Virus record (IMG/VR): IMGVR_UViG_3300036858_000014
Location: 1-50,445 of that record
Source: a virus
Taxonomy: Duplodnaviria > Caudoviricetes
Length of the DNA: 50,445 nt
Direction: 5' to 3' (one strand)
Part shown: in pieces, positions 1 through 50,445 of the stretch
How the letters are laid out: each line of letters starts with the position of its first letter
Numbering within the stretch: position 1 is the stretch's first letter
The notes under the pieces: model-generated
The model's input: the letters and a program-made list of their open reading frames with translations, nothing else
What the model was told of the DNA's origin: nothing
Databases searched by the model: none
Made by a program: the position numbers and the translations under genes

Positions 1-127
1 CCCGCGCAACGGGGGCAGTACGGGCGCTGTAACCTGTCTGGAATTTGAGCAGCGGTACGTTTTTAGCGGCGATGATATGCGGGCGCGTACCCTGATCGAC
101 ATATGTCCAGATTTTTTTGTGTATCCC
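1..127. repeat. Terminal direct repeat, identical to 50319-50445 (circular assembly overlap)
   Basis: Exact 127-bp match at both ends, and an ORF reads in frame across the join. Confidence 0.95.
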
Positions 128-331
128 GGTCGGTTCTATACGGATAGTCTGTAACGTTCGCTGGCGGATTTTGACCGCCTTAAAGCGCGGTTTATGCGTC
201 CACTGCCTAACGACTTTTTCATGTTCGGCAAGTAACTCGTTAGCCGTGTCGTTTAGCGTAATCGCCATTTCACGGTCAGCAGCATTCTTTTGTTTGCGGA
301 TGATGCGGGCAAACTGTAGTTTGGTGGGCAT
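1..331 (-). CDS. 5' part of a HK97 gp10-like neck/tail-completion protein (167 aa) that spans the origin
   Basis: ATG at 331 (MPTKLQFARII...YVDQGTRPHII...). It continues through the circular join to TAG at 50146-50148; 504 nt in total. Confidence 0.75.
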   Translation of the reverse strand, partial: MPTKLQFARIIRKQKNAADREMAITLNDTANELLAEHEKVVRQWTHKPRFKAVKIRQRTLQTIRIEPTGIHKKIWTYVDQGTRPHIIAAKNVPLLKFQTGYSARTAPVAR

Positions 332-334
332 GGG

Positions 335-360
335 AAATAAAAACGCCCCTTTCGGAGCGC
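335..360 (-). terminator. Intrinsic terminator-like hairpin
   Basis: Minus strand GCGCUCC-GAAA-GGGGCGU followed by UUUUAUUU. Confidence 0.6.
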
Positions 361-379
361 CTCTGTTTATCTTTGTGGG

Positions 380-1036
380 TTAATCCCAGTCGTATTTTAA
401 ACTTATCAACTGGTTAATAAACGTAATCCTATCACGCGCAAGGTCTGTCCGCATGTTTACAGTGATGTCTCGAATGTAAATAGGATGATCTACTTTAACG
501 GGCTCTGTATATGTTTGAATTAGCGCCCGTTGAAATGCCCAATCCTCACCACCTATTTCAAAATCCGCATCATACCCCCCTGCGCTTATCCAACTCTGTT
601 TATGGAATAGCATTGTGGCTTGACATACATTCTTGCGTGTAACCATCCCCGGCGGTGGAGCTATAATCGTTTCGCCTTTTTCTATCCAATTACCGTATAT
701 CCACTTATCCTCTTGATACCCTTCATAGAGATATTTTATGCCGTCTGGTAGTAATTGGTCATCAGCATCTAATGGCACAATTAAATCCATTGCTGCCCGA
801 TGCACTCCTAAATTACGCGCATACACTACACCGCTATGAAACGGGAGTTCAATGTATTCAATATGGTGATGTTGTTTTGTAAAATGTGCGACGGTTTCAC
901 GGGTGTAATCATGAGAACAATCATCAATGATAAGGATTTGGGCTGCATTAGCGCTTAATGCACTATCAATAGCACGCCCTATCATACCTCCCATACAATA
1001 TGTCGGGATAATTACCGTTACTGGATAGGGTGTCAT
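380..1036 (-). CDS. Glycosyltransferase family 2
   Basis: VTVIIPTY, IIDDCSHD, ARNLG, LDADD, GGYD..EDW motifs. Start moved to 1036 because of the ATGA overlap with the upstream stop. Confidence 0.9.
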   Translation of the reverse strand: MTPYPVTVIIPTYCMGGMIGRAIDSALSANAAQILIIDDCSHDYTRETVAHFTKQHHHIEYIELPFHSGVVYARNLGVHRAAMDLIVPLDADDQLLPDGIKYLYEGYQEDKWIYGNWIEKGETIIAPPPGMVTRKNVCQATMLFHKQSWISAGGYDADFEIGGEDWAFQRALIQTYTEPVKVDHPIYIRDITVNMRTDLARDRITFINQLISLKYDWD

Positions 1037-2175
1037 AACTTGCCCCCCTGCCCTAATGCGGAATATTTGACTATCCGCCACGCTTCTATTTCCCCGCGCG
1101 TTATGCCAAGCGGATTACCCACGTCAGACGGTTGTAACAAATCGCGCGGCATAGGGTCACGGTCGGTCGTAAAGCGGTCAAGACGTTGATCCCACAAGTT
1201 GCACAACGTTTGCGATACCTTGCTATTGGCAAGGCGCGTAAGTGCCATCTCAAAACGATGATCTATAAAACCGTTTACCAGCGGATAGCCCGCCAGATAG
1301 TACACATCAACACTTTCGGGCGGATACTGCCAGTTAATCATATTGCAGTCGCACAAGCGCACTTGGAATATCCCTAACTGGCTGTCTACGCTGCGTATCG
1401 CGGCGGCGGTAGATGTGCTTGTGGCATTCCCTAGCCCGCAGTTTGAGCAGCTATAAGCGTTATCCTGTATCACAAAGGCCTGTGAAGTATCCGTATAGAC
1501 GCGGTACACGTCACAAGCAGTAATGAAATCGTTCGGGTTACTGGTATTCGCTGTGTTGATGGTTTCGTAGTTGTTGTTATCGTACAGATACGGTAGCTTC
1601 CAAATGGACGGCTGTACGCCTAGCGCCCGGTGAAAGCGTATCGTCGCGGTGTTACCTGACTTCGTAACCCGCGCGGGTTCGATTTGCCACTGCTCATTTG
1701 CCGCGCTCTCTGCCCCGTCTGCAACGCGAAAGAACGCCTGAATTTCAGCAGCGTCAACAGTGGTTGTAACCGTTACCGTTGCTAAGTCTAGAATACCATC
1801 CCCATCGCTATCAGAATACGCAACAGCAGCATCCGCTTGGATAACGGTTGTCGCGCGTTGACCGTAGGCTTGCACATATCCCCATTGGGTGCGTAATTTC
1901 TGAAGCTGGTAGGGGGAGGCGTTGTTAATTGGAATCCGTTCACCGACATACACCGGACGGGGGAAATAGCCTAAGTAGGTCGATAGCAGTTCCCACGCCT
2001 GATTAAGCGTACTGGTGATTTCGTCGCGCGGCGGTTGCGTGTAGACGGGTTTCCCGCCTTCTTTAAGGGGAACGCCCGCGCCCAACACCTGATTAAAGCG
2101 CCAAATGTTTTCACCCATGACCCGCTGCCACATGTTAAGGGTGTTATAGGTAGGAATATGAAATGAGACAGCCAT
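1033..2175 (-). CDS. Putative head-tail adaptor
   Basis: Lies between capsid and neck genes; A...LSTYLGYFP and VDVYYLAGY...MALTRLA patterns typical of adaptors. Confidence 0.55.
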   Translation of the reverse strand: MAVSFHIPTYNTLNMWQRVMGENIWRFNQVLGAGVPLKEGGKPVYTQPPRDEITSTLNQAWELLSTYLGYFPRPVYVGERIPINNASPYQLQKLRTQWGYVQAYGQRATTVIQADAAVAYSDSDGDGILDLATVTVTTTVDAAEIQAFFRVADGAESAANEQWQIEPARVTKSGNTATIRFHRALGVQPSIWKLPYLYDNNNYETINTANTSNPNDFITACDVYRVYTDTSQAFVIQDNAYSCSNCGLGNATSTSTAAAIRSVDSQLGIFQVRLCDCNMINWQYPPESVDVYYLAGYPLVNGFIDHRFEMALTRLANSKVSQTLCNLWDQRLDRFTTDRDPMPRDLLQPSDVGNPLGITRGEIEAWRIVKYSALGQGGKL

Positions 2176-2177
2176 AG

Positions 2178-4181
2178 TTACGCCTTAACCGCATTCGCTA
2201 ATGTGTCGTGTGGGTCAGTCATGACTTCCCGCCAGTTATGCCCTTCAGTGTATTGCAGATGTTCCCAGTCACGTACATCAATCACCATCTGACGACTTGC
2301 GGACGGGTTGTATACGTAGGGTGTATTCGACACCCTACCCATTACCCCGAACTGGTCAGTACGGCGGCCTGTATATTCAATCACGACACTACGCCGTATC
2401 GTCTTTTTGATGCTCGGCAGGATTTCGTGAATAAGCTCATAGACGCGCTGTTTAAAGGTGTGATGCTCTCTAACCCATGCCGCGCCCGCTTGTGCGATTG
2501 CAGCCCGCTTGACAGCGTTTTCAGGGGCAAGCCAGAAGCGCACCTTGTTTTGGAGATCAATGAAATCATCCCATGTCACATAATGGACGCCCGCTTGCAA
2601 GCCCGTGAGTTCATCAATATCCGTAACCACCTGATGCAAAAGTAACCCGCCGCCGCAAGCAAGGGTTTCAAAGAAACGGTTCGATACGAAGCCGCGATGT
2701 TCACGGTACTGGTTATCCCCGATTACAAGGGCAGCATTTGCCATCACGCCCCATGAACGCCTAAAGTCATAGGTGGTATCAAGTGCTTCGCGGCCTATCC
2801 TATCCCACATATCCCCATAGATACCGATGTTAATCCCCTCTTTTTCGAGGTCAATCAGGGCAAACCCTAAATCAGCGCGGGCTTGACTGTAACAACTGCC
2901 CATAAACACCGCATCATGCGCGGGCATGGTCGTATCAATAACGTCAGGTTGCTCATGCCCAATTTGCCAGTATGCAGCGGGTATCCCTAACTCCTGATAC
3001 TTGGGGAGCAAGTGCGGATTAACGACCAGCTGCAAGTCTATCTCGCGTAACAGTTGGGTAATCTCGCCCCTTGTGAGCGACCATTCCCACACATCCCCAT
3101 TCCAGTTTACCCAAACGGCGTTGGGGATACGCATCCGCAGCCGGACAAGCATCGGGGCTGTGACCACATCCGCGCCGTGAAACTGGCTGATAACCAAGTG
3201 CGGTTTAAAGTCCGCTAACGCCGTGCCTAAAATCGCTTCCAATTCATCATGCTTGACCGCAACTTGACGGTTATCTGAGTCGCCGTAGTACAGTCCTAAG
3301 TAATCAAACTGGTGAACAATAAACCGTTCCTGTAAGGCTTTTAGCAGCCCATTCTTTTGCGCCCGCGCGGTAGCATGGTGCTTGCCCGGTTCAAAGATGG
3401 GCAGGTAAAACACCCTTAATTGCATCGCGTCCTGATTATCAATCGCGGGGGATGGTTGCACTTGTGCGCCATTCGGGAAGAGTCGGTAAAACTCGTGACT
3501 GTCCCCATGTCCACCCGGAACGAACTCAGGACTTCCACCGTTGACTTGGCGTAAGGTATCTGCCGCAACATAATCATGGATCGTGCATCCCGAAACGGCG
3601 TCAACTGTATAACCCAACTCCCAAATATTGGAGGATAAAAGATTGTCACCCGCGTAAGTACGTGCTTTGAACGCTTGCTCTGCATACCCCCTCCACCAGT
3701 TAACCTTATCGCCTAACCACTTGCGAAACATCCCGACTTGCGCGTACACAATGCCCTTCTGTTCACCGTTGACGATACCCATTTGATAGGCCACATCATA
3801 CTTACCAGCGGGTTTATCGCGGTTGTCAGCAAATGCGACCGCGCCACATGTAGGGGTGTTTTCAAGGTGTACGAGGGCGCGTACAATACCGTTATCCATG
3901 AACTGAATATCGTCATTCGCAAGGATTACGTATTTCCCCTGCGCTGCATGGGCGCCTTCCGTAAAGGCATCGATTGCGCCTCTGAGTTCGCCGTGTTCGA
4001 TAAGGTGTAGATCAGGTTGCGACTTGCACCATTCAATTGTGCCGTCTGTACTGCCCCCGTCAACAATCACAAACTCATACGGAATACCGTCAGGGATGCG
4101 AACGCGGGCGCTGGTGAGCATTTGCTGTAACAGCGTTAGGCGGTTATATGTTCCAGAGACGATACTAATCAACGGTTGCAT
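2178..4181 (-). CDS. Fused GT2 plus GT-B (CgeB/Glyco_trans_1_2-like) glycosyltransferase with C-terminal extension
   Basis: N-terminal LISIVSGTYNR, IVDGGSTDGT, ANDD; C-terminal FVSNRFFETLACGG and EHHTFKQRV. GGAG RBS and TAATG overlap place the start at 4181. Confidence 0.88.
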   Translation of the reverse strand: MQPLISIVSGTYNRLTLLQQMLTSARVRIPDGIPYEFVIVDGGSTDGTIEWCKSQPDLHLIEHGELRGAIDAFTEGAHAAQGKYVILANDDIQFMDNGIVRALVHLENTPTCGAVAFADNRDKPAGKYDVAYQMGIVNGEQKGIVYAQVGMFRKWLGDKVNWWRGYAEQAFKARTYAGDNLLSSNIWELGYTVDAVSGCTIHDYVAADTLRQVNGGSPEFVPGGHGDSHEFYRLFPNGAQVQPSPAIDNQDAMQLRVFYLPIFEPGKHHATARAQKNGLLKALQERFIVHQFDYLGLYYGDSDNRQVAVKHDELEAILGTALADFKPHLVISQFHGADVVTAPMLVRLRMRIPNAVWVNWNGDVWEWSLTRGEITQLLREIDLQLVVNPHLLPKYQELGIPAAYWQIGHEQPDVIDTTMPAHDAVFMGSCYSQARADLGFALIDLEKEGINIGIYGDMWDRIGREALDTTYDFRRSWGVMANAALVIGDNQYREHRGFVSNRFFETLACGGGLLLHQVVTDIDELTGLQAGVHYVTWDDFIDLQNKVRFWLAPENAVKRAAIAQAGAAWVREHHTFKQRVYELIHEILPSIKKTIRRSVVIEYTGRRTDQFGVMGRVSNTPYVYNPSASRQMVIDVRDWEHLQYTEGHNWREVMTDPHDTLANAVKA

Positions 4182-4633
4182 TAGACCGTCTCCGGTAGCG
4201 GGTTTAAAAACATTTCCCAAGACAAGAGATATACCCTGTCCATATCCTCAATGCTCATAGATGTGCTACCTATACCGTCATAACGATAAAACTTACACGC
4301 CCTCACAAACTCATCAGCGTTCAATCCCAGTAACGCACATGCCGCAATCTCGCAAAAATTTAGCAAGGATTGGCGGGTAGTGGAGATATAATCTTCTAGC
4401 GGTATGTACATCATCAGTAACACGCTGGCGGGCAAGGCCGCCCCTCTATCGCACATCCCGGCGGTGGCGTAATGCACGGCGACGGGGTTGGGCGTATCGG
4501 ATAGGTGCAAGCGGGTAGCAGAATGAGAACCGTGATAACGAAGGCGCGTAGGGTTGCTTTGTTCATTTCGCTGTTGTCTTTCGCTTACGTGTCGCTTTCG
4601 GTTTCGTATCGACTGCAATCCCCTTTGCTGCAA
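4181..4633 (-). CDS. Hypothetical protein (true start probably further downstream)
   Basis: ORF fills the gap in the operon and its stop overlaps the next start. Confidence 0.4.
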   Translation of the reverse strand: MQQRGLQSIRNRKRHVSERQQRNEQSNPTRLRYHGSHSATRLHLSDTPNPVAVHYATAGMCDRGAALPASVLLMMYIPLEDYISTTRQSLLNFCEIAACALLGLNADEFVRACKFYRYDGIGSTSMSIEDMDRVYLLSWEMFLNPLPETV

Positions 4634-5318
4634 TCTTACGCGGGGCAGTATCTACCGCAACGGGCGCTTGATGTATCTTGTTCGGTTGTGTAATCAATAG
4701 TCCGCAATCGCTCGGTTCAATGAGGTACGTTTCGTATTCAATCCCGGCGGCATCATACCCCGCAACAACCCGTTCACCGACGATAGGGTGCAAGGCATCA
4801 TGGGCAACCAGTACACCGCCTGTAATCAACACACGTGGCGCTTCTAAGCCTATCGCTTCGCACGTCACCTCATCATGCCACAAATCCTCAAAGAGCAAAT
4901 GTACGCTGTCGTCGGGTAGACTCTTAAGGTATTCCAGAGCATCGGTATGCACAGGGGTAATGTACGCGCGTAAGTCGTCAGGGATATAACTACCGCTAGA
5001 CTCTTGCGTATCAACGGTAATAACCCGCCCCGCGCCGCCGCGCTTGTGGCAAGCCAGCGCCATATGTGCTGCTGATGCACCGTACTGCGTACCAAGTTCT
5101 ACAATGTTACCTGTCACCTCAAGCGCCCGGACAAGGGCGTAAAGTACCTGTCCCTCCACGCCAAAGAGTGAGCCGATAGGGAACATGCCGCGCCCGTTAT
5201 CCCATCCGGTAAAATAATCTTCACGGGCGTAAGCGATTAGCGCGGCGGCGTCAAGGTCAAGCTGTTTCGCAATCGCGATTAGGGCTTGTTCAAGATTCAT
5301 GCTTTGCTGTGTTGTCAT
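4563..5318 (-). CDS. Class I SAM-dependent (O-)methyltransferase, Methyltransf_24-like
   Basis: IVELGTQYGAS, VITVD, LLFEDLWH, GGVLVAHD motifs; basic low-complexity tail. Confidence 0.85.
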   Translation of the reverse strand: MTTQQSMNLEQALIAIAKQLDLDAAALIAYAREDYFTGWDNGRGMFPIGSLFGVEGQVLYALVRALEVTGNIVELGTQYGASAAHMALACHKRGGAGRVITVDTQESSGSYIPDDLRAYITPVHTDALEYLKSLPDDSVHLLFEDLWHDEVTCEAIGLEAPRVLITGGVLVAHDALHPIVGERVVAGYDAAGIEYETYLIEPSDCGLLITQPNKIHQAPVAVDTAPRKIAAKGIAVDTKPKATRKRKTTAK

Positions 5319-6094
5319 TCAATAACATCCTTCCCCCAATACGGATGATCTTGCATCCAATCCGGCAGGTAGTCGCGCGGGTCAACGGGTTCAGGATTCC
5401 AAAACCGCTTGCTTACCGGATGAACATCAACAACCTCATTATGCTCATACTTGCTCATGAAATCAGGGCGCAATTCGGACTGATGCCCATGTCCACCTGC
5501 CCACTTGTACCGCTGATATTCAACCGGAACGGCATAACCGAAGTGGCAAATATGGCGCTTTTCACCCGTTTCACCACGCGGGATATACGACTGCCCTATG
5601 CGTTGATAGAACTCATTCGAGGCTTTTGGGTAGGTAATGCGCTGCGGCATCTGTCCATCGTTCACAATCGCGCGGTTGAATGAGCGCCAAAAGTGGACAA
5701 ATGGTACAAGCCAATGCCGCCGTCCTTCCCGCATCGCAACGTCATAATTCTGGAACGCGAGTTGCGCCAGCGCCGGATTCCACACCTCATCACTATCGAC
5801 ACTTAAGATTATGTCGGCATCGGGTGCAAACGTGTAAATGGCGTCCCGGTGTTCGCCCTCTAATCGCCAGTCGCCTTGCACCCACCGCAGTTTATCCCCC
5901 GCCGCTTGACGGGCTATCGCGTACAATTCACGCGGGTTGTCAGGACATGGCACAGCCGTTTGCTGATTACCGTTGTGCGAGGGGCGCTCGGCGTACAGAA
6001 TATGAAACTCATCTACAGCGTACAGCAGTGACCGAATAGCGGCGGCAAGATAGGGTTTACCGTAATGCAGCGGCATGAAAGCGATGGTTTTCAT
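5315..6094 (-). CDS. Putative GT-A fold glycosyltransferase
   Basis: YLAAAIRS, EGEHRD, ILSVDSDEVW (DxD), ICHFGYA. Start at 6094 (ATGA overlap). Confidence 0.7.
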   Translation of the reverse strand: MKTIAFMPLHYGKPYLAAAIRSLLYAVDEFHILYAERPSHNGNQQTAVPCPDNPRELYAIARQAAGDKLRWVQGDWRLEGEHRDAIYTFAPDADIILSVDSDEVWNPALAQLAFQNYDVAMREGRRHWLVPFVHFWRSFNRAIVNDGQMPQRITYPKASNEFYQRIGQSYIPRGETGEKRHICHFGYAVPVEYQRYKWAGGHGHQSELRPDFMSKYEHNEVVDVHPVSKRFWNPEPVDPRDYLPDWMQDHPYWGKDVIE

Positions 6095-6252
6095 GCCGAT
6101 TTGCGCCAACTGCTAATAAAGGGCATCATCAAAGCCCCGCCAAAAGCAGCAAATCCTGTTATTGTAGGGTTAGCGCCACTACTGTATATCGCTGCTAAAA
6201 CAACAATGCCCACGATAAACATGATAATATTTGCTATCGTTTTTGCTGTCAT
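6091..6252 (-). CDS. Small two-TM membrane protein
   Basis: MTAKTIANIIMFIVGIVVLAAIY...; GGGGGA RBS; overlaps both neighbours. Confidence 0.6.
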   Translation of the reverse strand: MTAKTIANIIMFIVGIVVLAAIYSSGANPTITGFAAFGGALMMPFISSWRKSA

Positions 6253-6665
6253 CATTCCCCCTGTTTTGCTGTCAAAATATCCACAATCTCGCCTAGCCAA
6301 CTTACTTGCTCTCGTAACGCCTGTATCTGCATACAGAAGTCGGGTGATTTTGTCGCCAGTTCCACAGCCCACTCGTTGAGTAGGTCATAGTAGAATGCCG
6401 CATGTACGATGATTGACTTGCGCGTCGGGTTGTCGTTGAGCATCGCTAATGTGCTATCGTGCGCTGCTACCGTCTTGCCGACAATCTCGCCCTTGCGTAA
6501 TTCACTCATTACCAGCGCCATGTTCGCAGTCGTTTGCAAAGTGATAAGCATCGGTTTTAGGATGCGGAAGGGTACGCGGTTAAGTGGCATATTAGATGTC
6601 ATAGGCATTCCAGACTTCGACATGTTGCCCGTATAGTACGCTGTCTGGATTGTTGTTGTGAACAA
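6252..6665 (-). CDS. Hypothetical protein
   Basis: ORF in operon; start uncertain. Confidence 0.5.
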   Translation of the reverse strand: MFTTTIQTAYYTGNMSKSGMPMTSNMPLNRVPFRILKPMLITLQTTANMALVMSELRKGEIVGKTVAAHDSTLAMLNDNPTRKSIIVHAAFYYDLLNEWAVELATKSPDFCMQIQALREQVSWLGEIVDILTAKQGE

Positions 6666-6861
6666 GCATAGATAAACCGCAGGCTAAATCAGCGCGAACT
6701 AAAGGCGCTAAAAAATGGTCAAAATTGAGTAATGATTCAAAACACTGATAGGCTTTATACCATTCCGCAAACTCAAAACGCCGTACAATAGCGCGAATGA
6801 TTCGCCGCTGCTGCATAGCGTTAATAGCTTTTACGGTGTGCTTGTTTTCGTATTCCACCAT
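6592..6861 (-). CDS. Hypothetical protein
   Basis: ORF abuts the upstream stop codon. Confidence 0.5.
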   Translation of the reverse strand: MVEYENKHTVKAINAMQQRRIIRAIVRRFEFAEWYKAYQCFESLLNFDHFLAPLVRADLACGLSMLVHNNNPDSVLYGQHVEVWNAYDI

Positions 6862-7629
6862 CTATAACGCCCCCTCTACCCAACTGCGAAACGGTTTCTC
6901 AATGCATAAAAACTCATACAGCGCCGCGCCATAACTACTCACATCCATATCCCGCGCTTTCAGTAGCCCATCGGGTAGCTGGTTATACGTACCGCGCATA
7001 AAGTGGTGCTGTCCAAACGGGCTAGGGTCTACCATTGACTCAGCATACAGCGGCATTCGATACGCGGCGGCTATCGCCCATCGTAACGGCGCAATCGTGG
7101 CAACGTTATCATGCTGGTGAATGTGAAGCATAATCCGCGCACTCAGCAAAGCATTGTGGCGGTTATCACCCCATGTATTCCCCGCGACGTTAACATGTAA
7201 GCCGCGCTCATGTAGGTTTTGCAGCATGTTACCGCGCCGCCATGCTTGGCTGTAGCCTAAGAAAATCGCGTCATGTTGCCATGACACCGCGCCGCCGGGG
7301 TTCAAACCGGGATGGCTGCCTAACGGTACAAACCGCGCGCCGATTTTCCGCGCGTGCCATGCGTCAGAAGTCCACTTTTCAGCAACACCGGGCGGGCATG
7401 GGTCGGACGCTGCCTCCCATTCCAACTGCCACCAAATCAGTCGTGCTTGTGCTTGTGACCAGTCGCCCCATTCGCCGTTACGCGGGGCTATCACATAGCA
7501 TTTGCTAGGGTCGTGAATGTCCATTTCGTCAATGTAACAAACGGGATACCCTGACAACTCCGCAAGGCGAAAGAAATCATTGTACGGGTCGTATTGGTAG
7601 CGTGTGCGAACGAATGTAACGTCAGTCAT
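6862..7629 (-). CDS. Putative GT-B fold glycosyltransferase
   Basis: VPLGSHP, DAIFLGY..RR, WGDNR..LLSARIMLHIHQ, PLRW..AAY..P..AE resemble a GT-B nucleotide-sugar binding domain. Confidence 0.65.
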   Translation of the reverse strand: MTDVTFVRTRYQYDPYNDFFRLAELSGYPVCYIDEMDIHDPSKCYVIAPRNGEWGDWSQAQARLIWWQLEWEAASDPCPPGVAEKWTSDAWHARKIGARFVPLGSHPGLNPGGAVSWQHDAIFLGYSQAWRRGNMLQNLHERGLHVNVAGNTWGDNRHNALLSARIMLHIHQHDNVATIAPLRWAIAAAYRMPLYAESMVDPSPFGQHHFMRGTYNQLPDGLLKARDMDVSSYGAALYEFLCIEKPFRSWVEGAL

Positions 7630-7792
7630 TTTTACGAGAAAATAAAAGCATAAAACTGCCTATTGATAATGCAGCACATAGCCATAAAAGGAACTTATCG
7701 AAATGGATACTTGTCGATATATTAACTGATGCCCACCATGCCCACAGACTGAGTATAATAAGTACAAGCACGCCTATAACTATGTTCCTCAC
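7622..7792 (-). CDS. Small membrane protein (56 aa, not in the ORF track)
   Basis: GTG start overlaps the upstream TGA; MRNIVIGVLVLIILSLWAWW...FLLWLCAALSIGSFMLLFSRKND. Confidence 0.55.
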   Translation of the reverse strand: MRNIVIGVLVLIILSLWAWWASVNISTSIHFDKFLLWLCAALSIGSFMLLFSRKND

Positions 7793-7992
7793 ACTTCCCC
7801 CTCGTACTCTTGCCGTAGCGTGCGCGTCTTGGTATCAGCTACCAAGTGATACCGCGCCCCCGGCGGTAATGCGTTCCACGTTTCAGCGTTGACGCCTAAG
7901 ATAACAAATGTGTCATCATCTACGGCGGGCGCTTCCGGTTCATCCGGTTCACCGCTTAGGCTGTTGAGATAATCCTTTTCGTTCGGTGTCAT
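7789..7992 (-). CDS. Hypothetical protein
   Basis: Purine-rich RBS; coupled to neighbours. Confidence 0.6.
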   Translation of the reverse strand: MTPNEKDYLNSLSGEPDEPEAPAVDDDTFVILGVNAETWNALPPGARYHLVADTKTRTLRQEYEGEV

Positions 7993-8121
7993 CTACCCTC
8001 TCCCCCACTTCTTACTTGCCAGCATCCGAAACATGCCCGCTAGGAATAGCGATACACCGACTACACCTGTTACGCAGCCAAGCGAGTACGCGCCTAGGAG
8101 TGCAACTGTGTTACTGTCCAT
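7993..8121 (-). CDS. Small single-TM protein (42 aa, not in the ORF track)
   Basis: MDSNTVALLGAYSLGCVTGVVGVSLFLAGMFRMLASKKWGRG fills the gap exactly. Confidence 0.5.
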   Translation of the reverse strand: MDSNTVALLGAYSLGCVTGVVGVSLFLAGMFRMLASKKWGRG

Positions 8122-8380
8122 AATCCCATCCTGTGTACTTGTGCGCTAACATCGCTAACCCCGCTGATGCAATCGTTGCGACCACATCCAAGCGGGTTAC
8201 AGCTATCGACAACACGACGGATACCCAAAACGCCGTACAGACAATACACTCAAGCAGCTTTAAGCCTACCCGCTGGTCAAGGTTGCGCAGGTGTATGAAC
8301 ATGCCAAAAAGCCCGTGCGTTTTCGTGAGCGCGTGGGCAAGATACCATGTAGCGAGTGCTTGTGTAACGAGGATTTCCAA
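8111..8380 (-). CDS. DUF1360-like membrane protein
   Basis: GLF..F..LR and LLECIVCTAFWVS (CxxC..W) plus hydrophobic segments. Confidence 0.6.
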   Translation of the reverse strand: MEILVTQALATWYLAHALTKTHGLFGMFIHLRNLDQRVGLKLLECIVCTAFWVSVVLSIAVTRLDVVATIASAGLAMLAHKYTGWDYGQ

Positions 8381-8384
8381 CGGG

Positions 8385-9287
8385 TTATGCTGTCCGTTTT
8401 TGTGCTGTCTGCGCTAATTGTAACACAGTATCCAAATCAGGCGCAATAGGCGCGGTCGGTGACAGCGGTTTCCACAAATTAGGCTTGGCTTCGTAGTCAC
8501 GCTTATCAACCCACAGTGTAGCACCATGCCCAACGCGCGGGTACTTTTTGCCGCTGATTAAACCGACCTCGTGACGCGGCGGATACAGCGCTTGCACCTC
8601 GATAGCCCCTTCAAAGTAGGTATTGGCTATTTGTCCGGTCGCTACGGTAGAACTTCCACAGCACATGTCAGCATATCTCCCATACTTGGCTTGTAAACGG
8701 TCGTAATGATTGCGAACAAAGGTTTCTTGATGAGGGTTCTTTTGGTGATTGGTCGCACTTGCGCCTAAATGTATTCGGTAGTTGACCAGCGGTTTTGCAA
8801 CCCGCTTGACGCGTAACCCGGCAAGGTGGAGACGGATATACAAGTCCTCATCTTCCCCGCCGCGCATGGTTTCATCAAATCCCCCGACAGCTTCAAAAGC
8901 CAACCGGGGGAGTAACGTTGTGATGATGTGCGCCATACCGTCTCGAATGATATGAAACCCTTCGTTTGCATAGCGCACAGTATCGCCTACTTGCCAGTCT
9001 GTGTACACATACCGATTACCGCCCCCACTCGCCAGCCATGCCCCTACCGTTTCGTCAAGAAACCCCGGCGCTAATGTATCGTCAGCGTCAAGGAATACGA
9101 TAAACGGCGCGGTTGATTGTGCAACCCCTGTATTCCGCGCCCATGCCGCGCCTTGTTCACGGCTGTCGTAAACGACTTGCACGTCAACCGAATAGGTTTG
9201 GTTACAGGCGCTGGCGATTGCATCGTCAACGACCGCATAATGATGCGGCGCGACGGGAATGATAATGCTGGCGAGTGAGCTGGGCAT
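8385..9287 (-). CDS. Glycosyltransferase family 2 with C-terminal extension
   Basis: ASIIIP, GAAWARNTG, IVFLDADD, VGGFDE..GGEDEDL; an extra domain begins at MCCG. Confidence 0.9.
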   Translation of the reverse strand: MPSSLASIIIPVAPHHYAVVDDAIASACNQTYSVDVQVVYDSREQGAAWARNTGVAQSTAPFIVFLDADDTLAPGFLDETVGAWLASGGGNRYVYTDWQVGDTVRYANEGFHIIRDGMAHIITTLLPRLAFEAVGGFDETMRGGEDEDLYIRLHLAGLRVKRVAKPLVNYRIHLGASATNHQKNPHQETFVRNHYDRLQAKYGRYADMCCGSSTVATGQIANTYFEGAIEVQALYPPRHEVGLISGKKYPRVGHGATLWVDKRDYEAKPNLWKPLSPTAPIAPDLDTVLQLAQTAQKRTA

Positions 9288-9291
9288 CGGT

Positions 9292-10779
9292 TTAGCTTAC
9301 GGGCTGATAGGCGTTTGGTGAATAGTACGGGCCGTTGGCATTGAAGTAGCGCCCGCCGTTAAGGTGATAGGCGGCATCTGGATACGGATCACGCCCATAC
9401 AGGAATCCCGGCAGCGAGTAGTTCACGTTGTCAATACGCGCGGCTAACCAAGGCGTGCGCATAATCAGACGCGGGCGGGCGGCGATATAGGCTTCGACGC
9501 ACATCCCCGTTTGCCGATGGGTCATAGCATAAAACCCGCCGTTCATCGTGCGATAGGCCAGTGGGTTATAGACATCACGAAACTCTTGGATGTCTGAGTT
9601 TTCCAAATCAAACCCTTCAAGATAGGTGACTTGACGCCCCATTGCGGTTAGCGGAATGAAGTAGATAGATGAGCTAAAGCCCTGCCCTAGCGTGGTCTGT
9701 TCAATCGCGCGGGTTGTCACAACGGGCAAGCGCATACCGTTCACCCATAGGAAGTTACCCGTTCGCATTTCATCACGCATCTGTACCTGCATATCAGCCG
9801 ATACGTTCAAGCGTTCGCCGTCATTGTTTGTCACCGCACAGCCATTGGTTAAATAGCTGCAAGGCCAAATGCTGGTCAGTTTCCAGAACAAGTCAGGATG
9901 CATCGCCAGTACCCAATTCACGGGTGCAATGTTGCTGTCATCCGCCAGCGCAATCAATTGGTACATGATACCTGCGACAATATCAGTGATACTACCGCTT
10001 TGCACCGTACCTCCGACATCGGCATTACCCCAATTAAAAATGGTAGACCGTGCAGCCGCGCAAGTGTTGCCTTCCACGTCAACAACCGTATTGGTAATCA
10101 AACGGTCAAAACCGTTAAATTCCCGAATGAACCCCAACTCGGCATTGTTACCTGTGTTCGCAGTTGACCCGTGAAACAAGGTACGCATCAACACGCGGCT
10201 CATGTGTACACCCAAGCTAAACAGCGCCAAGCCAAGCGTGGTGTTTGGGTTTTGCGCCCGCTGCAATACGTCAGGAATCAGCGGAAACAAGTCGGGACGG
10301 TTCACCAGATTGCGATTCACATCGCTGTTGTTAATCCGCCCGCCTGTTTTTGCAAGGTTCGCTTGGCGTACCTTAATGAAGAAATCGGCAAACGTCGCGC
10401 GGGTAGTACACAGTTTGACCTCCCCCGCCGTCGGTGCATCACCGCAGTAATCGGTAGCATTCGTACCGCTGCCTGCCTTGACACCGCTGATAATGTCGTA
10501 TTCAGGGTTGTCAATGTTGGTTACGCCGCGATACAGTGCCGACAAAAACTGTCCTGCGGTCGGCATAACAAACGCGGCGAACATGTCCGCATCCGCGCCG
10601 GGGCGGGTGAACAAGCCGGGTACGTTCTGGTTTTGAAAGAACCCATGCGGTACTTGGATGTTCGGGCTTGGTGACAACACATCGTGCTTTTGGCCTACGT
10701 TGAGCATCCCGGCGTCGAGGAGCTTTTGGTACGCCTCAACCGGGATTTCAACACCGTCAATTTTGATTACATCACTCAT
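9292..10779 (-). CDS. Major capsid protein
   Basis: 495 aa directly after protease/scaffold; strong AGGAG RBS; EFNGFDRLI and SSIYFIP segments typical of HK97-fold capsids. Confidence 0.75.
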   Translation of the reverse strand: MSDVIKIDGVEIPVEAYQKLLDAGMLNVGQKHDVLSPSPNIQVPHGFFQNQNVPGLFTRPGADADMFAAFVMPTAGQFLSALYRGVTNIDNPEYDIISGVKAGSGTNATDYCGDAPTAGEVKLCTTRATFADFFIKVRQANLAKTGGRINNSDVNRNLVNRPDLFPLIPDVLQRAQNPNTTLGLALFSLGVHMSRVLMRTLFHGSTANTGNNAELGFIREFNGFDRLITNTVVDVEGNTCAAARSTIFNWGNADVGGTVQSGSITDIVAGIMYQLIALADDSNIAPVNWVLAMHPDLFWKLTSIWPCSYLTNGCAVTNNDGERLNVSADMQVQMRDEMRTGNFLWVNGMRLPVVTTRAIEQTTLGQGFSSSIYFIPLTAMGRQVTYLEGFDLENSDIQEFRDVYNPLAYRTMNGGFYAMTHRQTGMCVEAYIAARPRLIMRTPWLAARIDNVNYSLPGFLYGRDPYPDAAYHLNGGRYFNANGPYYSPNAYQPVS

Positions 10780-10799
10780 GTTTATACTCCTAATCCCGG

Positions 10800-12083
10800 T
10801 TACTTGACTTCCAACGGTACATTCATACCGGGGAACATCGGGTCATACTCGACGGGTAGCTGTTCTTTCAGCTTGTTCTTATCCGCTTCACTTAGTTTGG
10901 TTTCCGGCGCTTCACTCGCACGGCGCGGCGCGTCCCCTAGTTTCGCGGTCAGGGCTGCAATTTGCGCCGTCAAATCCTTGACCTGCTTTTCGAGGGTCAT
11001 ATTCTTTTCAGACTGCGCTTTCGCGCTGGTGGTTTGTGCAGTGACAAGGGTAAGCAGCTCGCCTTGCCCTTCGATCAACTGTCCGACTAGCTCCCCAAGC
11101 GCTTTTGTGGCGCGGGTATCTTCTGAAACCTGCTGCTGTGCATCGGCGTCTACAAAATCCTTGTAGTTCACCCCGGCCTCTTTGATCTTTTCGCTTTGTT
11201 CTCGCAACTGGTCAATGCGGCTTACCGCGTCCTTGCCCATCACGAGTTCAAGCGCCGCCGCTTGCTCTGGCGTAATCTGCTGCATATCTTTTACCTCATA
11301 TTCAGTAAACGGATTCGCCGCAACCAACGGCGGCGGCAAAGTAGAAATCTCAAAGGTGTTGATGACCTTATATTGACCATCTTCAAAAGCCCACTTTGGA
11401 AATGTGAACCCATGCGAAAGCGGCGTGTCGCGCCCTTTCGTGGTGTAGTAATCGACCGCGCGTTTAGCCTCCGGGGTATCGTCAAACGTACCGACCGCAC
11501 ATACGAAATTGCCGACAGCGAATACTTGCGTGGCTTGCCCGTGTTTCGTGCCGGGGATATGCCCTAGCCACAATTCCGGCATGGGTACAAACCCCATGTT
11601 AACGCGCTTGAGATAGCCATCCCACGCCTTGTCCGTAATGATCTCGCCGTCTCTATCCTCAAAGTTATTGGAAAACACAGCGAACCAATGCGGCGTCTTG
11701 TCTTTCGTCCGGTATACGGTGAACGCATTGGACTGCTTTTGCTCACGTCCCAAAAGGCGTTTTACCAACTTGCCGACAAACCCCTCTTTTTCAGGGGTAA
11801 GCGCCACTTGCCCGCTGTCCATTTCGCCAACGGCGGGTTCGATGATGACAACCGGAATAGGGTCTACATCCGTCAGCGGCGGCGGGGTTTCCCATCGGTC
11901 ACAATAGCCCGTCGGGAGAATGGTTTCAGGCCAGCTTTGCACAATCAAACAGCTATCCCCATACTCGCCATTCGCACAAAAGAAACGGCAGTTTGCGCAC
12001 GCCTTTCCTTTTGTGATTGACAGTGGGATATAGTTTGTTTCCGCTTGTGTCAAGGGTGAAGTCATCTTCACTTGTTCATCCAT
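10800..12083 (-). CDS. Prohead protease/scaffold with N-terminal Cys-rich (HiPIP-like) domain
   Basis: DRDGEII, LWLGH, LSHGF, FEIST..AANPFT protease motifs; C-terminal coiled coil; N-terminal CANC..C..GYC. Confidence 0.7.
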   Translation of the reverse strand: MDEQVKMTSPLTQAETNYIPLSITKGKACANCRFFCANGEYGDSCLIVQSWPETILPTGYCDRWETPPPLTDVDPIPVVIIEPAVGEMDSGQVALTPEKEGFVGKLVKRLLGREQKQSNAFTVYRTKDKTPHWFAVFSNNFEDRDGEIITDKAWDGYLKRVNMGFVPMPELWLGHIPGTKHGQATQVFAVGNFVCAVGTFDDTPEAKRAVDYYTTKGRDTPLSHGFTFPKWAFEDGQYKVINTFEISTLPPPLVAANPFTEYEVKDMQQITPEQAAALELVMGKDAVSRIDQLREQSEKIKEAGVNYKDFVDADAQQQVSEDTRATKALGELVGQLIEGQGELLTLVTAQTTSAKAQSEKNMTLEKQVKDLTAQIAALTAKLGDAPRRASEAPETKLSEADKNKLKEQLPVEYDPMFPGMNVPLEVK

Positions 12084-12397
12084 TAATAAAACCTTTCGCG
12101 CGACTCTTCAAGCTGCTCATGGCGGTTATCGATCCATACAAAGCGAATGACAATCTCATCTTTAAATGGCGATAGATTCACACTGTCTAATGTGTCGCTA
12201 TTGGTCGCATAGAAAAAATTCCCCGTAACCCACCAGCGACGATAAAACACGCCACCTTGTACGAGAATGCCGATAACTTTGCGGTTGAGCATCCAAGGAT
12301 AAACCGTTTGCCATGTATCGTTTTGAACAGACGCGACAAAATCACCGACTGTCATTTCAATTGGATGACGCCAGTCATAAGTTGTGTCAGTATCCAC
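12083..12397 (-). CDS. Hypothetical protein
   Basis: Overlaps both neighbours in the operon. Confidence 0.55.
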   Translation of the reverse strand: MDTDTTYDWRHPIEMTVGDFVASVQNDTWQTVYPWMLNRKVIGILVQGGVFYRRWWVTGNFFYATNSDTLDSVNLSPFKDEIVIRFVWIDNRHEQLEESRERFY

Positions 12398-14474
12398 CTT
12401 TTGCCCGCCCTGTTGTTTTCTCTAACTCACATTTGCAGTTATACCCGCCACATTTCAATGCACTTGATTTTGGCATGATATGCGCGTGCCATTCTTTATA
12501 CCGATGCTTTTGCCCGTTCAAACGGCGGCAGTCGTCGCAGTGTTCCGTATCCCCATACTTCCAAATATACATGCCGTTTGCATCGGCACTCAACACCCCG
12601 GCATCATAGAACTCTTGCAGCGACTTATTCGACCACATCGCCGCCCGCATGTCAGGCGTGCCGATGAATACCCCATCGGCACCGAATATCTTGTTCGCCG
12701 CATCGGATACATAGCTGCTGTTTGCCGCGAGTAATCCTGCAATCGTTTCTTTTTCATCAGTCGGTAAATCAGCATAGCTTTCGACTTCAACCCCGCCCGC
12801 CGCTAGCCCGTCTAGGTAAGCCGCGCGTCCATAGGTATTCAGTGCAGAACGCATACGGATACCAAAAGACGCTTTGCTAACCGTGCCTTCGGCGGCGTCC
12901 TGCATAATCAGTTCTACGTTTCGGGTGTATTCGTCACGGGTGTCGGTGTATGCCTTGACATCACGATAGGCGTTCCCCCGTCTGCCCATGTGAGCATCAA
13001 TGTAGGATGCGAATCGTAACGTGCGATTAGCTGTTCCATCGTCAGTCGTTCCCCGTTGTCGAGGTACGGTGTCGGTGTTGGGTGTCTGGTTATCAGCGGT
13101 TGTTTCGGCAGTGGGCGGCGTAACGTTCGGGTCAATAGGTGTTTCATCATCCGCAATAAGTACATCATCACTACCCTCTTTCGGGTCACTGGACGGCAAA
13201 CGAATTTGCCCGTCGCTATCCATCAGGACATCACCGAACTCCGCCACATTGTTAGCTAGTAACTGCAATGCCGTTTCGTCGTCAATAAGGCCGGATGATT
13301 TGAGCGATGTAGCGATACCTGCCCATAAACTTGCTTGCTCGGCCTTCTGTTTATCCCCATCCGCGTCTTGATGCTTGAATTGAAATTCGAGATACGGGGG
13401 TAAGACTGTCCAATTTACAAAGCGCGTGAGCATTTGCAGGATGTAGCCAAACATCTTGCCTTGCCCCTTTTGCGCCAAGATAATCGACTGTGTACCCGTG
13501 CCTAAGCCCTGTCCCGTAAGAGGCCAAATGTCTTGTGGGTCAACACCAAGCGCAAGGGCTAACTTATTGACGTGTAGATCAATAAACTCTTTTTGACTAA
13601 AGCCTTCAGGTACGGTGCTAAAGGGAATGGTTTTGGCGTCAACGGGTTTTTCAGGATCAAGTGAATTAAGCACCAGCGTCTTGTGCCAAATGCTTGCCCC
13701 TACCGCTTGCCTATCGGCTTCATAACTGCGCTTGATATTTGTCCACTGCTTTTCCGTAATGCCGCTGAGTGCCAAAATACCGGACGGCGGCAAATCAGAC
13801 AGCATTTCGTAATCGTGCCGATTGAGAAACACGTCAACGAATGCCTCTTGTGCATACCGCGAGAGCGCACAAAAGCCGTTCCCGTACCCGCGTCGGTACG
13901 GGGTACTCAAATCTGCCCACCGCCAGACGCGCGACGTATGCATTCGGTGCATACTGCCGTCTTCCTCATTCCAGTACACAACCGGATATTCGTTTACCGG
14001 GGTTGCAACGCACGATAAACTGTCGAGTACGTTAACGGCTATCACCTTACCCGTTAAGGCGCGGTCAGCTTTGCCGCCGCCGACGATTTCAACAACGCCG
14101 CCGAAATCCTGATGCACAAAATCCCAAAGCAGTTTACCAATAAACGATTCCCACCCGTTCCCCATGTCGGCATATTGCAGCACGTCTTGATAATATTCGA
14201 CGTTGCGTTTGCCTTTGACCTCCCAAGGTGTGGCTTGCACCTTTTTAATCAGCGCTGCTACCGCCCCCTGCCAGAGCGAGTTGCCAAGCGTGTAGGACAA
14301 TTGACGCAAATGCAAATCACGCACGCGCAAACCCCATGTTGGCAGCGGGTCAGAATGCGTCACCACGTCATACCACATACCGCCGTCACCGACGCCGTAT
14401 GCGTAGTCTTTGCTTAAATTCAGGTCAGCCGTTTGTACGGATTGCCGGATTACACGCGGGTCATAAGTGGTCAT
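12387..14474 (-). CDS. Portal protein fused to a MuF/SPP1 gp7-like head morphogenesis domain
   Basis: Follows terL; portal-like first ~430 aa (PPSGIL, LALALGVDP); C-terminal TEHCDDC..LNG..CGGYNCKC. Confidence 0.75.
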   Translation of the reverse strand: MTTYDPRVIRQSVQTADLNLSKDYAYGVGDGGMWYDVVTHSDPLPTWGLRVRDLHLRQLSYTLGNSLWQGAVAALIKKVQATPWEVKGKRNVEYYQDVLQYADMGNGWESFIGKLLWDFVHQDFGGVVEIVGGGKADRALTGKVIAVNVLDSLSCVATPVNEYPVVYWNEEDGSMHRMHTSRVWRWADLSTPYRRGYGNGFCALSRYAQEAFVDVFLNRHDYEMLSDLPPSGILALSGITEKQWTNIKRSYEADRQAVGASIWHKTLVLNSLDPEKPVDAKTIPFSTVPEGFSQKEFIDLHVNKLALALGVDPQDIWPLTGQGLGTGTQSIILAQKGQGKMFGYILQMLTRFVNWTVLPPYLEFQFKHQDADGDKQKAEQASLWAGIATSLKSSGLIDDETALQLLANNVAEFGDVLMDSDGQIRLPSSDPKEGSDDVLIADDETPIDPNVTPPTAETTADNQTPNTDTVPRQRGTTDDGTANRTLRFASYIDAHMGRRGNAYRDVKAYTDTRDEYTRNVELIMQDAAEGTVSKASFGIRMRSALNTYGRAAYLDGLAAGGVEVESYADLPTDEKETIAGLLAANSSYVSDAANKIFGADGVFIGTPDMRAAMWSNKSLQEFYDAGVLSADANGMYIWKYGDTEHCDDCRRLNGQKHRYKEWHAHIMPKSSALKCGGYNCKCELEKTTGRAKGGY

Positions 14475-14477
14475 GTA

Positions 14478-15803
14478 TTAATACCGTAGATGCCATGTGA
14501 GATAACGCAATGCATCGAGGCAGTGGTCATCTACTTTAAGCGGTTTAGGTTCACCAATAGAGGCTTGCGTACCGGGATTGTAACGATAGCTTTGAAATTC
14601 ACGTATCAGGTTAACGCAACGCGGATGGATTTTAAGCTGTCTTACACCGTTGCCATCGCATACCAAACGACGTAGGTTTTTGATGCCTTCAGATACGGTA
14701 TGCGTTGCACCCGTCGCATTTAACCCCATTGACCATAGCCGTGCTTTTAATTCCGCCGCGCTGCTATCCACATAAGCGAGGGTTGGGTGCTGATACGGAA
14801 GCGCCATTACGTTTTGCACGCTGGCATCGGTGAGTTCGTTTGTAACCACGTATTCATAGAACACATTAACACCGCCCGTTGGGGTAATATTTGCCAACAA
14901 AAATACGCGCGGGTGATAACTCTCTGTACCAACGCCCTGTCCTGCGCTATACCCATCGTCAACACCCCACTCTATAGGCCAGTCGGGATTATATTCCGCG
15001 TCGGCAGTGACGTTATGCTCAACACTGAAGTTGTCATAAATCACGCCTTCCGCTTGCACCCAACGGCCTAACACAAGACGCTCATATTGCATCCCGGTTA
15101 ACCGTTCAAGGTTTGCAAGGTATTCGGGCGGGTTATGCGGGTTGTCTTTCGCGCTACTGTAGTAAACCGATGCTTCCCTGCCGATGATCAAACGCTGGTT
15201 AATCCAGTGCAAGGGGCTATCAGGATTTGTCATGAGAATGATTTGCCGATATTCGCCCACAGGGGAGCGCATACGGGCAATAATTTCGTTATAGTCTTGC
15301 TCGGTGAACGCGGTCGCTTCCTCAAACAGACAGATGCTTAACCCGCCATCCCCGCCGATAGACCGCACGCTTTCGCGCTGATCATCGTCATTCATCCCAC
15401 CCCAATACAGCGTACCCCCGTTGGCATACGCAAACTGGCGGTCAGATTTCTTCTTTTCGGCGATTGCGGTGTTACGCTTCATCACCGACTGCCACATAAA
15501 CGGGACAATCGACTTGCCCGCCCATTCCTGCGCTTTACGCATCATAAGACCCGTTGCGCCGGGGTAGCGTTGCATATAGCGGTTGACCAGTTCCAAGCCA
15601 AGGCGCGACTTACCGCCCCCTGCCGACCCTGTTAGCAGAATAACAGGCGAACGATCCTCAAGCGCGGGTAGCTGCCACGCGAGAGGGGTATAACCGTCAT
15701 TCGGTACTGTTGGTATTGCCGTTAAGTTGGTGCTGATGTGTTGCACCAACGAGTCGAACAAAGTCAGCTTGGATTGCGCTAAGTGCGCTGCTGTCTGATA
15801 CAT
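14478..15803 (-). CDS. terL: Terminase large subunit (PBSX/SPP1-like)
   Basis: Walker A GSAGGGKS, Walker B LFEEA, MTNP, DNPH, GVDDGY, DHCLDALRY. Start uncertain. Confidence 0.93.
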   Translation of the reverse strand: MYQTAAHLAQSKLTLFDSLVQHISTNLTAIPTVPNDGYTPLAWQLPALEDRSPVILLTGSAGGGKSRLGLELVNRYMQRYPGATGLMMRKAQEWAGKSIVPFMWQSVMKRNTAIAEKKKSDRQFAYANGGTLYWGGMNDDDQRESVRSIGGDGGLSICLFEEATAFTEQDYNEIIARMRSPVGEYRQIILMTNPDSPLHWINQRLIIGREASVYYSSAKDNPHNPPEYLANLERLTGMQYERLVLGRWVQAEGVIYDNFSVEHNVTADAEYNPDWPIEWGVDDGYSAGQGVGTESYHPRVFLLANITPTGGVNVFYEYVVTNELTDASVQNVMALPYQHPTLAYVDSSAAELKARLWSMGLNATGATHTVSEGIKNLRRLVCDGNGVRQLKIHPRCVNLIREFQSYRYNPGTQASIGEPKPLKVDDHCLDALRYLTWHLRY

Positions 15804-16356
15804 TCCGTCTCACGCTATCTAACATCGCACTCATGAGCAGTATTGCTTGCTCTGCAGTAATGGCGCGTTCCTTCTGAAAATCAATCTTATGCACGGTTTC
15901 GACCAGCTTACGGCGCTGCTCTAGCTTGTCGCGTATCTCTTGTTCAGTCGCGTAATGCAGCACCCGTCTGTCGATGATGTCGCGCATTTCGGCAAGCAAG
16001 ATAACACACTTGCCGTAGTCATCTTTATGGAACGCCATTTGCATGTCAATAACCGACTTGCGAATCGCTTTCCACGCCTCCCCGCTTTCCTCTGTGTCAA
16101 GCGCCTCAAAGTTGCTGAGTAGCAGCGCGTCAATAAGGTTAATGTCATGTCGTAATGACAGCAGTTCAGGGTCGCTAGACGCATCCTGATATGCACTTAG
16201 CAGCTTGTCGGGTAAGTACTTGCTATAGCGTAGGTGTTTCGTCTGCGGCAACGCTAACCCGTTGGGTGTTTTGCCGCCATGTATTCGACAACGCCCGTTA
16301 GCCATCGCAGGCGCTTTACAGGGTTCACCGTTTCGTCGTTTCGCTCCACATTCCAT
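15697..16356 (-). CDS. terS: Terminase small subunit (HGGxxT domain)
   Basis: CGAKRRNGEPC..NGRCRIHGGKT..KHLRYSKY, directly upstream of terL. Confidence 0.8.
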   Translation of the reverse strand: MECGAKRRNGEPCKAPAMANGRCRIHGGKTPNGLALPQTKHLRYSKYLPDKLLSAYQDASSDPELLSLRHDINLIDALLLSNFEALDTEESGEAWKAIRKSVIDMQMAFHKDDYGKCVILLAEMRDIIDRRVLHYATEQEIRDKLEQRRKLVETVHKIDFQKERAITAEQAILLMSAMLDSVRRNVSDSSALSAIQADFVRLVGATHQHQLNGNTNSTE

Positions 16357-16381
16357 AAGGGTTATATACTTCTATAGGGGT

Positions 16382-16729
16382 TTATGTCGGTATCGCATTA
16401 ATGTTAAACTGTCGAATGCCTATTTTCGTCTCGCTCGGATTGGTCAGCGTAGCAGTCGCGTACACCGTACACAGCCCCGCCGCAACCATCGTGAATTTTG
16501 CCCGTACCGCGTCACTACTCACGCCCGCATTTGTACCTTGCTGCGATGTGAACACCGCATCCGTTCCCGCGTCTTTGGTTGCCAGACTGGTTTCTGCTGA
16601 TGTCCATGTAACTGTCGATACGGACTGACCGGGATGCGATTGTAACCACGCAAGAAACGACAATTCAGCAAAGATAGACTCACCAACCGTCGCTTCGATA
16701 ATCTGTTCAGGCGTTATCGTCAGGGTCAT
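16382..16729 (-). CDS. Putative fibre-tail adaptor (small beta-sandwich)
   Basis: F..WL....VSTVTWT...G...V.ATAT pattern; 115 aa. Confidence 0.45.
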   Translation of the reverse strand: MTLTITPEQIIEATVGESIFAELSFLAWLQSHPGQSVSTVTWTSAETSLATKDAGTDAVFTSQQGTNAGVSSDAVRAKFTMVAAGLCTVYATATLTNPSETKIGIRQFNINAIPT

Positions 16730-16958
16730 AAAACACCGGGTTACTTAATGGGTCAAAATACAGGGGGTTACGGGTTGCAAGATACCGAACCGGATTGGAT
16801 TGCGGGTCTACGATAACGTTATTCGCCAGCGGGTCGATATACAGCGGATTGCGTTCGGGTAAATAGTACACATCGGTTTCACCCACAAACGGGATGGCAC
16901 TAAACGCATGGGTACCGACTAGCCCCGGTAATCCGATAACGTCAAGATAGCCACTCAT
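16707..16958 (-). CDS. Hypothetical protein with internal RNPLY(I/F)DPL repeats
   Basis: Coupled ORF with a visible peptide repeat. Confidence 0.55.
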   Translation of the reverse strand: MSGYLDVIGLPGLVGTHAFSAIPFVGETDVYYLPERNPLYIDPLANNVIVDPQSNPVRYLATRNPLYFDPLSNPVFYDPDDNA

Positions 16959-17920
16959 GCGGTGTCAGCGCTTACAACAGGTTCTGCGGATGCGTCGGTG
17001 GTCAGCGTTTGCGTGTACAGTGCCGTGCTGTCATCCGCCTCGTATACCGTTAAGGTTGTGCCGACAATCGCGCTCCGATTTGCCAGCCGTGCGACCACGC
17101 CTAAGAGGCTACGCCCTGTTTTGGAATCCCCGTCTGCACTAGCCGCTGCATTCGTAAACGAACGCCGGATAAGATTATCGGCTATCTGGTTACGTAATGT
17201 TGCACTGATCTCTGTGAGTGACCGGGTAGCGCTTGACCAAACCGCTGCTGCAATAGCAAGGGCTGTTGGTGGTGTGGTGTAATCCGATGATGCGAGGCGA
17301 CTGCTCACGGCGGCATCAATCCGCCCTGTCACCGTAGGGGTTAACCCGACATCACTTAAGGCGGTATCAACTTCCGTATTGACTTGCGCGGCGGTCAAGG
17401 TGCTTAACCCGCTTTGTACCGCTGTCACACCTGCTCCACTTAACGCATAGCCCGTTTTGTCATTGTTGGTCGAAACCGTGACCCCGTTGGTTACGGCAGT
17501 TGTTGTGCCGATACTGCTAGCAGCTTTTGCATAACCATTGCCATCGTAATCGGATTCGAGGTTATCAGCGGCGGTTGTATCGCCACTCACTGCCGTTACG
17601 TTGACCGGAATATCGGTGTTCTCAGCCGGATACAACACTAACACGGTTGTTTTGGCGTTCACGCTGCTGGTTTTGACAATCACCGCAACCGTATCGGCAT
17701 TCATTTCAGCCGATGAAATATCTAAAAAATATATGCCACTAGCAGTCGCTATCTCAGTGGCTTCGTTGGTGCAATCGGCAAACGTACCCCCGTCGAGCGA
17801 GACTTCACTATCCAACCCCGCCGCGCCTGTGACCAAATCGCCTTCTTGGTCATAAATGGCAAAGGTGACACGAAAGGCGGTATTTTTGATGGGAATTGGT
17901 TTCGCGTCTGATGCAGCCAT
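16955..17920 (-). CDS. Putative virion structural (fibre/appendage) protein
   Basis: Ala/Thr/Ser-rich; N-terminal SLDGGTFA..TN..TEI..GIY and NNDKTGYAL repeat-type motif. Confidence 0.55.
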   Translation of the reverse strand: MAASDAKPIPIKNTAFRVTFAIYDQEGDLVTGAAGLDSEVSLDGGTFADCTNEATEIATASGIYFLDISSAEMNADTVAVIVKTSSVNAKTTVLVLYPAENTDIPVNVTAVSGDTTAADNLESDYDGNGYAKAASSIGTTTAVTNGVTVSTNNDKTGYALSGAGVTAVQSGLSTLTAAQVNTEVDTALSDVGLTPTVTGRIDAAVSSRLASSDYTTPPTALAIAAAVWSSATRSLTEISATLRNQIADNLIRRSFTNAAASADGDSKTGRSLLGVVARLANRSAIVGTTLTVYEADDSTALYTQTLTTDASAEPVVSADTA

Positions 17921-18543
17921 TAAAACGTCCTTACGCGGCGATAGTTACTCATGTACGGTACATACTGCCCCCGTATTTGTGGGGGTTGCGGGGTATACGC
18001 CCCGCCGTTCCACTGATCTATGCGGATTGTCGTATCAGGTAATGTAAACGATACATCACCCGCGCCGCTGTAGGTCGCATCAGTGGTACTCCCGATGAAT
18101 ACAAACGGGTTCGCGCCTGTTTTATACCATGAACTCAGTTCCGTACCGTACAACCGAATACCGATCCAATCACCTGCACTCACCTCCTGATTAGCGGCTT
18201 GCAACACAACCGCCGTTACAGGTGCGTCAATACGAATAAGCGCAATCGTATCCGTGCCTGCATTACGGGTGTAGCGTACTGCGTACCCGGTAAGCGTTAC
18301 AATACTCCCAATGTTTTGCACCCGCACCCCTAAATCGGTACTCGTGCCAACGCCGGGAAGCGTTGTAATCGGCATCGCCGCCCATGCATCCGCCCAATTC
18401 TCAGGGGTGTAGATACACACAGCAGGCGCAACACTTGCCGCTAACTGATTACTGGTAATCGTTGCTGTACCTGCGAGGTTCGTATAATTCGCACCAAGCG
18501 AAGCACGGTTGAAATCGTCTACTAAAGGCGGGTTAAAAGCCAC
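17920..18543 (-). CDS. Putative lectin-like virion protein
   Basis: DDFNRASLGANY start, beta-rich, TDATYSGAG; GTG start. Confidence 0.45.
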   Translation of the reverse strand: MAFNPPLVDDFNRASLGANYTNLAGTATITSNQLAASVAPAVCIYTPENWADAWAAMPITTLPGVGTSTDLGVRVQNIGSIVTLTGYAVRYTRNAGTDTIALIRIDAPVTAVVLQAANQEVSAGDWIGIRLYGTELSSWYKTGANPFVFIGSTTDATYSGAGDVSFTLPDTTIRIDQWNGGAYTPQPPQIRGQYVPYMSNYRRVRTF

Positions 18544-18620
18544 ACAATACCCTTCCCCGTCCCGGCTAGGACAGCACGATAGCCGGGAGAGGCTTCTAAG
18601 GGAGAAGATGATGTTGCAAC

Positions 18621-18652
18621 AAAAAAAGCGATTACGGGGGAGGTAATCGCTT
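18621..18652 (-). terminator. Intrinsic terminator in the late-operon leader
   Basis: GCGAUUAC-loop-GUAAUCGC followed by U7. Confidence 0.7.
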
Positions 18653-18669
18653 ATCGCTGCTAAGTATAG

Positions 18670-18699
18670 ATAATACCGCTATTATGCGAGGAAAGTCAA
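18670..18699 (-). promoter_or_regulatory. Putative sigma70 promoter
   Basis: TTGACT-N18-TATTAT. Confidence 0.45.
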
Positions 18700-18702
18700 G
18701 TT

Positions 18703-19182
18703 TCAGTCAATTAACTTTAGCGAGGCCGCTTCATTCTGCGCTTGGATATAATACTGCCGCGCCACGTTGATAAACTCGCTGTTCAGCACATCCCGTACAT
18801 ACATAAACGTAATCGTCGGATAGCCGTTTTTTTGCATCGCCCCGGCTATTGCCTGATACAACACCATCCCATACAAGCCCTCTTTAACCTTTTCGCCGTT
18901 TCGGATAATTGGCTGTCGATACTTTAACTCTAGCTTAAGCATGGTATCTTCCATCGGAAGCAGTTTGGGGATAAACGGCGTCTTCGTGGCTTGCACTTCA
19001 GTCGCGCGGCTGCTTGCGTTCGTCTGTACCACGCTGTGCAGACCAGCGGCCTTTTTGCTGCTGTCAGCTAAATGGTCAACTTGAACAGCACGAACGTCTA
19101 GTGATAAGTCAGGGGTATGATCATAGGGCATTTTGGCGTCACCTCTAAATGCCCCTAGTATAATACGGTTATTACAAATCAA
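18703..19182 (-). CDS. Hypothetical protein (start uncertain)
   Basis: ORF preceding the late leader. Confidence 0.45.
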   Translation of the reverse strand: MICNNRIILGAFRGDAKMPYDHTPDLSLDVRAVQVDHLADSSKKAAGLHSVVQTNASSRATEVQATKTPFIPKLLPMEDTMLKLELKYRQPIIRNGEKVKEGLYGMVLYQAIAGAMQKNGYPTITFMYVRDVLNSEFINVARQYYIQAQNEAASLKLID

Positions 19183-19191
19183 GCAAGTTAC

Positions 19192-19458
19192 CTACACATC
19201 CCACGTATGCCGATACCAGCGCACCCCTAAACGATAAACGGTTGGCTTTACTTCAAAGTGCGTATTCACATAGTGCGCTAACCGCTTCAAATCCCCCTCT
19301 AGCGGTTTCCAATGGCACTCAAACGGGCGTCTATCGTCATAGTATGAGAACACCATTGAGACATCACCGCTACCGTGTGAACCGAACGTAAATGCATCCG
19401 CTTGTTTCAGGTAGTCGAGAATGTCGTCTACAGTCAGTTCTAGCCACGAAGTCGCCAT
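19192..19458 (-). CDS. Hypothetical protein
   Basis: RBS and operon packing. Confidence 0.6.
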   Translation of the reverse strand: MATSWLELTVDDILDYLKQADAFTFGSHGSGDVSMVFSYYDDRRPFECHWKPLEGDLKRLAHYVNTHFEVKPTVYRLGVRWYRHTWDV

Positions 19459-19461
19459 CCC

Positions 19462-19800
19462 CTATTCCTTCCCTAATCGCCGTTTCATCAATTCATACGC
19501 GGCCTGTATCGCCTCGTCCACATCGTAGTGCGTATCATTCATGGTATAACCGCCGCAATTCAGAACACCGTACTCATCTACCCAAGTAATCGGCGCGTCC
19601 GCTACCGTCCACCCTTCTTTAGCGCACAGTTCACGCCACAACGGACGCAAGGTTGGCTCATGTTGGGCGATACGCAATGCGGCATACTCATTGTGATAAT
19701 GGTCTATTGCAAGTTCGCAGTCGATAATGGTTCTCCGTAACTTTTCAATGGCTGCATGAATGGCGTTACAGGTTGCGTCATAGGTTGTGCTGTTTTCCAT
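19462..19800 (-). CDS. Hypothetical protein
   Basis: RBS and operon packing. Confidence 0.6.
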   Translation of the reverse strand: MENSTTYDATCNAIHAAIEKLRRTIIDCELAIDHYHNEYAALRIAQHEPTLRPLWRELCAKEGWTVADAPITWVDEYGVLNCGGYTMNDTHYDVDEAIQAAYELMKRRLGKE

Positions 19801-19808
19801 ACTATCCC

Positions 19809-20030
19809 CTACTCCAACCCCGGATACGCCCGCATATCCGCACCGTCTACCAGCGCCGCATTGCGCGACGGGTAGCCCTGCCAGCTTTGGATAGCGTCTA
19901 GTGGATAAATAACTGTACCGTCATGATCTGTGTAGACGTACAAAAACTTATCCATAATGGATACTAATAATCTACTTTGCGCCTCATGCGTAATCAGGTT
20001 GCCAGATACAGGCGTGATGAGTAGAAACAT
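19809..20030 (-). CDS. Hypothetical protein
   Basis: Operon packing. Confidence 0.55.
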   Translation of the reverse strand: MFLLITPVSGNLITHEAQSRLLVSIMDKFLYVYTDHDGTVIYPLDAIQSWQGYPSRNAALVDGADMRAYPGLE

Positions 20031-20034
20031 GGTT

Positions 20035-20559
20035 TTATTTACCCCCTATTGCATTGCACTGTGGGCAGGGGTTGCCTGCAATGACTGAATCGCAACCGCA
20101 ATAACGGCATTGGGTAGTCTTGCCCGATGGTACAAAATGCGTATCAATTTCACCGTTGCATAATTCGTCCATTGTCATTCCAAACACCGCCGCTAACTTG
20201 CGAACGGTTTTCATTTGCGGTTCATGGTTCTGAACCTCTAAGTTGTTGATACTACCCTGCCCTACACCTAGTTTTTTGGCTAAATCCCATTGTGACCAAT
20301 TACGCTGTAAACGGTACGCCCGCACTCGTTTACCGAATGTCATTTCCTGTGCAGGTAATTCAATCCCGAAAACTGACACATCCACACCGAGCGCGTCTGC
20401 ATACCGCTGAACCGTTTTGAACTGCGGACGGGTATCACGTAATTCCATATAGGCTACACTGCTAGGGTCAACGTTTAACCGTTTAGCAAGCTGCATTTGT
20501 GATAACCCAAGCCGCGTACGCACTTCTCGTAATTGTTGCCCAAACGTTTTCTCTGTCAT
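20035..20559 (-). CDS. Tandem XRE helix-turn-helix regulator with C-terminal zinc ribbon
   Basis: Two TFG..R..R....SQ..LAK.L.V domains; CRYC..CPQC. Confidence 0.88.
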   Translation of the reverse strand: MTEKTFGQQLREVRTRLGLSQMQLAKRLNVDPSSVAYMELRDTRPQFKTVQRYADALGVDVSVFGIELPAQEMTFGKRVRAYRLQRNWSQWDLAKKLGVGQGSINNLEVQNHEPQMKTVRKLAAVFGMTMDELCNGEIDTHFVPSGKTTQCRYCGCDSVIAGNPCPQCNAIGGK

Positions 20560-20564
20560 TATCC

Positions 20565-20780
20565 CTACTTACCTCCCCCAACTAACTCTATACATTCATT
20601 GCGGGTGTACCCCTCACTTCTGACACATTCCATCACAGCGGCATTACGACACTCAAAAGTGGTACTGCATATCTGATCTGTCGCAAGGGCATATATATAC
20701 CATGCTACTAAGCCAATCAGCACTAAAACTGCAAAAGCCGCCATAACCATTGCTGTTTTGAAAAGCCAATCACCCATCAT
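20565..20780 (-). CDS. Small TM protein with Cys-rich domain (paralog A)
   Basis: TM segment, then C..CRN..C..YTR.ECIEL.GGGK. Confidence 0.7.
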   Translation of the reverse strand: MMGDWLFKTAMVMAAFAVLVLIGLVAWYIYALATDQICSTTFECRNAAVMECVRSEGYTRNECIELVGGGK

Positions 20781-20782
20781 CC

Positions 20783-20998
20783 CTACTTACCCCCTCCGAT
20801 TAACTCTATGCATTCTTCACGGGTATACCGTTCGTCCTTCATGCACAATTCAACTTGCTCATTACGACAATAATAGGTCATCATCTCATCAGTTGAACTA
20901 CATGGATTGCTAATTACATGAAACAAAAGCAACCCTAACGCCACAAGAACGAAAACGATAATCAGTGCAAACCCCTTTTCTAATATCCAGTCAAACAT
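20783..20998 (-). CDS. Small TM protein with Cys-rich domain (paralog B)
   Basis: Same length and motif as 20565-20780. Confidence 0.7.
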   Translation of the reverse strand: MFDWILEKGFALIIVFVLVALGLLLFHVISNPCSSTDEMMTYYCRNEQVELCMKDERYTREECIELIGGGK

Positions 20999-21001
20999 TG
21001 C

Positions 21002-21586
21002 TCATTCTCCCCTTAGCTTCATTAACTCATCTATCAGTTCATCCAATTTCGCGGGCGACAATTTCGCCGCCAGCTTTGCCGCATTCAGCGGCATATTCGA
21101 CATAGATAGGCTTACCGTTGCCCTACCCCCAACTTCCCCGCCAATCTCTGCCTCTAACCGCGCCGCGCTCCACCCGTTTGCTATCGCCAGTGCGAGCCAG
21201 TCGTGTAACACCGTATCGTCTTTAATGCGCGTAATCCTCTGGAAATGGGCAAACGACAGCGTATCCGCATCCAGCGCCGCCTTATACCGTTCACGCCATG
21301 TCGCGTCGAAACGGCGGCACACAACCGCGCAATTGCGAACCGTGCCGTTTGCGTACCGTTCCATGTACTGCGATGCATCTTCACCCCATACCGCCTCCCC
21401 TGCTATCCACGCATCCCCGACCCACCACTGCACACTCTTTTCAACAGTGGTTAGCCAGTGTAACCCGTTTCCCCATGCGGCTAACGTGATGCCGGGGCGT
21501 AGCGATAGCGTGTAGGGCGTGAGTTCAAAGTGAGCGAGCGGGGAGGGCTTTGTCATTTCGTCATGACATTGAATAGCGGTAGTCAT
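21002..21586 (-). CDS. LmbU-like putative DNA-binding protein
   Basis: QWWVGD, TVRN...VCRRF, LSFAH, WL..A...GWS...L motifs. Confidence 0.55.
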   Translation of the reverse strand: MTTAIQCHDEMTKPSPLAHFELTPYTLSLRPGITLAAWGNGLHWLTTVEKSVQWWVGDAWIAGEAVWGEDASQYMERYANGTVRNCAVVCRRFDATWRERYKAALDADTLSFAHFQRITRIKDDTVLHDWLALAIANGWSAARLEAEIGGEVGGRATVSLSMSNMPLNAAKLAAKLSPAKLDELIDELMKLRGE

Positions 21587-21852
21587 TCGTCTTTCGCCTT
21601 ACGCTTGATAGCGGGTTCAGTTTCACCATAAGCGGTGTGTGTCAAGAGAACCACTAAGACAGCGGCAATAATGATAACCACAGCACCTAAACCACCGAAA
21701 ACACGGCCTAATACGTCAATTATGACGGCCAGTGTTACCGCAATAATGCCTAGCCCTCCCATACCGATAACTACAGATGTCAGCGCTACTAAAAACGCCC
21801 GCAACAAACGCGGCAAGCGTAACCACTGGAAACGAACATATTCTTTTGTCAT
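21583..21852 (-). CDS. Membrane protein
   Basis: Two hydrophobic segments. Confidence 0.6.
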   Translation of the reverse strand: MTKEYVRFQWLRLPRLLRAFLVALTSVVIGMGGLGIIAVTLAVIIDVLGRVFGGLGAVVIIIAAVLVVLLTHTAYGETEPAIKRKAKDE

Positions 21853-22157
21853 TCTGTCACCCCATAAGCGTGTAACGCGCGAAAGGTATAATCTTCTAAA
21901 ACGATCAACGCATCATCTATGCTGTATACGACATCCACCTGCCCATTCCATTTGCTATGCCATTCCTTTTCATCCTCAGTGAGCTTGGCTTTAGGCATCT
22001 TGACTTCCATAAGCAGGTTATAGCCTTTCCATGATACGAGTAAATCCGGTACACCTTTGGCGCTCAACTGCTGTACTACCGCGCCCATAGCTACTAGCGC
22101 GTCGATAATCGCCCGTTCGTTTGCATCCCGTTTTGCCGCGCGTCTATTCAGACTCAT
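21849..22157 (-). CDS. VRR-NUC / PD-(D/E)xK nuclease (putative resolvase)
   Basis: KRDANE, GVPDLLV, LMEVK, LT.DE..W motifs. Confidence 0.85.
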   Translation of the reverse strand: MSLNRRAAKRDANERAIIDALVAMGAVVQQLSAKGVPDLLVSWKGYNLLMEVKMPKAKLTEDEKEWHSKWNGQVDVVYSIDDALIVLEDYTFRALHAYGVTE

Positions 22158-22422
22158 CTTGCACCCCTAGCAACGCTGCTAACTCGCGTTCTGTTACAAG
22201 TAACTCGTTGTAACTTATCCTATATTCGTCTGCGTAATAGGATGCGTCGTAAGCAAGCCAAGCCTTGCGAAACCTATCACTTGCCGCCCGCAACGCGGCC
22301 AACTCGCGTTCTAACTGCACAATACGCGCTTCCGCCTCAAGTGGTTTGTGCTTGAACAGGTTGTTATCCATTGTCTTTTGCCTCGCTCCGCAGTCTGTTT
22401 TCATCAGTAATTGCAATGGCAT
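22144..22422 (-). CDS. Hypothetical coiled-coil protein
   Basis: Operon packing; likely starts at MDNN. Confidence 0.5.
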   Translation of the reverse strand: MPLQLLMKTDCGARQKTMDNNLFKHKPLEAEARIVQLERELAALRAASDRFRKAWLAYDASYYADEYRISYNELLVTERELAALLGVQDESE

Positions 22423-22594
22423 CTAAAATAATGCAGTCCTCATTGTGCCAATCGCCAGCATGTCCACAGTGCGGGCATCCATCATCTAGGCCACGCGCCC
22501 AATAGCGGTCTAAAAGATCAACCGCATGGGTAATCGTGGCGTGGAGCAATACCCTATCCCGTGATTGTGCTAGTGTTCTTGATTGATTATCCAT
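22364..22594 (-). CDS. Hypothetical protein (CxxC...H..C)
   Basis: GGAGG RBS; overlaps neighbours. Confidence 0.55.
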   Translation of the reverse strand: MDNQSRTLAQSRDRVLLHATITHAVDLLDRYWARGLDDGCPHCGHAGDWHNEDCIILDAIAITDENRLRSEAKDNG

Positions 22595-22811
22595 GTCGCG
22601 CCGCCTCCTCGTTTAGTCCCGCCAGTCCGTTTAGCTTGTCGATACCCTCTTGCCACGTCTCCCATTGGGTTACAACGTGGCGTGTTACATCGTATAACGT
22701 GCCGTCGCCTTCAAACCACAGCCCTAGCTCGTAATGGTCGTTCTTATCCAATGCATAGGCGCTCTTCTGGAAACGGGCAAAAGCTTCGTAAAGCTCAATT
22801 AGAGACTTCAT
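22587..22811 (-). CDS. Hypothetical protein
   Basis: GAGGGG RBS. Confidence 0.55.
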   Translation of the reverse strand: MKSLIELYEAFARFQKSAYALDKNDHYELGLWFEGDGTLYDVTRHVVTQWETWQEGIDKLNGLAGLNEEAARHG

Positions 22812-22813
22812 GA

Positions 22814-23212
22814 TTATTCATCCCCTCGTGCTTGGCGTTGACGTTCGATAAACGACTTAGCAAAGCTGGCAGCAAACGGTGATACATCCCCACCGTCAAA
22901 CTCGTTATCATCAGGTGTGGAACTTTGAACCCTAAAACCGCCCTTACGAACCTCGCGCAAAAGGTCTTTAGCGAAATCCTCAAATAGCCCTTGAATAGCG
23001 TTCAAGGATATGCCGTTTAACTCGCGTGTGTACATTTCGGGCGTCTTGCCATTGGTTCGTAAAATTGCATCCTGCGCAATCGCCTTGAACGTAAACCCTT
23101 TTTCAATGAGACGGTCAATAGCTGCCAGCGTATCAATTTCCACTTGACCGCTGGCAGGATTGAGGCGCATTGTAAAATAACGCGCCTCACTTGTCTTTTC
23201 ACGTTTTGCCAT
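22814..23212 (-). CDS. Putative ParR-like adaptor
   Basis: Small gene translationally coupled (TAATG) to the actin-like gene; basic N-terminus, acidic flexible C-terminal region. Confidence 0.55.
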   Translation of the reverse strand: MAKREKTSEARYFTMRLNPASGQVEIDTLAAIDRLIEKGFTFKAIAQDAILRTNGKTPEMYTRELNGISLNAIQGLFEDFAKDLLREVRKGGFRVQSSTPDDNEFDGGDVSPFAASFAKSFIERQRQARGDE

Positions 23213-24243
23213 TACCACGCCCCTACCAAGCGCATAAGCGCTCCGACCTTTGCAAGCCCAAACACGTTAGCGAATTTCATCAAATCGCGGTTCTGTTCTG
23301 CGAAGATGAAATCAATACGCGGGTAGGATTGCACCAGCGCGTCATGAATCAGCGCCGCGCCGCCGCCCGTAAGCAGGATGTTGTCGAAGTTTGCCGCGCC
23401 GCCCGCTTCTTCGATGATCTGAATCACATCGTTGACCAGCGCTTGCATCACCGCGCCCGCTTCTTCTTGGCAGTCAATGGTGATGTTACCGAATTTGTAG
23501 CGCCCATTGAGAATAGCATCCTCAACACGGCGAATATCCAAATCGCCAGCATCACGAAATAACGTCCGGTTGTTTGCCCGCAACATGCTTTCAAAATCGT
23601 TGGTCATGTTGATAACGCCCGCGCGGGTAGACTTCAAACTGAGGGTGTCGATATTGCCGCCGGGGTCAACTGCTGCCACGTCCGTTGTATGTCCGCCGCA
23701 GTCAAGAACTAACGTTGTCACGTCGCGCAACGGATTCTTTTTGCGTTCCTCCCCACGTTCCGTCAAAGTGTAGTGTGAATAGCCCGCAATCGGTTCATCG
23801 GCTGTCATCACCTCGCGCACCTGATAGGTAAATTCGCCGTTGCGCGTTTCCACCTGCCAGATACCCTTTGCAGATAACACAATATCCCGCGCGTATTCCA
23901 CATCACCGGGGGCGTGTGAAGCAAACAAAGTGATGTTGCCCATATCCCGCGAAAACGTTTCACTGAGGGCGCAGGCAAGGGCAAACCCGTAATACTGCTG
24001 CGTGTATCGCGCCGCGCCGCGTGGTTTTTCTTTGAGCGTATAACGCCGCGCAGCATCACCAAATGCTAACGGTTGCCCATTCACGCGCAAGATACCGCTA
24101 GGCGGCTTGCCATTGCCACAAGCCCGCCGCCAGTCCGCTTCACTCAGCATCGCCAGCGCATGTCGCGCATCTGCATACTTGTGCTGTTTTGGAAAAAACC
24201 ACTTCCAACGGGCATTCCCAAAGTCTAAAACAAAATCAACCAT
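23212..24243 (-). CDS. parM: ParM/StbA-family actin-like ATPase
   Basis: LDFGN (phosphate 1), EPIAG, VLDCGGHTTDV (phosphate 2), LLTGGGA (adenosine). AAAGGA RBS places the start at 24243. Confidence 0.88.
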   Translation of the reverse strand: MVDFVLDFGNARWKWFFPKQHKYADARHALAMLSEADWRRACGNGKPPSGILRVNGQPLAFGDAARRYTLKEKPRGAARYTQQYYGFALACALSETFSRDMGNITLFASHAPGDVEYARDIVLSAKGIWQVETRNGEFTYQVREVMTADEPIAGYSHYTLTERGEERKKNPLRDVTTLVLDCGGHTTDVAAVDPGGNIDTLSLKSTRAGVINMTNDFESMLRANNRTLFRDAGDLDIRRVEDAILNGRYKFGNITIDCQEEAGAVMQALVNDVIQIIEEAGGAANFDNILLTGGGAALIHDALVQSYPRIDFIFAEQNRDLMKFANVFGLAKVGALMRLVGAW

Positions 24244-24260
24244 ATATGTCCTTTCGATTA

Positions 24261-24328
24261 TACGTTTATGGGTCATAAACTACGTTTACGCCCGTTTATA
24301 TTATCGGTCAATATGGCTGATTTGTCAA
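24261..24328 (-). promoter_or_regulatory. par operon promoter with parC-like repeats
   Basis: TTGACA-N17-GATAAT (24328-24300); CGTTTA at 24263, 24283, 24293 and an inverted TAAAC at 24276. Confidence 0.6.
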
Positions 24329-24367
24329 GTTACAGCGTCCATACTATCCGTTGCATTATGGACGCCC

Positions 24368-24610
24368 CTACGCCCCTACCCTACGCCCTGCTTCCCGCTG
24401 CTTTGCACCCTTGCCAATTGTTGTTAGCAGTTGGTACACCCGCGACTCGCTCACGCCGTAGCGGAATGCGATGTCAGCGATGGTGTCGCCACGTCTGACG
24501 GCGTTCCACATGAGCCGCGCTTTCATAGCAGCGGTTAGGTGTCGATAGCTAATCCAGTTGCGGTAGCGGGTTTCACGTTCTGATCTATTCATCATCCGTC
24601 TCCCAGTCAC
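24368..24610 (-). CDS. HTH DNA-binding protein (sigma region 4-like)
   Basis: GDTIADIAFRYGVSESRVYQLL. Confidence 0.65.
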   Translation of the reverse strand: MTGRRMMNRSERETRYRNWISYRHLTAAMKARLMWNAVRRGDTIADIAFRYGVSESRVYQLLTTIGKGAKQREAGRRVGA

Positions 24611-24812
24611 CTAACGCATAATCTTCACCGCGTTCTATGCTTCGCCCTAATCCCGCCCGCCCGTTGGCTAACCGTCTCATCATGAGCTGAAAGTTCTTTT
24701 GACGACAATCCAGCTCGATACAATGCCAACCGTGTGAAAAATCCCATATCATTACGACATGACAATGCGGGCAGGTAGGCGGTTGCTGTTGATCGTTAAT
24801 CGTGTGAAACAT
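24585..24812 (-). CDS. Zinc-ribbon hypothetical protein
   Basis: CPHC...WHC...C; AGGGGAG RBS. Confidence 0.55.
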   Translation of the reverse strand: MFHTINDQQQPPTCPHCHVVMIWDFSHGWHCIELDCRQKNFQLMMRRLANGRAGLGRSIERGEDYALGDWETDDE

Positions 24813-25300
24813 AGCTGCTCCCCTTTCACTAGCTCAAATTCCAAAACCCACGCTTGATAGCGCTCGGCAGGGCGGGTTGCTAAAGTAGGTCGTACACCTT
24901 GCCAGATAATCGCCCCGGTATCGTAGTCGGGAATAATAGGCGTGATAACGCTTTTATCGTGCATTTTCACCCATGCAATAAAAAAGTCACTGGCGGTTTG
25001 AAACCCTTCCGCCTCCACGTCGGCATCGCTAATCTCGCGTACATCCTCCCGCCGGATGCTGAGAATGCGAATACGCGCTACGGCTGCCTTACCGCGCCCC
25101 GGTTGGACGGCGTAGGTTTTTTCAGGCTCAAATGAAATTGATGTTGCGTGAACAATGCGGTTGTTTGCCGCGCGTACAATGTCGTGTCTACCGTCATAGT
25201 AGAGCGAGTCCAAATATTCACCCGGCTTCACTAATCGCCGCGTTTGGCTTTTCTCCCCTGTCAAAACCTTTTCCCACGTATGTTGAAAAATCATCGTCAT
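24752..25300 (-). CDS. ASCH domain protein
   Basis: VLTGEKSQTRR, IRILSIRRE, IS..DVEAEGF, WVLEFEL. Confidence 0.85.
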   Translation of the reverse strand: MTMIFQHTWEKVLTGEKSQTRRLVKPGEYLDSLYYDGRHDIVRAANNRIVHATSISFEPEKTYAVQPGRGKAAVARIRILSIRREDVREISDADVEAEGFQTASDFFIAWVKMHDKSVITPIIPDYDTGAIIWQGVRPTLATRPAERYQAWVLEFELVKGEQLCFTRLTINSNRLPARIVMS

Positions 25301-25345
25301 TCCTCTTTACTAAGCCGCCTCTAAATCGACGCGGCTATAAAACCC

Positions 25346-25579
25346 TTAGTTGCTACCATCCCGCGCGTTTTTGCGCGGTTCTGACGCCGATTTGAGGCGT
25401 TCTAGCATTGCCTCAGTGTACGGAAGCGCGTATAACTGTGCATCAATCGCTTTCGGTGTAGCCATCTTGCCGCGCTTCTCACTGCGGATAACCGCCATCT
25501 CAGCAGCGGTATACCAACCACCCCGCCAGCGGTAGGCCACGATTGCGACGGCGGGTGTGTGCCATGTGCTGTAGCTCAT
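25346..25579 (-). CDS. Hypothetical protein
   Basis: ATGA overlap with the upstream gene. Confidence 0.5.
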   Translation of the reverse strand: MSYSTWHTPAVAIVAYRWRGGWYTAAEMAVIRSEKRGKMATPKAIDAQLYALPYTEAMLERLKSASEPRKNARDGSN

Positions 25580-26337
25580 CTTGTACTCTCCCCATAAATT
25601 ACCCGCCAGCCATCCGCTAGCATTTCGTCGCGTACTTGTTTCACGATAGACCGACTCACATCTACCGCCGCTGGCAGTTCTACACCGTGCGACCCGCGCC
25701 GCATGTTTTCACTAGCACTGATCACGCGCAATTGGGCGTACTGCCAGTGGTAATCTATCCACAGCGCTTCCAAATCCTTTGGCATGAGAATCGTGTGACT
25801 GTTATCCCCACCGGATTGCAAAACCACCGTATCCACGTTGACGCGGTAGCGCTGCATAAACGTCTCGGCAATCCAGCGAAACGTATGCGGCGGCGCGTGG
25901 TCTACGTGTGACGTGTTTGGGGTAAGGTACTCGCCCGTTAATTCGCAAATCGGATTTGGGTTATTTGCGAAATACGCCGTTCGGTAGACCAGAACCCCCG
26001 CCGCAATCGCTTGACGGCAGGCTTGCAAAAACCGCGCCTTGTGCGTTGGGGCGCGTAAGCACTTGTTAAAGCTGAAATCCGTTCGTGTGCCATCGCGCCG
26101 GATAACTGCAAACTGTTTTTGTTTAAACGTCGGGTTGATCTCAACACAAAAGCCTTTTACACCCGCGCCTATCTTCTCACTGGCATGAGGGTGCATGGCG
26201 AGTACATCCTCCATAAAGTCGGCATCATCCGGCGCTAATGTATCCCCCGCGTGATAGCTGTTGAGGATGCTCCGAATCGCATCCCCTAGCGCCGCTTTAC
26301 TGGTGAACACATACCCATCTATGACATACTCGCTCAT
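25576..26337 (-). CDS. DCL/DUF3223-family protein with HNH-like C-terminus
   Basis: HP.ASEKIGAGV, F.V.R.DG...DFS..KC; HVDH..P.TF...H...LR......N. Confidence 0.7.
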   Translation of the reverse strand: MSEYVIDGYVFTSKAALGDAIRSILNSYHAGDTLAPDDADFMEDVLAMHPHASEKIGAGVKGFCVEINPTFKQKQFAVIRRDGTRTDFSFNKCLRAPTHKARFLQACRQAIAAGVLVYRTAYFANNPNPICELTGEYLTPNTSHVDHAPPHTFRWIAETFMQRYRVNVDTVVLQSGGDNSHTILMPKDLEALWIDYHWQYAQLRVISASENMRRGSHGVELPAAVDVSRSIVKQVRDEMLADGWRVIYGESTR

Positions 26338-28223
26338 TTGCTATTGTCCTTATCCATCCACTTGAGACGCGAGAATAACACCGGGATTTCAATCTCATTA
26401 CCCGTCAATTCCGCCATTGTGTTTTTAAGGCAGCGCCCGGTTAGAATGCCAACCTTGCCGCGCCCGTGTGGGTCATCATAGCTTACGCGCTTGCCATCCT
26501 CGAATTTTGGCACAAATGCAAATACAAAATTGGCTTGCTGGTCACTCAAAAATTGCATCATACTGGCTTCCAACTTGCCGCCCGTCTTGGCAAGTTCGGC
26601 ATCATCTTTACGCATCTGCGAATTGACAAACCCCACCAGATTGTTATCCCGGCAAACATCTTTGAGTTTGTTAATGGCGGTTTCAATCCACACGCGCCCG
26701 TTTTCCGTACCGTTTTGTAACCACAGCAGTTGGGCAAAATCAATCCACACCGCCTGAATACGGATGCCATTGCGTAGCTCCCGCTGGCAAATGGCGTCGA
26801 TTGTCGCGCATAACTGCTCAACCGATAAGCCGGGGTTTTTGATATAGAACGCCCGCCCCGGTCTACGCATTAGGTTAGAAGCGTGGTTACAGCTTGCCGC
26901 AACCTGATTCATGCTTAACGGTTTGCCGCTGGTGGTTTTAAGATTAAACTCTTGCTCGGCTTGGGAGAGGCGGTGTTTCTGCCAGTCGTTAAAAAACGCC
27001 CCGCCTTGCCGCTGTACCGCCCGCGCTGCTAATTCAATCGCGTTCTGTTTTTTATCGACCCATTCCGGCGTGTACACAATGCTGTGAATGCCCATGTCTT
27101 GATAGGCTTCCCATCCGGTTTCAAACCCGATGGTCTTTGTACCGCCGCTGATGCTGGCGAAATAGATCAGTTTCCCCGGCGGGATGATTTCACCCATGCC
27201 GCCTTGCGAGTGCAGGAATTTAAACGGGTTAATCAGTGGCGCAGCAACGGGTTTTACAACGCCCGTTAATTCGTCAATGTAGGCTTGTAAGGCGTCGATA
27301 TCGCTGCAATACAAATCATCAATGTTGAATGACTCACCCGTCGGCAAAGCTAATTGTTCTGGCGGAAGCGCCCGTACTTCCAACGGTTTGCAGTCTTGAA
27401 AACGGGCAAGCGCTTGGTCGGTGTACAGCTTGCAAAAGTCGGCTAAATCCCCACCATCGCCTAATCCTAGGTCAATGGCAACGGCATCAACCCCGATGGC
27501 TTGAAACGCCTTGACCAATCCGAACGCGGCGTTTGTTCCGGTGAAATCGCAGTCAAGCGCGATTACAACCTTGCCGTTGTAATGCAGTTTAACTTGCTCT
27601 AACAACTCGCTTGAAAACGTTCCCGTTTCCCCGCTGGTGATGGTTGTCGCGGGTAATCCCCAGTATTGACCTGCGACAACCGATATTTCCCCGTTGCAGA
27701 ATACCAGCGGCGTGCCCTTGTCTAACGCCATTTTCGCCGCCCGTTCCAAGCCGTACCAGCATTTTTTGTAACCTAACTCACTCTTAAACGCAGGCTTTTG
27801 CCCGTCTGTAAAGCGAAAGCGCAGCCCGCCGCGCGTCTTAAACGGCATTGCCGGACGGCCTGAAATCGGTTCGATCTCACCCCAGTACCATTCCGCCAGC
27901 GTTTCATCCGGTACACCGTGTGCCTCTGCATAATCCTTGCGCGTGGTGTACTGCCGTTTGGTCGATGTCACCCGTTCAAACCGCCGCGCCGGGGTGATGT
28001 TTAAGTGCGCTGCCAGTTGGTACAGTGACCCTTTATAGGTTTCGTCCTTGTGGTCGATATACGTCCCGTGTTCACCATCCGCCGCAATCCGTACCACAAA
28101 CGCATTACCGTCGCTACCTGTGCGGAAGGGGGACGCACCCCGCCATTGATCCCCTCGCTCATGCTTAAGCCCATGTGTGCGCTCTAATGCCGCCCGTACC
28201 ATATCCCACGTCGTTTGTGTCAT
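26334..28223 (-). CDS. Primase (TOPRIM)-SF4 helicase fusion
   Basis: FCNGE, IALDCD.TG, GGDLADF; helicase motifs SGGTKT, WIDFAQLL, NSQMRK, LKN. Confidence 0.75.
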   Translation of the reverse strand: MTQTTWDMVRAALERTHGLKHERGDQWRGASPFRTGSDGNAFVVRIAADGEHGTYIDHKDETYKGSLYQLAAHLNITPARRFERVTSTKRQYTTRKDYAEAHGVPDETLAEWYWGEIEPISGRPAMPFKTRGGLRFRFTDGQKPAFKSELGYKKCWYGLERAAKMALDKGTPLVFCNGEISVVAGQYWGLPATTITSGETGTFSSELLEQVKLHYNGKVVIALDCDFTGTNAAFGLVKAFQAIGVDAVAIDLGLGDGGDLADFCKLYTDQALARFQDCKPLEVRALPPEQLALPTGESFNIDDLYCSDIDALQAYIDELTGVVKPVAAPLINPFKFLHSQGGMGEIIPPGKLIYFASISGGTKTIGFETGWEAYQDMGIHSIVYTPEWVDKKQNAIELAARAVQRQGGAFFNDWQKHRLSQAEQEFNLKTTSGKPLSMNQVAASCNHASNLMRRPGRAFYIKNPGLSVEQLCATIDAICQRELRNGIRIQAVWIDFAQLLWLQNGTENGRVWIETAINKLKDVCRDNNLVGFVNSQMRKDDAELAKTGGKLEASMMQFLSDQQANFVFAFVPKFEDGKRVSYDDPHGRGKVGILTGRCLKNTMAELTGNEIEIPVLFSRLKWMDKDNSK

Positions 28224-29197
28224 AGCCCTAGTTCCTCCGGGTTAAACTCGCTTACGTCCCAACCAGATAGATCAAAGGGCTTGCTAGCGGTGGTTGATTC
28301 GGGTAAGGCCAAGCGACTTCTCAACCAATCCCCATGCTGAGAGGGCATATCAAGCGGGCTAATCGATTTCTTCCAGCTTAAGGCGGCGCGGGTAAACGTT
28401 GCCAGTGAAGCAAAATCATCAGGTTTACACTGAATGCGCGTAAGCTCATCTAACGTTTCAATATATTGCAAGGCGCGTGATTTAGGCATCTCCGTAATGG
28501 ATGTGTAAACTGATGCATCACCCCATGCAGCCATTAGCGCTACCAGATCAAGGCTGTACCTTGCCGTGTATCGCTCAACATGCTCATACGTCCAATCGCG
28601 GTAATGTTTTGGAAATGGTTTTTCAGCCCGCGAGGTTGGCTTTGAAGATGGCTTTGAAGATGGCTTTGATTCAGTGTGTTCAACAACACCGGTACTGGTT
28701 TGTTCAACAACACCTTGCATAGTGTTGTCAGACACACCGCCAGTTTGTTCAACAACACTAGCAGAACCGTACCGCTTTTCTTGCATTTTCTGCCGTGCTT
28801 TAGCGGTTTGCTGGCGGCGGTTGGATTCGTTCATATCGGTACGGGCGATAAGTTCACCCCACTTAATCCCGGTATCGTGCAATTCCCACGCCTGCCCGTC
28901 CTCAGTAGCTTTCCCTTCCCGCGTAAGAAACCCAAATGTAACAAGGCTTTCGAGGGCGGTGATAATGGCGTGTTTGCCAAGCCCGCAACCCTGATAACGT
29001 TTGCCATCAGCAGTCGTAAATCCGTTTTCAAACATGGTTAGACTGATAGCGCCTTGCCGCTTTTTAATTTTGTCTTGCCACCCCATAATATGGCGGGTAG
29101 CGAAAAGTAGGACGCGCAATTCGCTATTGGTTAGGTAAGGCATCGCCTGATCTATAAACGCATTAGGCGTCTGAAATGTGTTCGGAACGATAGTCAT
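28220..29197 (-). CDS. Replication initiator (lambda O-like)
   Basis: PNTFQTPN..ID..M..L..SELRVLL...R...GW....AISL..F N-terminus; internal iterons. Confidence 0.8.
   Translation of the reverse strand: MTIVPNTFQTPNAFIDQAMPYLTNSELRVLLFATRHIMGWQDKIKKRQGAISLTMFENGFTTADGKRYQGCGLGKHAIITALESLVTFGFLTREGKATEDGQAWELHDTGIKWGELIARTDMNESNRRQQTAKARQKMQEKRYGSASVVEQTGGVSDNTMQGVVEQTSTGVVEHTESKPSSKPSSKPTSRAEKPFPKHYRDWTYEHVERYTARYSLDLVALMAAWGDASVYTSITEMPKSRALQYIETLDELTRIQCKPDDFASLATFTRAALSWKKSISPLDMPSQHGDWLRSRLALPESTTASKPFDLSGWDVSEFNPEELGL
28637..28758. repeat. Iterons / putative replication origin
   Basis: TGTTCAACAACAC at 28677, 28701, 28746 (degenerate copy at 28723), plus the tandem 12-mer TGGCTTTGAAGA about 2.7 times from 28637. 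Confidence 0.7.
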
Positions 29198-29454
29198 TCT
29201 TGCACCGCCTTATGCTTCTCAATCGCATCAGCAACCATCTCGCCCATAATGTTCACCTGTCCAATAAACGTATCCCGCTGGTCATTACTCAACATGGTTA
29301 TGAATGCGAAGTCATGTAACCAGTGGTCAAAATGGCGCAGGACGAATAGCAGATTGTCAGCGCGTAACGCGTTCCCGAAGGCATCACCCCATTCTTGGAA
29401 CGTCGGGTAATCTTCCCCGCTAAACTGACCGAAGTATTGAAAGTCCGTTTGCAT
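29194..29454 (-). CDS. Hypothetical protein
   Basis: RBS; ATGA overlap with the initiator gene. Confidence 0.6.
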   Translation of the reverse strand: MQTDFQYFGQFSGEDYPTFQEWGDAFGNALRADNLLFVLRHFDHWLHDFAFITMLSNDQRDTFIGQVNIMGEMVADAIEKHKAVQE

Positions 29455-29598
29455 ATCCTTTAATCCTCTTCACTAACCGTTAACTTGCTTTCCTGTCCAC
29501 ACTGCGTTACAATTCCGTTTGTACTTACTTTTCGTCTATTGTCCGTTCGTTCCCCCTTGCCCGCTGACCGCCGCCAGCGGGCTTTTGTTTTGCGTGGA

Positions 29599-30132
29599 CT
29601 AGGTGTTTAGTGCACTACTGCCGTTGTCGTAAATATCCTCAATTTCATCTACCCATTTGCGAACAATCGCCAGAAATGGTTCATGAGGGATGTGCATCGC
29701 ATCACGTGCTTGGTGTAAAAACGTGGAACGACTGCTATCTACTAAATCACGCCACTCTTGACCCGCAGGCCACGCGCCCGGTTCAGCTTGAGCATTCGCT
29801 TGGGCTAGGCATTCTTGCGCCTTGTTAACAACAGCGGCATAAAGCCAACGAAATGTGAGCGCCATTTCCGCCGCCAGTGCGTCCCGTTCGGCGCGTAAGG
29901 CGGCAAGGTCTTGTTTGTCTTCGTTCGGCGCTGATGCCATAAGGTACTGCGCTGTTAAGTCATAACCGCTGTCAGACAGATACACACCTAAATCTAAGTC
30001 CTCTACCAGCAAGCCCTTGTCGAGCAAAGACTTATCTTCAGGTGTTTTTGCGCGTACTTTATGATGACCTGTCATAAGGTTGTAAAGCGATTCGCGCTCA
30101 TACCCTGATAATTCGTTCCATGTGATTGTCAT
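29599..30132 (-). CDS. Hypothetical protein
   Basis: GGGAGAG RBS. Confidence 0.6.
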   Translation of the reverse strand: MTITWNELSGYERESLYNLMTGHHKVRAKTPEDKSLLDKGLLVEDLDLGVYLSDSGYDLTAQYLMASAPNEDKQDLAALRAERDALAAEMALTFRWLYAAVVNKAQECLAQANAQAEPGAWPAGQEWRDLVDSSRSTFLHQARDAMHIPHEPFLAIVRKWVDEIEDIYDNGSSALNT

Positions 30133-30157
30133 CTCATTCTCTCCCTTTCATTGGGTA

Positions 30158-30339
30158 AATAAAAACCCCGTTGCTAGAGGCACTTGGCACAAGGATTCAC
30201 CGCCGCAAACGGTTAGCCATGCGCCCCTAGAAATGGGGTCTTTAACATACTTACACGCCTTTTCCTTTTACGTCCTTGCGGGGACGGTGTTCTTTTATTC
30301 CACGAAAATCAGTATACCACACACGGGCGCAAAATGCAA
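30158..30339 (-). promoter_or_regulatory. Promoter plus structured leader/attenuator
   Basis: TTGCAT-N17-TATACT (30339-30311); long stem in which 30215-30243 pairs with 30161-30190, ending in a U-tract. Confidence 0.55.
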
Positions 30340-30367
30340 TGCGTGTTACGTTTTTCATACGATACGG

Positions 30368-30682
30368 TTACGTTTGTGCCTCTAAATCCCTTAGATACTG
30401 AGTACCCGCTTCGCTGATGTGATACTCATTAATCGCCCGCCATTGTCCATTACGCTTGACGTAATCTAGTGTGCGATATTCAAATAACCCCTTGCCGCAT
30501 AGCGAGACGCACGTTTGCCAGCGAATACTTACTTTGCCGCATTCATGGTGCTGTGGCATAAACCAACCTCGCTCAATGCTACGCCCGAAATAGAACAGAT
30601 AGGCGTCGTGCTTGGCATGGTAATCCGCTTGCTCTAAGGCGTCTAATTCAGATTTTGACAGTTTCATGCTTCCACCTCGCAA
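30368..30682 (-). CDS. Hypothetical protein
   Basis: Likely start MKLSK; winged-helix-like end (L..KGL...ISEAG..YL). Confidence 0.55.
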   Translation of the reverse strand: MRGGSMKLSKSELDALEQADYHAKHDAYLFYFGRSIERGWFMPQHHECGKVSIRWQTCVSLCGKGLFEYRTLDYVKRNGQWRAINEYHISEAGTQYLRDLEAQT

Positions 30683-30897
30683 TCAAGTTCATACGCACTG
30701 ACATCCCCATACCGTCCCGTTAACGCACTAGCTACCGCGTCGTAATCGTGCATCACCTCGTGCTTTTCTTGCGGCGTCAACGCTACCCAGAACGGCGCGT
30801 CCGCCATGTAATCGACAAGTAGGTCGAGCATATCGCCCGCCGTTCCTTGTTCACAGGCGGCGTAGTCGCGTCGCCATGTGGTGATGTTGCGGTTCAT
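30664..30897 (-). CDS. Hypothetical protein
   Basis: AAAGGA RBS before MNRNITT. Confidence 0.6.
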   Translation of the reverse strand: MNRNITTWRRDYAACEQGTAGDMLDLLVDYMADAPFWVALTPQEKHEVMHDYDAVASALTGRYGDVSAYELDCEVEA

Positions 30898-30944
30898 TGT
30901 TGTGTCCTTTCGTGCGTAAATGCTGTCATGTTGAAATGACAACG

Positions 30945-31235
30945 TTAGCGCTTCATATCCCCGTCGCAGGTGTAGCCCATGCGTACCCGATACATCATCC
31001 CCTCGCGGCTAATACCGACAAACCGTGCCGCCGCACGAATAGAGCGAAACTTGCGCCCGTTCCATTCGCATTCGTACCCCGGATACCCCATGTCATCATC
31101 ACAGGTGTAGCCCGCTAGCAGCCGCGCCCGCATAACAGACTGTGTAACCCCGTTGGCACGGGCGGCGGCATTGTAGCTAGGATAGTCAATGCCGTTCCAT
31201 CGGCACGGGATAGGTGAACGGAAGGCGCTAGTCAT
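30945..31235 (-). CDS. Tandem NUMOD/IENR-like DNA-binding repeats with no nuclease domain
   Basis: Two copies of C.WNG..(Y/F).S..AAAR..G......R...GYTCD.DM. Confidence 0.6.
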   Translation of the reverse strand: MTSAFRSPIPCRWNGIDYPSYNAAARANGVTQSVMRARLLAGYTCDDDMGYPGYECEWNGRKFRSIRAAARFVGISREGMMYRVRMGYTCDGDMKR

Positions 31236-31353
31236 GATATTGAATCTTGATACCAAACATCGGGATAGGGCATATATACACTGTTCGATTTTTGGTATCG
31301 ATATACGCTCCTATCCACAAATCGTACCATCGGAAAAACAGACTGATTTTCAT
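31228..31353 (-). CDS. Small phage protein (41 aa, not in the ORF track)
   Basis: GAGGGG RBS; MKISLFFRWYDLWIGAYIDTKNRTVYICPIPMFGIKIQYHD. Confidence 0.6.
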   Translation of the reverse strand: MKISLFFRWYDLWIGAYIDTKNRTVYICPIPMFGIKIQYHD

Positions 31354-31479
31354 CTTATCCCCTCGTTTCTAGAAATGGTCTAAAAGCCTGCAAAACGCGC
31401 GTTTTTAGCACTAAAAGCAAAATCAATAGCTGTTCGTACCATTCCGCGCGTTTTTGTGCCTACGAAAATCGACAGCGCC

Positions 31480-31746
31480 CTATTCTAGCGCCTCTGGTCT
31501 GTAGAAAAATTCCGGCATTGAATCCTCAAAGAAGTAGTAGCGCTCGTAACTGGTGTATGCGCCCGCATTTACTGCCATGATAACGCCGTCCTGTTGCCAC
31601 TTTCTGAGATGTCGGTTTGCCGTACTGAGTGAAACCCCAAGAGCAATAGATACCCACCATGAGTTAATGCGTGGGTAGTCCATAATGAGATTAAGCAGAA
31701 TTTCGTCTAGATCATATTTCATCGTTCCTGCGCTCCTAACGGGCAT
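31480..31746 (-). CDS. Winged-HTH protein
   Basis: VSIALGVSLSTANRHLRKWQQDGVI; likely start MKYD. Confidence 0.6.
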   Translation of the reverse strand: MPVRSAGTMKYDLDEILLNLIMDYPRINSWWVSIALGVSLSTANRHLRKWQQDGVIMAVNAGAYTSYERYYFFEDSMPEFFYRPEALE

Positions 31747-31783
31747 TTTTATTCAGCCCGAATGCGGAATTTCGGCATTCTAG

Positions 31784-32044
31784 TTAATACGTTAAACTGA
31801 TAAGGTACTGTTGTTCTTCGTACCGCTCCATAGCCCACATCATGTCATTGACCTGTTTTAGCGGTTTGCCAAAAATAATGTCGTCTTTTGGCATCGTCAT
31901 GATAATTTGGTAAATCCGTTCGGTTACAGGCTCCATTGCGCTGTAACGGTACTCATTGTTGTAAATATTGGTTAGGTGCTTAATCAACCGCGCAACCTTA
32001 CGCCGTTTACCATTATGTCCTGTGTATCGTTTATAGTTCATCAT
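31784..32044 (-). CDS. Hypothetical protein
   Basis: AGGAG RBS. Confidence 0.6.
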   Translation of the reverse strand: MMNYKRYTGHNGKRRKVARLIKHLTNIYNNEYRYSAMEPVTERIYQIIMTMPKDDIIFGKPLKQVNDMMWAMERYEEQQYLISLTY

Positions 32045-32086
32045 TCTATGCTCCTAATGGGCGGTCTAGCACCGCCCTGCTACGTG

Positions 32087-32782
32087 TTAAAGTGGTATGT
32101 CCTGCTGAATATCAGTGACGTTTAGATAACCTTTTGCATCCGGCGCGGCGCTTACCCATGCGGGCGGGTCTAGTGCGTACTCCCCCGGCTTTGCCCATGC
32201 GTCAACGTTGTAACCAGCTTTGCGAAGGCGGTCACGGCTAAAGTCGGTAATGAAGCTGCTAGGGTTTTTAGTATCTTCAAAGATCAGATAAGGCTTCTTT
32301 TGGGCGTTCAAGCGGACTGTCAATTTTGTGCAAACAAACCGCACATCATCGCCAGTAATCTCGCCCGTTGTCTTATCGACTTGCCGCGTTTGCTGCTGAG
32401 TCTGCCGTTGCGGTTTCTGCCCTTTGCCCAAGTCGAGTAGATAGCGTCCAATCCCGAATAGCCGCGCGGCGCGTTTCAAGGCGTCGGTAGCTGCCGACTT
32501 TTCAGCTTCATTTGCTTCGCTACCCGTCTTGGTAATCCGAACGCTTTCCATCCCAACGCCGTCGCGCCATACACCTTTCACGGTTAGGCGTCCGGATTGG
32601 ATTACAGAACCGTCGCGCCATACAGGTTGCCCTAGTAGTTCCCACGTCCAGCTAGGGTCTACCGCGTCGAGACGGTCTGTAATCGCCCGTTCACGAATGT
32701 AAGTACGCCCGTCGCGTTCTTCGTGGTCACTCGCATCAAACTGCGCTGTCAGCAGTTGCACATCTTCGTGAGTGAGTGTCAT
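32087..32782 (-). CDS. Rad52/Sak-like single-strand annealing recombinase
   Basis: YI..RAI.DRLD.V...W; RDGVG; EKSAATDALKRAARLFGIGRYL. Confidence 0.9.
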   Translation of the reverse strand: MTLTHEDVQLLTAQFDASDHEERDGRTYIRERAITDRLDAVDPSWTWELLGQPVWRDGSVIQSGRLTVKGVWRDGVGMESVRITKTGSEANEAEKSAATDALKRAARLFGIGRYLLDLGKGQKPQRQTQQQTRQVDKTTGEITGDDVRFVCTKLTVRLNAQKKPYLIFEDTKNPSSFITDFSRDRLRKAGYNVDAWAKPGEYALDPPAWVSAAPDAKGYLNVTDIQQDIPL

Positions 32783-32979
32783 TATTTGTTAGCCTTTCCG
32801 AATGGATTCCAGCCACGCTTGGCTTGCGGCTTCACATCCCCTAAAACCTGCGCCGCTTGCTGCATACGCGCGTAATCGTCGTTGACATCTTCCGATGGGC
32901 GCGTTTCGACAGTTTCGCCCTTGTTCGGTTTCGACAGTTTCAAGTAGCCTTCAAGCGGTGTTTTGTACTTGCTCATCAT
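32782..32979 (-). CDS. Hypothetical protein
   Basis: AGGGGAG RBS; TAATG coupling. Confidence 0.6.
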   Translation of the reverse strand: MMSKYKTPLEGYLKLSKPNKGETVETRPSEDVNDDYARMQQAAQVLGDVKPQAKRGWNPFGKANK

Positions 32980-32997
32980 CTCTCCCCTTTATACTGT

Positions 32998-33216
32998 TTA
33001 CCCGCCCGTGCGCGGCGGCGGTAGGATAGAACCGTAGTTGCCAGTGGTGCTGTCTTTAATCTGCGGGAACATCGCTACTTCAAAGTTGCGCCATGCTTCC
33101 CACATGTTCCAATAGGCTTGCTTCTGTTCATCGGTCATATCGTCGTAGACATGACAGCGTAATGCGGCAAGCGCGGTGTTCGTGACATTGAAATGAACAT
33201 TATATTTATCGTCCAC
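32998..33216 (-). CDS. Hypothetical protein, first gene of the leftward early operon
   Basis: AAAGGA RBS plus GTG at 33216, downstream of a consensus promoter. Confidence 0.6.
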   Translation of the reverse strand: MDDKYNVHFNVTNTALAALRCHVYDDMTDEQKQAYWNMWEAWRNFEVAMFPQIKDSTTGNYGSILPPPRTGG

Positions 33217-33247
33217 AGCTATTCCTTTCGTTAATCGGATACCCATT

Positions 33248-33291
33248 AGTTTAGCACTACTATTGACTGCTGTCAACAGATTTGTTATACT
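33248..33291. promoter_or_regulatory. Overlapping divergent sigma70 promoters
   Basis: Plus strand TTGACT(33263)-N17-TATACT; minus strand TTGACA(33276)-N17-TAAACT; both have the TG extension. Confidence 0.8.
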
Positions 33292-33319
33292 CAGCACAAC
33301 ATCAATGAAAGGATGACTG

Positions 33320-33517
33320 ATGGCAACATTAATTGATCTACCAACCGCCGCCCGTATACTGGGGATTTCGCGCCAAGCCGTTTGGGGGTTGGTCAAGCGG
33401 AAACGACTAACCGAACACCGCGCCGCCGCGCCGCATCTGCCAAGCCGTTTTCAATATATGGTCGATAGGGCGGAAGTGGAAAAGCGGCTGGAAACGGCGC
33501 AAGAGAGCACCCCTTAA
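33320..33517 (+). CDS. Small HTH (excisionase/MerR-like) regulator
   Basis: LPTAARILGISRQAVWGLVKRKRL...VDRAEV; AAAGGA RBS. Confidence 0.8.
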   Translation: MATLIDLPTAARILGISRQAVWGLVKRKRLTEHRAAAPHLPSRFQYMVDRAEVEKRLETAQESTP

Positions 33518-33557
33518 TTATTGGGGTATTGACTGCGGTAAACATAAATGCTATCAT
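33509..33557 (+). promoter_or_regulatory. Palindrome plus sigma70 promoter
   Basis: ACCCCTTAATTATTGGGGT, then TTGACT-N17-TATCAT. Confidence 0.7.
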
Positions 33558-33590
33558 GGTATTCATAGACAGCACACAGGAGAGAACGAG

Positions 33591-33857
33591 ATGAGCAACG
33601 TAATGACCAACATCGCAACAATCGGCAAGCCAAACAAGTATAACAAAGACTGGACATATTCATTCTACAATGGCGGCACAGATGAACAGTTCGTTCGTGG
33701 TTTTGAAACCCGCAAAGCCGCCGTCGCCGCGCTAAAAGAAGCTCACCCAACAGCTAACGTTATGAGCAATGGTGACTACAACCGTGAGAGCGGATACGGT
33801 CGCACACAAGCGCGGCGTAGTCAGTGCGTCTATACAAGCTACGCTACAAACGGTTAA
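33591..33857 (+). CDS. Hypothetical protein
   Basis: AGGAGAG RBS after the promoter. Confidence 0.65.
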   Translation: MSNVMTNIATIGKPNKYNKDWTYSFYNGGTDEQFVRGFETRKAAVAALKEAHPTANVMSNGDYNRESGYGRTQARRSQCVYTSYATNG

Positions 33858-33914
33858 ACCATCATCTAAGCAGGGGCGCGACTGCACAACGCGCTAGATA
33901 AGAAACGAGGGGTT

Positions 33915-34214
33915 ATGGCATTCCAACCGCGTACTGTAATTGAGACTTCGATTGAAAAAGTGGTCAAGGCTTTTCGGGGGCGTCCTGTGCAATTCCATAT
34001 GCCTACCAGCATCGAGGAAATGGTAGGGCTGGAAATCATCTACAAAAACGATCATGCATGGGGTTATCCTGTGCGGTTGGTCGGTGTAGTGATTGACTAC
34101 CGCAAACGGGGCGAAGGTGTGTTCCAAGTGCAGGTTAAGTCGAATGAAAGTAACTTACCGCATTGGGTTAGCGAAGATGATTTTGTAGGCTATGTAGGGC
34201 AGGTGCAATCATGA
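33915..34214 (+). CDS. Hypothetical protein
   Basis: GAGGGG RBS. Confidence 0.6.
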   Translation: MAFQPRTVIETSIEKVVKAFRGRPVQFHMPTSIEEMVGLEIIYKNDHAWGYPVRLVGVVIDYRKRGEGVFQVQVKSNESNLPHWVSEDDFVGYVGQVQS

Positions 34215-34462
34215 CGCCCGCCGGAACATTCTGCGATGACTCCCGTGACTGGCTACGCCGTCATCATGACATGACGGTAGCGCGCAATCGGTTGCAATCT
34301 CTGATTGACGAACTGGAGAATACGCAAGCGCACAAGCGATTAGAACCGCCTATCGTTTATCGAACGGATAACAGCGCAGCGGATGATGCCGAGTGGGAAG
34401 CGCGGCAAGAGCAGCGGTTGCAAGCGGGGGAAGGCAATTTAGCAGAGAAGTACGGGGGATAG
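34211..34462 (+). CDS. Hypothetical protein
   Basis: ATGA overlap. Confidence 0.6.
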   Translation: MTPAGTFCDDSRDWLRRHHDMTVARNRLQSLIDELENTQAHKRLEPPIVYRTDNSAADDAEWEARQEQRLQAGEGNLAEKYGG

Positions 34463-34463
34463 G

Positions 34464-34685
34464 ATGACAGCGAGGAAGTATGTAGATATTGGGTGTGACA
34501 TTTGCCAAGATTGGGCAGAAGGCGACGCTAAAACCGTTCAAGGCGCAAGGCGAAATGTTAGGCGCTATTACGGGTGGCGGTATCTTAAGGTAAATGGGCG
34601 CATGATGGATTTGTGTAGTGCCTGTGCATGTGACGTGAAAGACGGCAAAGTCGCTATCCAAAAAGATGATAGCACTACCGACTAG
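34464..34685 (+). CDS. Small zinc-binding protein
   Basis: CDIC...GW...DLCSAC. Confidence 0.6.
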   Translation: MTARKYVDIGCDICQDWAEGDAKTVQGARRNVRRYYGWRYLKVNGRMMDLCSACACDVKDGKVAIQKDDSTTD

Positions 34686-34751
34686 CACCACCCGCGCGGC
34701 GGGCGCGGCGATAACCCGCCATATCCAATTTAGCTATAGGAGAAAACGACA

Positions 34752-35228
34752 ATGAGTGACAAACCGATTATCTACACCGAACCGGAAAACGAACGCGACA
34801 ACCCGCACAATGTACCGCTGGAGTCGTTAGATGAGATCATCTACGGCGGCAAGCCAGCGGCGCTAGGCGACGGTGATACGGCTATCTACGCATGGTTTGG
34901 CAACGGATGGAAAGGTGAAATTGTGTCAGCTGAGATGCATACGCCTGATGTAACCGTTGTCGGTTGCAAGCGTTGCCACGTCGAGGCGGCGGTAGCAGCG
35001 GGGCTGTGCGCGGGGTGCTGTGAGGCACGGTTAACAGAAGCACGATCTGTAATTGCCCCGTTCGGTTATGCATGGTATATGTGGACTACTGAACAGATGG
35101 ATAAATCACAAGGGTTTAGTAACTGGTTTCACAATGAATTTGCCGACGCCGAAAAGGTAGAGAAGTTGTTTCGGGATGCTGATGCTTTTATCTTGAGTAT
35201 CTCAGAATCACCACGCAAAACAGAATAA
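34752..35228 (+). CDS. Hypothetical protein
   Basis: AGGAG RBS; CxxC..CxxC. Confidence 0.6.
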   Translation: MSDKPIIYTEPENERDNPHNVPLESLDEIIYGGKPAALGDGDTAIYAWFGNGWKGEIVSAEMHTPDVTVVGCKRCHVEAAVAAGLCAGCCEARLTEARSVIAPFGYAWYMWTTEQMDKSQGFSNWFHNEFADAEKVEKLFRDADAFILSISESPRKTE

Positions 35229-35287
35229 CCCCCTCAATCAAAAACACCCCCGTAACAAGGGGTGTTCAGACTATATAAAGGTGAAAC

Positions 35288-35620
35288 ATGAATCCCGAAC
35301 GAAACGACATAGAAGAATCCGAACATAAAGCTTTAGACAGTGCAATAGATGGGTTGCGTAAGGCGCTACATTTACAGTTAGGTGTGATGCAAAGAACCAT
35401 AAATTCGCCTGACATATTTGAACATGCTCACGAAATTGACCAGTCAAGCTACTTGGTTGCAAAGATGTTAGAACAAATCAGGATGGTTATCGTTAGTCCT
35501 AGAATCGATGCTTGGATTAGAGAACGCCAAAAGATTAGGGCATTAGAAGTGCAGGAGGTGATTTCTCGTTTTGATTTGGATAAGTTAAAACCCCTATTGG
35601 ATACCGACAAACCTGAATGA
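35288..35620 (+). CDS. Hypothetical protein (AT-rich moron)
   Basis: AAGGTG RBS; flanked by hairpins. Confidence 0.6.
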   Translation: MNPERNDIEESEHKALDSAIDGLRKALHLQLGVMQRTINSPDIFEHAHEIDQSSYLVAKMLEQIRMVIVSPRIDAWIRERQKIRALEVQEVISRFDLDKLKPLLDTDKPE

Positions 35621-35623
35621 TTT

Positions 35624-35656
35624 AAAAAGGACGCTGATTAGGCGTCCTTTTCTTTT
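35624..35656. terminator. Bidirectional terminator
   Basis: AAAAAGGACGC-loop-GCGTCCTTTT between convergent genes. Confidence 0.75.
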
Positions 35657-35718
35657 CGCGCTCTTTGCACTACCGCAACCCCGCTAGCCACGCGCCCGCT
35701 GCCAGCGTTGAGTCGTCA

Positions 35719-35955
35719 TTAGACACCTGCCATCTGTGCAACCATTGCACGGTACTTGTTCGCCATTTCAGCGTCACTAATCAGACGCCCCCACTCAGCG
35801 TCACTCAGCGTCACATCGTGCAAGGTGCAACCCGGCGTCTTGCATGTGCCGATGTAGCTAGGGGTGCGCGTTGACTTGGGATGCAGCGATTGCAGGTAGT
35901 AGTCTAAACGGTTGTTGCAATCCGGGCAAAACTCGTTCATAATTGGGCTTGTCAT
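35719..35955 (-). CDS. Zinc-ribbon hypothetical protein
   Basis: AAGGAG RBS before MTSPIMNEFCPDC. Confidence 0.6.
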   Translation of the reverse strand: MTSPIMNEFCPDCNNRLDYYLQSLHPKSTRTPSYIGTCKTPGCTLHDVTLSDAEWGRLISDAEMANKYRAMVAQMAGV

Positions 35956-36177
35956 TGAATGTATTCTCCTTACTAAAACGGGCTGCCTCTGCAACGGGCG
36001 GCTCGTTTGCATGTCTATACTTTTATAGTAGCGCAAGGTGGGGTAGAGAAGTAAAAGCAAATTGTGAATTTTTCGTGACGAAAGTAAATTAGCTACAAAT
36101 GTGCTATAATAGAGTCACCAAAAAGAAACCCCGCGCGGGGCAAACCGCCGGGGTGTGAGACACAAAGGAACGATCTA

Positions 36178-36765
36178 ATGTCTACAGATAGTATAACACT
36201 ACCCTCGTATTCAGACAACCTAGACCCTATGCAACGCCGCGAAATTGCCCGCGCTGAAATGGCGCAATTTGAGGGGCTAGGCAAATTCATGTATTTACTT
36301 CACAGTCCCTATGTTCGCAAGTTGCGCTTACCAGATAAGACAGTTGTGCATTCCGCAATTGACGTTATCGGCATCCTATCAGACTCAGAGAATGAGCCGC
36401 GCAAGCTGTGGAACGACACGAAAAAGCGCCTCCTAAAACAGGATGAAGATATGTCCGAAAAAATCGGACATATTGCTTTGCCGCTGTGGAACGACACGAA
36501 AAAGCGCCTCCGCCCTACGGATGTCATGACTTCAAGCGGACTAGTCATTCTGGTATTTGAACTCCACACGAAAACATCAAACAAGGTTAGGCATGGGATA
36601 GCAGGCGTGTTTGATCGTTACGCATCAGAACACCACGAAGCGATTCTGGCAGAACTTGAACGCACTACCGGATGGGCAGGGACGCGCATTCGATTGGAGA
36701 TGCAAGAGATTTACGAACCGGGGGATTATGACAATCCGGTACAGCCGCCGGGATGTCCTGAATAA
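36178..36765 (+). CDS. Bro-N domain (antirepressor-like) protein
   Basis: SAIDVIGILSDS..PRKLWND.K.RL...MSEKIGHI...R.TDV; TG-TATAAT promoter and AAAGGA RBS upstream. Confidence 0.7.
   Translation: MSTDSITLPSYSDNLDPMQRREIARAEMAQFEGLGKFMYLLHSPYVRKLRLPDKTVVHSAIDVIGILSDSENEPRKLWNDTKKRLLKQDEDMSEKIGHIALPLWNDTKKRLRPTDVMTSSGLVILVFELHTKTSNKVRHGIAGVFDRYASEHHEAILAELERTTGWAGTRIRLEMQEIYEPGDYDNPVQPPGCPE
36405..36511 (+). repeat. Perfect 29-bp direct repeats flanking a 25-bp palindrome
   Basis: GCTGTGGAACGACACGAAAAAGCGCCTCC at 36405 and 36483; ATATGTCCGA-AAAAA-TCGGACATAT at 36449-36473. Confidence 0.9.
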
Positions 36766-36838
36766 CTGGTTGTCGTTTGGTCAACCAGTCGAACTGTGTG
36801 AAATTGTCACACAGTTGTTTTGTTTAACAGAACAACTG
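36763..36838. repeat. Array of three short palindromic units
   Basis: TAACTG-N17-CAGTCG; GAACTG-N15-CAGTTG-N15-CAACTG; each N segment is partly self-complementary. Confidence 0.75.
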
Positions 36839-36844
36839 ACACAC

Positions 36845-36880
36845 AAAAAGAGCGTGGGCTTTTGCGGCCTGCGCTCTTTT
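36845..36880. terminator. Bidirectional terminator
   Basis: AAAAGAGCG...CGCTCTTTT stem between convergent genes. Confidence 0.7.
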
Positions 36881-36893
36881 GCGTTGCTAAGGG

Positions 36894-37142
36894 TTAGTAT
36901 TCAGGGTAAATTTTTCGGGCGCTGTTACCGTAAACCCGATACCCGTATTCCCGTTCATGGCATCCCGCTTCGTGGTTAAACACTGAATACCATACTACGC
37001 CGTCAGCTTTGCCAAAAGCTATCTCTAGCGCGGCGCGGGCTGCACGCGGGGTTAAGCGGTCAAATCCGTTTACGTTCACTTGTTGGCTAAATGTCCGGTA
37101 TTCAGGGCGCGTAACGGTTTTGGTAGCAGTGACTTGTATCAT
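36894..37142 (-). CDS. Hypothetical protein
   Basis: Own -10 (TATACT) and GAGAGAACGAG leader. Confidence 0.65.
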   Translation of the reverse strand: MIQVTATKTVTRPEYRTFSQQVNVNGFDRLTPRAARAALEIAFGKADGVVWYSVFNHEAGCHEREYGYRVYGNSARKIYPEY

Positions 37143-37460
37143 CTCGTTCTCTCTTTCTGTTTAACTATATAAACAGTATAGTTCATTTTTATGAACACTA
37201 CACCCCTAATAATTAGGGGTTAGCCCCTAAATAAAAGAGACGTGTTTTTGTCACGCCTCTTTCACATATACGATGTGCTATAAAATCCTACTGTCAGTAT
37301 GTCGGTTAGGAGACTAGCCGCGTTTTCCCCCGTTTATTCTGATCTATCCGATAGACTAACTATAACACCGGAATCAAAAGAGCGCCACTAGGACGCCCTT
37401 CTGACGGATATAGGAGACGCTTGGCGACTCACACGGGTGAACCCGTCATTTCATCCGATA

Positions 37461-37531
37461 AGCGCAGTGATGGAATCGAACCATCCTACCAAGCATACGA
37501 TCTTGCGCCTTCACCAGACGGCAAACTGCAC
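37461..37531 (-). tRNA. tRNA-like RNA with non-canonical anticodon arm and no encoded CCA
   Basis: Acceptor GUGCAGU/ACUGCGC; D arm GCC..UGGU..GGC; T arm GAUGG-UUCGAUU-CCAUC; anticodon arm CAAG-AUCGUAUG-CUUG. Confidence 0.65.
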
Positions 37532-37662
37532 TCCACTATCATCATACCCCATAATGCATTACCGCGCCAATAAAGACGCGGTAACTCCCGAAAAGGGGCA
37601 GGTAAAGGTTCGCACTACCGCCGTTATGTTTCGCGTCCCACGCGCGGCTAGGGACGATGGCG

Positions 37663-38154
37663 CTAGGTGCGCTTGTAGCCTAGCACAGGCCAGTCTTTTT
37701 TCACGGCTTGGCTGTACACCGCCTCGTTACTCTTAATGCTGGTAACAAGGGTGAGGATTGAAATAATCGCGGTGTTAAGGAAGTCGAACCCGGCACTTAG
37801 TTCGCTGTCGAAACCATACCGCCGCGCAACCAATACCAGCGAAACAAGGATAGCCGCAACGGTGTATTTCAGGATTTCGCCGCTGACTTTAGAGAGGGGC
37901 GGGATACGCTTCAAAACACTGACAATGGATGTCGTGATAGGCGCTGATAGCATCGCCGCCGCAATCGCAATAAAGGCGTTTAGCAGTGTCACACCAACGG
38001 CGTCTTCTGGCGGTACTTCTGGGAACGGGTCGGCGGGCGTAGGAACGGGCGTCACTTCCGGCGCGGGTGTTTCGGTGCTTTCCTGTGCAAGTGCAAACGT
38101 GGGTAGCAGTAGGAAGCATAGCGAGAGGAGTAAGAGGGCGAGTCGTAGTTTCAT
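37663..38154 (-). CDS. Holin-like membrane protein with signal peptide
   Basis: MKLRLALLLL...ALA-Q signal, Pro-rich linker, 3 TM segments; next to the lysin candidate. Confidence 0.5.
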   Translation of the reverse strand: MKLRLALLLLSLCFLLLPTFALAQESTETPAPEVTPVPTPADPFPEVPPEDAVGVTLLNAFIAIAAAMLSAPITTSIVSVLKRIPPLSKVSGEILKYTVAAILVSLVLVARRYGFDSELSAGFDFLNTAIISILTLVTSIKSNEAVYSQAVKKDWPVLGYKRT

Positions 38155-38164
38155 AGTTAGTCCT

Positions 38165-39313
38165 TTACAATTCGGTTTCTGCGGTTTCATCAAGTCGATT
38201 CAAGATGTCGATTACATTTGCAACCCGGCGGTTAGCGGCGCTTAAGTCCGTCATGGCGTCGGCTATCATGGCGCGTATCTGCGCTTTTGTATCCGGCGTC
38301 GGCATCGGCTCATCGGGCGGTTCTGGCGGCGGCGGGGGATTAGGGTCACTCGCATACAGCATACGCGGGATAGCGGTATCTGCAATGTTGTAATTCACCC
38401 AGTCGGGATTTTGCCCATAACCGAAGATTAACGCCGCTTCCACGTCAAATAGTTGGTTCGCATCTACCCAAGCCATCTGTTTTACATAGGCTGTGTTTCT
38501 ATCCCATTGAGGCCACCAGTCCTTCCACTGCGGTTCAAGCGTTTTAAAACCGTTGACACTACCGCCGTTATGCTTCAAGCTGTTGAGCCATACGCCTATG
38601 TCACTTGTGTAATCAAAACTGGTTTCGGTGTAGATAACGCGCGGGCGCTTGATGCCGTTACGATCACACCATGCGTATAAAAACCGATGCCGTCCAATGT
38701 GAAAACAGGTTGCTTTCTCAATCTCAGCACGGGTAGGCCAGTTCTCAGGCGGGATTAGGTTTTTACCCTTCCCTTTCAATTCCGGTTTATTAGGGTCAAC
38801 ACCCGCGTTGTCAGGATACCCGCCGTAAGTTCCAGACGTAGCAGCGCCGCCCGCGTAAGCATGTAACCCCACGATAACGAACTGCGGAAAATCCGCCGCT
38901 AGTTTAAGCAAGTCTTTAGCGCGGTCAAAATCAGGGGTATCATATGTTCCGGTAGCAGGGTTTAGCACGATAACAGGCTGTTTATTCTCGATACCGTATC
39001 GCGCCAAGTCGTATTCCCATTGGATAATCTCAGCCCCTAAACCGCTTTCATTATGCCCGTGAACAATACAGCCGTTATCTGAAATTGGCTTGCTAATCCG
39101 TAAGAAGTCTTTAGCCCCTACACGCTTATGCAGTTCACCATCAGGCCATTGTCTAACAATTACCGTCATGTTTGGAAATGCACGTTTACAGGCGTAGGCA
39201 GTTGGGGCGCGGTCGCCATAGAATAGAATGGCGGGGGATTTCATAGCAGCAACGTGGTTAAACAGCACGTTTTCATCGTCGGGGTTTAGGACGTTTAAAC
39301 CTAGTTTGGTCAT
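38165..39313 (-). CDS. Glycoside hydrolase-like (clan GH-A TIM barrel) lysin candidate
   Basis: KLGLNV, VIVRQW.D, HNE, GLHAY, VIYTE, AALIF; Pro linker and helical C-terminus. Confidence 0.55.
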   Translation of the reverse strand: MTKLGLNVLNPDDENVLFNHVAAMKSPAILFYGDRAPTAYACKRAFPNMTVIVRQWPDGELHKRVGAKDFLRISKPISDNGCIVHGHNESGLGAEIIQWEYDLARYGIENKQPVIVLNPATGTYDTPDFDRAKDLLKLAADFPQFVIVGLHAYAGGAATSGTYGGYPDNAGVDPNKPELKGKGKNLIPPENWPTRAEIEKATCFHIGRHRFLYAWCDRNGIKRPRVIYTETSFDYTSDIGVWLNSLKHNGGSVNGFKTLEPQWKDWWPQWDRNTAYVKQMAWVDANQLFDVEAALIFGYGQNPDWVNYNIADTAIPRMLYASDPNPPPPPEPPDEPMPTPDTKAQIRAMIADAMTDLSAANRRVANVIDILNRLDETAETEL

Positions 39314-39701
39314 ATGGCATCACCTATTCCTATACACGCCCATTATAGCACACTCTAGCACCAGAAACACAAAAGCGCCCGTTAAGGCGCCTTTGTGTCA
39401 GTCTTGGCTCTGCAGCCCAGCTATCATCCATTGTGATAACCATCGTGAGGCCTACTACCGAACTTGTGATCGGGTTCAGTCTCAAACACCATTATAAACA
39501 CAAAAGCGCGAGCTTTGCAACCCGCGCCTTGTGCTTTGCAGACCCATCAGGAAGGAGTTATAGGACGTTCCCACACATTAGACGCCCTATCGACATACAC
39601 AGTATAACGTGGGTTGCGGCGGGGTGCAAGTAAAATCTACATCTTGCAATTGTTTACAATAGGTGCTATTATGGAGTATCTACTAATTAAGGAGAGTCAT
39701 A

Positions 39702-39962
39702 ATGCATGTAAACGGTGTTGATCTTAAGGTTACAAGGTTGAATGCAAAATGCGGCTATGTCCACTATGAAACAGCGTTTGGCGTTGACGCAAAACCAATT
39801 CATAACAGCGTAGCACAGGCGCTCAAAGCAAAACATTGGGCAGTCACGATGATACGGGAAATTAAGCCATCGGAATTACACCCTCAAAAAACAATCTATT
39901 GGGTACTAGATTACGCGCCCGATTCTGACACATTGCAAAAGCAGATTGATGAATTGACATGA
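39702..39962 (+). CDS. Hypothetical protein
   Basis: TTGCAA-N17-TATTAT promoter and AAGGAG RBS. Confidence 0.65.
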   Translation: MHVNGVDLKVTRLNAKCGYVHYETAFGVDAKPIHNSVAQALKAKHWAVTMIREIKPSELHPQKTIYWVLDYAPDSDTLQKQIDELT

Positions 39963-40246
39963 CGACAGAAATACACGGTGTCCGTTTCACCGATCACGAC
40001 TGGCAACTTGTCACCGACTACGCCGCCCGCGTCAACATGGCACCACAGCAATGGCTAGTGAACGTGGTTATCGGTGAACGGTTTCGTAGTTGGGGGGAAA
40101 CTTGGCAGGGGATAAAAGCGCGGGGTAATCCAACGTTCGGTAAACCAGCGCAACCGGGCAAGCGCTGCCGTTGTGACGTGTTCAAGGGCGACGGTATCGA
40201 CCAGTGTGAAACGTGCGGCTTGCCGCTTATGGAAAGGGGAGAATGA
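39959..40246 (+). CDS. Possible ribbon-helix-helix protein with zinc ribbon
   Basis: HGVRFTDHDWQLV..YA....PQQWL; C-terminal Cys cluster. Confidence 0.45.
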   Translation: MTTEIHGVRFTDHDWQLVTDYAARVNMAPQQWLVNVVIGERFRSWGETWQGIKARGNPTFGKPAQPGKRCRCDVFKGDGIDQCETCGLPLMERGE

Positions 40247-40464
40247 CAATGAAGATCAATAAACATCCGATTATCGTAAAGATCATTAGCCAACGTTGTA
40301 CTGGCTATGAGTTTAAGCCAGACTACTCAGCATCCATCATTGAGAACGTTGGGGAGGATGCAAACGGGACGAAATACCGTTTTACAACTGAACACAGACG
40401 CCGCAACGACGATGAGATGGGTACTGCATTGATGATTGATCGACACGATTACGTGATGATCTAA
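40213..40464 (+). CDS. Hypothetical protein
   Basis: Likely start MTMKIN at the ATGA overlap. Confidence 0.5.
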   Translation: MRLAAYGKGRMTMKINKHPIIVKIISQRCTGYEFKPDYSASIIENVGEDANGTKYRFTTEHRRRNDDEMGTALMIDRHDYVMI

Positions 40465-41075
40465 TCCACGCCCTTCTGGCTCTCAGTTTCGATAGCCGCC
40501 CCGTTTTGCAGAGGCGGCTTTTTTGTCGCATCGGCTAGGATGGCTTTTGCGACCTCGCCCGTAATCTTCGGCGGCGGGGTGCTTTGCAGCAGCATAGCCG
40601 CAATGTGTTCTTTCACGACCAAGCCCACGTCAGCGGGCAGCTTGTCAAGGCGTTCTAAGAGTTCATCGGTACGGCGCTTAAAGAACGCTTCTAAATCCAC
40701 AATGTTCGTAGACAACACGCCCAACGTTTCAGCAACCGCGTTATTATGATCTCGAAAGGACTTTTCCAACGTTACAAGGTTGTTGGATACCTGACTGGCT
40801 AACACGCCTTGCGCCTCAATCGCGCCTATGTTTTGGGCGCTTGTGCGTTCCATGCTGGCGATAACCTTTTCAAGCGATTTGAGGGCGGCAATGTTTTCAC
40901 TGTACAATGCTAGCAGCATTTTGGTTTCTTCGTTATTGCGGAGGGCTTCAGAATTTGCGTTTTTAATCGTCTGAATCAGAGCATAGATGATAAGCCCGGT
41001 AATACCTGAAAGGATGGCAAAGCCTGACGCCTTACCTAGCGCGTCTAGTAACTGAGGGGATAGCAAGTTTTCCAT
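40461..41075 (-). CDS. TM-anchored coiled-coil protein (lysis module)
   Basis: N-terminal TM segment followed by coiled coil. Confidence 0.55.
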   Translation of the reverse strand: MENLLSPQLLDALGKASGFAILSGITGLIIYALIQTIKNANSEALRNNEETKMLLALYSENIAALKSLEKVIASMERTSAQNIGAIEAQGVLASQVSNNLVTLEKSFRDHNNAVAETLGVLSTNIVDLEAFFKRRTDELLERLDKLPADVGLVVKEHIAAMLLQSTPPPKITGEVAKAILADATKKPPLQNGAAIETESQKGVD

Positions 41076-41150
41076 AGATAGTCCAGTGTAATGTAATCAC
41101 ACCGCTATTATAATAAATATATGTTATCTTGTCATGTTTCATATTTCTAA

Positions 41151-41447
41151 CTAGTCGCATCCGCAATCGTTTAACCGCTGCTTAAGGTCGGCAATCTGCA
41201 CTTGCGCGGCGTCTAGCGCTTGATCTTTTTCGAGGTTATCCGCTTGAAGTTGGGCTATCAAATCAAAGAATACCTTGCGCTGTTCGCCTGTGTCGGTTTT
41301 CTTTTTACCGACACTGTTAAATACGCGACGCACAACAGCGGGTGCTATCCATCCCGCAATAAGGGTAATCACTGCCCCTAGAATAGTGGCGACTTGCGCG
41401 GGTTCAAACGTGATGATCGGTGTTTGTTGCATGGTCATAGGGTGCAT
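41151..41447 (-). CDS. TM-anchored coiled-coil protein (holin/spanin-like)
   Basis: TM segment plus coiled coil. Confidence 0.5.
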   Translation of the reverse strand: MHPMTMQQTPIITFEPAQVATILGAVITLIAGWIAPAVVRRVFNSVGKKKTDTGEQRKVFFDLIAQLQADNLEKDQALDAAQVQIADLKQRLNDCGCD

Positions 41448-41772
41448 AGGCTAGTAAAACGACGATTACCGCGATTTGAGTGGCGTAGCTAATGGTAGCG
41501 GCCTTGCCTCTATCCGGTAGACTCCAGATGTAAATAATCCGGTATAGATATGCGAACATCAGCGGTAGCAAATGCCGCGCCTGATAGCGTTCTGGAACGC
41601 GAAAACCGATAGCCAGAATAGACGATAGCATGAGGATACCGCCTATCAGTTGACGCGGGATGGTGAAAGCACCAAAGACAAATTGGTTGTCAAGCAAGCT
41701 GTCGAAAGCGACAAAGAAACCGTAGACCGCCTGCCCTAGCAAGTATAGATAGGTGATGAGTCGTAGTGTCAT
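41404..41772 (-). CDS. Four-TM membrane protein (holin candidate)
   Basis: Four hydrophobic segments; lies downstream of the tail genes. Confidence 0.55.
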   Translation of the reverse strand: MTLRLITYLYLLGQAVYGFFVAFDSLLDNQFVFGAFTIPRQLIGGILMLSSILAIGFRVPERYQARHLLPLMFAYLYRIIYIWSLPDRGKAATISYATQIAVIVVLLAYAPYDHATNTDHHV

Positions 41773-41833
41773 ATCCGTATTATATGCGATTGTGGTAAAA
41801 TGGAAATGAGAGACGGTTAGAGAGGGGATAGAG

Positions 41834-42184
41834 ATGAACGATACAGAGTTGATGCAACTGGATAGGGAAGTAGCAAAAGCTGGCGGTTTAGACGTTAGCG
41901 AGTATTATGCATGGGCGCACGTAGTAAACAGTGAGTTTAAGCGGTTGCCTAAATACAGTACAGATTTGCGAGACGCCATTACTTTGGCGGGTGAACACTA
42001 TTTTGTTTTGCATCAAAACCCGCAACTTGAAGACCCTGAAAGATTATGGGAGTGCCAAATAGGACTAAATACAAAATTCGGTACAGGTAGCACCCCCGCG
42101 CTTGCAATTTGCCGTGCTTATCTGAACATGAAAGCAGACTATAACGCTAAGGTTTTGCCATCGCATAATTTAATTACTTCGTGA
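41834..42184 (+). CDS. Phage ABA-sandwich domain protein (moron)
   Basis: LDREVA...PKYSTD...A...TPALAICRAYL; own TG-TAAAAT promoter. Confidence 0.7.
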   Translation: MNDTELMQLDREVAKAGGLDVSEYYAWAHVVNSEFKRLPKYSTDLRDAITLAGEHYFVLHQNPQLEDPERLWECQIGLNTKFGTGSTPALAICRAYLNMKADYNAKVLPSHNLITS

Positions 42185-42242
42185 TAAGCGTTAGTCGTAC
42201 AATAGGTTGTTATCCGACTAATGCTGTCATGACGAAATGACA

Positions 42243-43421
42243 CTACCCCACGCGCCATCGCGCCGCGCGTAAGGGTTGACCAAATATCACCGGGCGATTA
42301 TTGCGCGCCCCAACTGCGGCCTCATTTGTAATATCGTCATACCCATAAAAACGAACCTGCTGTGCTTCAGCATCGTAATCAATTGCGTTGATGTAGGTCT
42401 GGCGAGGGTCATCAAAACTAGGAAATGTGTACCCCACTAAGCTATCTTGAATCTGGATAACTCTATCCGGCCTGACTAACCAAGGATGAACCAATCCCCC
42501 GGTAACATAACGAGGGCGCATCCCATCGCTAACATAGGCATAGTATTCAACGCTGGTATTTGTCGGGCGGTAATACAATCGACGTGTACCGGTTGCAAAA
42601 TTAGTTGGCTCAACACCGACTACCCAAGGGACGCCCGAACCATCACCGCACTGTGCATTACTATCCAAACTATCCCATACCGTTTTACCGGGGCTATCTC
42701 CCGTTGCGCGGGATGCTGTGTTGGTTGTTACACCGCCTGTATTGGCATTGTCAAAAAACGTCGTACCGTTCGATAGTGCAGACAATCGCGCAAGTACGAA
42801 AGCGCTGTAAGTCTGGCTTACGCTGGAACTGCTAAAGAACAGTTGCCACTTGAGCGTTTGATAGATGCCAATAAGTTCTACAGATAACTCAAATTGCGCC
42901 CCCGGTGTAACCTCAGTTGACGATTGCGGGAACGATTGCGTATTGAGAATCTTATCGCCTAGCGCCGTTGGTTGTGCGCCTGTACCGCCCCAATGAAAAC
43001 CATATTCCGCACTGCCCTGCTTAATGCCGTACAGGTTTTGACTGGTTAGATTTTGCACAGCAGTCGTAACCGCTTGCACGCTGGTGCTTGTTGATGAGTA
43101 TACCTGCAAACTGTTATACATTTCGTCAAGCGAGATGGTAGTTGTGATGCCGCCATTGCTTAATGAAATGCGGTTAATCAATCCCTCGAATATCGGTTCA
43201 GCAGGGTTATCCACGTAGACCTGTACGAAGTTGCCAATGTAGGTCACAAGGAAATCATAGGCATCGGATACAGATGAGGGTTGCACCGTGCATGAGGCAG
43301 TATCAAACCAACCGTTTGCGCTAATCGTATGGCGGTAATTCGATACTAGAAAGCGCTTGAGATACTCGCTACCCCGGCGCGGTTTATTGTAAATGTTGAT
43401 GATATGAGGGGGAATAGTCAT
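42243..43421 (-). CDS. Tail tip/hub protein
   Basis: Second gene after tape measure; IFEGLINRI, S..LYGIK, PW.VRPD. Confidence 0.6.
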   Translation of the reverse strand: MTIPPHIINIYNKPRRGSEYLKRFLVSNYRHTISANGWFDTASCTVQPSSVSDAYDFLVTYIGNFVQVYVDNPAEPIFEGLINRISLSNGGITTTISLDEMYNSLQVYSSTSTSVQAVTTAVQNLTSQNLYGIKQGSAEYGFHWGGTGAQPTALGDKILNTQSFPQSSTEVTPGAQFELSVELIGIYQTLKWQLFFSSSSVSQTYSAFVLARLSALSNGTTFFDNANTGGVTTNTASRATGDSPGKTVWDSLDSNAQCGDGSGVPWVVGVEPTNFATGTRRLYYRPTNTSVEYYAYVSDGMRPRYVTGGLVHPWLVRPDRVIQIQDSLVGYTFPSFDDPRQTYINAIDYDAEAQQVRFYGYDDITNEAAVGARNNRPVIFGQPLRAARWRVG

Positions 43422-45154
43422 ACGTCACGCAGCCCTGACCAACGCGGGATAATATTCACGCGCACCGTATATGTGAAATCAGGGCGTGAACGGTAGTTAT
43501 CTGCGGGGTCTTCCATGCCTACAAAATAGAGACGGTTGTTGACTTGTGGTAATAGGGTTACAGGTGAGCCTTGCGTGTTTGTTGGATAGGGTGCGCTGTC
43601 GTAAGCGGTTGCACCATCCTTATCCACTAGATAACAAGCATACTGCGGACGCCCGCGCGAAAGATAACCAGTCGTGTCGCTAATGATGTCAGAATTGCCT
43701 AACCCGCTATCATTGGTCGCAATAAAACATACCTCGTCTTTGGGAATGAGAATAAGGTCAAGCACATCCAAGGTTGCAACACCACTAGCACGGGATGCTC
43801 TTAAGGCAATAGCGATAGATTGTACTGTATTATCAACATCAATCCCGTACCCTTCCATTCCTACCGTAGTACGGTCATCTGATAGCGGGATAGACAGAAT
43901 GCCCATATAGCTTAAGTACCAGTCGGTAGCGGCTCCTGCGGATACTGTTGGATTAGTCGATTGAAGTCTGATAGTTTGGCGAACAGCAGCATAACTTACC
44001 TCTAAATACATGGAAATATTACCAAACGCCCCTGCATTTTGACGCCCTCGAATAAACGCGACATATTCGCCGCGTAAAATATGGATGTCAGCAGCGTAGT
44101 AATCACCAGCAAAATTTAACCGTATCTGATCAGTAGCGGTGGCGAAAGATGTACGGCTAAAATAGCGTGTACCTAATGTGTTATTCGATAAGTTTCCCGC
44201 CCCGCTGGTAGCGCTGGTTTGTCGCGTGGTATCTGTCCCCATACCCGCATCACCCGCATTAAATTGCGCTATTGGGATACGAAATGACTGCTGCAAGTCA
44301 GCGCGACCAGAACCCGCATTAGCGCGGTTGACTACTGTTGTTGGCTTGGTAGATCGTCCGCACATCAGAATGTATGGCGCGTTATCACCCGTTAAATCCA
44401 CAAAAGCCAATGCGGGCGCGTCACCGGGGATTAGATTTGCTGGAATGTCAACATAGTTATTTGTTACCGTAACATTCAATGTTGTCGGATTTAATTCGGT
44501 ACGATTGTTCAGTGTCTTTTGCACCAGTGCATCCGAGCCGCGCCCCAAGTCCGCAACGTTGACATTAAAATTCCGCATGTTTCCGTCGCGCGTGTAATAT
44601 GACCACTTCTTAGGGTTATCACCCGGCGCAAGCCCGCGCCAATACGCCTCGCGTTCAATCGTCATGGTAATGTCGCGCACAGGTTGCGCAAGATCGTCAG
44701 GGTCATCTACTGCATACTCAATCGTGCGAATAAGAGCGTAGCGCGGCCCCGGCTCACCAACGATTTGGTGCTTCAGATAGACGGGCTGAATCTGGTTAAA
44801 GTCAATATAGAAGGCACTGGCTTGGGCTACAAACCAGTCTAATTGTCGCATCAGATTGTTTAAGGTCAGGAACGACCCCGGTGCAATTGTCAAGCGCAGT
44901 GTTTCGGTTACGTCTGTATCACTAACCACAATTGGATAACGCCCCGGTACGAGTGAGCTGTCCAACCACGCGCCGCCGTTTTTGATGCTTGGGCGTTGCG
45001 GGCTAAAACCACCCTCTGCTAGTACGCAAAATCCGGCTGGGTCTGCCAAGTCAAGCACAATAACGCCTAGCTCTGCACTGGCAGTATCACCGGGCGTCTT
45101 TTCAACTCCCCATATGATCTTAAGTTCGTAGTGGTCGCCAACTGGTGTAGGCAT
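43418..45154 (-). CDS. Distal tail (Dit-like) protein with inserted domain
   Basis: Follows tape measure; EREAYWRG, GDAPA, L.P..NNRL..V.IIPRW. Confidence 0.6.
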   Translation of the reverse strand: MPTPVGDHYELKIIWGVEKTPGDTASAELGVIVLDLADPAGFCVLAEGGFSPQRPSIKNGGAWLDSSLVPGRYPIVVSDTDVTETLRLTIAPGSFLTLNNLMRQLDWFVAQASAFYIDFNQIQPVYLKHQIVGEPGPRYALIRTIEYAVDDPDDLAQPVRDITMTIEREAYWRGLAPGDNPKKWSYYTRDGNMRNFNVNVADLGRGSDALVQKTLNNRTELNPTTLNVTVTNNYVDIPANLIPGDAPALAFVDLTGDNAPYILMCGRSTKPTTVVNRANAGSGRADLQQSFRIPIAQFNAGDAGMGTDTTRQTSATSGAGNLSNNTLGTRYFSRTSFATATDQIRLNFAGDYYAADIHILRGEYVAFIRGRQNAGAFGNISMYLEVSYAAVRQTIRLQSTNPTVSAGAATDWYLSYMGILSIPLSDDRTTVGMEGYGIDVDNTVQSIAIALRASRASGVATLDVLDLILIPKDEVCFIATNDSGLGNSDIISDTTGYLSRGRPQYACYLVDKDGATAYDSAPYPTNTQGSPVTLLPQVNNRLYFVGMEDPADNYRSRPDFTYTVRVNIIPRWSGLRDV

Positions 45155-47715
45155 TAACCAATCCCCCTTACAGCGCGACTAATCGCATTTGCGGCGCTCA
45201 TGCCTTGCGCCCCGTTACTAATGTTTTGCATGATGTTGAGCATATAGTTGTTCGTTGTCATTGGGCTAGGGCTTGCACCCCCTCCCATCATTGTATCTGG
45301 TAATGGGGCGGTTGCGCCACTCCCCCCGAACGCGGTAGTCGTTCCCGCCGCGCCTGTGTTGATTGCAGCGAACGCCCCGGTTGCTTGCCCTTGAAACGTG
45401 GTGCTTGCTAGCCCTGCATTTGTAAACGCGGTTTCGAGGGTTTCAAGCCATGTAATGACAAACGGGAAATTTTCATCAGCACTAGTTTTGACGAGGGAGA
45501 AATCATCAACGATGGTATTGCCGCTTACGACGGTTGTAATCGTGTCGCCTAGTCCTTCCATCGCATCGCCCGCGCTTTGTGCATTCAAGGATATACTGCT
45601 ATCCATGATATTCGCGCCCTGCTGCATTTGGGTAATCGCGGTAATGAAATCCTGATTACTCGCCATTGCTGCTAAAGCGGCGGCGCTTGCCGCGTCTTGC
45701 GCGTCAACGGTTGCGCCTGCAATAGCGCTTGACGCATCCGCTATTTGCTGTGCTGTAACCAGTTGGGTCGATAGATCATCACCCGCTGCGCTGGCTTGGG
45801 CGCTGCCTGCTACCGTACCGCCTATCGCGGTCGATAGATCATCCTCAGCAGCACGAGACACACTGGCAGCGGCAAGCGTTACAGCGGTATCGATTTGCTG
45901 TTGTAAGGCTTCGGTGTTAATCCCCAACTCAACAGGGACTTCAACCTGTGCTGCTAGCGCAGGATTGATTGCAGTAGCAACACCGCCCAAGAATCCCAAA
46001 CTGTCAGCACCGCTTACGGTTGTTGTCGCTTGCCCTGCCCCGCTAACGATGTTCTGTGCTTGTGCTGTGTTACCCGCGTCAATAGCGCTGTTAACGGCAG
46101 TACTTGCAATTTGTCCAATGGTTTCAGGGTCAACACCCCGCGCCATTGCTTGGCTAATCAGGTCGGTTACTTCGTCAGCGTTGGCAACCTGCAAATCAAA
46201 CTCAAGCTGCTGCGCTCCTAGTCGCGCGATTTCTGCACGGGTAGAGGTTGCATCTTTGCCAAGTAATTCCTGTAAGCCCGCAATGACTTCTAGAAATTGA
46301 ATGATAAAATTACCAAATACACCTTCCAGCTTCGTGAACTCATCATCAAAACCAAGCGGTTCAAGTCCTATTTTAATGGCTTCACTTAACGTAGACCCGG
46401 CCTGAATTTCGTCAACGGTTGTTTGTACGGCAGTTTTAATCGCTTCCAGTTTGCCATCCAAATCAATCGCATCTGATGACAGCAGATTACCCGCTTCAAC
46501 GTTAATGGTATTGAATAGTTCGGTAAACGCTACGCCTAAGTTATCGTTTAGAAACGTGGAGATTTCAGCTGCACGGCCTTCAATCTGGTCAAATGTAATA
46601 GCCGTTGGGTCAAGCCCAAACACACTACCCATGAAATCTTCGGTTTGTGTACCGAAGATATTCGCTAATGCGGCCTGCTGTTCGCCCGCTTGGGTCTGGT
46701 CATTCATCCCCTGAATAGCGCTAATGACGCCATTAAAGAACTCAACGCCCGTCAGTTCACCCGCTTGGAATGCCGCCGCCTCATCTGCTAACCCTAAGTT
46801 AGCAAGACTCTCTTGCGCGGCGGTTTCTTCAGGGTTGCTAACACGGATTTGGAACTCACGGAATAGATCGGCTACCCTGTCGGTGTTATCAAAACCCGCT
46901 TCTAGACCACTGTTGAATAGGCTTAAGACTTCATCAGCCGTTGCACCGAAGTTTGAAAATGTAGAACTGTATTCAATGAGCGAGTCTAGAAAATCGTCGC
47001 GTCTGTTTGCCCCGCCCACTACACCCGCCGCGATGATGTCACTGGCCTCAGTTGCATTTTCTGCCAACCCATTTAAGACCAGTGCGTTTTGTGCAACGGC
47101 GATTTGGGCAAGGTCGGCATCTTGACCCATTGCTGTGAACGCATCCCGCGCGGCTAACGCACCATAAGCTGCATTGTTCAGTTCATCGGCTTCAACACCA
47201 ATAGACTTGAGTTGATTGATGAATACCGCCGCTTCCTCAGTGCTCTCAAAGAATGCGTCAGTAAACAACTGCTGTGCAAGTGCTAAATCTTCAGGGTTAA
47301 ACTCACCCGTTGGGATACTCAGTAACCCCTCGGCGCGTTGGTTGCCTAACACCTGTCCTACACCGGGAAGGTTAGCCAGTGTGTCAATGATACCCGTTAG
47401 ATTCGCAGGAACGTTTAGCGCAAGATTAATAACCGATAGATTGCGAATTTGTTCAAGTAAATCCTGTACCTCTTGCACTTCGGTATCATCAGCGTTGACC
47501 TTAACCTCAGGCGTTTCGCTGCCTAAGTCGTCAATGGCACGCGCGGCGCTGGCAATTTCGCCATTGTCAACGTTAACCTTAACGTCAACCGTACCGCCTA
47601 AATCGTCAAGCGCCTTGTCCATCCGGTTTGCATCGGCAATCACCGAATCATAGGCGCTATCCCATTTGCTGGTATCTAAGACAACTTCCGCGCCCGCTTG
47701 TGGTAATTTCGCCAT
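45154..47715 (-). CDS. Tape measure protein
   Basis: 853 aa, Ala-rich and helical; DDFLDSLIEYS..F...G...GFDNTDRVAD.FREF.IR (PhageMin_Tail-like). Confidence 0.88.
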   Translation of the reverse strand: MAKLPQAGAEVVLDTSKWDSAYDSVIADANRMDKALDDLGGTVDVKVNVDNGEIASAARAIDDLGSETPEVKVNADDTEVQEVQDLLEQIRNLSVINLALNVPANLTGIIDTLANLPGVGQVLGNQRAEGLLSIPTGEFNPEDLALAQQLFTDAFFESTEEAAVFINQLKSIGVEADELNNAAYGALAARDAFTAMGQDADLAQIAVAQNALVLNGLAENATEASDIIAAGVVGGANRRDDFLDSLIEYSSTFSNFGATADEVLSLFNSGLEAGFDNTDRVADLFREFQIRVSNPEETAAQESLANLGLADEAAAFQAGELTGVEFFNGVISAIQGMNDQTQAGEQQAALANIFGTQTEDFMGSVFGLDPTAITFDQIEGRAAEISTFLNDNLGVAFTELFNTINVEAGNLLSSDAIDLDGKLEAIKTAVQTTVDEIQAGSTLSEAIKIGLEPLGFDDEFTKLEGVFGNFIIQFLEVIAGLQELLGKDATSTRAEIARLGAQQLEFDLQVANADEVTDLISQAMARGVDPETIGQIASTAVNSAIDAGNTAQAQNIVSGAGQATTTVSGADSLGFLGGVATAINPALAAQVEVPVELGINTEALQQQIDTAVTLAAASVSRAAEDDLSTAIGGTVAGSAQASAAGDDLSTQLVTAQQIADASSAIAGATVDAQDAASAAALAAMASNQDFITAITQMQQGANIMDSSISLNAQSAGDAMEGLGDTITTVVSGNTIVDDFSLVKTSADENFPFVITWLETLETAFTNAGLASTTFQGQATGAFAAINTGAAGTTTAFGGSGATAPLPDTMMGGGASPSPMTTNNYMLNIMQNISNGAQGMSAANAISRAVRGIG

Positions 47716-48041
47716 TATTTCCTGCGTCCGTTCCCTTGTTTAGCCCGTTTCTCGGCTTCTTTTTGGCGCTCATACGCGCGTACACCCGCCTGAAAGTTTT
47801 GCACCCAAATGTGCGCAGTCATCATGGCGCGGTCATCGCGCGGTAAGCGGTAGTAATCGCCCGGCGGAATACCCCATTCCTTAGCCGTTTGCATTTCGAT
47901 TGCGCCAAAATCGCTACTAAACTGGGCTTGCTTGGGTTTCGGGTGCTGGCTTGGGTGTCTTAACTCGCCCGTTAGATACTTGTCGAGGGGGCTTTTGTTC
48001 ATTTTGTAGTCGAAAAATGCGGATGCCATCCGCAATTTCAC
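47715..48041 (-). CDS. Tail assembly chaperone, frameshift extension (gpT-like)
   Basis: Overlaps the chaperone gene; WGIPPGDYYRLP motif. Confidence 0.65.
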   Translation of the reverse strand: MKLRMASAFFDYKMNKSPLDKYLTGELRHPSQHPKPKQAQFSSDFGAIEMQTAKEWGIPPGDYYRLPRDDRAMMTAHIWVQNFQAGVRAYERQKEAEKRAKQGNGRRK

Positions 48042-48525
48042 CCCCTGTCAGCGGGAGCAAGGTATGACCCGCCCGCACTACCGCCCCCACGTCTTGCACG
48101 GTGAGCAAAATAGCGTGTTTAAGTGTTGCCGCCCATTCGTTCGTAGGCATCGGAACAATGCCGCGCTTCATTTCGACTACACGCGCGTAAATCTTGACCA
48201 GATTGTCACGCCCCATCGGGCTATCAACGAATCCCGCAAAGAACATATCCGTTATGTACTCCGAAATGAGCGCTTCGTGCTCCGCTTTTGCAACCGCGAA
48301 AGCGTCGGTTTGTTCACCGCTGCCCTGCTGACCGGGAAATAGCGCCTCATCGTCAGCAATTGCGGTCGCAAAGTCTTGCGGATTCGGTTCTGGATACTGT
48401 TTTCTACCCGCCTTGCGTAGGTTTTGCTGGTCGGCTAGGGTCATTGGGTTGACCCATAACACCACGCCCGTTGACGTGGTGATTTCAGTAGCCCCCGGTA
48501 AAGGGGGCAATAACGTTTCGCTCAT
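47917..48525 (-). CDS. Tail assembly chaperone (gpG-like)
   Basis: Between tail tube and tape measure; AGAGGA RBS. Confidence 0.65.
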   Translation of the reverse strand: MSETLLPPLPGATEITTSTGVVLWVNPMTLADQQNLRKAGRKQYPEPNPQDFATAIADDEALFPGQQGSGEQTDAFAVAKAEHEALISEYITDMFFAGFVDSPMGRDNLVKIYARVVEMKRGIVPMPTNEWAATLKHAILLTVQDVGAVVRAGHTLLPLTGGEIADGIRIFRLQNEQKPPRQVSNGRVKTPKPAPETQASPV

Positions 48526-48543
48526 TGTGCTGTCCTCTTTCGA

Positions 48544-50133
48544 TTAGATACCCGGTTCAAGCTTCCCGATAAAGGCGTAAGTCTCGTGAACTTCGCCGCC
48601 CGTGAGTGCAAAGTTGATGTTCGGTGTTGGGGCGATACTGTTAATCCCAAAGTTACCGGGGCTGGTATATCCCCCGATGACTTCCCACTGCCCACCGCCG
48701 CCTGATACGTCGCGCAACACACGGCTGTTACCGTTGCTGTTGGTCTGTACCATCCATAACATCGTACCTTTATAGCCTGCAAATTTCAAATCTGCCACTG
48801 AACCACTGCCCGAATCGGCAAATGTCACCAGTTCAAATAGCGGCAAACTCCCGCTTAAACGGAAGTTGTCTTTCAACGTGCGGTAGACCAGCCCGGTCGC
48901 AGTGCCAATGTAGGCATCACCCGGTACGCCCGGACGCATCGCAACCACGTTGAAATTCGCAGTCACCGCCGCGCCACCGACCGCAGTCCGCACCGTGACA
49001 AGGGTTAGCGTTTGGGTTGCGCCGTTGTCACGAATGAGTACCGCCGCGCCACTTGCACCAACTGCCATCCCGGTTGTTTTATCGCTAAAGCTGATGCTGT
49101 TAAGGGTCTGAGTTGTCAGCCCGCCAGACGAAAGTGCCGTCCAAGACAACCCCGCGTCAGTCGATTTGTAGATATACCCGTTGGCAGCGCAAGCGTAAAC
49201 CGTCTGACTATCGGTTGCGAACAAGGCGCGCGGGTAATTCGGGGCTGTAAAGCCAGTGGTTGACAAGCTCCAAGGATTAACCGCCCCCGTCTGAATATCC
49301 TCAAATGCAGCGTAAGCTACACCTGCTGTCGGCAGTGCGACCAGCGCGGTTTCACGTCCGTTAAGGTTCACCCGTACCACGTCCAAAGCGTCAGCATTCG
49401 GCGCGGCGTTGATGTAGTTACCGCTTACGGTTGTTGTCCAATTTGTACCGCCGTCTTCAGTGAACAGAAAACGGGCGGTTGCAATCGATTGATAACCCGG
49501 TGTGCTGTCGCGGTCGGTCACTGCCCAAAAGCGCCGTGTGCCATCGCTTTCGCTCCCGAAACAATCGCCCACACATTTCACGCTGTCAACATTAATCACC
49601 TTATTGATAGCGAAGTCGGATACTGTACCGGATAAGTCAGCATGGCGCAGTTTCATCCATGTACTTAACGTGGGTGAAAAGGTTGTATCAAACGTCCGCA
49701 TGATGTCATCAACCGCACCGCCGCCCTCTGCAAACTTTGCAATGGGGTTATCGAACGCGGTACTAGTCACGTTGCCATCATCGTATTCAAGCCCAACGTT
49801 ATAGTTGAGGATGCTCAAATTACCACAGCGCTGTAAAACCACAAGGTCAAATGGACAGTTGCCAATGGCGTTTTGCAGATACATACGCGGTAAATCAGGG
49901 CGGATTGATATTGTTGTTGTAAACGGCGCGGGGTCGCCTGATTTGAACGCGCCTAAATAGACGGTATTTCCAAACGCGTCTAACCCAAAGCGCTGCTCAA
50001 CATCCGCCGCGCCGCCTGTTGGCCCGTCTACAGCTGCGCCGTCTTGGTCAAATACGCGCCACTTATTTCCCGGCCCACCGGGGCGAATGAAAGTAGCGGT
50101 AAACTCCCGTGCATTTTGAAATGGAACACTCAT
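48544..50133 (-). CDS. Major tail (tube) protein fused to an Asp-box beta-propeller
   Basis: Position before the chaperones; AGGAG RBS; TEDGGTNW, STDAGLSW, DVSGGGGQW boxes. Confidence 0.65.
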   Translation of the reverse strand: MSVPFQNAREFTATFIRPGGPGNKWRVFDQDGAAVDGPTGGAADVEQRFGLDAFGNTVYLGAFKSGDPAPFTTTISIRPDLPRMYLQNAIGNCPFDLVVLQRCGNLSILNYNVGLEYDDGNVTSTAFDNPIAKFAEGGGAVDDIMRTFDTTFSPTLSTWMKLRHADLSGTVSDFAINKVINVDSVKCVGDCFGSESDGTRRFWAVTDRDSTPGYQSIATARFLFTEDGGTNWTTTVSGNYINAAPNADALDVVRVNLNGRETALVALPTAGVAYAAFEDIQTGAVNPWSLSTTGFTAPNYPRALFATDSQTVYACAANGYIYKSTDAGLSWTALSSGGLTTQTLNSISFSDKTTGMAVGASGAAVLIRDNGATQTLTLVTVRTAVGGAAVTANFNVVAMRPGVPGDAYIGTATGLVYRTLKDNFRLSGSLPLFELVTFADSGSGSVADLKFAGYKGTMLWMVQTNSNGNSRVLRDVSGGGGQWEVIGGYTSPGNFGINSIAPTPNINFALTGGEVHETYAFIGKLEPGI

Positions 50134-50145
50134 GTTGCAATACTC

Positions 50146-50445
50146 CTAGCGGTTTGCTTTTGTATAACCACGTTCGATAGCCGCTTGCATTCGTTCATCT
50201 AGCGGCGGGTCTAACTCATCTAACAAGGTTTCTGAAAACTTGCGGGCTTCTGTACCGGGATGTTTCACAACTGTCTTTTGAACCCATGCCCCGCTTGCCG
50301 TTCCCGTCCCTACATTTGCCCGCGCAACGGGGGCAGTACGGGCGCTGTAACCTGTCTGGAATTTGAGCAGCGGTACGTTTTTAGCGGCGATGATATGCGG
50401 GCGCGTACCCTGATCGACATATGTCCAGATTTTTTTGTGTATCCC
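50146..50445 (-). CDS. 3' part of the origin-spanning HK97 gp10-like protein
   Basis: ...WVQKTVVKHPGTEARKF...GYTKANR*; HPGT motif. Confidence 0.75.
   Translation of the reverse strand, partial: GIHKKIWTYVDQGTRPHIIAAKNVPLLKFQTGYSARTAPVARANVGTGTASGAWVQKTVVKHPGTEARKFSETLLDELDPPLDERMQAAIERGYTKANR
50319..50445. repeat. Terminal direct repeat (copy of 1-127)
   Basis: Exact match. Confidence 0.95.

Follow-up and report, generated by a model that had tools for sequence, protein, structure and literature searches.

What does a phage gain from a block of sugar-transferring enzymes set between its capsid gene and its tail genes? The window analysed here (50,445 nt) is the whole genome of an uncultured phage, complete at 50 kb with a 127-bp terminal repeat. 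Between its capsid gene and its tail genes lies an island of six enzyme genes with seven catalytic domains, all on one strand and straddling the head-tail adaptor gene. In a limited literature search, we found reports of phage virion glycosylation only for a few mycobacteriophages, in which it altered antibody recognition. We give roughly even chances that this island encodes late, cytoplasmic glycosylation of virion proteins. The acceptor we infer from gene position and enzyme solubility, and the late timing and the glycan are presumed.

Layout of the locus

The genes of the island (380-9287) all lie on the minus strand, and the features of the locus are as follows.

1..331, minus strand: p167, ORF crossing the terminal repeat and continuing at 50146-50318 (translation across the repeat)
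380..1081, minus strand: GT233, GT2 glycosyltransferase downstream of the adaptor (Pfam Glycos_transf_2, 76.3 bits)
1033..2175, minus strand: p380, 380 aa, predicted head-tail adaptor with inserted beta domains (AF2 pLDDT 80.4; VIA-align)
2178..4220, minus strand: GT680, GT2 domain, Glyco_trans_1_2 domain and C-terminal 'CCG-family' domain (Pfam)
4181..4633, minus strand: p150, doubtful ORF overlapping the end of MT251 (no matches; a shorter version of ~76 aa is possible)
4563..5318, minus strand: MT251, class I SAM-dependent methyltransferase (Methyltransf_24, Pfam 55.2 bits)
5315..6109 (likely start 6094), minus strand: p264, 264 aa, member of a large Pfam-less phage family (motif, hhalign)
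6252..6861, minus strand: two ORFs of 89 aa and 137 aa, coding status uncertain (no matches, no relatives in 80 loci)
6862..7629, minus strand: p255, 255 aa, probable Glyco_trans_1_2-type (GT-B-like) transferase (predicted-structure likeness)
7622..7992, minus strand: two short ORFs, one of 67 aa and one of 56 aa in which the hydrophobicity scan marks two hydrophobic segments; no family matches and no homologues in 80 loci
8111..8380, minus strand: p89tm, small membrane protein (weak DUF1360 match, E 0.0018, below the Pfam cut-off)
8385..9287, minus strand: GT300, GT2 glycosyltransferase with C-terminal 'CCG' domain (Pfam Glycos_transf_2, 42.6 bits)
9292..10779, minus strand: major capsid protein with an HK97 fold (495 aa), bordering the island on its upstream side (AF2, Foldseek)
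48544..50133, minus strand: p529, in the major-tail-protein position, an N-terminal part followed by a Ycf48-like BNR beta-propeller (PDB profile search)

The first-pass annotation had described a co-oriented, tightly packed cluster that starts 4 nt after the capsid stop and straddles the adaptor between the capsid and neck genes, and both the coordinates and the sequence confirmed this arrangement, with the adaptor fold predicted for p380 (1033-2175). Specifically, the capsid stop TAA is followed after 4 nt by the ATG of GT300, and the remaining junctions are overlaps or short gaps; GT680, with a likely start at 4181, ends 2 nt ahead of the adaptor gene, and GT233, with a likely start at 1036, shares an ATGA overlap with the adaptor stop. 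Since GT300 shows no ribosome-binding site of its own and follows at 4-nt spacing, it is probably translationally coupled, with a yield below that of the capsid protein. Promoter and terminator scans of the locus gave chance-level results only.

The capsid protein has no Pfam or PHROG match. Its AF2 model (pLDDT 83.3) returned 316 Foldseek matches in the PDB at E <= 0.001, whose listed entries belong to shells of capsids or encapsulins (best E 3.3e-10), and nearly every named match in BFVD is a capsid protein (best E 2e-13), so that the HK97 capsid proposed at first reading is borne out by the model and its structural neighbours. The protein has 152 homologues, with a Pfam domain in none of the 120 listed, and the lineage gave no tblastn match in 50,697 phage records and no GenBank phage match.

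For p380, the best VIA-align match was the GTA virion chain 6tba_2A (Z 9.0, 177 aligned, rmsd 4.2), followed by neck chains of phages 812, DT57C, Mycofy1, Milano and Mu (Z 6.7-5.1), and HK97 gp6 scored Z 4.2; by the tool's own warning, Z values under 8 may reflect a common arrangement. Foldseek gave no match at E <= 0.001. With GTA virion and phage neck chains as its top six VIA-align matches, the predicted fold supports the adaptor identity given earlier, and we assign p380 with moderate confidence as a head-tail adaptor (HK97 gp6 / SPP1 gp15 / YqbG-like). Directly after p380, in 17/17 loci, comes p529, which matched Ycf48 at E 2e-13 in the PDB profile search and Pfam PSII_BNR at E 1.9e-5 (under the cut-off). 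p529 is in turn followed by a tape measure protein (PHROG 1272). The ORF p167 lies after the adaptor in this genome, versus upstream of the capsid gene in 32/32 relatives' loci.

Enzymes of the island

We scanned 50 window ORFs, mostly those above about 100 aa, with Pfam at E <= 0.01-0.1. Six glycosyltransferase domains had been proposed, of which four pass the curated Pfam cut-offs, whereas the 255-aa and 264-aa proteins have no curated-model support. All three GT2 domains exceed the gathering cut-off of 23.3 for Glycos_transf_2 (PF00535, GT-A fold). In GT680, this domain covers residues 19-152 (63.7 bits), and residues 459-596 match Glyco_trans_1_2 (PF13524, CgeB/YkvP-like, a GT-B-type half) at 51.2 bits against a cut-off of 25. 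A DxD-type acidic motif following the nucleotide-binding strands defines the GT2 family catalytically, and each GT2 domain has one, DADD in GT300 and GT233 and NDD in GT680 (D103 and D104 invariant), two of them at invariant family-alignment columns. GT300 also ends in a conserved IAPD peptide.

The two remaining candidates are p255 and p264. p255 has no sequence match in Pfam, PHROG, NCBIfam or the PDB. The ESM Atlas has a model for the identical protein, and it reaches TM 0.80-0.85 to clusters carrying Glyco_trans_1_2, with PF13524 present in 12-99% of the members of such clusters, and the protein weakly resembles the C-terminal half of GT680 (BLASTP E 4e-4, hhalign E 0.036). On this structural likeness it is probably a Glyco_trans_1_2-type (GT-B-like) transferase; homologues occur in 5 of 80 related loci. 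Its Atlas neighbours include Nucleocytoviricota clusters named 'glycosyltransferase family protein'. p264 had no PF00535 match in the Pfam scan. Among its 720 homologues, a Pfam domain occurs in none of the 120 listed and the source name 'glycosyltransferase' in one of these 120. The family has invariant residues D100/D102/E103 in a D-S-D-E motif, which hhalign aligned onto the GT2-domain DADD (E 0.0065), and PF00535 is present in 10-23% of the members of its Atlas feature neighbours. We treat these as leads that p264 is probably a GT-A-like transferase, and this 720-member Pfam-less family merits structural attention.

The SAM methyltransferase noted earlier was recovered above the Pfam cut-off as Methyltransf_24. 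MT251 also matched RMNT_CmcI at E 0.0097, under the Pfam cut-off, and from its family and this sub-threshold match it is presumably a sugar O-methyltransferase; related methyltransferases occur in 24 of 80 related loci. As first annotated, nucleotide-sugar synthesis genes are absent from the 50 scanned ORFs.

Such a set of enzymes might instead hypermodify the phage DNA with sugars (5hmC/5hmU-type), the methyltransferase taking part in the base-modification route. Pyle et al. (10.1101/2023.12.21.572611) describe glycosylation of 5hmC by GT-A and GT-B enzymes that are relatives of LPS and teichoic-acid enzymes, and some of these clusters adjoin phage structural genes. However, the scan of 50 ORFs, mostly above ~100 aa, detected no domain of the 5mYOX/TET, thymidylate-synthase-like or DNA cytosine methyltransferase type. 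MT251 has its weak match to a rhamnosyl-O-methyltransferase, and Methyltransf_24 is, to our knowledge, not a DNA methyltransferase family. The aminotransferases, acetyltransferases and sulfotransferases of related islands (among the 25 of 53 families listed) suggest elaborate glycans, and we consider DNA hypermodification very improbable.

The labels attached to the GT2 domains point to another target. PHROG assigns GT233 and GT680 to 'GtrB-like O-antigen conversion' (E 5.1e-8 and 3.1e-5), in matches that span the GT2 core only. The NCBIfam matches of GT233 are generic and every one far under cut-off, and the nearest named models, TuaG, PglI, WcaA and EpsD, are all far under cut-off as well; these are envelope-polysaccharide transferases that act on lipid-linked glycans. 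The island could accordingly alter a glycan of the host envelope (O-antigen, capsule, teichoic-acid-like polymer, or S-layer or flagellar glycan) through host-started and host-exported lipid-linked intermediates, for example to block superinfection or to keep progeny off lysed cells. The survey of relatives bears on this reading.

A variable island at a fixed site

The lineage numbers at least 119 contigs in IMG/VR, with more than 150 homologues of the capsid protein, and we surveyed 80 related IMG/VR contigs with the capsid locus, whose capsid proteins range down to 28% identity with that of the window. The contigs are binned in MAGs of conflicting phyla. The synteny survey that the first-pass annotation had proposed showed that the GT2 island recurs at a fixed site: the capsid gene is followed by GT2 genes in 48/51 loci with >= 8 kb of downstream sequence and by GT2 ORFs in 59/70 loci with >= 2 kb, and 29/32 islands closed by a p89tm, adaptor or p529 marker contain GT2. 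Across the 80 loci, 118 GT2 ORFs were counted in 612 kb downstream and 0 in 690 kb upstream, all on the capsid strand, so this position relative to the capsid gene is not due to chance. Since 3/32 closed islands have no GT2, these enzymes are dispensable for building the particle.

The content of the island varies greatly, and its length ranges from 0.6 to 9.3 kb. Among 69 otherwise unlabelled ORFs of the relatives' islands, Pfam found at least 14 Epimerase, at least 11 Polysacc_synt_2, at least 4 DegT, at least 2 Hexapep and at least 2 sulfotransferase domains (25 of 53 families listed). Unlike the window genome, many relatives thus encode sugar-nucleotide enzymes within the island. Proteins of ~900 aa in these islands have the order GT4+GT2+GT2 in 30/30 scanned. 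A variable sugar-enzyme island at a fixed position beside the capsid gene is therefore a feature of the whole lineage, and it is a new finding.

The survey also offers points to both sides of envelope remodelling. Hypervariable islands resemble surface-glycan loci, and the small membrane protein p89tm is conserved, occurring in or beside the island in 39/80 related loci (local HMM) and immediately preceding the adaptor in 23/25 loci. However, a hydrophobicity scan found no hydrophobic segment in any window transferase, and polytopic membrane proteins (4 or more hydrophobic segments) number 0/528 among island ORFs. For this reason the pathway looks cytoplasmic, and flippase, polymerase, ligase, GtrC and WecA-type initiator are all missing from the islands. 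The Pfam scan of 50 window ORFs detected no integrase, and known Gtr cassettes sit by the attachment site, not within a head-neck junction. In relatives down to 28% capsid identity, the GT2 ORFs lie downstream of the capsid gene only, a position more in keeping with a virion-linked role than with a moron. Taken together, we regard remodelling of the host envelope as unlikely.

A C-terminal domain shared by several transferases

GT300, GT680 and the ~900-aa transferases end in a domain of ~80 aa, here called 'CCG', which has not been described before. The family of the GT300 C-terminus (A12) aligned with family A10 in hhalign (probability 91.5, E 8.7e-7), and the C-terminal residues of GT680 matched the HMM of the large-transferase C-termini at 18.2 bits (E 4.3e-7 for 3 targets). 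In this domain, Tyr and Asp residues are invariant and a Cys pair is nearly so, and several copies are followed by long tails that are rich in Pro/Ala/Thr/Glu or basic. In two GT-less loci, L059 and L079, it is a free-standing protein encoded directly behind the capsid protein; most of the other loci have transferase domains fused N-terminally to it.

This architecture, together with the invariant residues and the tails, would also suit a quite different role, in which the 'CCG' domain or its carrier is itself the acceptor, a decoration or assembly protein that glycosylates itself or carries glycan and to which transferase domains were added in evolution. That idea is built on architecture, and the domain has no PDB sequence match; we consider it improbable.

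A proposed model of virion glycosylation

If the island glycosylates virion proteins, its soluble transferases would assemble a short hetero-oligosaccharide with nucleotide sugars of the host as donors, using the three GT2 domains, the one or two domains of Glyco_trans_1_2 type and probably one further GT-A enzyme, and MT251 would then add methyl groups to this glycan. One or more virion proteins would serve as acceptor, foremost the capsid protein and then possibly the tail protein or the adaptor insert, and we infer that the 'CCG' domain of GT300 and GT680 may dock the enzymes on the acceptor or on an assembly intermediate.

In favour of this model are the enzyme families, the HK97 capsid and adaptor on the flanks, the lineage-wide position, the lack of polytopic proteins among the island ORFs, the sugar-nucleotide enzymes of related islands, the lack of DNA-base-modification partners among the 50 scanned ORFs, the shared 'CCG' domain and the Corndog precedent. 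Counting against it are the GT2-free 3/32 closed islands, the lack of meaningful similarity to the Corndog enzymes and the two of six proposed glycosyltransferase domains that curated models do not establish. In addition, the membrane protein p89tm is unexplained by purely cytoplasmic protein glycosylation, and the nearest named NCBIfam models, far below cut-off, point to lipid-linked-glycan enzymes; soluble GT2 enzymes are able to use host-made undecaprenyl-linked intermediates. As a tentative extension, which we hold to be rather doubtful, the locus may specify a self-contained, hypervariable 'glycan coat' from its fixed site between capsid and adaptor genes, its enzymes tethered to the assembling particle by the 'CCG' domain. 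Virion glycosylation would then be ancestral and lineage-wide, outside the actinobacteriophages, and selection on the particle surface would have produced the diversity of methylated, aminated, acetylated and sulfated sugars.

If the model is true, a whole environmental phage lineage puts varied glycans on its particles, and particle glycosylation would be a general phage strategy, not a mycobacteriophage oddity. The islands would also be a source of compact, soluble multi-domain transferases, including the GT4+GT2+GT2 enzyme, and the 'CCG' domain would be a candidate substrate-targeting domain.

Comparison with known systems

The phage virion glycosylation systems named for comparison are those of Che8, Corndog and Myrna. 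In Corndog (Cluster O mycobacteriophages), gp35-gp38 comprise an O-methyltransferase and three transferases inside the virion structural operon, and these enzymes are described as detected in infected cells, not in virions (PMC4351075). Capsid and tail tube proteins are their reported targets (PMC11600133, PMC12363180, citing Freeman 2023). The published accounts name Corndog gp38 and Che8 gp110 as transferases essential in virion glycosylation. Like Corndog, the window has a methyltransferase and several co-oriented transferases embedded among head genes. Unlike Corndog, with its four enzymes, the window has six enzyme genes and seven catalytic domains, and the earlier remark that it carries more enzymes than usual therefore holds against this cassette, the sole one compared (PMC4351075). 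The capsid lineages are unrelated (no tblastn match in 50,697 phage records), and the window-type island shows hypervariability within a large lineage of uncultured phages. When gp35-gp38 were compared with all window proteins by BLASTP, gp38 and gp35 had no match at E <= 1, and the best pair was gp37 with GT300 (28% over 143 aa, E 3.4e-4). In Che8 (Cluster F1) and its relatives, capsid proteins reportedly carry the products of phage transferases (PMC11256854, PMC12363180). The window and Che8 share the phage origin of their transferases. Virion glycosylation has been demonstrated by experiment in Che8, and Maravista, a phage of the Che8 type, has its transferase genes near the right genome end, not at the head-neck junction (PMC11256854). 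Under the proposed model, the island would be analogous to the Corndog and Che8 systems; by BLASTP it has no meaningful homology to the Corndog cassette.

The fold of chlorovirus and giant-virus capsids differs from the HK97-fold capsid here. Chloroviruses and other giant viruses (PMC5408694, PMC9614988) likewise use virus-borne transferases for capsid glycosylation instead of the host machinery, and relatives of the window phage add sugar-nucleotide enzymes of their own; the giant viruses differ in having eukaryotic hosts and scattered genes. The Gtr cassettes of temperate phages share the GT2 catalytic core, with GT233 and GT680 labelled 'GtrB-like'. A Gtr O-antigen cassette consists of a GtrA-type flippase, a membrane-anchored GtrB and a polytopic GtrC, whereas the window has no GtrA-like or GtrC-like membrane proteins, no hydrophobic segments in its transferases and no integrase among the 50 Pfam-scanned ORFs, and its island lies among assembly genes. 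Phage DNA sugar-hypermodification clusters, which combine a methyltransferase and 5mYOX, or ThyS, with glycosyltransferases, have envelope-related GT-A and GT-B enzymes, sometimes beside structural genes (10.1101/2023.12.21.572611), but 5mYOX, ThyS and DNA cytosine methyltransferase were not detected in the 50 scanned ORFs of the window. Finally, in the cytoplasmic O-glycosylation of flagellin by FlmG, a soluble transferase is described as needing a separate module to recognise its structural-protein substrate (PMC7591256), and this module offers a possible analogy for the 'CCG' domain.

Genome context of the island

The window covers the entire record, and its first 127 bases recur at the end as an exact direct terminal repeat (1-127 = 50319-50445); we therefore regard the record as a phage genome that is complete, at about 50,318 bp. 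No tRNA genes were found in it. Going down from about 33.4 kb, across the origin and on to about 40.5 kb, the long ORFs lie nearly all on the minus strand, and this block carries the assembly genes in the following order.

Assembly genes and island genes of the window
14478-15803, minus-strand block, large terminase (PHROG 2, E 3.3e-35; Pfam Terminase_3)
Portal position, 695-aa protein, putative portal with a weak Phage_Mu_F match as its sole lead
Next two genes, 104-aa and 427-aa proteins
9292-10779, 495-aa protein, HK97-fold capsid protein
380-9287 (-), the island, with the eight genes that follow
8385-9287 (-), GT300, transferase
8111-8380 (-), p89tm, small membrane protein
6862-7629 (-), p255, uncertain transferase
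5315-6109 (-), p264, uncertain transferase
4563-5318 (-), methyltransferase
2178-4220 (-), GT680, transferase
1033-2175 (-), p380, head-tail adaptor
380-1081 (-), GT233, transferase
331 down to 1, resuming at 50318-50146, a single 167-aa ORF that spans the genome ends across the terminal repeat
48544-50133 (-), p529, 529-aa protein in the major-tail-protein position
Next, two small ORFs
45154-47715, tape measure protein (PHROG 1272)

The first-pass annotation had described a tightly packed enzyme cluster between the capsid and neck genes, and this observation is essentially right. The capsid stop is followed after 4 nt by the ATG of GT300, 2 nt separate the end of GT680 from the adaptor gene, and GT233, read from its first Met, overlaps the adaptor stop by ATGA. 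The adaptor p380 shows a head-tail-adaptor fold with inserted beta domains; its best match was a GTA virion chain (Z 9.0), with five phage neck chains next. Foldseek returned no match for p380, and single-sequence and profile searches of p380 against PDB sequences gave nothing usable; the same was true of the 695-aa protein against PDB sequences. At its C-terminus, p529 carries a BNR/Asp-box beta-propeller of the Ycf48 type (E 2e-13 in a PDB profile search; Pfam PSII_BNR scored below its cut-off), a putative and unusual tail decoration. Scans for promoters and terminators performed at chance: promoter-like sites numbered 20 (expectation 20.0) and terminator-like sites 23 (expectation 17.0).

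The Pfam scan of the window covered 50 ORFs. Besides the assembly and island genes, it identified a ParM/actin-like protein (23212-24276, minus strand; MreB-like_C, 30.2 bits), a double-HTH regulator of the XRE type (20035-20559, minus strand), Rad52, DUF3223 and a Toprim-like match below cut-off, while PHROGs added a replication initiation O-like protein. No integrase was found among the 50 scanned ORFs. From these gene assignments, the phage may persist as a plasmid.

Enzymes encoded in the island

Above curated cut-offs, Pfam assigned GT2 domains to GT300, GT233 and the N-terminal part of GT680, Glyco_trans_1_2 to the C-terminal part of GT680, and Methyltransf_24 to the gene at 4563-5318. 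The GT2 domains carry DxD-type motifs, either DADD or NDD. NCBIfam gave the island proteins generic GT2 matches alone, far below cut-offs. Six glycosyltransferase domains had been claimed for the cluster; four of them are confirmed by Pfam, and the two in p255 and p264 are not fully established. For the ORFs of 67, 56, 89, 137 and 150 aa in the cluster, no relatives were found in the 80 related loci described below, so their coding status is uncertain.

The protein p255 matched no profile in Pfam, PHROG or NCBIfam. The ESM Atlas model of its exact sequence aligned at TM 0.80-0.85 to clusters with Glyco_trans_1_2, including a YkvP-like cluster in which 99% of the members carry this domain. Its sequence links to GT680 are weak, with hhalign against the GT680 family giving E 0.036. 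Searches of p255 and p264 against PDB sequences, both single-sequence and profile, yielded nothing usable.

The p264 family comprises at least 720 proteins of about 250 aa, which are about 40-50% identical and mostly lie on phage-sized contigs. No Pfam domain was found in the 120 homologues listed, and the family invariants are H-G-H and D-x-D-E. For a GT-A reading of p264 there are leads only: PF00535 occurs in 10-23% of the members of its Atlas neighbours, its DSDE aligns on the DADD of the GT2 domain in the big transferases of related loci (hhalign E 0.0065; E 0.037 against GT680), and one homologue among those listed bears a source name, glycosyltransferase. Separately, a match of p264 to CroV588 (PDB 6nyr, E 3.6e-11) was rejected as an artefact in which 13 very weak matches had been summed, all from one 45-residue stretch of p264 against an FNIP-type repeat protein.

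A position-fixed island across the lineage

The capsid protein had 152 homologues, 42 of which were used to build an alignment. None of the 120 homologues listed carries a Pfam domain, and the closest relatives listed, on contigs of 45.7 and 44.8 kb, have capsid proteins 75% and 72% identical to this one. Scanning IMG/VR with the single capsid sequence recovered no relative, whereas the alignment-based scan recovered 119 related stretches, and the best 80 of these served as loci. Their ORFs were labelled with local, non-curated HMMs seeded from the window proteins and iterated twice.

Behind the capsid gene, GT2 ORFs occur in 59 of the 70 loci with at least 2 kb downstream, in 54/60 with at least 5 kb and in 48/51 with at least 8 kb; where a downstream marker gene closes the island (32 cases), they are present in 29. 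The same loci provide a control: the 690 kb upstream of the capsid genes hold no GT2 ORF, and the 612 kb downstream hold 118, every one (118/118) on the capsid strand. The usual order is capsid, variable island, p89tm, adaptor and p529, and the island ranges from 0.6 to 9.3 kb. Directly before the adaptor stands p89tm (23/25 loci), and directly after it p529 (17/17). The membrane protein p89tm has a weak DUF1360 match and occurs in 39 of the 80 related loci, even in ones without transferases; all the explanations considered leave it unaccounted for.

At the island end, 31 loci encode a long ORF, about 750-1,100 aa in length and usually about 900 aa. Thirty of these big transferases were scanned, L033 being left out as a duplicate of L032, and all 30 matched Glycos_transf_1, Glyco_trans_1_4 and Glycos_transf_2; the one displayed in full has two GT2 stretches. 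This trifunctional layout is seen in L027:13078-15834 and 29 similar ORFs: a GT4-type GT-B domain, two GT2 domains and then a C-terminal domain.

A census of sugar enzymes drew on the 32 closed islands, where 69 ORFs of 100 aa or more carried no other label. Among the first 25 of 53 families listed were 14 NAD-dependent epimerase/dehydratase, 11 Polysacc_synt_2 and 4 DegT aminotransferase matches, together with 2 hexapeptide transferases, 2 sulfotransferases and several methyltransferases. The earlier statement that nucleotide-sugar genes are missing thus holds for this genome but fails for the lineage, as relatives' islands carry epimerase, Polysacc_synt_2 and DegT genes.

One relative, L009, keeps the window set in order (GT300, p89tm, p255, p264, methyltransferase, GT680, adaptor), and parts of the set also occur in L019, L028 and L049. 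Among the surveyed loci, only the window has two genes, GT233 and the 167-aa ORF, inserted between the adaptor and p529. The latter sits upstream of the capsid gene in 32/32 relatives, between the portal-position and 427-aa genes. Judged from gene order, the neck region of this genome is rearranged, and the GT2 gene at 380-1081 came along.

Outside IMG/VR, tblastn of the capsid, p255 and p264 proteins against 50,697 GenBank phage records gave no match, and GT680 gave a 95-residue GT2-core match alone, in two uncultured 735-kb records. Scanning genome contigs recovered 7 loci. Every one falls in a MAG bin, and the bins disagree in phylum, with the labels Methylobacillus, Proteobacteria, Gemmatimonadetes, Chloroflexi/Chloroflexota, Thermoflexales and 'uncultured bacterium'. 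Two loci (L082 and L087) are near-identical in the scan: their match statistics agree, and their contigs, 83.7 and 83.3 kb long, are binned as Proteobacteria and Gemmatimonadetes. The lineage's phage contigs have probably been mis-binned, and the MAG labels therefore yield no host.

A C-terminal domain shared by the transferases

An undescribed domain of about 80 residues closes the big transferases; it runs, in order, through a Cys pair (C-C-G), a linker and the motifs 'V-x-l-E-Y-x-G', 'G-x-(S/T)-G-R-x-Y' and 'V-x-x-x-D'.

Copies of the C-terminal domain
8385-8702 (-), window, end of GT300
2181-2414 (-), window, end of GT680
L059:8557-9117
L079:8221-8550

An HMM of the big-transferase ends matched the GT680 C-terminus at 18.2 bits (E 4.3e-7, 3 targets). 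A diverged copy closes GT300 and its relatives (profile-profile probability 91.5, E 8.7e-7, 82 columns); this link comes from profile-profile comparison only, since the match of an HMM from the same source to the GT300 C-terminus was not significant (E 0.13, 3 targets). After the GT300-type copy come a variable linker and, at the very end, a conserved 'I-A-P-D' peptide.

Across the loci, the domain HMM matched 38 ORFs (40 matched stretches), 30 of which are big transferases. The other carriers are three GT2 proteins of about 370 aa, encoded immediately behind the capsid gene, and five proteins of 76-302 aa with no detected transferase domain. Two of these five, in L059 and L079 (186 and 109 aa), are the sole labelled genes between the capsid gene and p89tm, and these islands are transferase-free. 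The L059 domain is preceded by an apparent lipoprotein signal (…LFAC). A search for longer domain-bearing proteins returned 5, all transferases, one being the window's own and matching by construction; against PDB sequences the domain had no match.

Because it stands alone in islands lacking transferases and is common to several transferases, the domain looks like the conserved core of the locus, to which transferase domains have been fused N-terminally. Its putative role would be to bring the enzymes to their acceptor. Complex prediction for the capsid protein with the GT300 C-terminal domain scored 0.00, which gives no verdict and is neutral on binding.

Candidate acceptors of the putative glycan

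Flippases, polymerases, ligases, oligosaccharyltransferases, GtrC-type enzymes and WecA-type initiators are all polytopic. Hydrophobic segments were called in a crude scan with a 19-residue window at a mean Kyte-Doolittle value of at least 1.6, a conservative setting under which p89tm scores as one segment. The scan found no such segment in the window transferases, and none of the 528 ORFs downstream of relatives' capsid genes had four or more, so all these polytopic classes are absent from every island.

The main molecular rival is that the enzymes glycosylate DNA, as in the clusters of Pyle et al. Those clusters are defined by partners missing from the window: among the 50 Pfam-scanned window ORFs there was no 5mYOX/TET, thymidylate-synthase-like or DNA cytosine methyltransferase domain. 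A soluble cytoplasmic pathway encoded between capsid and neck genes would fit virion-protein acceptors best. Glycosylation of the virion, which the first-pass annotation had proposed, is the best available interpretation, to which we give an even chance.

Comparison with known systems

In mycobacteriophage Corndog, the enzyme proteins were found in infected cells and not in virions, and the authors suggested capsid modification (PMC4351075). [quoted passage not shown] 2023). The window cassette resembles that of Corndog in its workings on paper but is non-homologous: Corndog gp35 and gp38 matched no window protein at E <= 1, and gp37 matched GT300 at E 3.4e-4. Neither the lineage nor the capsid-adaptor island is described in the open-access papers searched. 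New here are an island that is fixed in position, hypervariable and lineage-wide, a trifunctional transferase, sugar-nucleotide genes in the relatives, and a shared C-terminal domain.

What the first reader, a model, noticed from the sequence alone, without database searches (positions are those of the whole stretch)
22814..24328. ParMRC-like partition cassette and no integrase: candidate phage-plasmid
Seen: a consensus promoter, CGTTTA repeats in 10-bp phase just downstream of it, an actin-like ATPase, and a coupled small gene. Known: type II partition systems (R1 ParMRC) have this layout, whereas P1 and N15 use ParA-type systems. No tyrosine or serine integrase is visible in a complete genome. 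Inference: extrachromosomal lysogeny, or filament-based positioning of phage DNA.
Basis: partly seen in the sequence, partly recalled or inferred. Interest (0 to 1): 0.7.

Follow-up and report, generated by a model that had tools for sequence, protein, structure and literature searches.

The report
Actin-type partition cassette in a phage
A complete 50-kb tailed phage genome, probably of a Chloroflexota host, carries a genuine ParM/ParR-type DNA-segregation cassette and no integrase, which makes plasmid-like carriage plausible but unproven, and such cassettes are already known in Bacillus plasmid prophages.

Summary
On the minus strand there is an 11/12 sigma-70-like promoter (24328-24300). 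Four RTAAAC hexamers follow between the -10 box and the ribosome site (24299-24264). Next comes a 343-aa ParM-family actin-fold ATPase (24243-23212), then a 132-aa gene overlapping it by one base (23212-22814).

Comparison with related loci strengthens the reading:
- The ATPase and small gene travel together in dozens of metagenomic loci.
- 22 of 30 distinct upstream regions carry 2-7 phased GTAWAC/RTAAAC hexamers at the same place.
- The small protein models as a ribbon-helix-helix N-domain plus a C-terminal helix. A complex model docks that helix onto the ATPase (0.87 vs best control 0.02).

I call this a real ParMRC-like module (about 0.85).

No tyrosine or serine recombinase, rve transposase or protelomerase was found. 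The genome closes as a 50,318-bp circle.

The phage-plasmid reading stays a candidate (about 0.45-0.5):
- No lysogeny module was identified beyond a double-HTH XRE protein.
- The cassette sits inside the co-directional early-to-late gene array.
- CGP3 AlpAC shows that such systems can serve lytic replication.
- ParM-type plasmid prophages (IEBH, B83) are already in print.

Verdict: a new member of a known kind, moderate interest.

The parts
24300..24328 (-). sigma-70-like promoter: TTGACA (24328-24323), 17-nt spacer, GATAAT (24305-24300)
   Evidence: 11 of 12 consensus positions, the best of 4 sites in 21000-26500; sequence read
24264..24299 (-). parC-like operator/centromere candidate. Four hexamers: ATAAAC 24299-24294, GTAAAC 24289-24284, inverted GTTTAT 24280-24275, ATAAAC 24269-24264. 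The array starts at the base after the -10 box.
   Evidence: It is the only cluster of 4 in the window and arose in 0 of 300 simulations. The same four-hexamer layout at about -56/-46/-37/-26 from the start codon is seen in L091, L094, L097, L099 and L100.
24249..24254 (-). ribosome-binding site AAAGGA, 5 nt before the ATG at 24243
   Evidence: sequence read; the start is supported by the N-termini of 27 aligned homologues
23212..24243 (-). ParM-like actin-fold ATPase, 343 aa (stop at 23214-23212)
   Evidence: PF21522 at 30.3 bits is over its cut-off and phrog_691 gives 2.5e-23. The PDB profile search gives pSK41 ParM 3js6 at 2.8e-6. The AF2 model has pLDDT 92.1 and Foldseek returns ParM-type folds first. 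Invariant residues are D7 G9 N10 K14, D181 G183 G184 T186 D188 and T292 G293 G294.
22814..23212 (-). ParR-like adaptor, 132 aa. Layout: basic N-tail, strand YFTMRL, two helices (23-37, 42-53), a linker helix (70-90), an acidic stretch and a C-terminal helix (112-129).
   Evidence: Its ATG overlaps the ParM stop. 43 distinct downstream ORFs were found in related loci, one of them (L118) spurious-looking; alignment A2. The AF2 model has pLDDT 79. VIA-align hits over residues 8-57 are mostly RHH proteins, all with Z<=4.1. The complex model scores 0.87 against 0.02 for the best control. It has no Pfam, PHROG or NCBIfam family.
24335..24365 (.). 9-nt perfect inverted repeat (GCGTCCATA / TATGGACGC, 13-nt loop). 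It lies between the stop of the upstream 80-aa HTH gene and the -35 box. It may be an insulating hairpin or a regulator site; its function is not established.
   Evidence: I9; there is no T-run and the terminator scan did not call it

Best explanation
This is a working type II (ParMRC-like) DNA-segregation cassette carried by a complete, circularly closing, integrase-less tailed phage genome of 50,318 bp. The host is probably a Chloroflexota bacterium.

Proposed mechanism:
- The sigma-70-like promoter at 24328-24300 drives parM-parR.
- ParR dimers bind the four RTAAAC hexamers that begin right after the -10 box, through an N-terminal ribbon-helix-helix domain. This both represses the promoter and builds a small partition complex on the phage DNA.
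- The ParR C-terminal amphipathic helix (about residues 108-129) docks into a groove on ParM. That groove is formed by the helix at residues 150-159, the strands at 192-203 and the C-terminal helix at 333-342.
- ATP-dependent ParM filaments then move or separate copies of the circular phage genome.

The most likely biological setting is stable inheritance of an extrachromosomal (plasmid) prophage.

What is shown: the sequence elements, the family membership of the motor, the co-conservation of motor, adaptor and repeats, and the absence of five integrase-type families.

What is modelled only: the RHH fold and the ParR-ParM interface.

What is inferred: DNA binding, autoregulation, filament formation and the plasmid lifestyle.

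My odds: the cassette is a true ParMRC-like system, about 0.85; it serves plasmid-prophage maintenance, about 0.45-0.5.
For: Motor.
- PF21522 is over its cut-off and phrog_691 gives 2.5e-23.
- A profile of 27 homologues hits only ParM/Alp chains in the PDB, with 3js6 best at 2.8e-6.
- The model (pLDDT 92.1) matches Ta0583, pSK41, pCBH, B. thuringiensis, CorM, Alp7A and R1 ParM ahead of MreB.
- The residues I read as the actin-fold nucleotide motifs are invariant.

Adaptor.
- It is always adjacent to the motor: 43 distinct downstream ORFs were found, most overlapping the ParM stop by 4 nt.
- Alignment A2 has a conserved N-terminal strand-helix-helix and a conserved C-terminal helix.
- The AF2 model has helices at 23-37 and 42-53.
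- VIA-align's list over residues 8-57 is mostly RHH proteins. The top hit is 2q2k_B (Z 4.1, rmsd 2.8, 44 aligned); ParR of pB171, 2jd3_B, has Z 3.5.

Motor-adaptor contact.
- The complex model scores 0.87 and the best of 3 controls scores 0.02.
- That mark was reached by 58 of 80 solved complexes and by 2 of 110 mismatched pairs.
- The runs agree in at least 90% of contacts, and the partner's pLDDT is at least 65.

cis site.
- 22 of 30 distinct upstream regions hold 2-7 GTAWAC/RTAAAC hexamers within 120 nt of the ParM start.
- The background expectation for GTAWAC is 0.0-0.35 per 150 nt.
- The four-hexamer layout of the window recurs in L091, L094, L097, L099 and L100.
- Three loci whose ParR strand lacks the conserved Arg (L024, L025, L108) have no such hexamers.

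Lifestyle.
- No PF00589, PF00239, PF07508, PF00665 or PF16684 match was found.
- The ends overlap by 127 nt.
- Two independent Logan contigs of 12,897 and 37,477 nt, with equal depth (11.6 and 12), cover 1-20000, run over both ends and show no loose ends.
- An O-like initiator, a primase/helicase and iterons give an autonomous replication module.
- 18 of the 120 listed ParM homologues sit on contigs of 42-64 kb.
- The plasmid prophage IEBH (53 kb) likewise has a ParM-like gene plus a small downstream gene. Its recombinase column in Table 1 of PMC8026635 reads '-' (PMC8026635 passage).
Against: - No lysogeny or immunity module was recognised. There is no Peptidase_S24, and 20 ORFs in 29-45 kb gave no significant Pfam family. 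The only candidate is a double HTH_3 protein at 20035-20559.
- The cassette is co-directional with, and contiguous to, the early and late genes. The next ORF starts 2 nt after the ParR stop, so it is not an insulated maintenance module. In IEBH the partition genes lie in the reverse-strand block after the lysis genes, divergent from the replication gene.
- There are only four hexamers. Some relatives have 6-7 in regular pairs.
- Relatives of the cassette also sit in contigs of 127 kb to 1.3 Mb. In the two loci examined (L028, L105) the flanking genes look cellular or island-like. So ParMR is not restricted to small extrachromosomal replicons.
- Every fold match to the RHH domain has Z<=4.1, which is within the range the tool calls a common arrangement.
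- The complex pass may reflect likeness to the solved R1 ParM-ParR peptide complex (4a62, listed).
- Only one sequencing run holds the genome, probably its source, and only as contigs. No phage-to-host coverage ratio could be measured.
Confidence: 0.5

Rival explanations
1. The system works like AlpAC of the Corynebacterium prophage CGP3. The same ParM/ParR/hexamer machinery is expressed early in the lytic cycle. It positions or spreads replicating phage DNA, for example to the membrane or along a filamentous host cell, and so aids replication and packaging. It does not maintain a plasmid prophage. The phage could then be virulent, or temperate by an unrecognised route.
For: - The cassette lies between the replication genes (O-like initiator 29197-28223, primase/helicase 28223-26337) and the packaging genes (TerL 15803-14481). 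It is on the same strand, and no gap or terminator follows ParR.
- The same placement recurs elsewhere: TerL lies about 2.4 kb downstream of ParR in L101, and a primase lies upstream in L097.
- No repressor-protease or other lysogeny marker was found.
- CGP3 AlpA binds a consensus in the alpAC promoter and binds AlpC, and both are needed for efficient phage replication (PMC4446434 abstract).
- PMC8026635 (passage) states that partition proteins alone do not guarantee plasmid replication.
Against: - CGP3 is an integrated prophage, whereas here no integrase-type gene exists.
- A self-repressed promoter directly abutting the repeats fits low constitutive expression as well as early lytic expression.
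- The closest described analogues by layout (a ParM-like gene plus a small adaptor in siphoviruses of about 50 kb) are plasmid prophages (PMC8026635 Table 1 passage).
- The two roles are not exclusive.
Confidence: 0.3
2. The pair is a self-regulated cytoskeletal module with another purpose, and the hexamers are only an operator. ParM filaments would act on the host, for example on cell shape, division or septation in a filamentous host, or in exclusion of competing elements. They would not act on the phage's own DNA.
For: - There are only four hexamers, placed exactly where a repressor would sit, directly after the -10 box.
- Related ParMR pairs occur in large chromosomal-size contigs with 2-3 hexamers.
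- Chromosomal ParMs and a cyanobacterial CorM/CorR filament appear among the fold matches (8x1i, 9rmi).
Against: - The adaptor keeps a conserved C-terminal helix that the model docks on ParM. A pure repressor would have no need of it.
- Motor, adaptor and repeats are co-inherited across very different backbones.
- In L105 the pair sits directly after a Prim-Pol/DUF3987 gene, beside toxin-antitoxin and polymerase genes. That is a replicon-like context.
Confidence: 0.1
3. The repeats and promoter are chance features, and the small ORF is an unrelated gene that happens to follow an actin-fold ATPase.
For: - The window holds only three exact CGTTTA copies.
- The count of promoter-like sites is not above shuffles.
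- My cluster statistic used a motif defined after the fact.
Against: - Independent loci with 30-75% ParM identity show the same hexamer family at the same position, against a background of 0.0-0.35 per 150 nt.
- The small ORF is conserved next to ParM: 43 distinct ORFs were found, and its profile finds 697 cluster representatives at E<=1e-3.
Confidence: 0.03

Closest known systems
ParM-like plus RHH-adaptor partition systems of Bacillus plasmid prophages (IEBH, vB_BtS_B83; also Bp8p-C with an HTH adaptor)
   Same: - A tailed phage of about 50 kb carries an actin-like motor of about 343 aa with a small overlapping downstream gene.
- IEBH is listed with no recombinase.
- B83 is described with a putative centromere region (PMC8026635 Table 1 and Group 3 passages; PMC11526630 passage; IEBH layout).
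   Different: - The sequences are very distant. The window ParM and IEBH gp76 share 23% identity over 257 aa (pairwise E 2e-6). tblastn of the window ParM finds nothing in 50,697 GenBank phage records.
- The adaptors show no detectable similarity (hhalign probability 0.45%).
- In IEBH the partition genes lie on the reverse strand in the block after the lysis genes, and the replication gene is divergent from them. Here the cassette is inside the co-directional early-to-late array.
- The host phylum differs (Bacillota versus probable Chloroflexota).
- Plasmid carriage is experimentally known for those phages and unknown here.
pSK41 ParMRC (Staphylococcus aureus plasmid) and pB171/R1 ParMRC
   Same: - pSK41 ParM is the best PDB sequence match to the family profile (3js6, 2.8e-6). 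It is among the top fold matches (5.1e-19, TM 0.71/0.75).
- The adaptor's N-domain model aligns best with 2q2k_B and also with pB171 ParR 2jd3_B. I recall 2q2k as the pSK41 ParR-centromere complex; the tool's own title does not say so.
- In all of these the repeats lie at the promoter, the adaptor gene lies downstream of the motor, and the adaptor's C-terminus contacts the motor. The R1 ParM-ParR peptide complex is 4a62, listed.
   Different: - Sequence identity to these structures is 14-18%.
- The array here has four 6-bp cores, three direct and one inverted, over 36 bp. From recall, not from a call, R1 has ten 11-bp iterons and pSK41 has 20-bp repeats.
- The array lies entirely downstream of the -10 box.
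- The carrier is a phage, not a plasmid.
AlpAC/alpS of Corynebacterium glutamicum prophage CGP3
   Same: - It is a phage-borne actin-like protein with a co-transcribed adaptor.
- The adaptor binds a consensus in its own promoter region and binds the motor.
- The genes are early (PMC4446434 abstract; PMC5539076 abstract).
   Different: - CGP3 is integrated in the chromosome, whereas the window has no integrase-type gene.
- Sequence relationship to AlpC and AlpA was not tested here, because no AlpC sequence was fetched.
ParMR pairs in large Chloroflexota MAG contigs and in a 1.3-Mb metagenome contig (L028-L034, L105)
   Same: - They belong to the same ParM family (34-37% identity) and the same ParR family.
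- They have the same GTATAC-type hexamers before the start codon.
   Different: - They form a different subfamily: the ParR C-terminus reads '...SVKKAxRPG', and the hexamers come in regular pairs, up to 6-7 copies.
- They are located in contigs of 127 kb to 1.3 Mb.
- L105 lies beside Prim-Pol/DUF3987, AbiE and PolA genes, and L028 lies beside cellular-looking genes.

Membership tests
Type II (ParMRC) partition system | Motor is an actin-fold ATPase of the ParM/Alp group | tested here: met
   PF21522 scores 30.3 bits against a cut-off of 27.8. PF21523 scores 23.8, below its cut-off of 27.4. phrog_691 gives 2.5e-23. The PDB profile search hits only ParM/Alp12 chains. In the Foldseek list ParM-type structures rank above MreB.
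Type II (ParMRC) partition system | Nucleotide-binding motifs of the actin fold are intact | tested here: met
   Invariant in 27 homologues: D7 G9 N10 K14; D181 G183 G184 T186 D188; T292 G293 G294. Assigning these to the phosphate-1, phosphate-2 and adenosine motifs rests on general knowledge of the fold, not on a call.
Type II (ParMRC) partition system | Small adaptor gene lies directly downstream of the motor in one operon | tested here: met
   The genes overlap as TAATG in the window. 43 distinct downstream ORFs were found in related loci, most with a 4-nt overlap.
Type II (ParMRC) partition system | Adaptor binds DNA through an N-terminal ribbon-helix-helix domain | tested here: inconclusive
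   The model has a conserved strand segment followed by helices 23-37 and 42-53. VIA-align hits over residues 8-57 are mostly RHH proteins, including ParR of pB171, but all have Z<=4.1. Foldseek found nothing at E<=0.001. There is no Pfam RHH hit in any of 31 members.
Type II (ParMRC) partition system | Adaptor C-terminal helix is predicted to dock on the motor | tested here: met
   The complex model scores 0.87 and the best of 3 controls scores 0.02. The mark was reached by 58 of 80 solved complexes and 2 of 110 mismatched pairs. Runs agree in at least 90% of contacts, and partner pLDDT is at least 65. This is a model only, and a like complex (4a62) is solved, so the pass may show likeness rather than binding.
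Type II (ParMRC) partition system | Centromere-like array of short repeats lies at or next to the operon promoter | tested here: met
   Four hexamers at 24299-24264 abut the -10 box. The same motif family occurs at the same place in 22 of 30 distinct related upstream regions. Binding by ParR was not tested.
Type II (ParMRC) partition system | ATP-dependent filament formation and stabilisation of a replicon | not testable with these tools
   This needs polymerisation assays and a plasmid-loss assay.
Phage-plasmid (plasmid prophage) | Complete phage genome with packaging and tail genes | tested here: met
   TerL (phrog_2, 3.3e-35). Tape measure protein. CheckV estimate 100% with DTR. 127-nt end overlap.
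Phage-plasmid (plasmid prophage) | No integration machinery | tested here: met
   No match at E<=1 for PF00589, PF00239, PF07508, PF00665 or PF16684 in six frames. The unassigned 382-aa ORF resembles TIM-barrel and glycosidase-like clusters, not recombinases. An unknown type of integrase cannot be excluded.
Phage-plasmid (plasmid prophage) | Own replication initiator and origin | tested here: met
   O-like initiator (phrog_678, 3.1e-9) and a weak primase/helicase match (phrog_239, 1.1e-4). There are iterons inside the initiator gene. Such modules also occur in phages that do not live as plasmids.
Phage-plasmid (plasmid prophage) | Lysogeny control (immunity repressor) | tested here: inconclusive
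   The only candidate is the double HTH_3 protein at 20035-20559. Phage_CI_repr scores 26.8 bits against a cut-off of 22. RstR-family scores 73.3 against a cut-off of 80. There is no Peptidase_S24.
Phage-plasmid (plasmid prophage) | Observed extrachromosomal carriage in dividing host cells | not testable with these tools
   One run holds the genome, as contigs only, and no host is identified in it.
NCBIfam equivalogs: ParM (NF010498) and PRTRC system protein D (TIGR03739) | Score over the curated cut-off | tested here: not met
   32.9 bits against a cut-off of 417, and 42.4 bits against a cut-off of 214.8. The protein is a distant relative, not a member of either equivalog.
AlpAC of prophage CGP3 | Carried by a chromosomally integrated prophage | tested here: not met
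   No integrase-type gene was found, and the assembly closes as a circle.
AlpAC of prophage CGP3 | Sequence relationship to AlpC and AlpA | not tested

The most novel reading that the evidence does not exclude
The cassette marks a large, so far undescribed lineage of integrase-less tailed phages of about 45-60 kb in Chloroflexota. These would live as plasmid prophages, the first phage-plasmids for this phylum. They would be held by a ParM/ParR system whose centromere is a short array of GTAWAC-type hexamers, read by the ParR ribbon strand. In support of such reading, the strand residues and the hexamer variant appear to change together (TMRL with ATAAAC, SARL with GTAAAC, mostly SFRL with GTATAC, and no hexamers where the Arg is lost). 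The same module would also serve Prim-Pol replicons that sit in megabase-size contigs of the same phylum.
Probability: 0.35. Interest if true: 0.6.

Novelty: new member of a known kind. Interest (0 to 1): 0.42.

Why it matters
If the phage is carried as a plasmid, phage-plasmids would extend to Chloroflexota, a phylum with almost no cultured phages or plasmids. It would also provide a compact segregation module of about 1.5 kb with a defined candidate centromere, usable as a tool in these organisms.

Apart from lifestyle, three results stand on their own:
- The adaptor family is large and belongs to no curated family. Its profile finds 697 cluster representatives, and none of 31 members has a Pfam family.
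- The hexamer array is conserved across related loci.
- The adaptor strand and the hexamer variant appear to change together, which gives a tractable case for how ribbon-helix-helix adaptors change DNA specificity.

The core idea, an actin-type partition cassette on a phage, is already documented for Bacillus plasmid prophages and for CGP3. A specialist's surprise would therefore be moderate.

Tried and rejected
Searches that found little or nothing:
- blastn (distant mode) of 22500-24700 and tblastn of ParM against 50,697 GenBank phage records gave no match.
- Single-protein scans of IMG/VR with ParM, TerL, P0077 and P0024 found no relative.
- The primase/helicase found one complete 52.7-kb record, G408. 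It shares only that gene (55% identity) and a distant ParM (26%), so it is not a close relative.
- TerL was searched in 401 genomes of the GTDB class around the Phototrophicaceae MAG G001. There were 6 weak matches (36% identity or less), and none of the 5 of those genomes that I searched has the ParM family.
- The ParM profile in the same 401 genomes matched 1 of 401 at E<=1e-30, and that one is G001 itself.
- TerL in the five MAGs that hold ParMR loci gave 0 of 5.
- Pfam on 20 ORFs of 29-45 kb gave only two sub-threshold domain hits and no repressor.

Adaptor comparisons that gave nothing:
- Foldseek of the ParR model against the PDB found nothing at E<=0.001.
- The ParR profile against PDB sequences gave a best E of 0.19, to unrelated helical proteins.
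- hhalign of the ParR alignment against the IEBH adaptor gave probability 0.45%.

A test I do not rely on:
- My strict promoter regex found a consensus promoter in only 4 of 30 related upstream regions and missed the window's own. I therefore make no claim that the promoter is conserved.

Sequencing runs:
- One holder was listed, a soil metagenome that may be the source. No RNA holder was listed.
- Laying contigs gave no coverage ratio and no view of the second contig junction.

Tools and data that were unavailable:
- The listing of cluster members added no names for ten of them.
- Supplementary files of the papers were not opened. Table S3 of PMC8026635 may list further ParM-type plasmid prophages.

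Ideas considered and rejected:
- That the 382-aa unassigned ORF (39313-38165) is a novel integrase. Its nearest clusters are TIM-barrel or glycosidase-like.
- That the terminal repeat is a true packaging DTR. An exact 127-nt overlap is what an assembler leaves on a circle, and two Logan contigs sum to the same circle.
Full report
**What the window is.** The window is a whole IMG/VR virus record of 50,445 bases, classed as having direct terminal repeats, with a CheckV completeness estimate of 100%.
- The repeat is an exact 127-nt overlap of the two ends. The unique length is therefore 50,318 bp.
- One public run holds the sequence. It is a soil metagenome and may be the source.
- In that run, two Logan contigs of 12,897 and 37,477 nt cover 1-4112 and 4085-20000. 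Their depths are equal (11.6 and 12), both run over the ends of the laid stretch, and there are no loose ends.
- Their summed length minus two 28-nt overlaps is 50,318. Only one of the two overlaps was seen, so closure into a circle is my arithmetic inference.
- Nearly all genes lie on the minus strand.
- Recognisable genes are: large terminase 15803-14481 (phrog_2, 3.3e-35); tape measure 47715-45157; O-like replication initiator 29197-28223; a weak primase/helicase match 28223-26337; and an Erf/Rad52-like annealing protein 32782-32090.
- No tRNA gene was found.

**The observation.**
- The promoter TTGACA-17-GATAAT (24328-24300) matches 11 of 12 positions. It is the best of four promoter-like sites in 5.5 kb. 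The number of such sites is not above shuffles.
- The repeat array begins right after the -10 box: ATAAAC (24299-24294), GTAAAC (24289-24284), inverted GTTTAT (24280-24275) and ATAAAC (24269-24264).
- A cluster of four such hexamers within 42 nt occurs once in the window and in 0 of 300 first-order Markov simulations. The motif was defined after the fact, so this number is weak on its own.
- A ribosome site AAAGGA precedes the ATG at 24243.
- The 343-aa product passes PF21522 (30.3 bits, cut-off 27.8). It falls just short of PF21523, and it matches phrog_691 'partition protein' at 2.5e-23.
- The 132-aa gene starts on the last base of the ParM stop codon (TAATG). It has no Pfam, PHROG or NCBIfam family.

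**The motor.**
- A search of 5.8 billion clustered proteins gave 196 relatives. The best 120 share 48-100% identity, and nearly all are 337-361 aa.
- A profile of 27 of them (A1) hits only ParM-type chains among PDB sequences. pSK41 ParM 3js6 is best at 2.8e-6, followed by pCBH ParM, R1 ParM and Alp12.
- The AlphaFold model is confident (pLDDT 92.1, pTM 0.88).
- Foldseek ranks Ta0583, pSK41 ParM, B. thuringiensis ParM, pCBH ParM, CorM, Alp7A, a chromosomal Desulfitobacterium ParM and R1 ParM ahead of MreB.
- The invariant columns of A1 include D7-G9-N10-K14, D181-G183-G184-T186-D188 and T292-G293-G294. From general knowledge of the actin fold I read these as the phosphate-binding and adenosine loops, which points to an active ATPase.
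- The protein is not a member of NCBI's ParM or PRTRC-D equivalogs (32.9 and 42.4 bits against cut-offs of 417 and 214.8).
- Its nearest plasmid relatives are ParM/StbA proteins of Pseudomonas and Xanthomonas plasmids, at about 28% identity over about 60% of the length.

**The adaptor.**
- I fetched related loci from viral contigs (19 loci), GTDB species genomes (64 loci) and metagenome contigs (37 loci).
- tblastn of 81 window ORFs against the closer loci showed that only ParM and the small gene travel together. Occasionally the 182-aa ORF at 25300-24752 is also shared, and once a weak O-like initiator match. The backbones are otherwise unrelated.
- A script found 43 distinct ORFs of 80 aa or more starting within a few bases of the ParM stop, most with a 4-nt overlap. 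One of them (L118) looks spurious.
- The alignment of 31 (A2) shows one architecture: a basic tail; a short strand (YFTMRL in the window, xSFRL in most); a helix; a 'GY-x-x-K/R-x-I-x-x-D-A-L' helix; a variable coiled linker; an acidic patch; and a conserved amphipathic C-terminal helix.
- The AlphaFold model (pLDDT 79) places helices at 23-37, 42-53, 70-90 and 112-129.
- Foldseek found nothing significant.
- The VIA-align search of 48,161 chains returned a list over residues 8-57 that is mostly ribbon-helix-helix proteins: NikR, PutA, RelB, Arc, ParD, omega, ParG and ParR of pB171 at Z 3.5. It is headed by 2q2k_B (Z 4.1, rmsd 2.8, 44 aligned).
- I recall 2q2k as the pSK41 ParR-DNA complex, but the tool's title does not say so. 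All Z values are below the level the tool regards as safe, so the fold is suggested, not shown.
- A complex model of ParM with ParR residues 95-132 scored 0.87, against 0.02 for the best of three controls. That mark was reached by 58 of 80 solved complexes and 2 of 110 mismatched pairs. The runs agree in at least 90% of contacts and the partner's pLDDT is at least 65.
- The contacts join ParR 108-129 to ParM 115-119, 146-173, 192-203 and 333-342. From memory this is the same kind of groove that takes the ParR peptide in R1 ParM. Because that complex (4a62) is solved, the pass may reflect likeness.
- A profile search of 1.84 billion representatives found 697 relatives of the adaptor at E<=1e-3 and 401 at E<=1e-10.
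- None of the 31 aligned members has a Pfam family beyond single chance-level hits.

**The cis site.** This is the strongest new evidence.
- I looked in the 150 nt before the ParM start in 33 loci, counting the window, that had enough upstream sequence.
- Strict GTAWAC hexamers occur 2-7 times in 22 loci, once in 4 loci and not at all in 7. The rest of each locus gives an expectation of 0.0-0.35 per 150 nt.
- When RTAAAC is allowed and identical upstream regions are merged, 22 of 30 have two or more hexamers, 4 have one and 4 have none.
- In the clade closest to the window the layout is the same four-hexamer unit at about -56, -46, -37 and -26 from the start codon, as in L091, L094, L097, L099 and L100. 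The central inverted pair is conserved: TAAACGTAGTTTAT in both the window and L091.
- In a more distant clade the hexamers come in pairs 10 bp apart, repeated every 23 bp, with up to seven copies (L023, L104-L106, L122).
- The hexamer variant seems to follow the adaptor's strand. TMRL/SMRL goes with ATAAAC or ATATAC, SARL with GTAAAC, and SFRL mostly with GTATAC (L097 and L100 have SFRL with GTAAAC).
- The three loci whose strand lacks the Arg (L024, L025, L108) have no hexamers. The numbers are small and the sequences are related, so this is a lead.
- Because the array abuts the -10 box, bound ParR should also repress the promoter. That is inference.

**Host and distribution.**
- The 18 best of the 64 species-genome loci all come from MAGs labelled Chloroflexota, Chloroflexi, Anaerolineae or Phototrophicaceae, at 28-56% identity. 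All lower hits are 32% identity or less over partial alignments and come from other phyla (lineage of Phototrophicaceae).
- The unassigned 382-aa ORF also has its nearest clusters in Chloroflexota and viruses.
- The family is sporadic. Only 1 of 401 sampled genomes of the class around the Phototrophicaceae MAG has it at E<=1e-30, and that one is the MAG itself.
- Some copies lie in contigs of 127 kb to 1.3 Mb. L028 has cellular-looking neighbours. In L105 the pair follows a Prim-Pol/DUF3987 gene and sits beside an SNF2 helicase, an AbiE toxin-antitoxin pair, a family A polymerase and DUF4417.
- In phage-like loci the pair again lies between replication and packaging genes: TerL is about 2.4 kb downstream of ParR in L101, and a primase is upstream in L097.

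**Lifestyle.**
- No tyrosine recombinase, serine recombinase (two models), rve transposase or protelomerase is present at E<=1 in six frames. The controls were positive.
- The initiator gene holds iterons: a 12-nt unit repeated 2.8 times at 28637-28669, and three copies of GTGTTGTTGAACAnAC between about 28684 and 28757. An autonomous origin is therefore likely.
- These features, the circular closure, and the 18 of 120 homologues on contigs of 42-64 kb fit a plasmid prophage.
- Several points count against it. No Peptidase_S24 was found and no lysogeny gene was recognised in 20 ORFs of the 29-45 kb region. The only candidate repressor is a double HTH_3 protein at 20559-20035.
- The cassette is also not insulated: the next ORF starts 2 nt after the ParR stop, and the whole array runs one way.
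- In Bacillus phage IEBH, an established plasmid prophage, the partition protein and its small partner lie on the reverse strand in the block after the lysis genes. The replication gene is divergent from them.

**Comparison with the known.**
- Passages of PMC8026635 (Introduction with Table 1, and the Group 1-4 sections) and of PMC11526630 (Introduction) list IEBH, Bp8p-C and B83 as plasmid prophages that use a ParM-like protein with an RHH or HTH adaptor. IEBH and Bp8p-C are listed without recombinases. An actin-type system on a phage-plasmid is therefore in print.
- The same paper warns that such proteins do not guarantee plasmid replication, citing CGP3.
- The abstract of PMC4446434 states that the integrated prophage CGP3 uses AlpC and the promoter-binding adaptor AlpA for efficient replication after induction.
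- Sequence links to these are remote. The window ParM and IEBH gp76 share 23% identity over 257 aa. The adaptors show no detectable similarity. No GenBank phage is matched by tblastn.
- Two literature searches gave nothing that addresses such a system in this phylum, judged from the listings: 'Chloroflex' + 'ParM' + 'phage' (44 papers, 10 listed) and 'Anaerolineae' + 'plasmid' + 'actin-like' (1 paper).

**Verdict.**
- The cassette is very probably a true ParMRC-like system (about 0.85). It has a divergent ParM, an adaptor family not yet in curated libraries, and a conserved hexamer array.
- Whether it maintains a plasmid prophage (about 0.45-0.5) or serves lytic-cycle DNA positioning (about 0.3) cannot be settled with these data.
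- It is a new member of a known kind, in a new host phylum, of moderate interest.

Noticed in passing
window 28637-28757 (inside the O-like initiator gene 29197-28223): Candidate replication origin, lambda-like in lying inside the initiator gene. A 12-nt unit TGGCTTTGAAGA is repeated 2.8 times at 28637-28669. Three copies of GTGTTGTTGAACAnAC lie just upstream on the coding strand.
   Followed up: partly
window 20035-20559 (-): A 174-aa protein with two tandem HTH_3 (XRE) domains. Phage_CI_repr scores 26.8 bits, over its cut-off of 22. RstR-family repressor scores 73.3, under its cut-off of 80. It is the only candidate immunity repressor, and it lies between the cassette and the packaging genes.
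   Followed up: partly
window 383-1081, 2181-4220 and 8388-9287 (-): Three glycosyltransferase-like genes (GtrB-like and other GT PHROGs) lie inside the structural gene array. They could be lysogenic-conversion genes or virion-glycosylation genes.
   Followed up: no
window 24335-24388: Between the 80-aa HTH gene and the -35 box there is a perfect 9-nt inverted repeat with a 13-nt loop (24335-24343 / 24357-24365). A tandem ACGCCCCT / CCCTACGCCC repeat follows at 24362-24388. No T-run is present and the role is unknown.
   Followed up: no
L028-L034 and L105 (contigs of 127 kb to 1.3 Mb): The same ParM/ParR/GTATAC-hexamer module occurs in large Chloroflexota contigs. In L105 it follows a Prim-Pol/DUF3987 gene and lies beside SNF2, AbiE toxin-antitoxin, PolA and DUF4417 genes, which looks like an integrated or very large replicon. 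In L028 the neighbours look cellular.
   Followed up: partly
related loci, ParR N-terminal strand versus upstream hexamers: The ParR strand motif and the hexamer variant appear to change together: TMRL/SMRL with ATAAAC or ATATAC, SARL with GTAAAC, SFRL mostly with GTATAC. Loci whose strand lacks the Arg (L024, L025, L108) have no hexamers. The sample is small and phylogenetically dependent.
   Followed up: partly
window 36405-36433 and 36483-36511: A perfect 29-nt direct repeat, 78 nt apart, lies inside the plus-strand ORF 36178-36765 in the mixed-orientation region.
   Followed up: no
window 38165-39313 (-): A 382-aa ORF with no Pfam or PHROG family. Its nearest Atlas clusters are unnamed Chloroflexota and viral proteins and a Glyco_hydro_cc cluster. 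The structure rows include TIM-barrel enzymes, at TM scores below 0.5. It may be a lysin or glycosidase, and it does not resemble a recombinase.
   Followed up: partly
G408 (IMG/VR record of 52,720 bp, DTR, CheckV 100%; loci L130-L134): A second complete phage record. It shares the primase/helicase (55% identity) and carries a distant ParM-like gene (26%) at 24884-25897. It also has no PF00589 match, and otherwise its backbone is unrelated.
   Followed up: partly

Follow-up and report, generated by a model that had tools for sequence, protein, structure and literature searches.

Sequence evidence for a nucleotide-level palindrome kept at nine codons across a large Bro-N subfamily

Alignments and back-translations show that a large subfamily of Bro-N genes, in phages, plasmids and chromosomes, keeps a nucleotide-level palindrome at nine codons. 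By the same comparisons, what is conserved is the complementarity of one arm to the other and not the sequence, so that the residues at mirrored positions 2/8, 3/7 and 4/6 are passengers. We describe the palindrome from the genome of a tailed phage (the window, i.e. the whole 50,445-nt stretch of DNA analysed), in which one copy lies within a divergent Bro-N-like gene and three units of the same geometry follow directly behind it. The explanation that we favour, and hold tentatively, is that the palindrome is a selected, symmetric cis-site acting at the level of DNA, kept by template switching and probably bound by the symmetric dimer predicted for the protein. To our knowledge, the targets of Bro-N proteins are largely unknown, and the palindrome, if functional, is a concrete candidate binding site for them. 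More broadly, a widespread DNA-binding domain is being moulded by a constraint on nucleic acid.

Setting of the phage gene and identity of its product

The IMG/VR record represents a complete virus: it spans 50,445 bp, is bounded by direct terminal repeats and has a G+C content of 50.6%. A Pfam scan of its ORFs marks it as a tailed phage, with genes for a large terminase (14478–15803) and a tape-measure-like protein (45154–47715), and also reveals a Rad52-like protein gene (32087–32782) and several glycosyltransferases. On the minus strand lies a ParM/actin-like ATPase gene (23212–24276) with matches to Pfam MreB-like_C and ParM_N, of which one falls short of the cut-off. Given the terminal repeats of the phage, the gene is a hint of maintenance in the manner of a plasmid, or of a cytoskeleton within the cell. 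A search of sequencing runs found the phage DNA in two soil-metagenome runs, both of DNA, and the record may itself derive from one of them; no RNA run with the stretch was among the matches.

The bro gene (36178–36765, +) encodes 195 aa and ends the phage's only long plus-strand block of small genes. It converges with an 82-aa gene (36894–37142, −) of unassigned function, which has no family match in Pfam or PHROGs. An extended −10-like motif, putatively a promoter, lies 5′ of bro (36100–36110, +). Its 10-mer has three exact copies in the genome (36100–36109, +; 37274–37283, +; 39343–39352, −) and may be the phage's own promoter motif; two of the copies sit upstream of genes, namely bro and a 382-aa gene (38165–39313). 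Together with the palindromic units and the predicted bidirectional terminator described below, the gene and this motif look like a self-contained promoter-to-terminator insert. On the minus strand, the region upstream of the 82-aa gene (37170–37265) is dense in further short inverted repeats, such as a 9-bp palindrome with a 1-nt spacer (37202–37220) and hairpins at 37234–37262.

In a second soil study (run X2), short contigs are 95–99% identical to the pieces 35222–35266 and 37371–37458 and then continue into unlike sequence. Because they match isolated pieces and then diverge, a mosaic relative exists elsewhere. A 205-nt contig of the second study spans 36441–36645 at ∼98.5% identity, with the in-gene palindrome unchanged. 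No related locus was found when the close-family alignment was scanned against viral, metagenome and genome contigs. Megablast and tblastn searches against phages likewise gave no related DNA of the close homologs, and the neighbouring gene used as query gave no related viral contig.

A Pfam scan of the 195-aa protein returned no Bro-N match at E values up to 1, and PF02498 has no match at the Pfam gathering score anywhere in the virus record. In PHROGs, the protein matches an unnamed family only. It has eight homologs of 43–73% identity. The AlphaFold (AF2) model (pLDDT 80.3) has Bro-N, 'repressor domain' and Ant proteins as its top BFVD matches, which are weak and consistent with one another (E ∼1e-3, probability 1.0, TM 0.3–0.4); a structure search of the PDB with the model gave no match at an E value of 0.001 or better, and sequence searches of the PDB for a solved relative were empty or spurious. 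The family profile matches 848 proteins, aligned to query residues ∼37–141. Among ten of these profile matches that were scanned, six lie above the PF02498 cut-off, one lies just below it and three are without Bro-N, and the plasmid relatives of the homolog P0022 are named 'BRO family' or 'Bro-N domain-containing' by PGAP. On the strength of this homology, the protein is Bro-N-like, although the PF02498 test fails; the Bro-N label of the initial annotation is thus right by profile homology, with weaker links from the fold, while Pfam itself misses the protein. One profile match, the 4022-aa protein P0014 (26 stretches, E = 1.7e-44), was rejected as spurious, as it consists of ∼26 near-identical OB-fold repeats whose weak matches are summed. 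Profile searches would do well to filter out this false positive.

For the 195-aa protein, a symmetric homodimer is predicted with a score of 0.74, compared to 0.07 for the best control. Between prediction runs, at least 38% of contacts are shared, and pLDDT is at least 72. In calibration, 20 of 30 proteins with structures solved as one-chain pairs attained the mark set for this score, as did 1 of 23 whose solved structures are of single chains. The prediction supports the view that the protein dimerises.

Complementary arms within the coding sequence

Inside the coding sequence of the phage gene lies a perfect inverted repeat of 25 nt (36449–36473, +), with 10-bp arms and a 5-nt loop, which encodes residues 91–99 (DMSEKIGHI). 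It had been described as having a 15-nt self-complementary core; the palindrome is indeed perfect, but this core is really 5+5+5, with the middle five A's unpaired. The flanks of the unit (ATATG...CATAT, encoding D-M ... H-I) have diverged from those common in the family. The genome contains nine perfect hairpins of at least 9 bp, compared to a mean of 2.0 in 20 shuffles. It also has nine 10+5 units that pair at 9/10 or better, where ∼1.5 are expected by our own arithmetic from uniform base frequencies, and four of the nine lie within 36449–36837.

The in-gene palindrome is bracketed by a perfect direct repeat of 29 nt (36405–36433 and 36483–36511, both +; 100% identity), as a result of which the peptide LWNDTKKRL is encoded twice. 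Two similar peptide motifs are present in all homologs, and they are identical or co-varying only in the window, in P0007 and partly in P0002. Since the 29-nt repeat is perfect and the motifs are merely similar in most homologs, active intragenic copying or gene conversion is suggested. Direct repeats placed in this way around a palindrome are the classic arrangement of an in-frame deletion hotspot, here of 78 nt.

To describe the palindrome at the protein level, we asked whether the nine aligned codons of each relative could be back-translated, in fixed frame, into a ten-pair stem. All 24 of the closer relatives allow at least 9/10 pairs. In the wider set (159 aligned rows from 156 proteins), 148 of 159 do so and none falls below 8, whereas only 2.1% of random 9-aa windows reach at least 9/10. 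The residues at mirrored positions 3 and 7 are antisense-compatible, i.e. fully complementary, in 149 of 159 rows (mean of 2000 shuffles 59.5, maximum 79). They do so through 18 distinct pair types, including S-G, Y-V, V-H, H-V, S-R, V-N, A-S, T-S, W-P, C-A and M-H. The family consensus over the nine codons is [EQ]-L-x-E-x-I-x'-Q-L, and the initial annotation's statement that Bro-N homologs carry EL-x5-QL here, with a variable x5, proved accurate: [EQ]L stands at the start in 110 of 159 relatives and QL at the end in 120, with 59 distinct versions of x5 between them. The proposed check of the x5 codons in homologs came out as anticipated, these being palindromic as well as variable. The 'scaffold' residues also change as antisense pairs (M-H, F-K, L-E, T-R, P-R), which indicates that the palindrome shapes the peptide and not the reverse. 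As a control, we followed another in-gene palindrome of the phage (12658), one site only, located where the encoded protein is variable; it is not kept in distant homologs, which show 5–7 of 9 pairs or gaps.

On several plasmids of one strain of Chondrinema litorale, a species of which eleven plasmid records have a match, BRO family genes directly follow parA/parB-like or rep-parA genes (loci with parA/parB or rep neighbours: L082 1327–3241 and L084 392–3280). The three paralogs examined, which come from separate plasmids of the strain, have three different cores, with 9, 8 and 9 of 10 pairs.

DNA sequences were compared at IMG/VR loci, which represent a distant P0022-like branch and not the close kin of the window. 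At 78 of 80 loci, the palindrome site is ungapped in the DNA. These 78 reduce to 42 distinct 27-mers, of which 23 pair at 10/10, 12 at 9/10 and 7 at 8/10. When the 42 distinct genes are aligned with that of the window (43 rows), 94.2% of stem cells pair, compared to 60.5% in shuffles (0 of 500 reach the observed value) and 19–32% for slid partners. One caveat here is that the sequences are related and not independent, and hence the shuffle statistics overstate the significance. Double-sided changes occur at nine of the ten stem pairs, in 163 cells, and only one cell in 430 is G-U. At the one purely synonymous pair, formed by the third base of the Glu codon and the first base of the Leu codon, we find A-U 29 times, G-C 13 times and U-A once, with none unpaired. 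Because both arms covary, synonymous positions included, the mirrored amino acids vary as antisense-codon pairs. RNAalifold, applied to 297 nt of the gene, returned the palindrome hairpin as the only covarying helix, and the repeat at 36449–36473 is homologous to this family-wide helix. The commonest flanks are of the AACTG...CAGTT or AGTTG...CAACT type, encoding E/Q-L ... Q-L, and are not universal in the family. Covariation is normally taken as proof of a functional RNA stem. In Bro-N, it occurs in a protein-coding domain, is confined to Watson-Crick pairs, and dictates which amino-acid pairs are permitted.

Palindromic units behind the phage gene

Three further units of 10+5 geometry lie directly downstream of the bro gene. 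Unit A (36765–36789; 9/10 pairs) begins inside the stop codon, unit B (36792–36816) is a perfect palindrome (10/10) with the commonest family flanks, and unit C (36813–36837; 9/10 pairs) has the second family flank type. The last can alternatively be described as having 13-nt arms with 1 nt between them and 92% complementarity, and it has one arm in common with B. All three are 9-codon units in one phase, A and B forming adjacent 27-nt blocks and C being offset by 21 nt. Although B and C are non-coding, their flanks are precisely of the two types common in the family, and in B the common inner GA/TC pair is found as well. Nowhere else in the genome do units have family flanks (only 36792 and 36813, directly after the gene). 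By our own estimate, which takes in the 5-nt flank, the inner GA/TC pair and the position after the gene, unit B would acquire such flanks by chance with a probability of ∼1e-3 or less, and we reject chance as their source. No two of A, B and C share a core, and none of them has that of the in-gene unit.

Several elements of this arrangement were present in the initial annotation. The 21-bp period holds between B and C, and the downstream units are of the same kind as the in-gene unit, with the same 10+5 geometry, differing cores and flanks common in the family. The 'third unit' upstream is also present, but is best placed at 36765–36789 as a 10+5 palindrome with 9/10 pairs (or as a 7-bp stem with a 9-nt loop), and it stands 27 nt before B. 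The reading EL-CEIVT-QL-FCLTE-QL is correct as a translation; it is probably never made as a peptide, since it lies after the TAA stop (36763–36765) and in a frame other than that of the gene.

Behind the units follows a GC-rich hairpin with an A-run and a T-run on either side (36846–36880), predicted to be a bidirectional intrinsic terminator between the convergent genes. A GC-containing stem followed by a T-run, the mark of an intrinsic terminator, is seen in this hairpin and in unit B, and the T-rich run after the ten pairs of B makes that unit terminator-like on the plus strand. RNA folded in silico over 36755–36890 (136 nt) is more stable than shuffled sequence on both strands (z = −6.5 on plus, −4.8 on minus). 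The whole window has no Rfam match at gathering score, and a tRNA scan of it was also empty. A motif common to the in-gene unit and unit B occurs at those two sites only, with 1.1 expected by chance, and CAACTG is mildly enriched in the window (37 versus 25); with a shared motif at just two sites and so mild an enrichment, there is no regulon-like set of sites.

At 77 distinct Bro-N loci (241 kb), no family-type unit was found outside the gene, so the A–C array appears peculiar to this phage or its close kin. None of 21 flank-pattern matches in IMG/VR is a tandem array with two palindromic cores, and the expectation of similar arrays near other bro genes was not borne out at any of the 77 loci.

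Competing explanations and likeness to known systems

Under the DNA-site explanation that we favour, the constraint would lie at the level of DNA or of both strands, as suggested by pairs that are nearly all Watson-Crick and by the near absence of G-U even where it would be synonymous. Intramolecular template switching would copy one arm from the other, so that the arms stay complementary under purifying selection. It would also be the natural source of double changes, and its one-step formation and upkeep of perfect stems is documented (Monttinen and Loytynoja 2022, PMC8794818). A symmetric dimer, for which the Bro-N protein itself is the simplest candidate, would bind the site and thereby bring about autoregulation or a transcriptional roadblock. 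By our own reckoning, the centres of the inner, variable half-sites are ∼10 bp or one helical turn apart and those of the outer flanks ∼20 bp, so that all would face one side of the helix; the predicted dimer fits a symmetric site of this geometry. Units A, B and C would be extra, extragenic copies of the same type of site and, with the GC-rich hairpin, may form the 3′ boundary of the gene unit, B being terminator-like too. In favour of selection, there are no decayed sites among the 159 proteins and 42 DNAs, and the family flanks are kept in non-coding B and C, whereas the control palindrome (one site) is not kept. Several points weigh against a cis-site. The family flanks are not universal, and with no family-type unit outside the gene at 77 other Bro-N loci, any role of the array would be particular to this phage or its close kin. 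The cores of A, B and C differ, which makes it less than obvious that all four units would be bound by a single sequence-specific protein; and template switching without selection could keep a quasi-palindrome perfect.

That last point is the heart of the main rival, a neutral account in which an antisense-compatible peptide (E-L ... Q-L) constitutes a permanent quasi-palindrome whose arms are copied by template switching to no function, and A–C are ordinary 3′-end hairpins that arose by inverted duplication. We consider it rather unlikely. It draws on the near-exclusive Watson-Crick pairing (1 G-U in 430) and on double changes lacking intermediates, both of which template switching predicts (PMC8794818), as well as on the perfect internal 29-nt repeat suggestive of copying within this very gene, the lack of family-type units outside genes at 77 other loci, and the imperfect stems of the three Chondrinema paralogs. 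A neutral process, however, should leave a tail of lost sites, and 0 of 159 relatives and 0 of 42 DNAs fall below 8/10; nor would it lead one to expect that scaffold residues themselves vary as antisense pairs, or that B and C retain family flanks when free of coding constraint. If neutral, the palindrome would be an unusually clean natural case of template switching keeping a palindrome over deep divergence, and a caution for covariation-based structure calls. Constraint on the RNA, as an mRNA hairpin affecting pausing or stability or serving as the target of a regulator or antisense RNA, with A–C as stabilising or terminating stem-loops of the 3′-UTR, seems to us improbable. The scarcity of G-U, extending to a synonymous Glu/Leu pair that is never G-U, is unusual for an RNA-only constraint, and no Rfam family matches. 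Covariation is nonetheless the classical signature of an RNA stem, all four downstream hairpins form in the predicted fold (z = −6.5), a T-rich run follows unit B, and the lack of G-U would equally be explained if sense and antisense RNAs must both fold.

Two further proposals tie the variable core to the protein's function. Each symmetric dimer might recognise the palindrome in its own gene, and extragenic copies such as A–C as well; the stem would encode paired residues, and a single arm-to-arm template switch would alter site and protein together. The predicted symmetric dimer is consistent with this idea, as are a variable stem that encodes two to four residue pairs, the 59 distinct x5 segments, and the three cores of the Chondrinema paralogs beside parA/parB or rep genes. 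If true, the stem would be an inherent source of novel specificities, orthogonal to one another, that could serve immunity, incompatibility or partition. We give it little credence, because contact between the residues and the DNA is only conjectural and we know of no precedent for a direct residue-to-codon recognition rule. The initial annotation's alternative of target sites tied to the protein is also weakened by the three downstream cores, all unlike the in-gene core. Its other suggestion, that the downstream cores are stored cassettes swapped into the gene, has in its favour that A, B and C have the same geometry and phase, as 9-codon units in one frame, with family-type flanks. We regard it as highly implausible. 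The cores C..T and F..E match 0 of 27 pair types in the 159 proteins and 0 of 42 DNA alleles, and B and C have flanks of the AACTG/CAGTT type where the resident unit has ATATG/CATAT, leaving no shared homology for exchange. No reverse transcriptase, integrase, invertase or recombinase was found in the 34 ORFs scanned with Pfam, and no swapped cores, whether as joints or as variants, were seen in the two runs, both of them assembled contigs, which drop rare variants. The array is, moreover, unique among the IMG/VR matches.

Returning to the DNA-site explanation, several known systems offer partial likenesses. The parS site inside parB/spo0J is a palindromic binding site within the gene of a DNA-binding protein, and is conserved in sequence. 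The Bro-N palindrome resembles it as a symmetric site within coding sequence that is possibly bound by a dimer from the same locus, and some plasmid BRO genes adjoin parA/parB; it differs in conserving symmetry only and in being a putative site. Rickettsia palindromic elements are mobile repeats of 100–150 bp, found in frame in many unrelated protein genes. They too are palindromic DNA translated within protein, whereas the Bro-N palindrome is a single site of 25 nt with a fixed place in a single domain family. REP/BIME elements and stacked intrinsic terminators recall A–C as tandem hairpins between convergent genes, before a terminator. Unlike REP/BIME, A–C form a single cluster in the genome and not dispersed copies, their geometry and flanks are common to a coding palindrome, and the ORFs that were scanned include no RAYT-like gene. 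Template/variable repeats of DGRs, shufflons and pilin-type cassette conversion likewise involve a short variable segment in a binding protein with similar units nearby; at the Bro-N locus, in contrast, we found no RT or invertase among the scanned ORFs, and no homologous flanks, allele match or read evidence (contigs). The template-switch stems of PMC8794818 have the same one-step double changes, perfect arms and Watson-Crick pairs rather than G-U intermediates. Those stems lie in RNA genes, while the Bro-N stem lies in frame in a protein domain and drags amino-acid pairs with it family-wide. Conserved nucleic-acid elements in coding sequence, and stems kept by template switching, are therefore known. 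As far as we can tell, a DNA-level, family-wide instance that dictates amino-acid pairs in a DNA-binding domain is new, and literature searches (titles and abstract starts) found no published description of a palindrome inside Bro-N genes.

Palindromes with the class pattern also occur elsewhere in IMG/VR, 33 of 42 lying outside a Bro-N context; of these, 21 are one unrelated conserved element and 3 belong to a polymerase-like gene. A GC-rich provirus has, as an isolated element between its structural genes, an AT-rich 27-nt unit of exactly a common Bro type (L093 1423–1449), and no Bro-N relative is encoded within that 27.9-kb record. None of five such records with solitary family-type palindromes encodes a Bro-N relative, and the evidence is too thin to treat such palindromes as a mobile element. 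A palindrome conserved at 9/10 pairs and bearing the same outer flanks lies in a non-Bro context in ∼21 IMG/VR contigs, many of them of 4–14 kb, with stops in the matched frame (L087, L088, L092, L096–L099, L104, L107, L109, L113–L116, L118, L119, L123, L125, L126 and others). This palindrome may be a non-coding element belonging to a single group of viruses.
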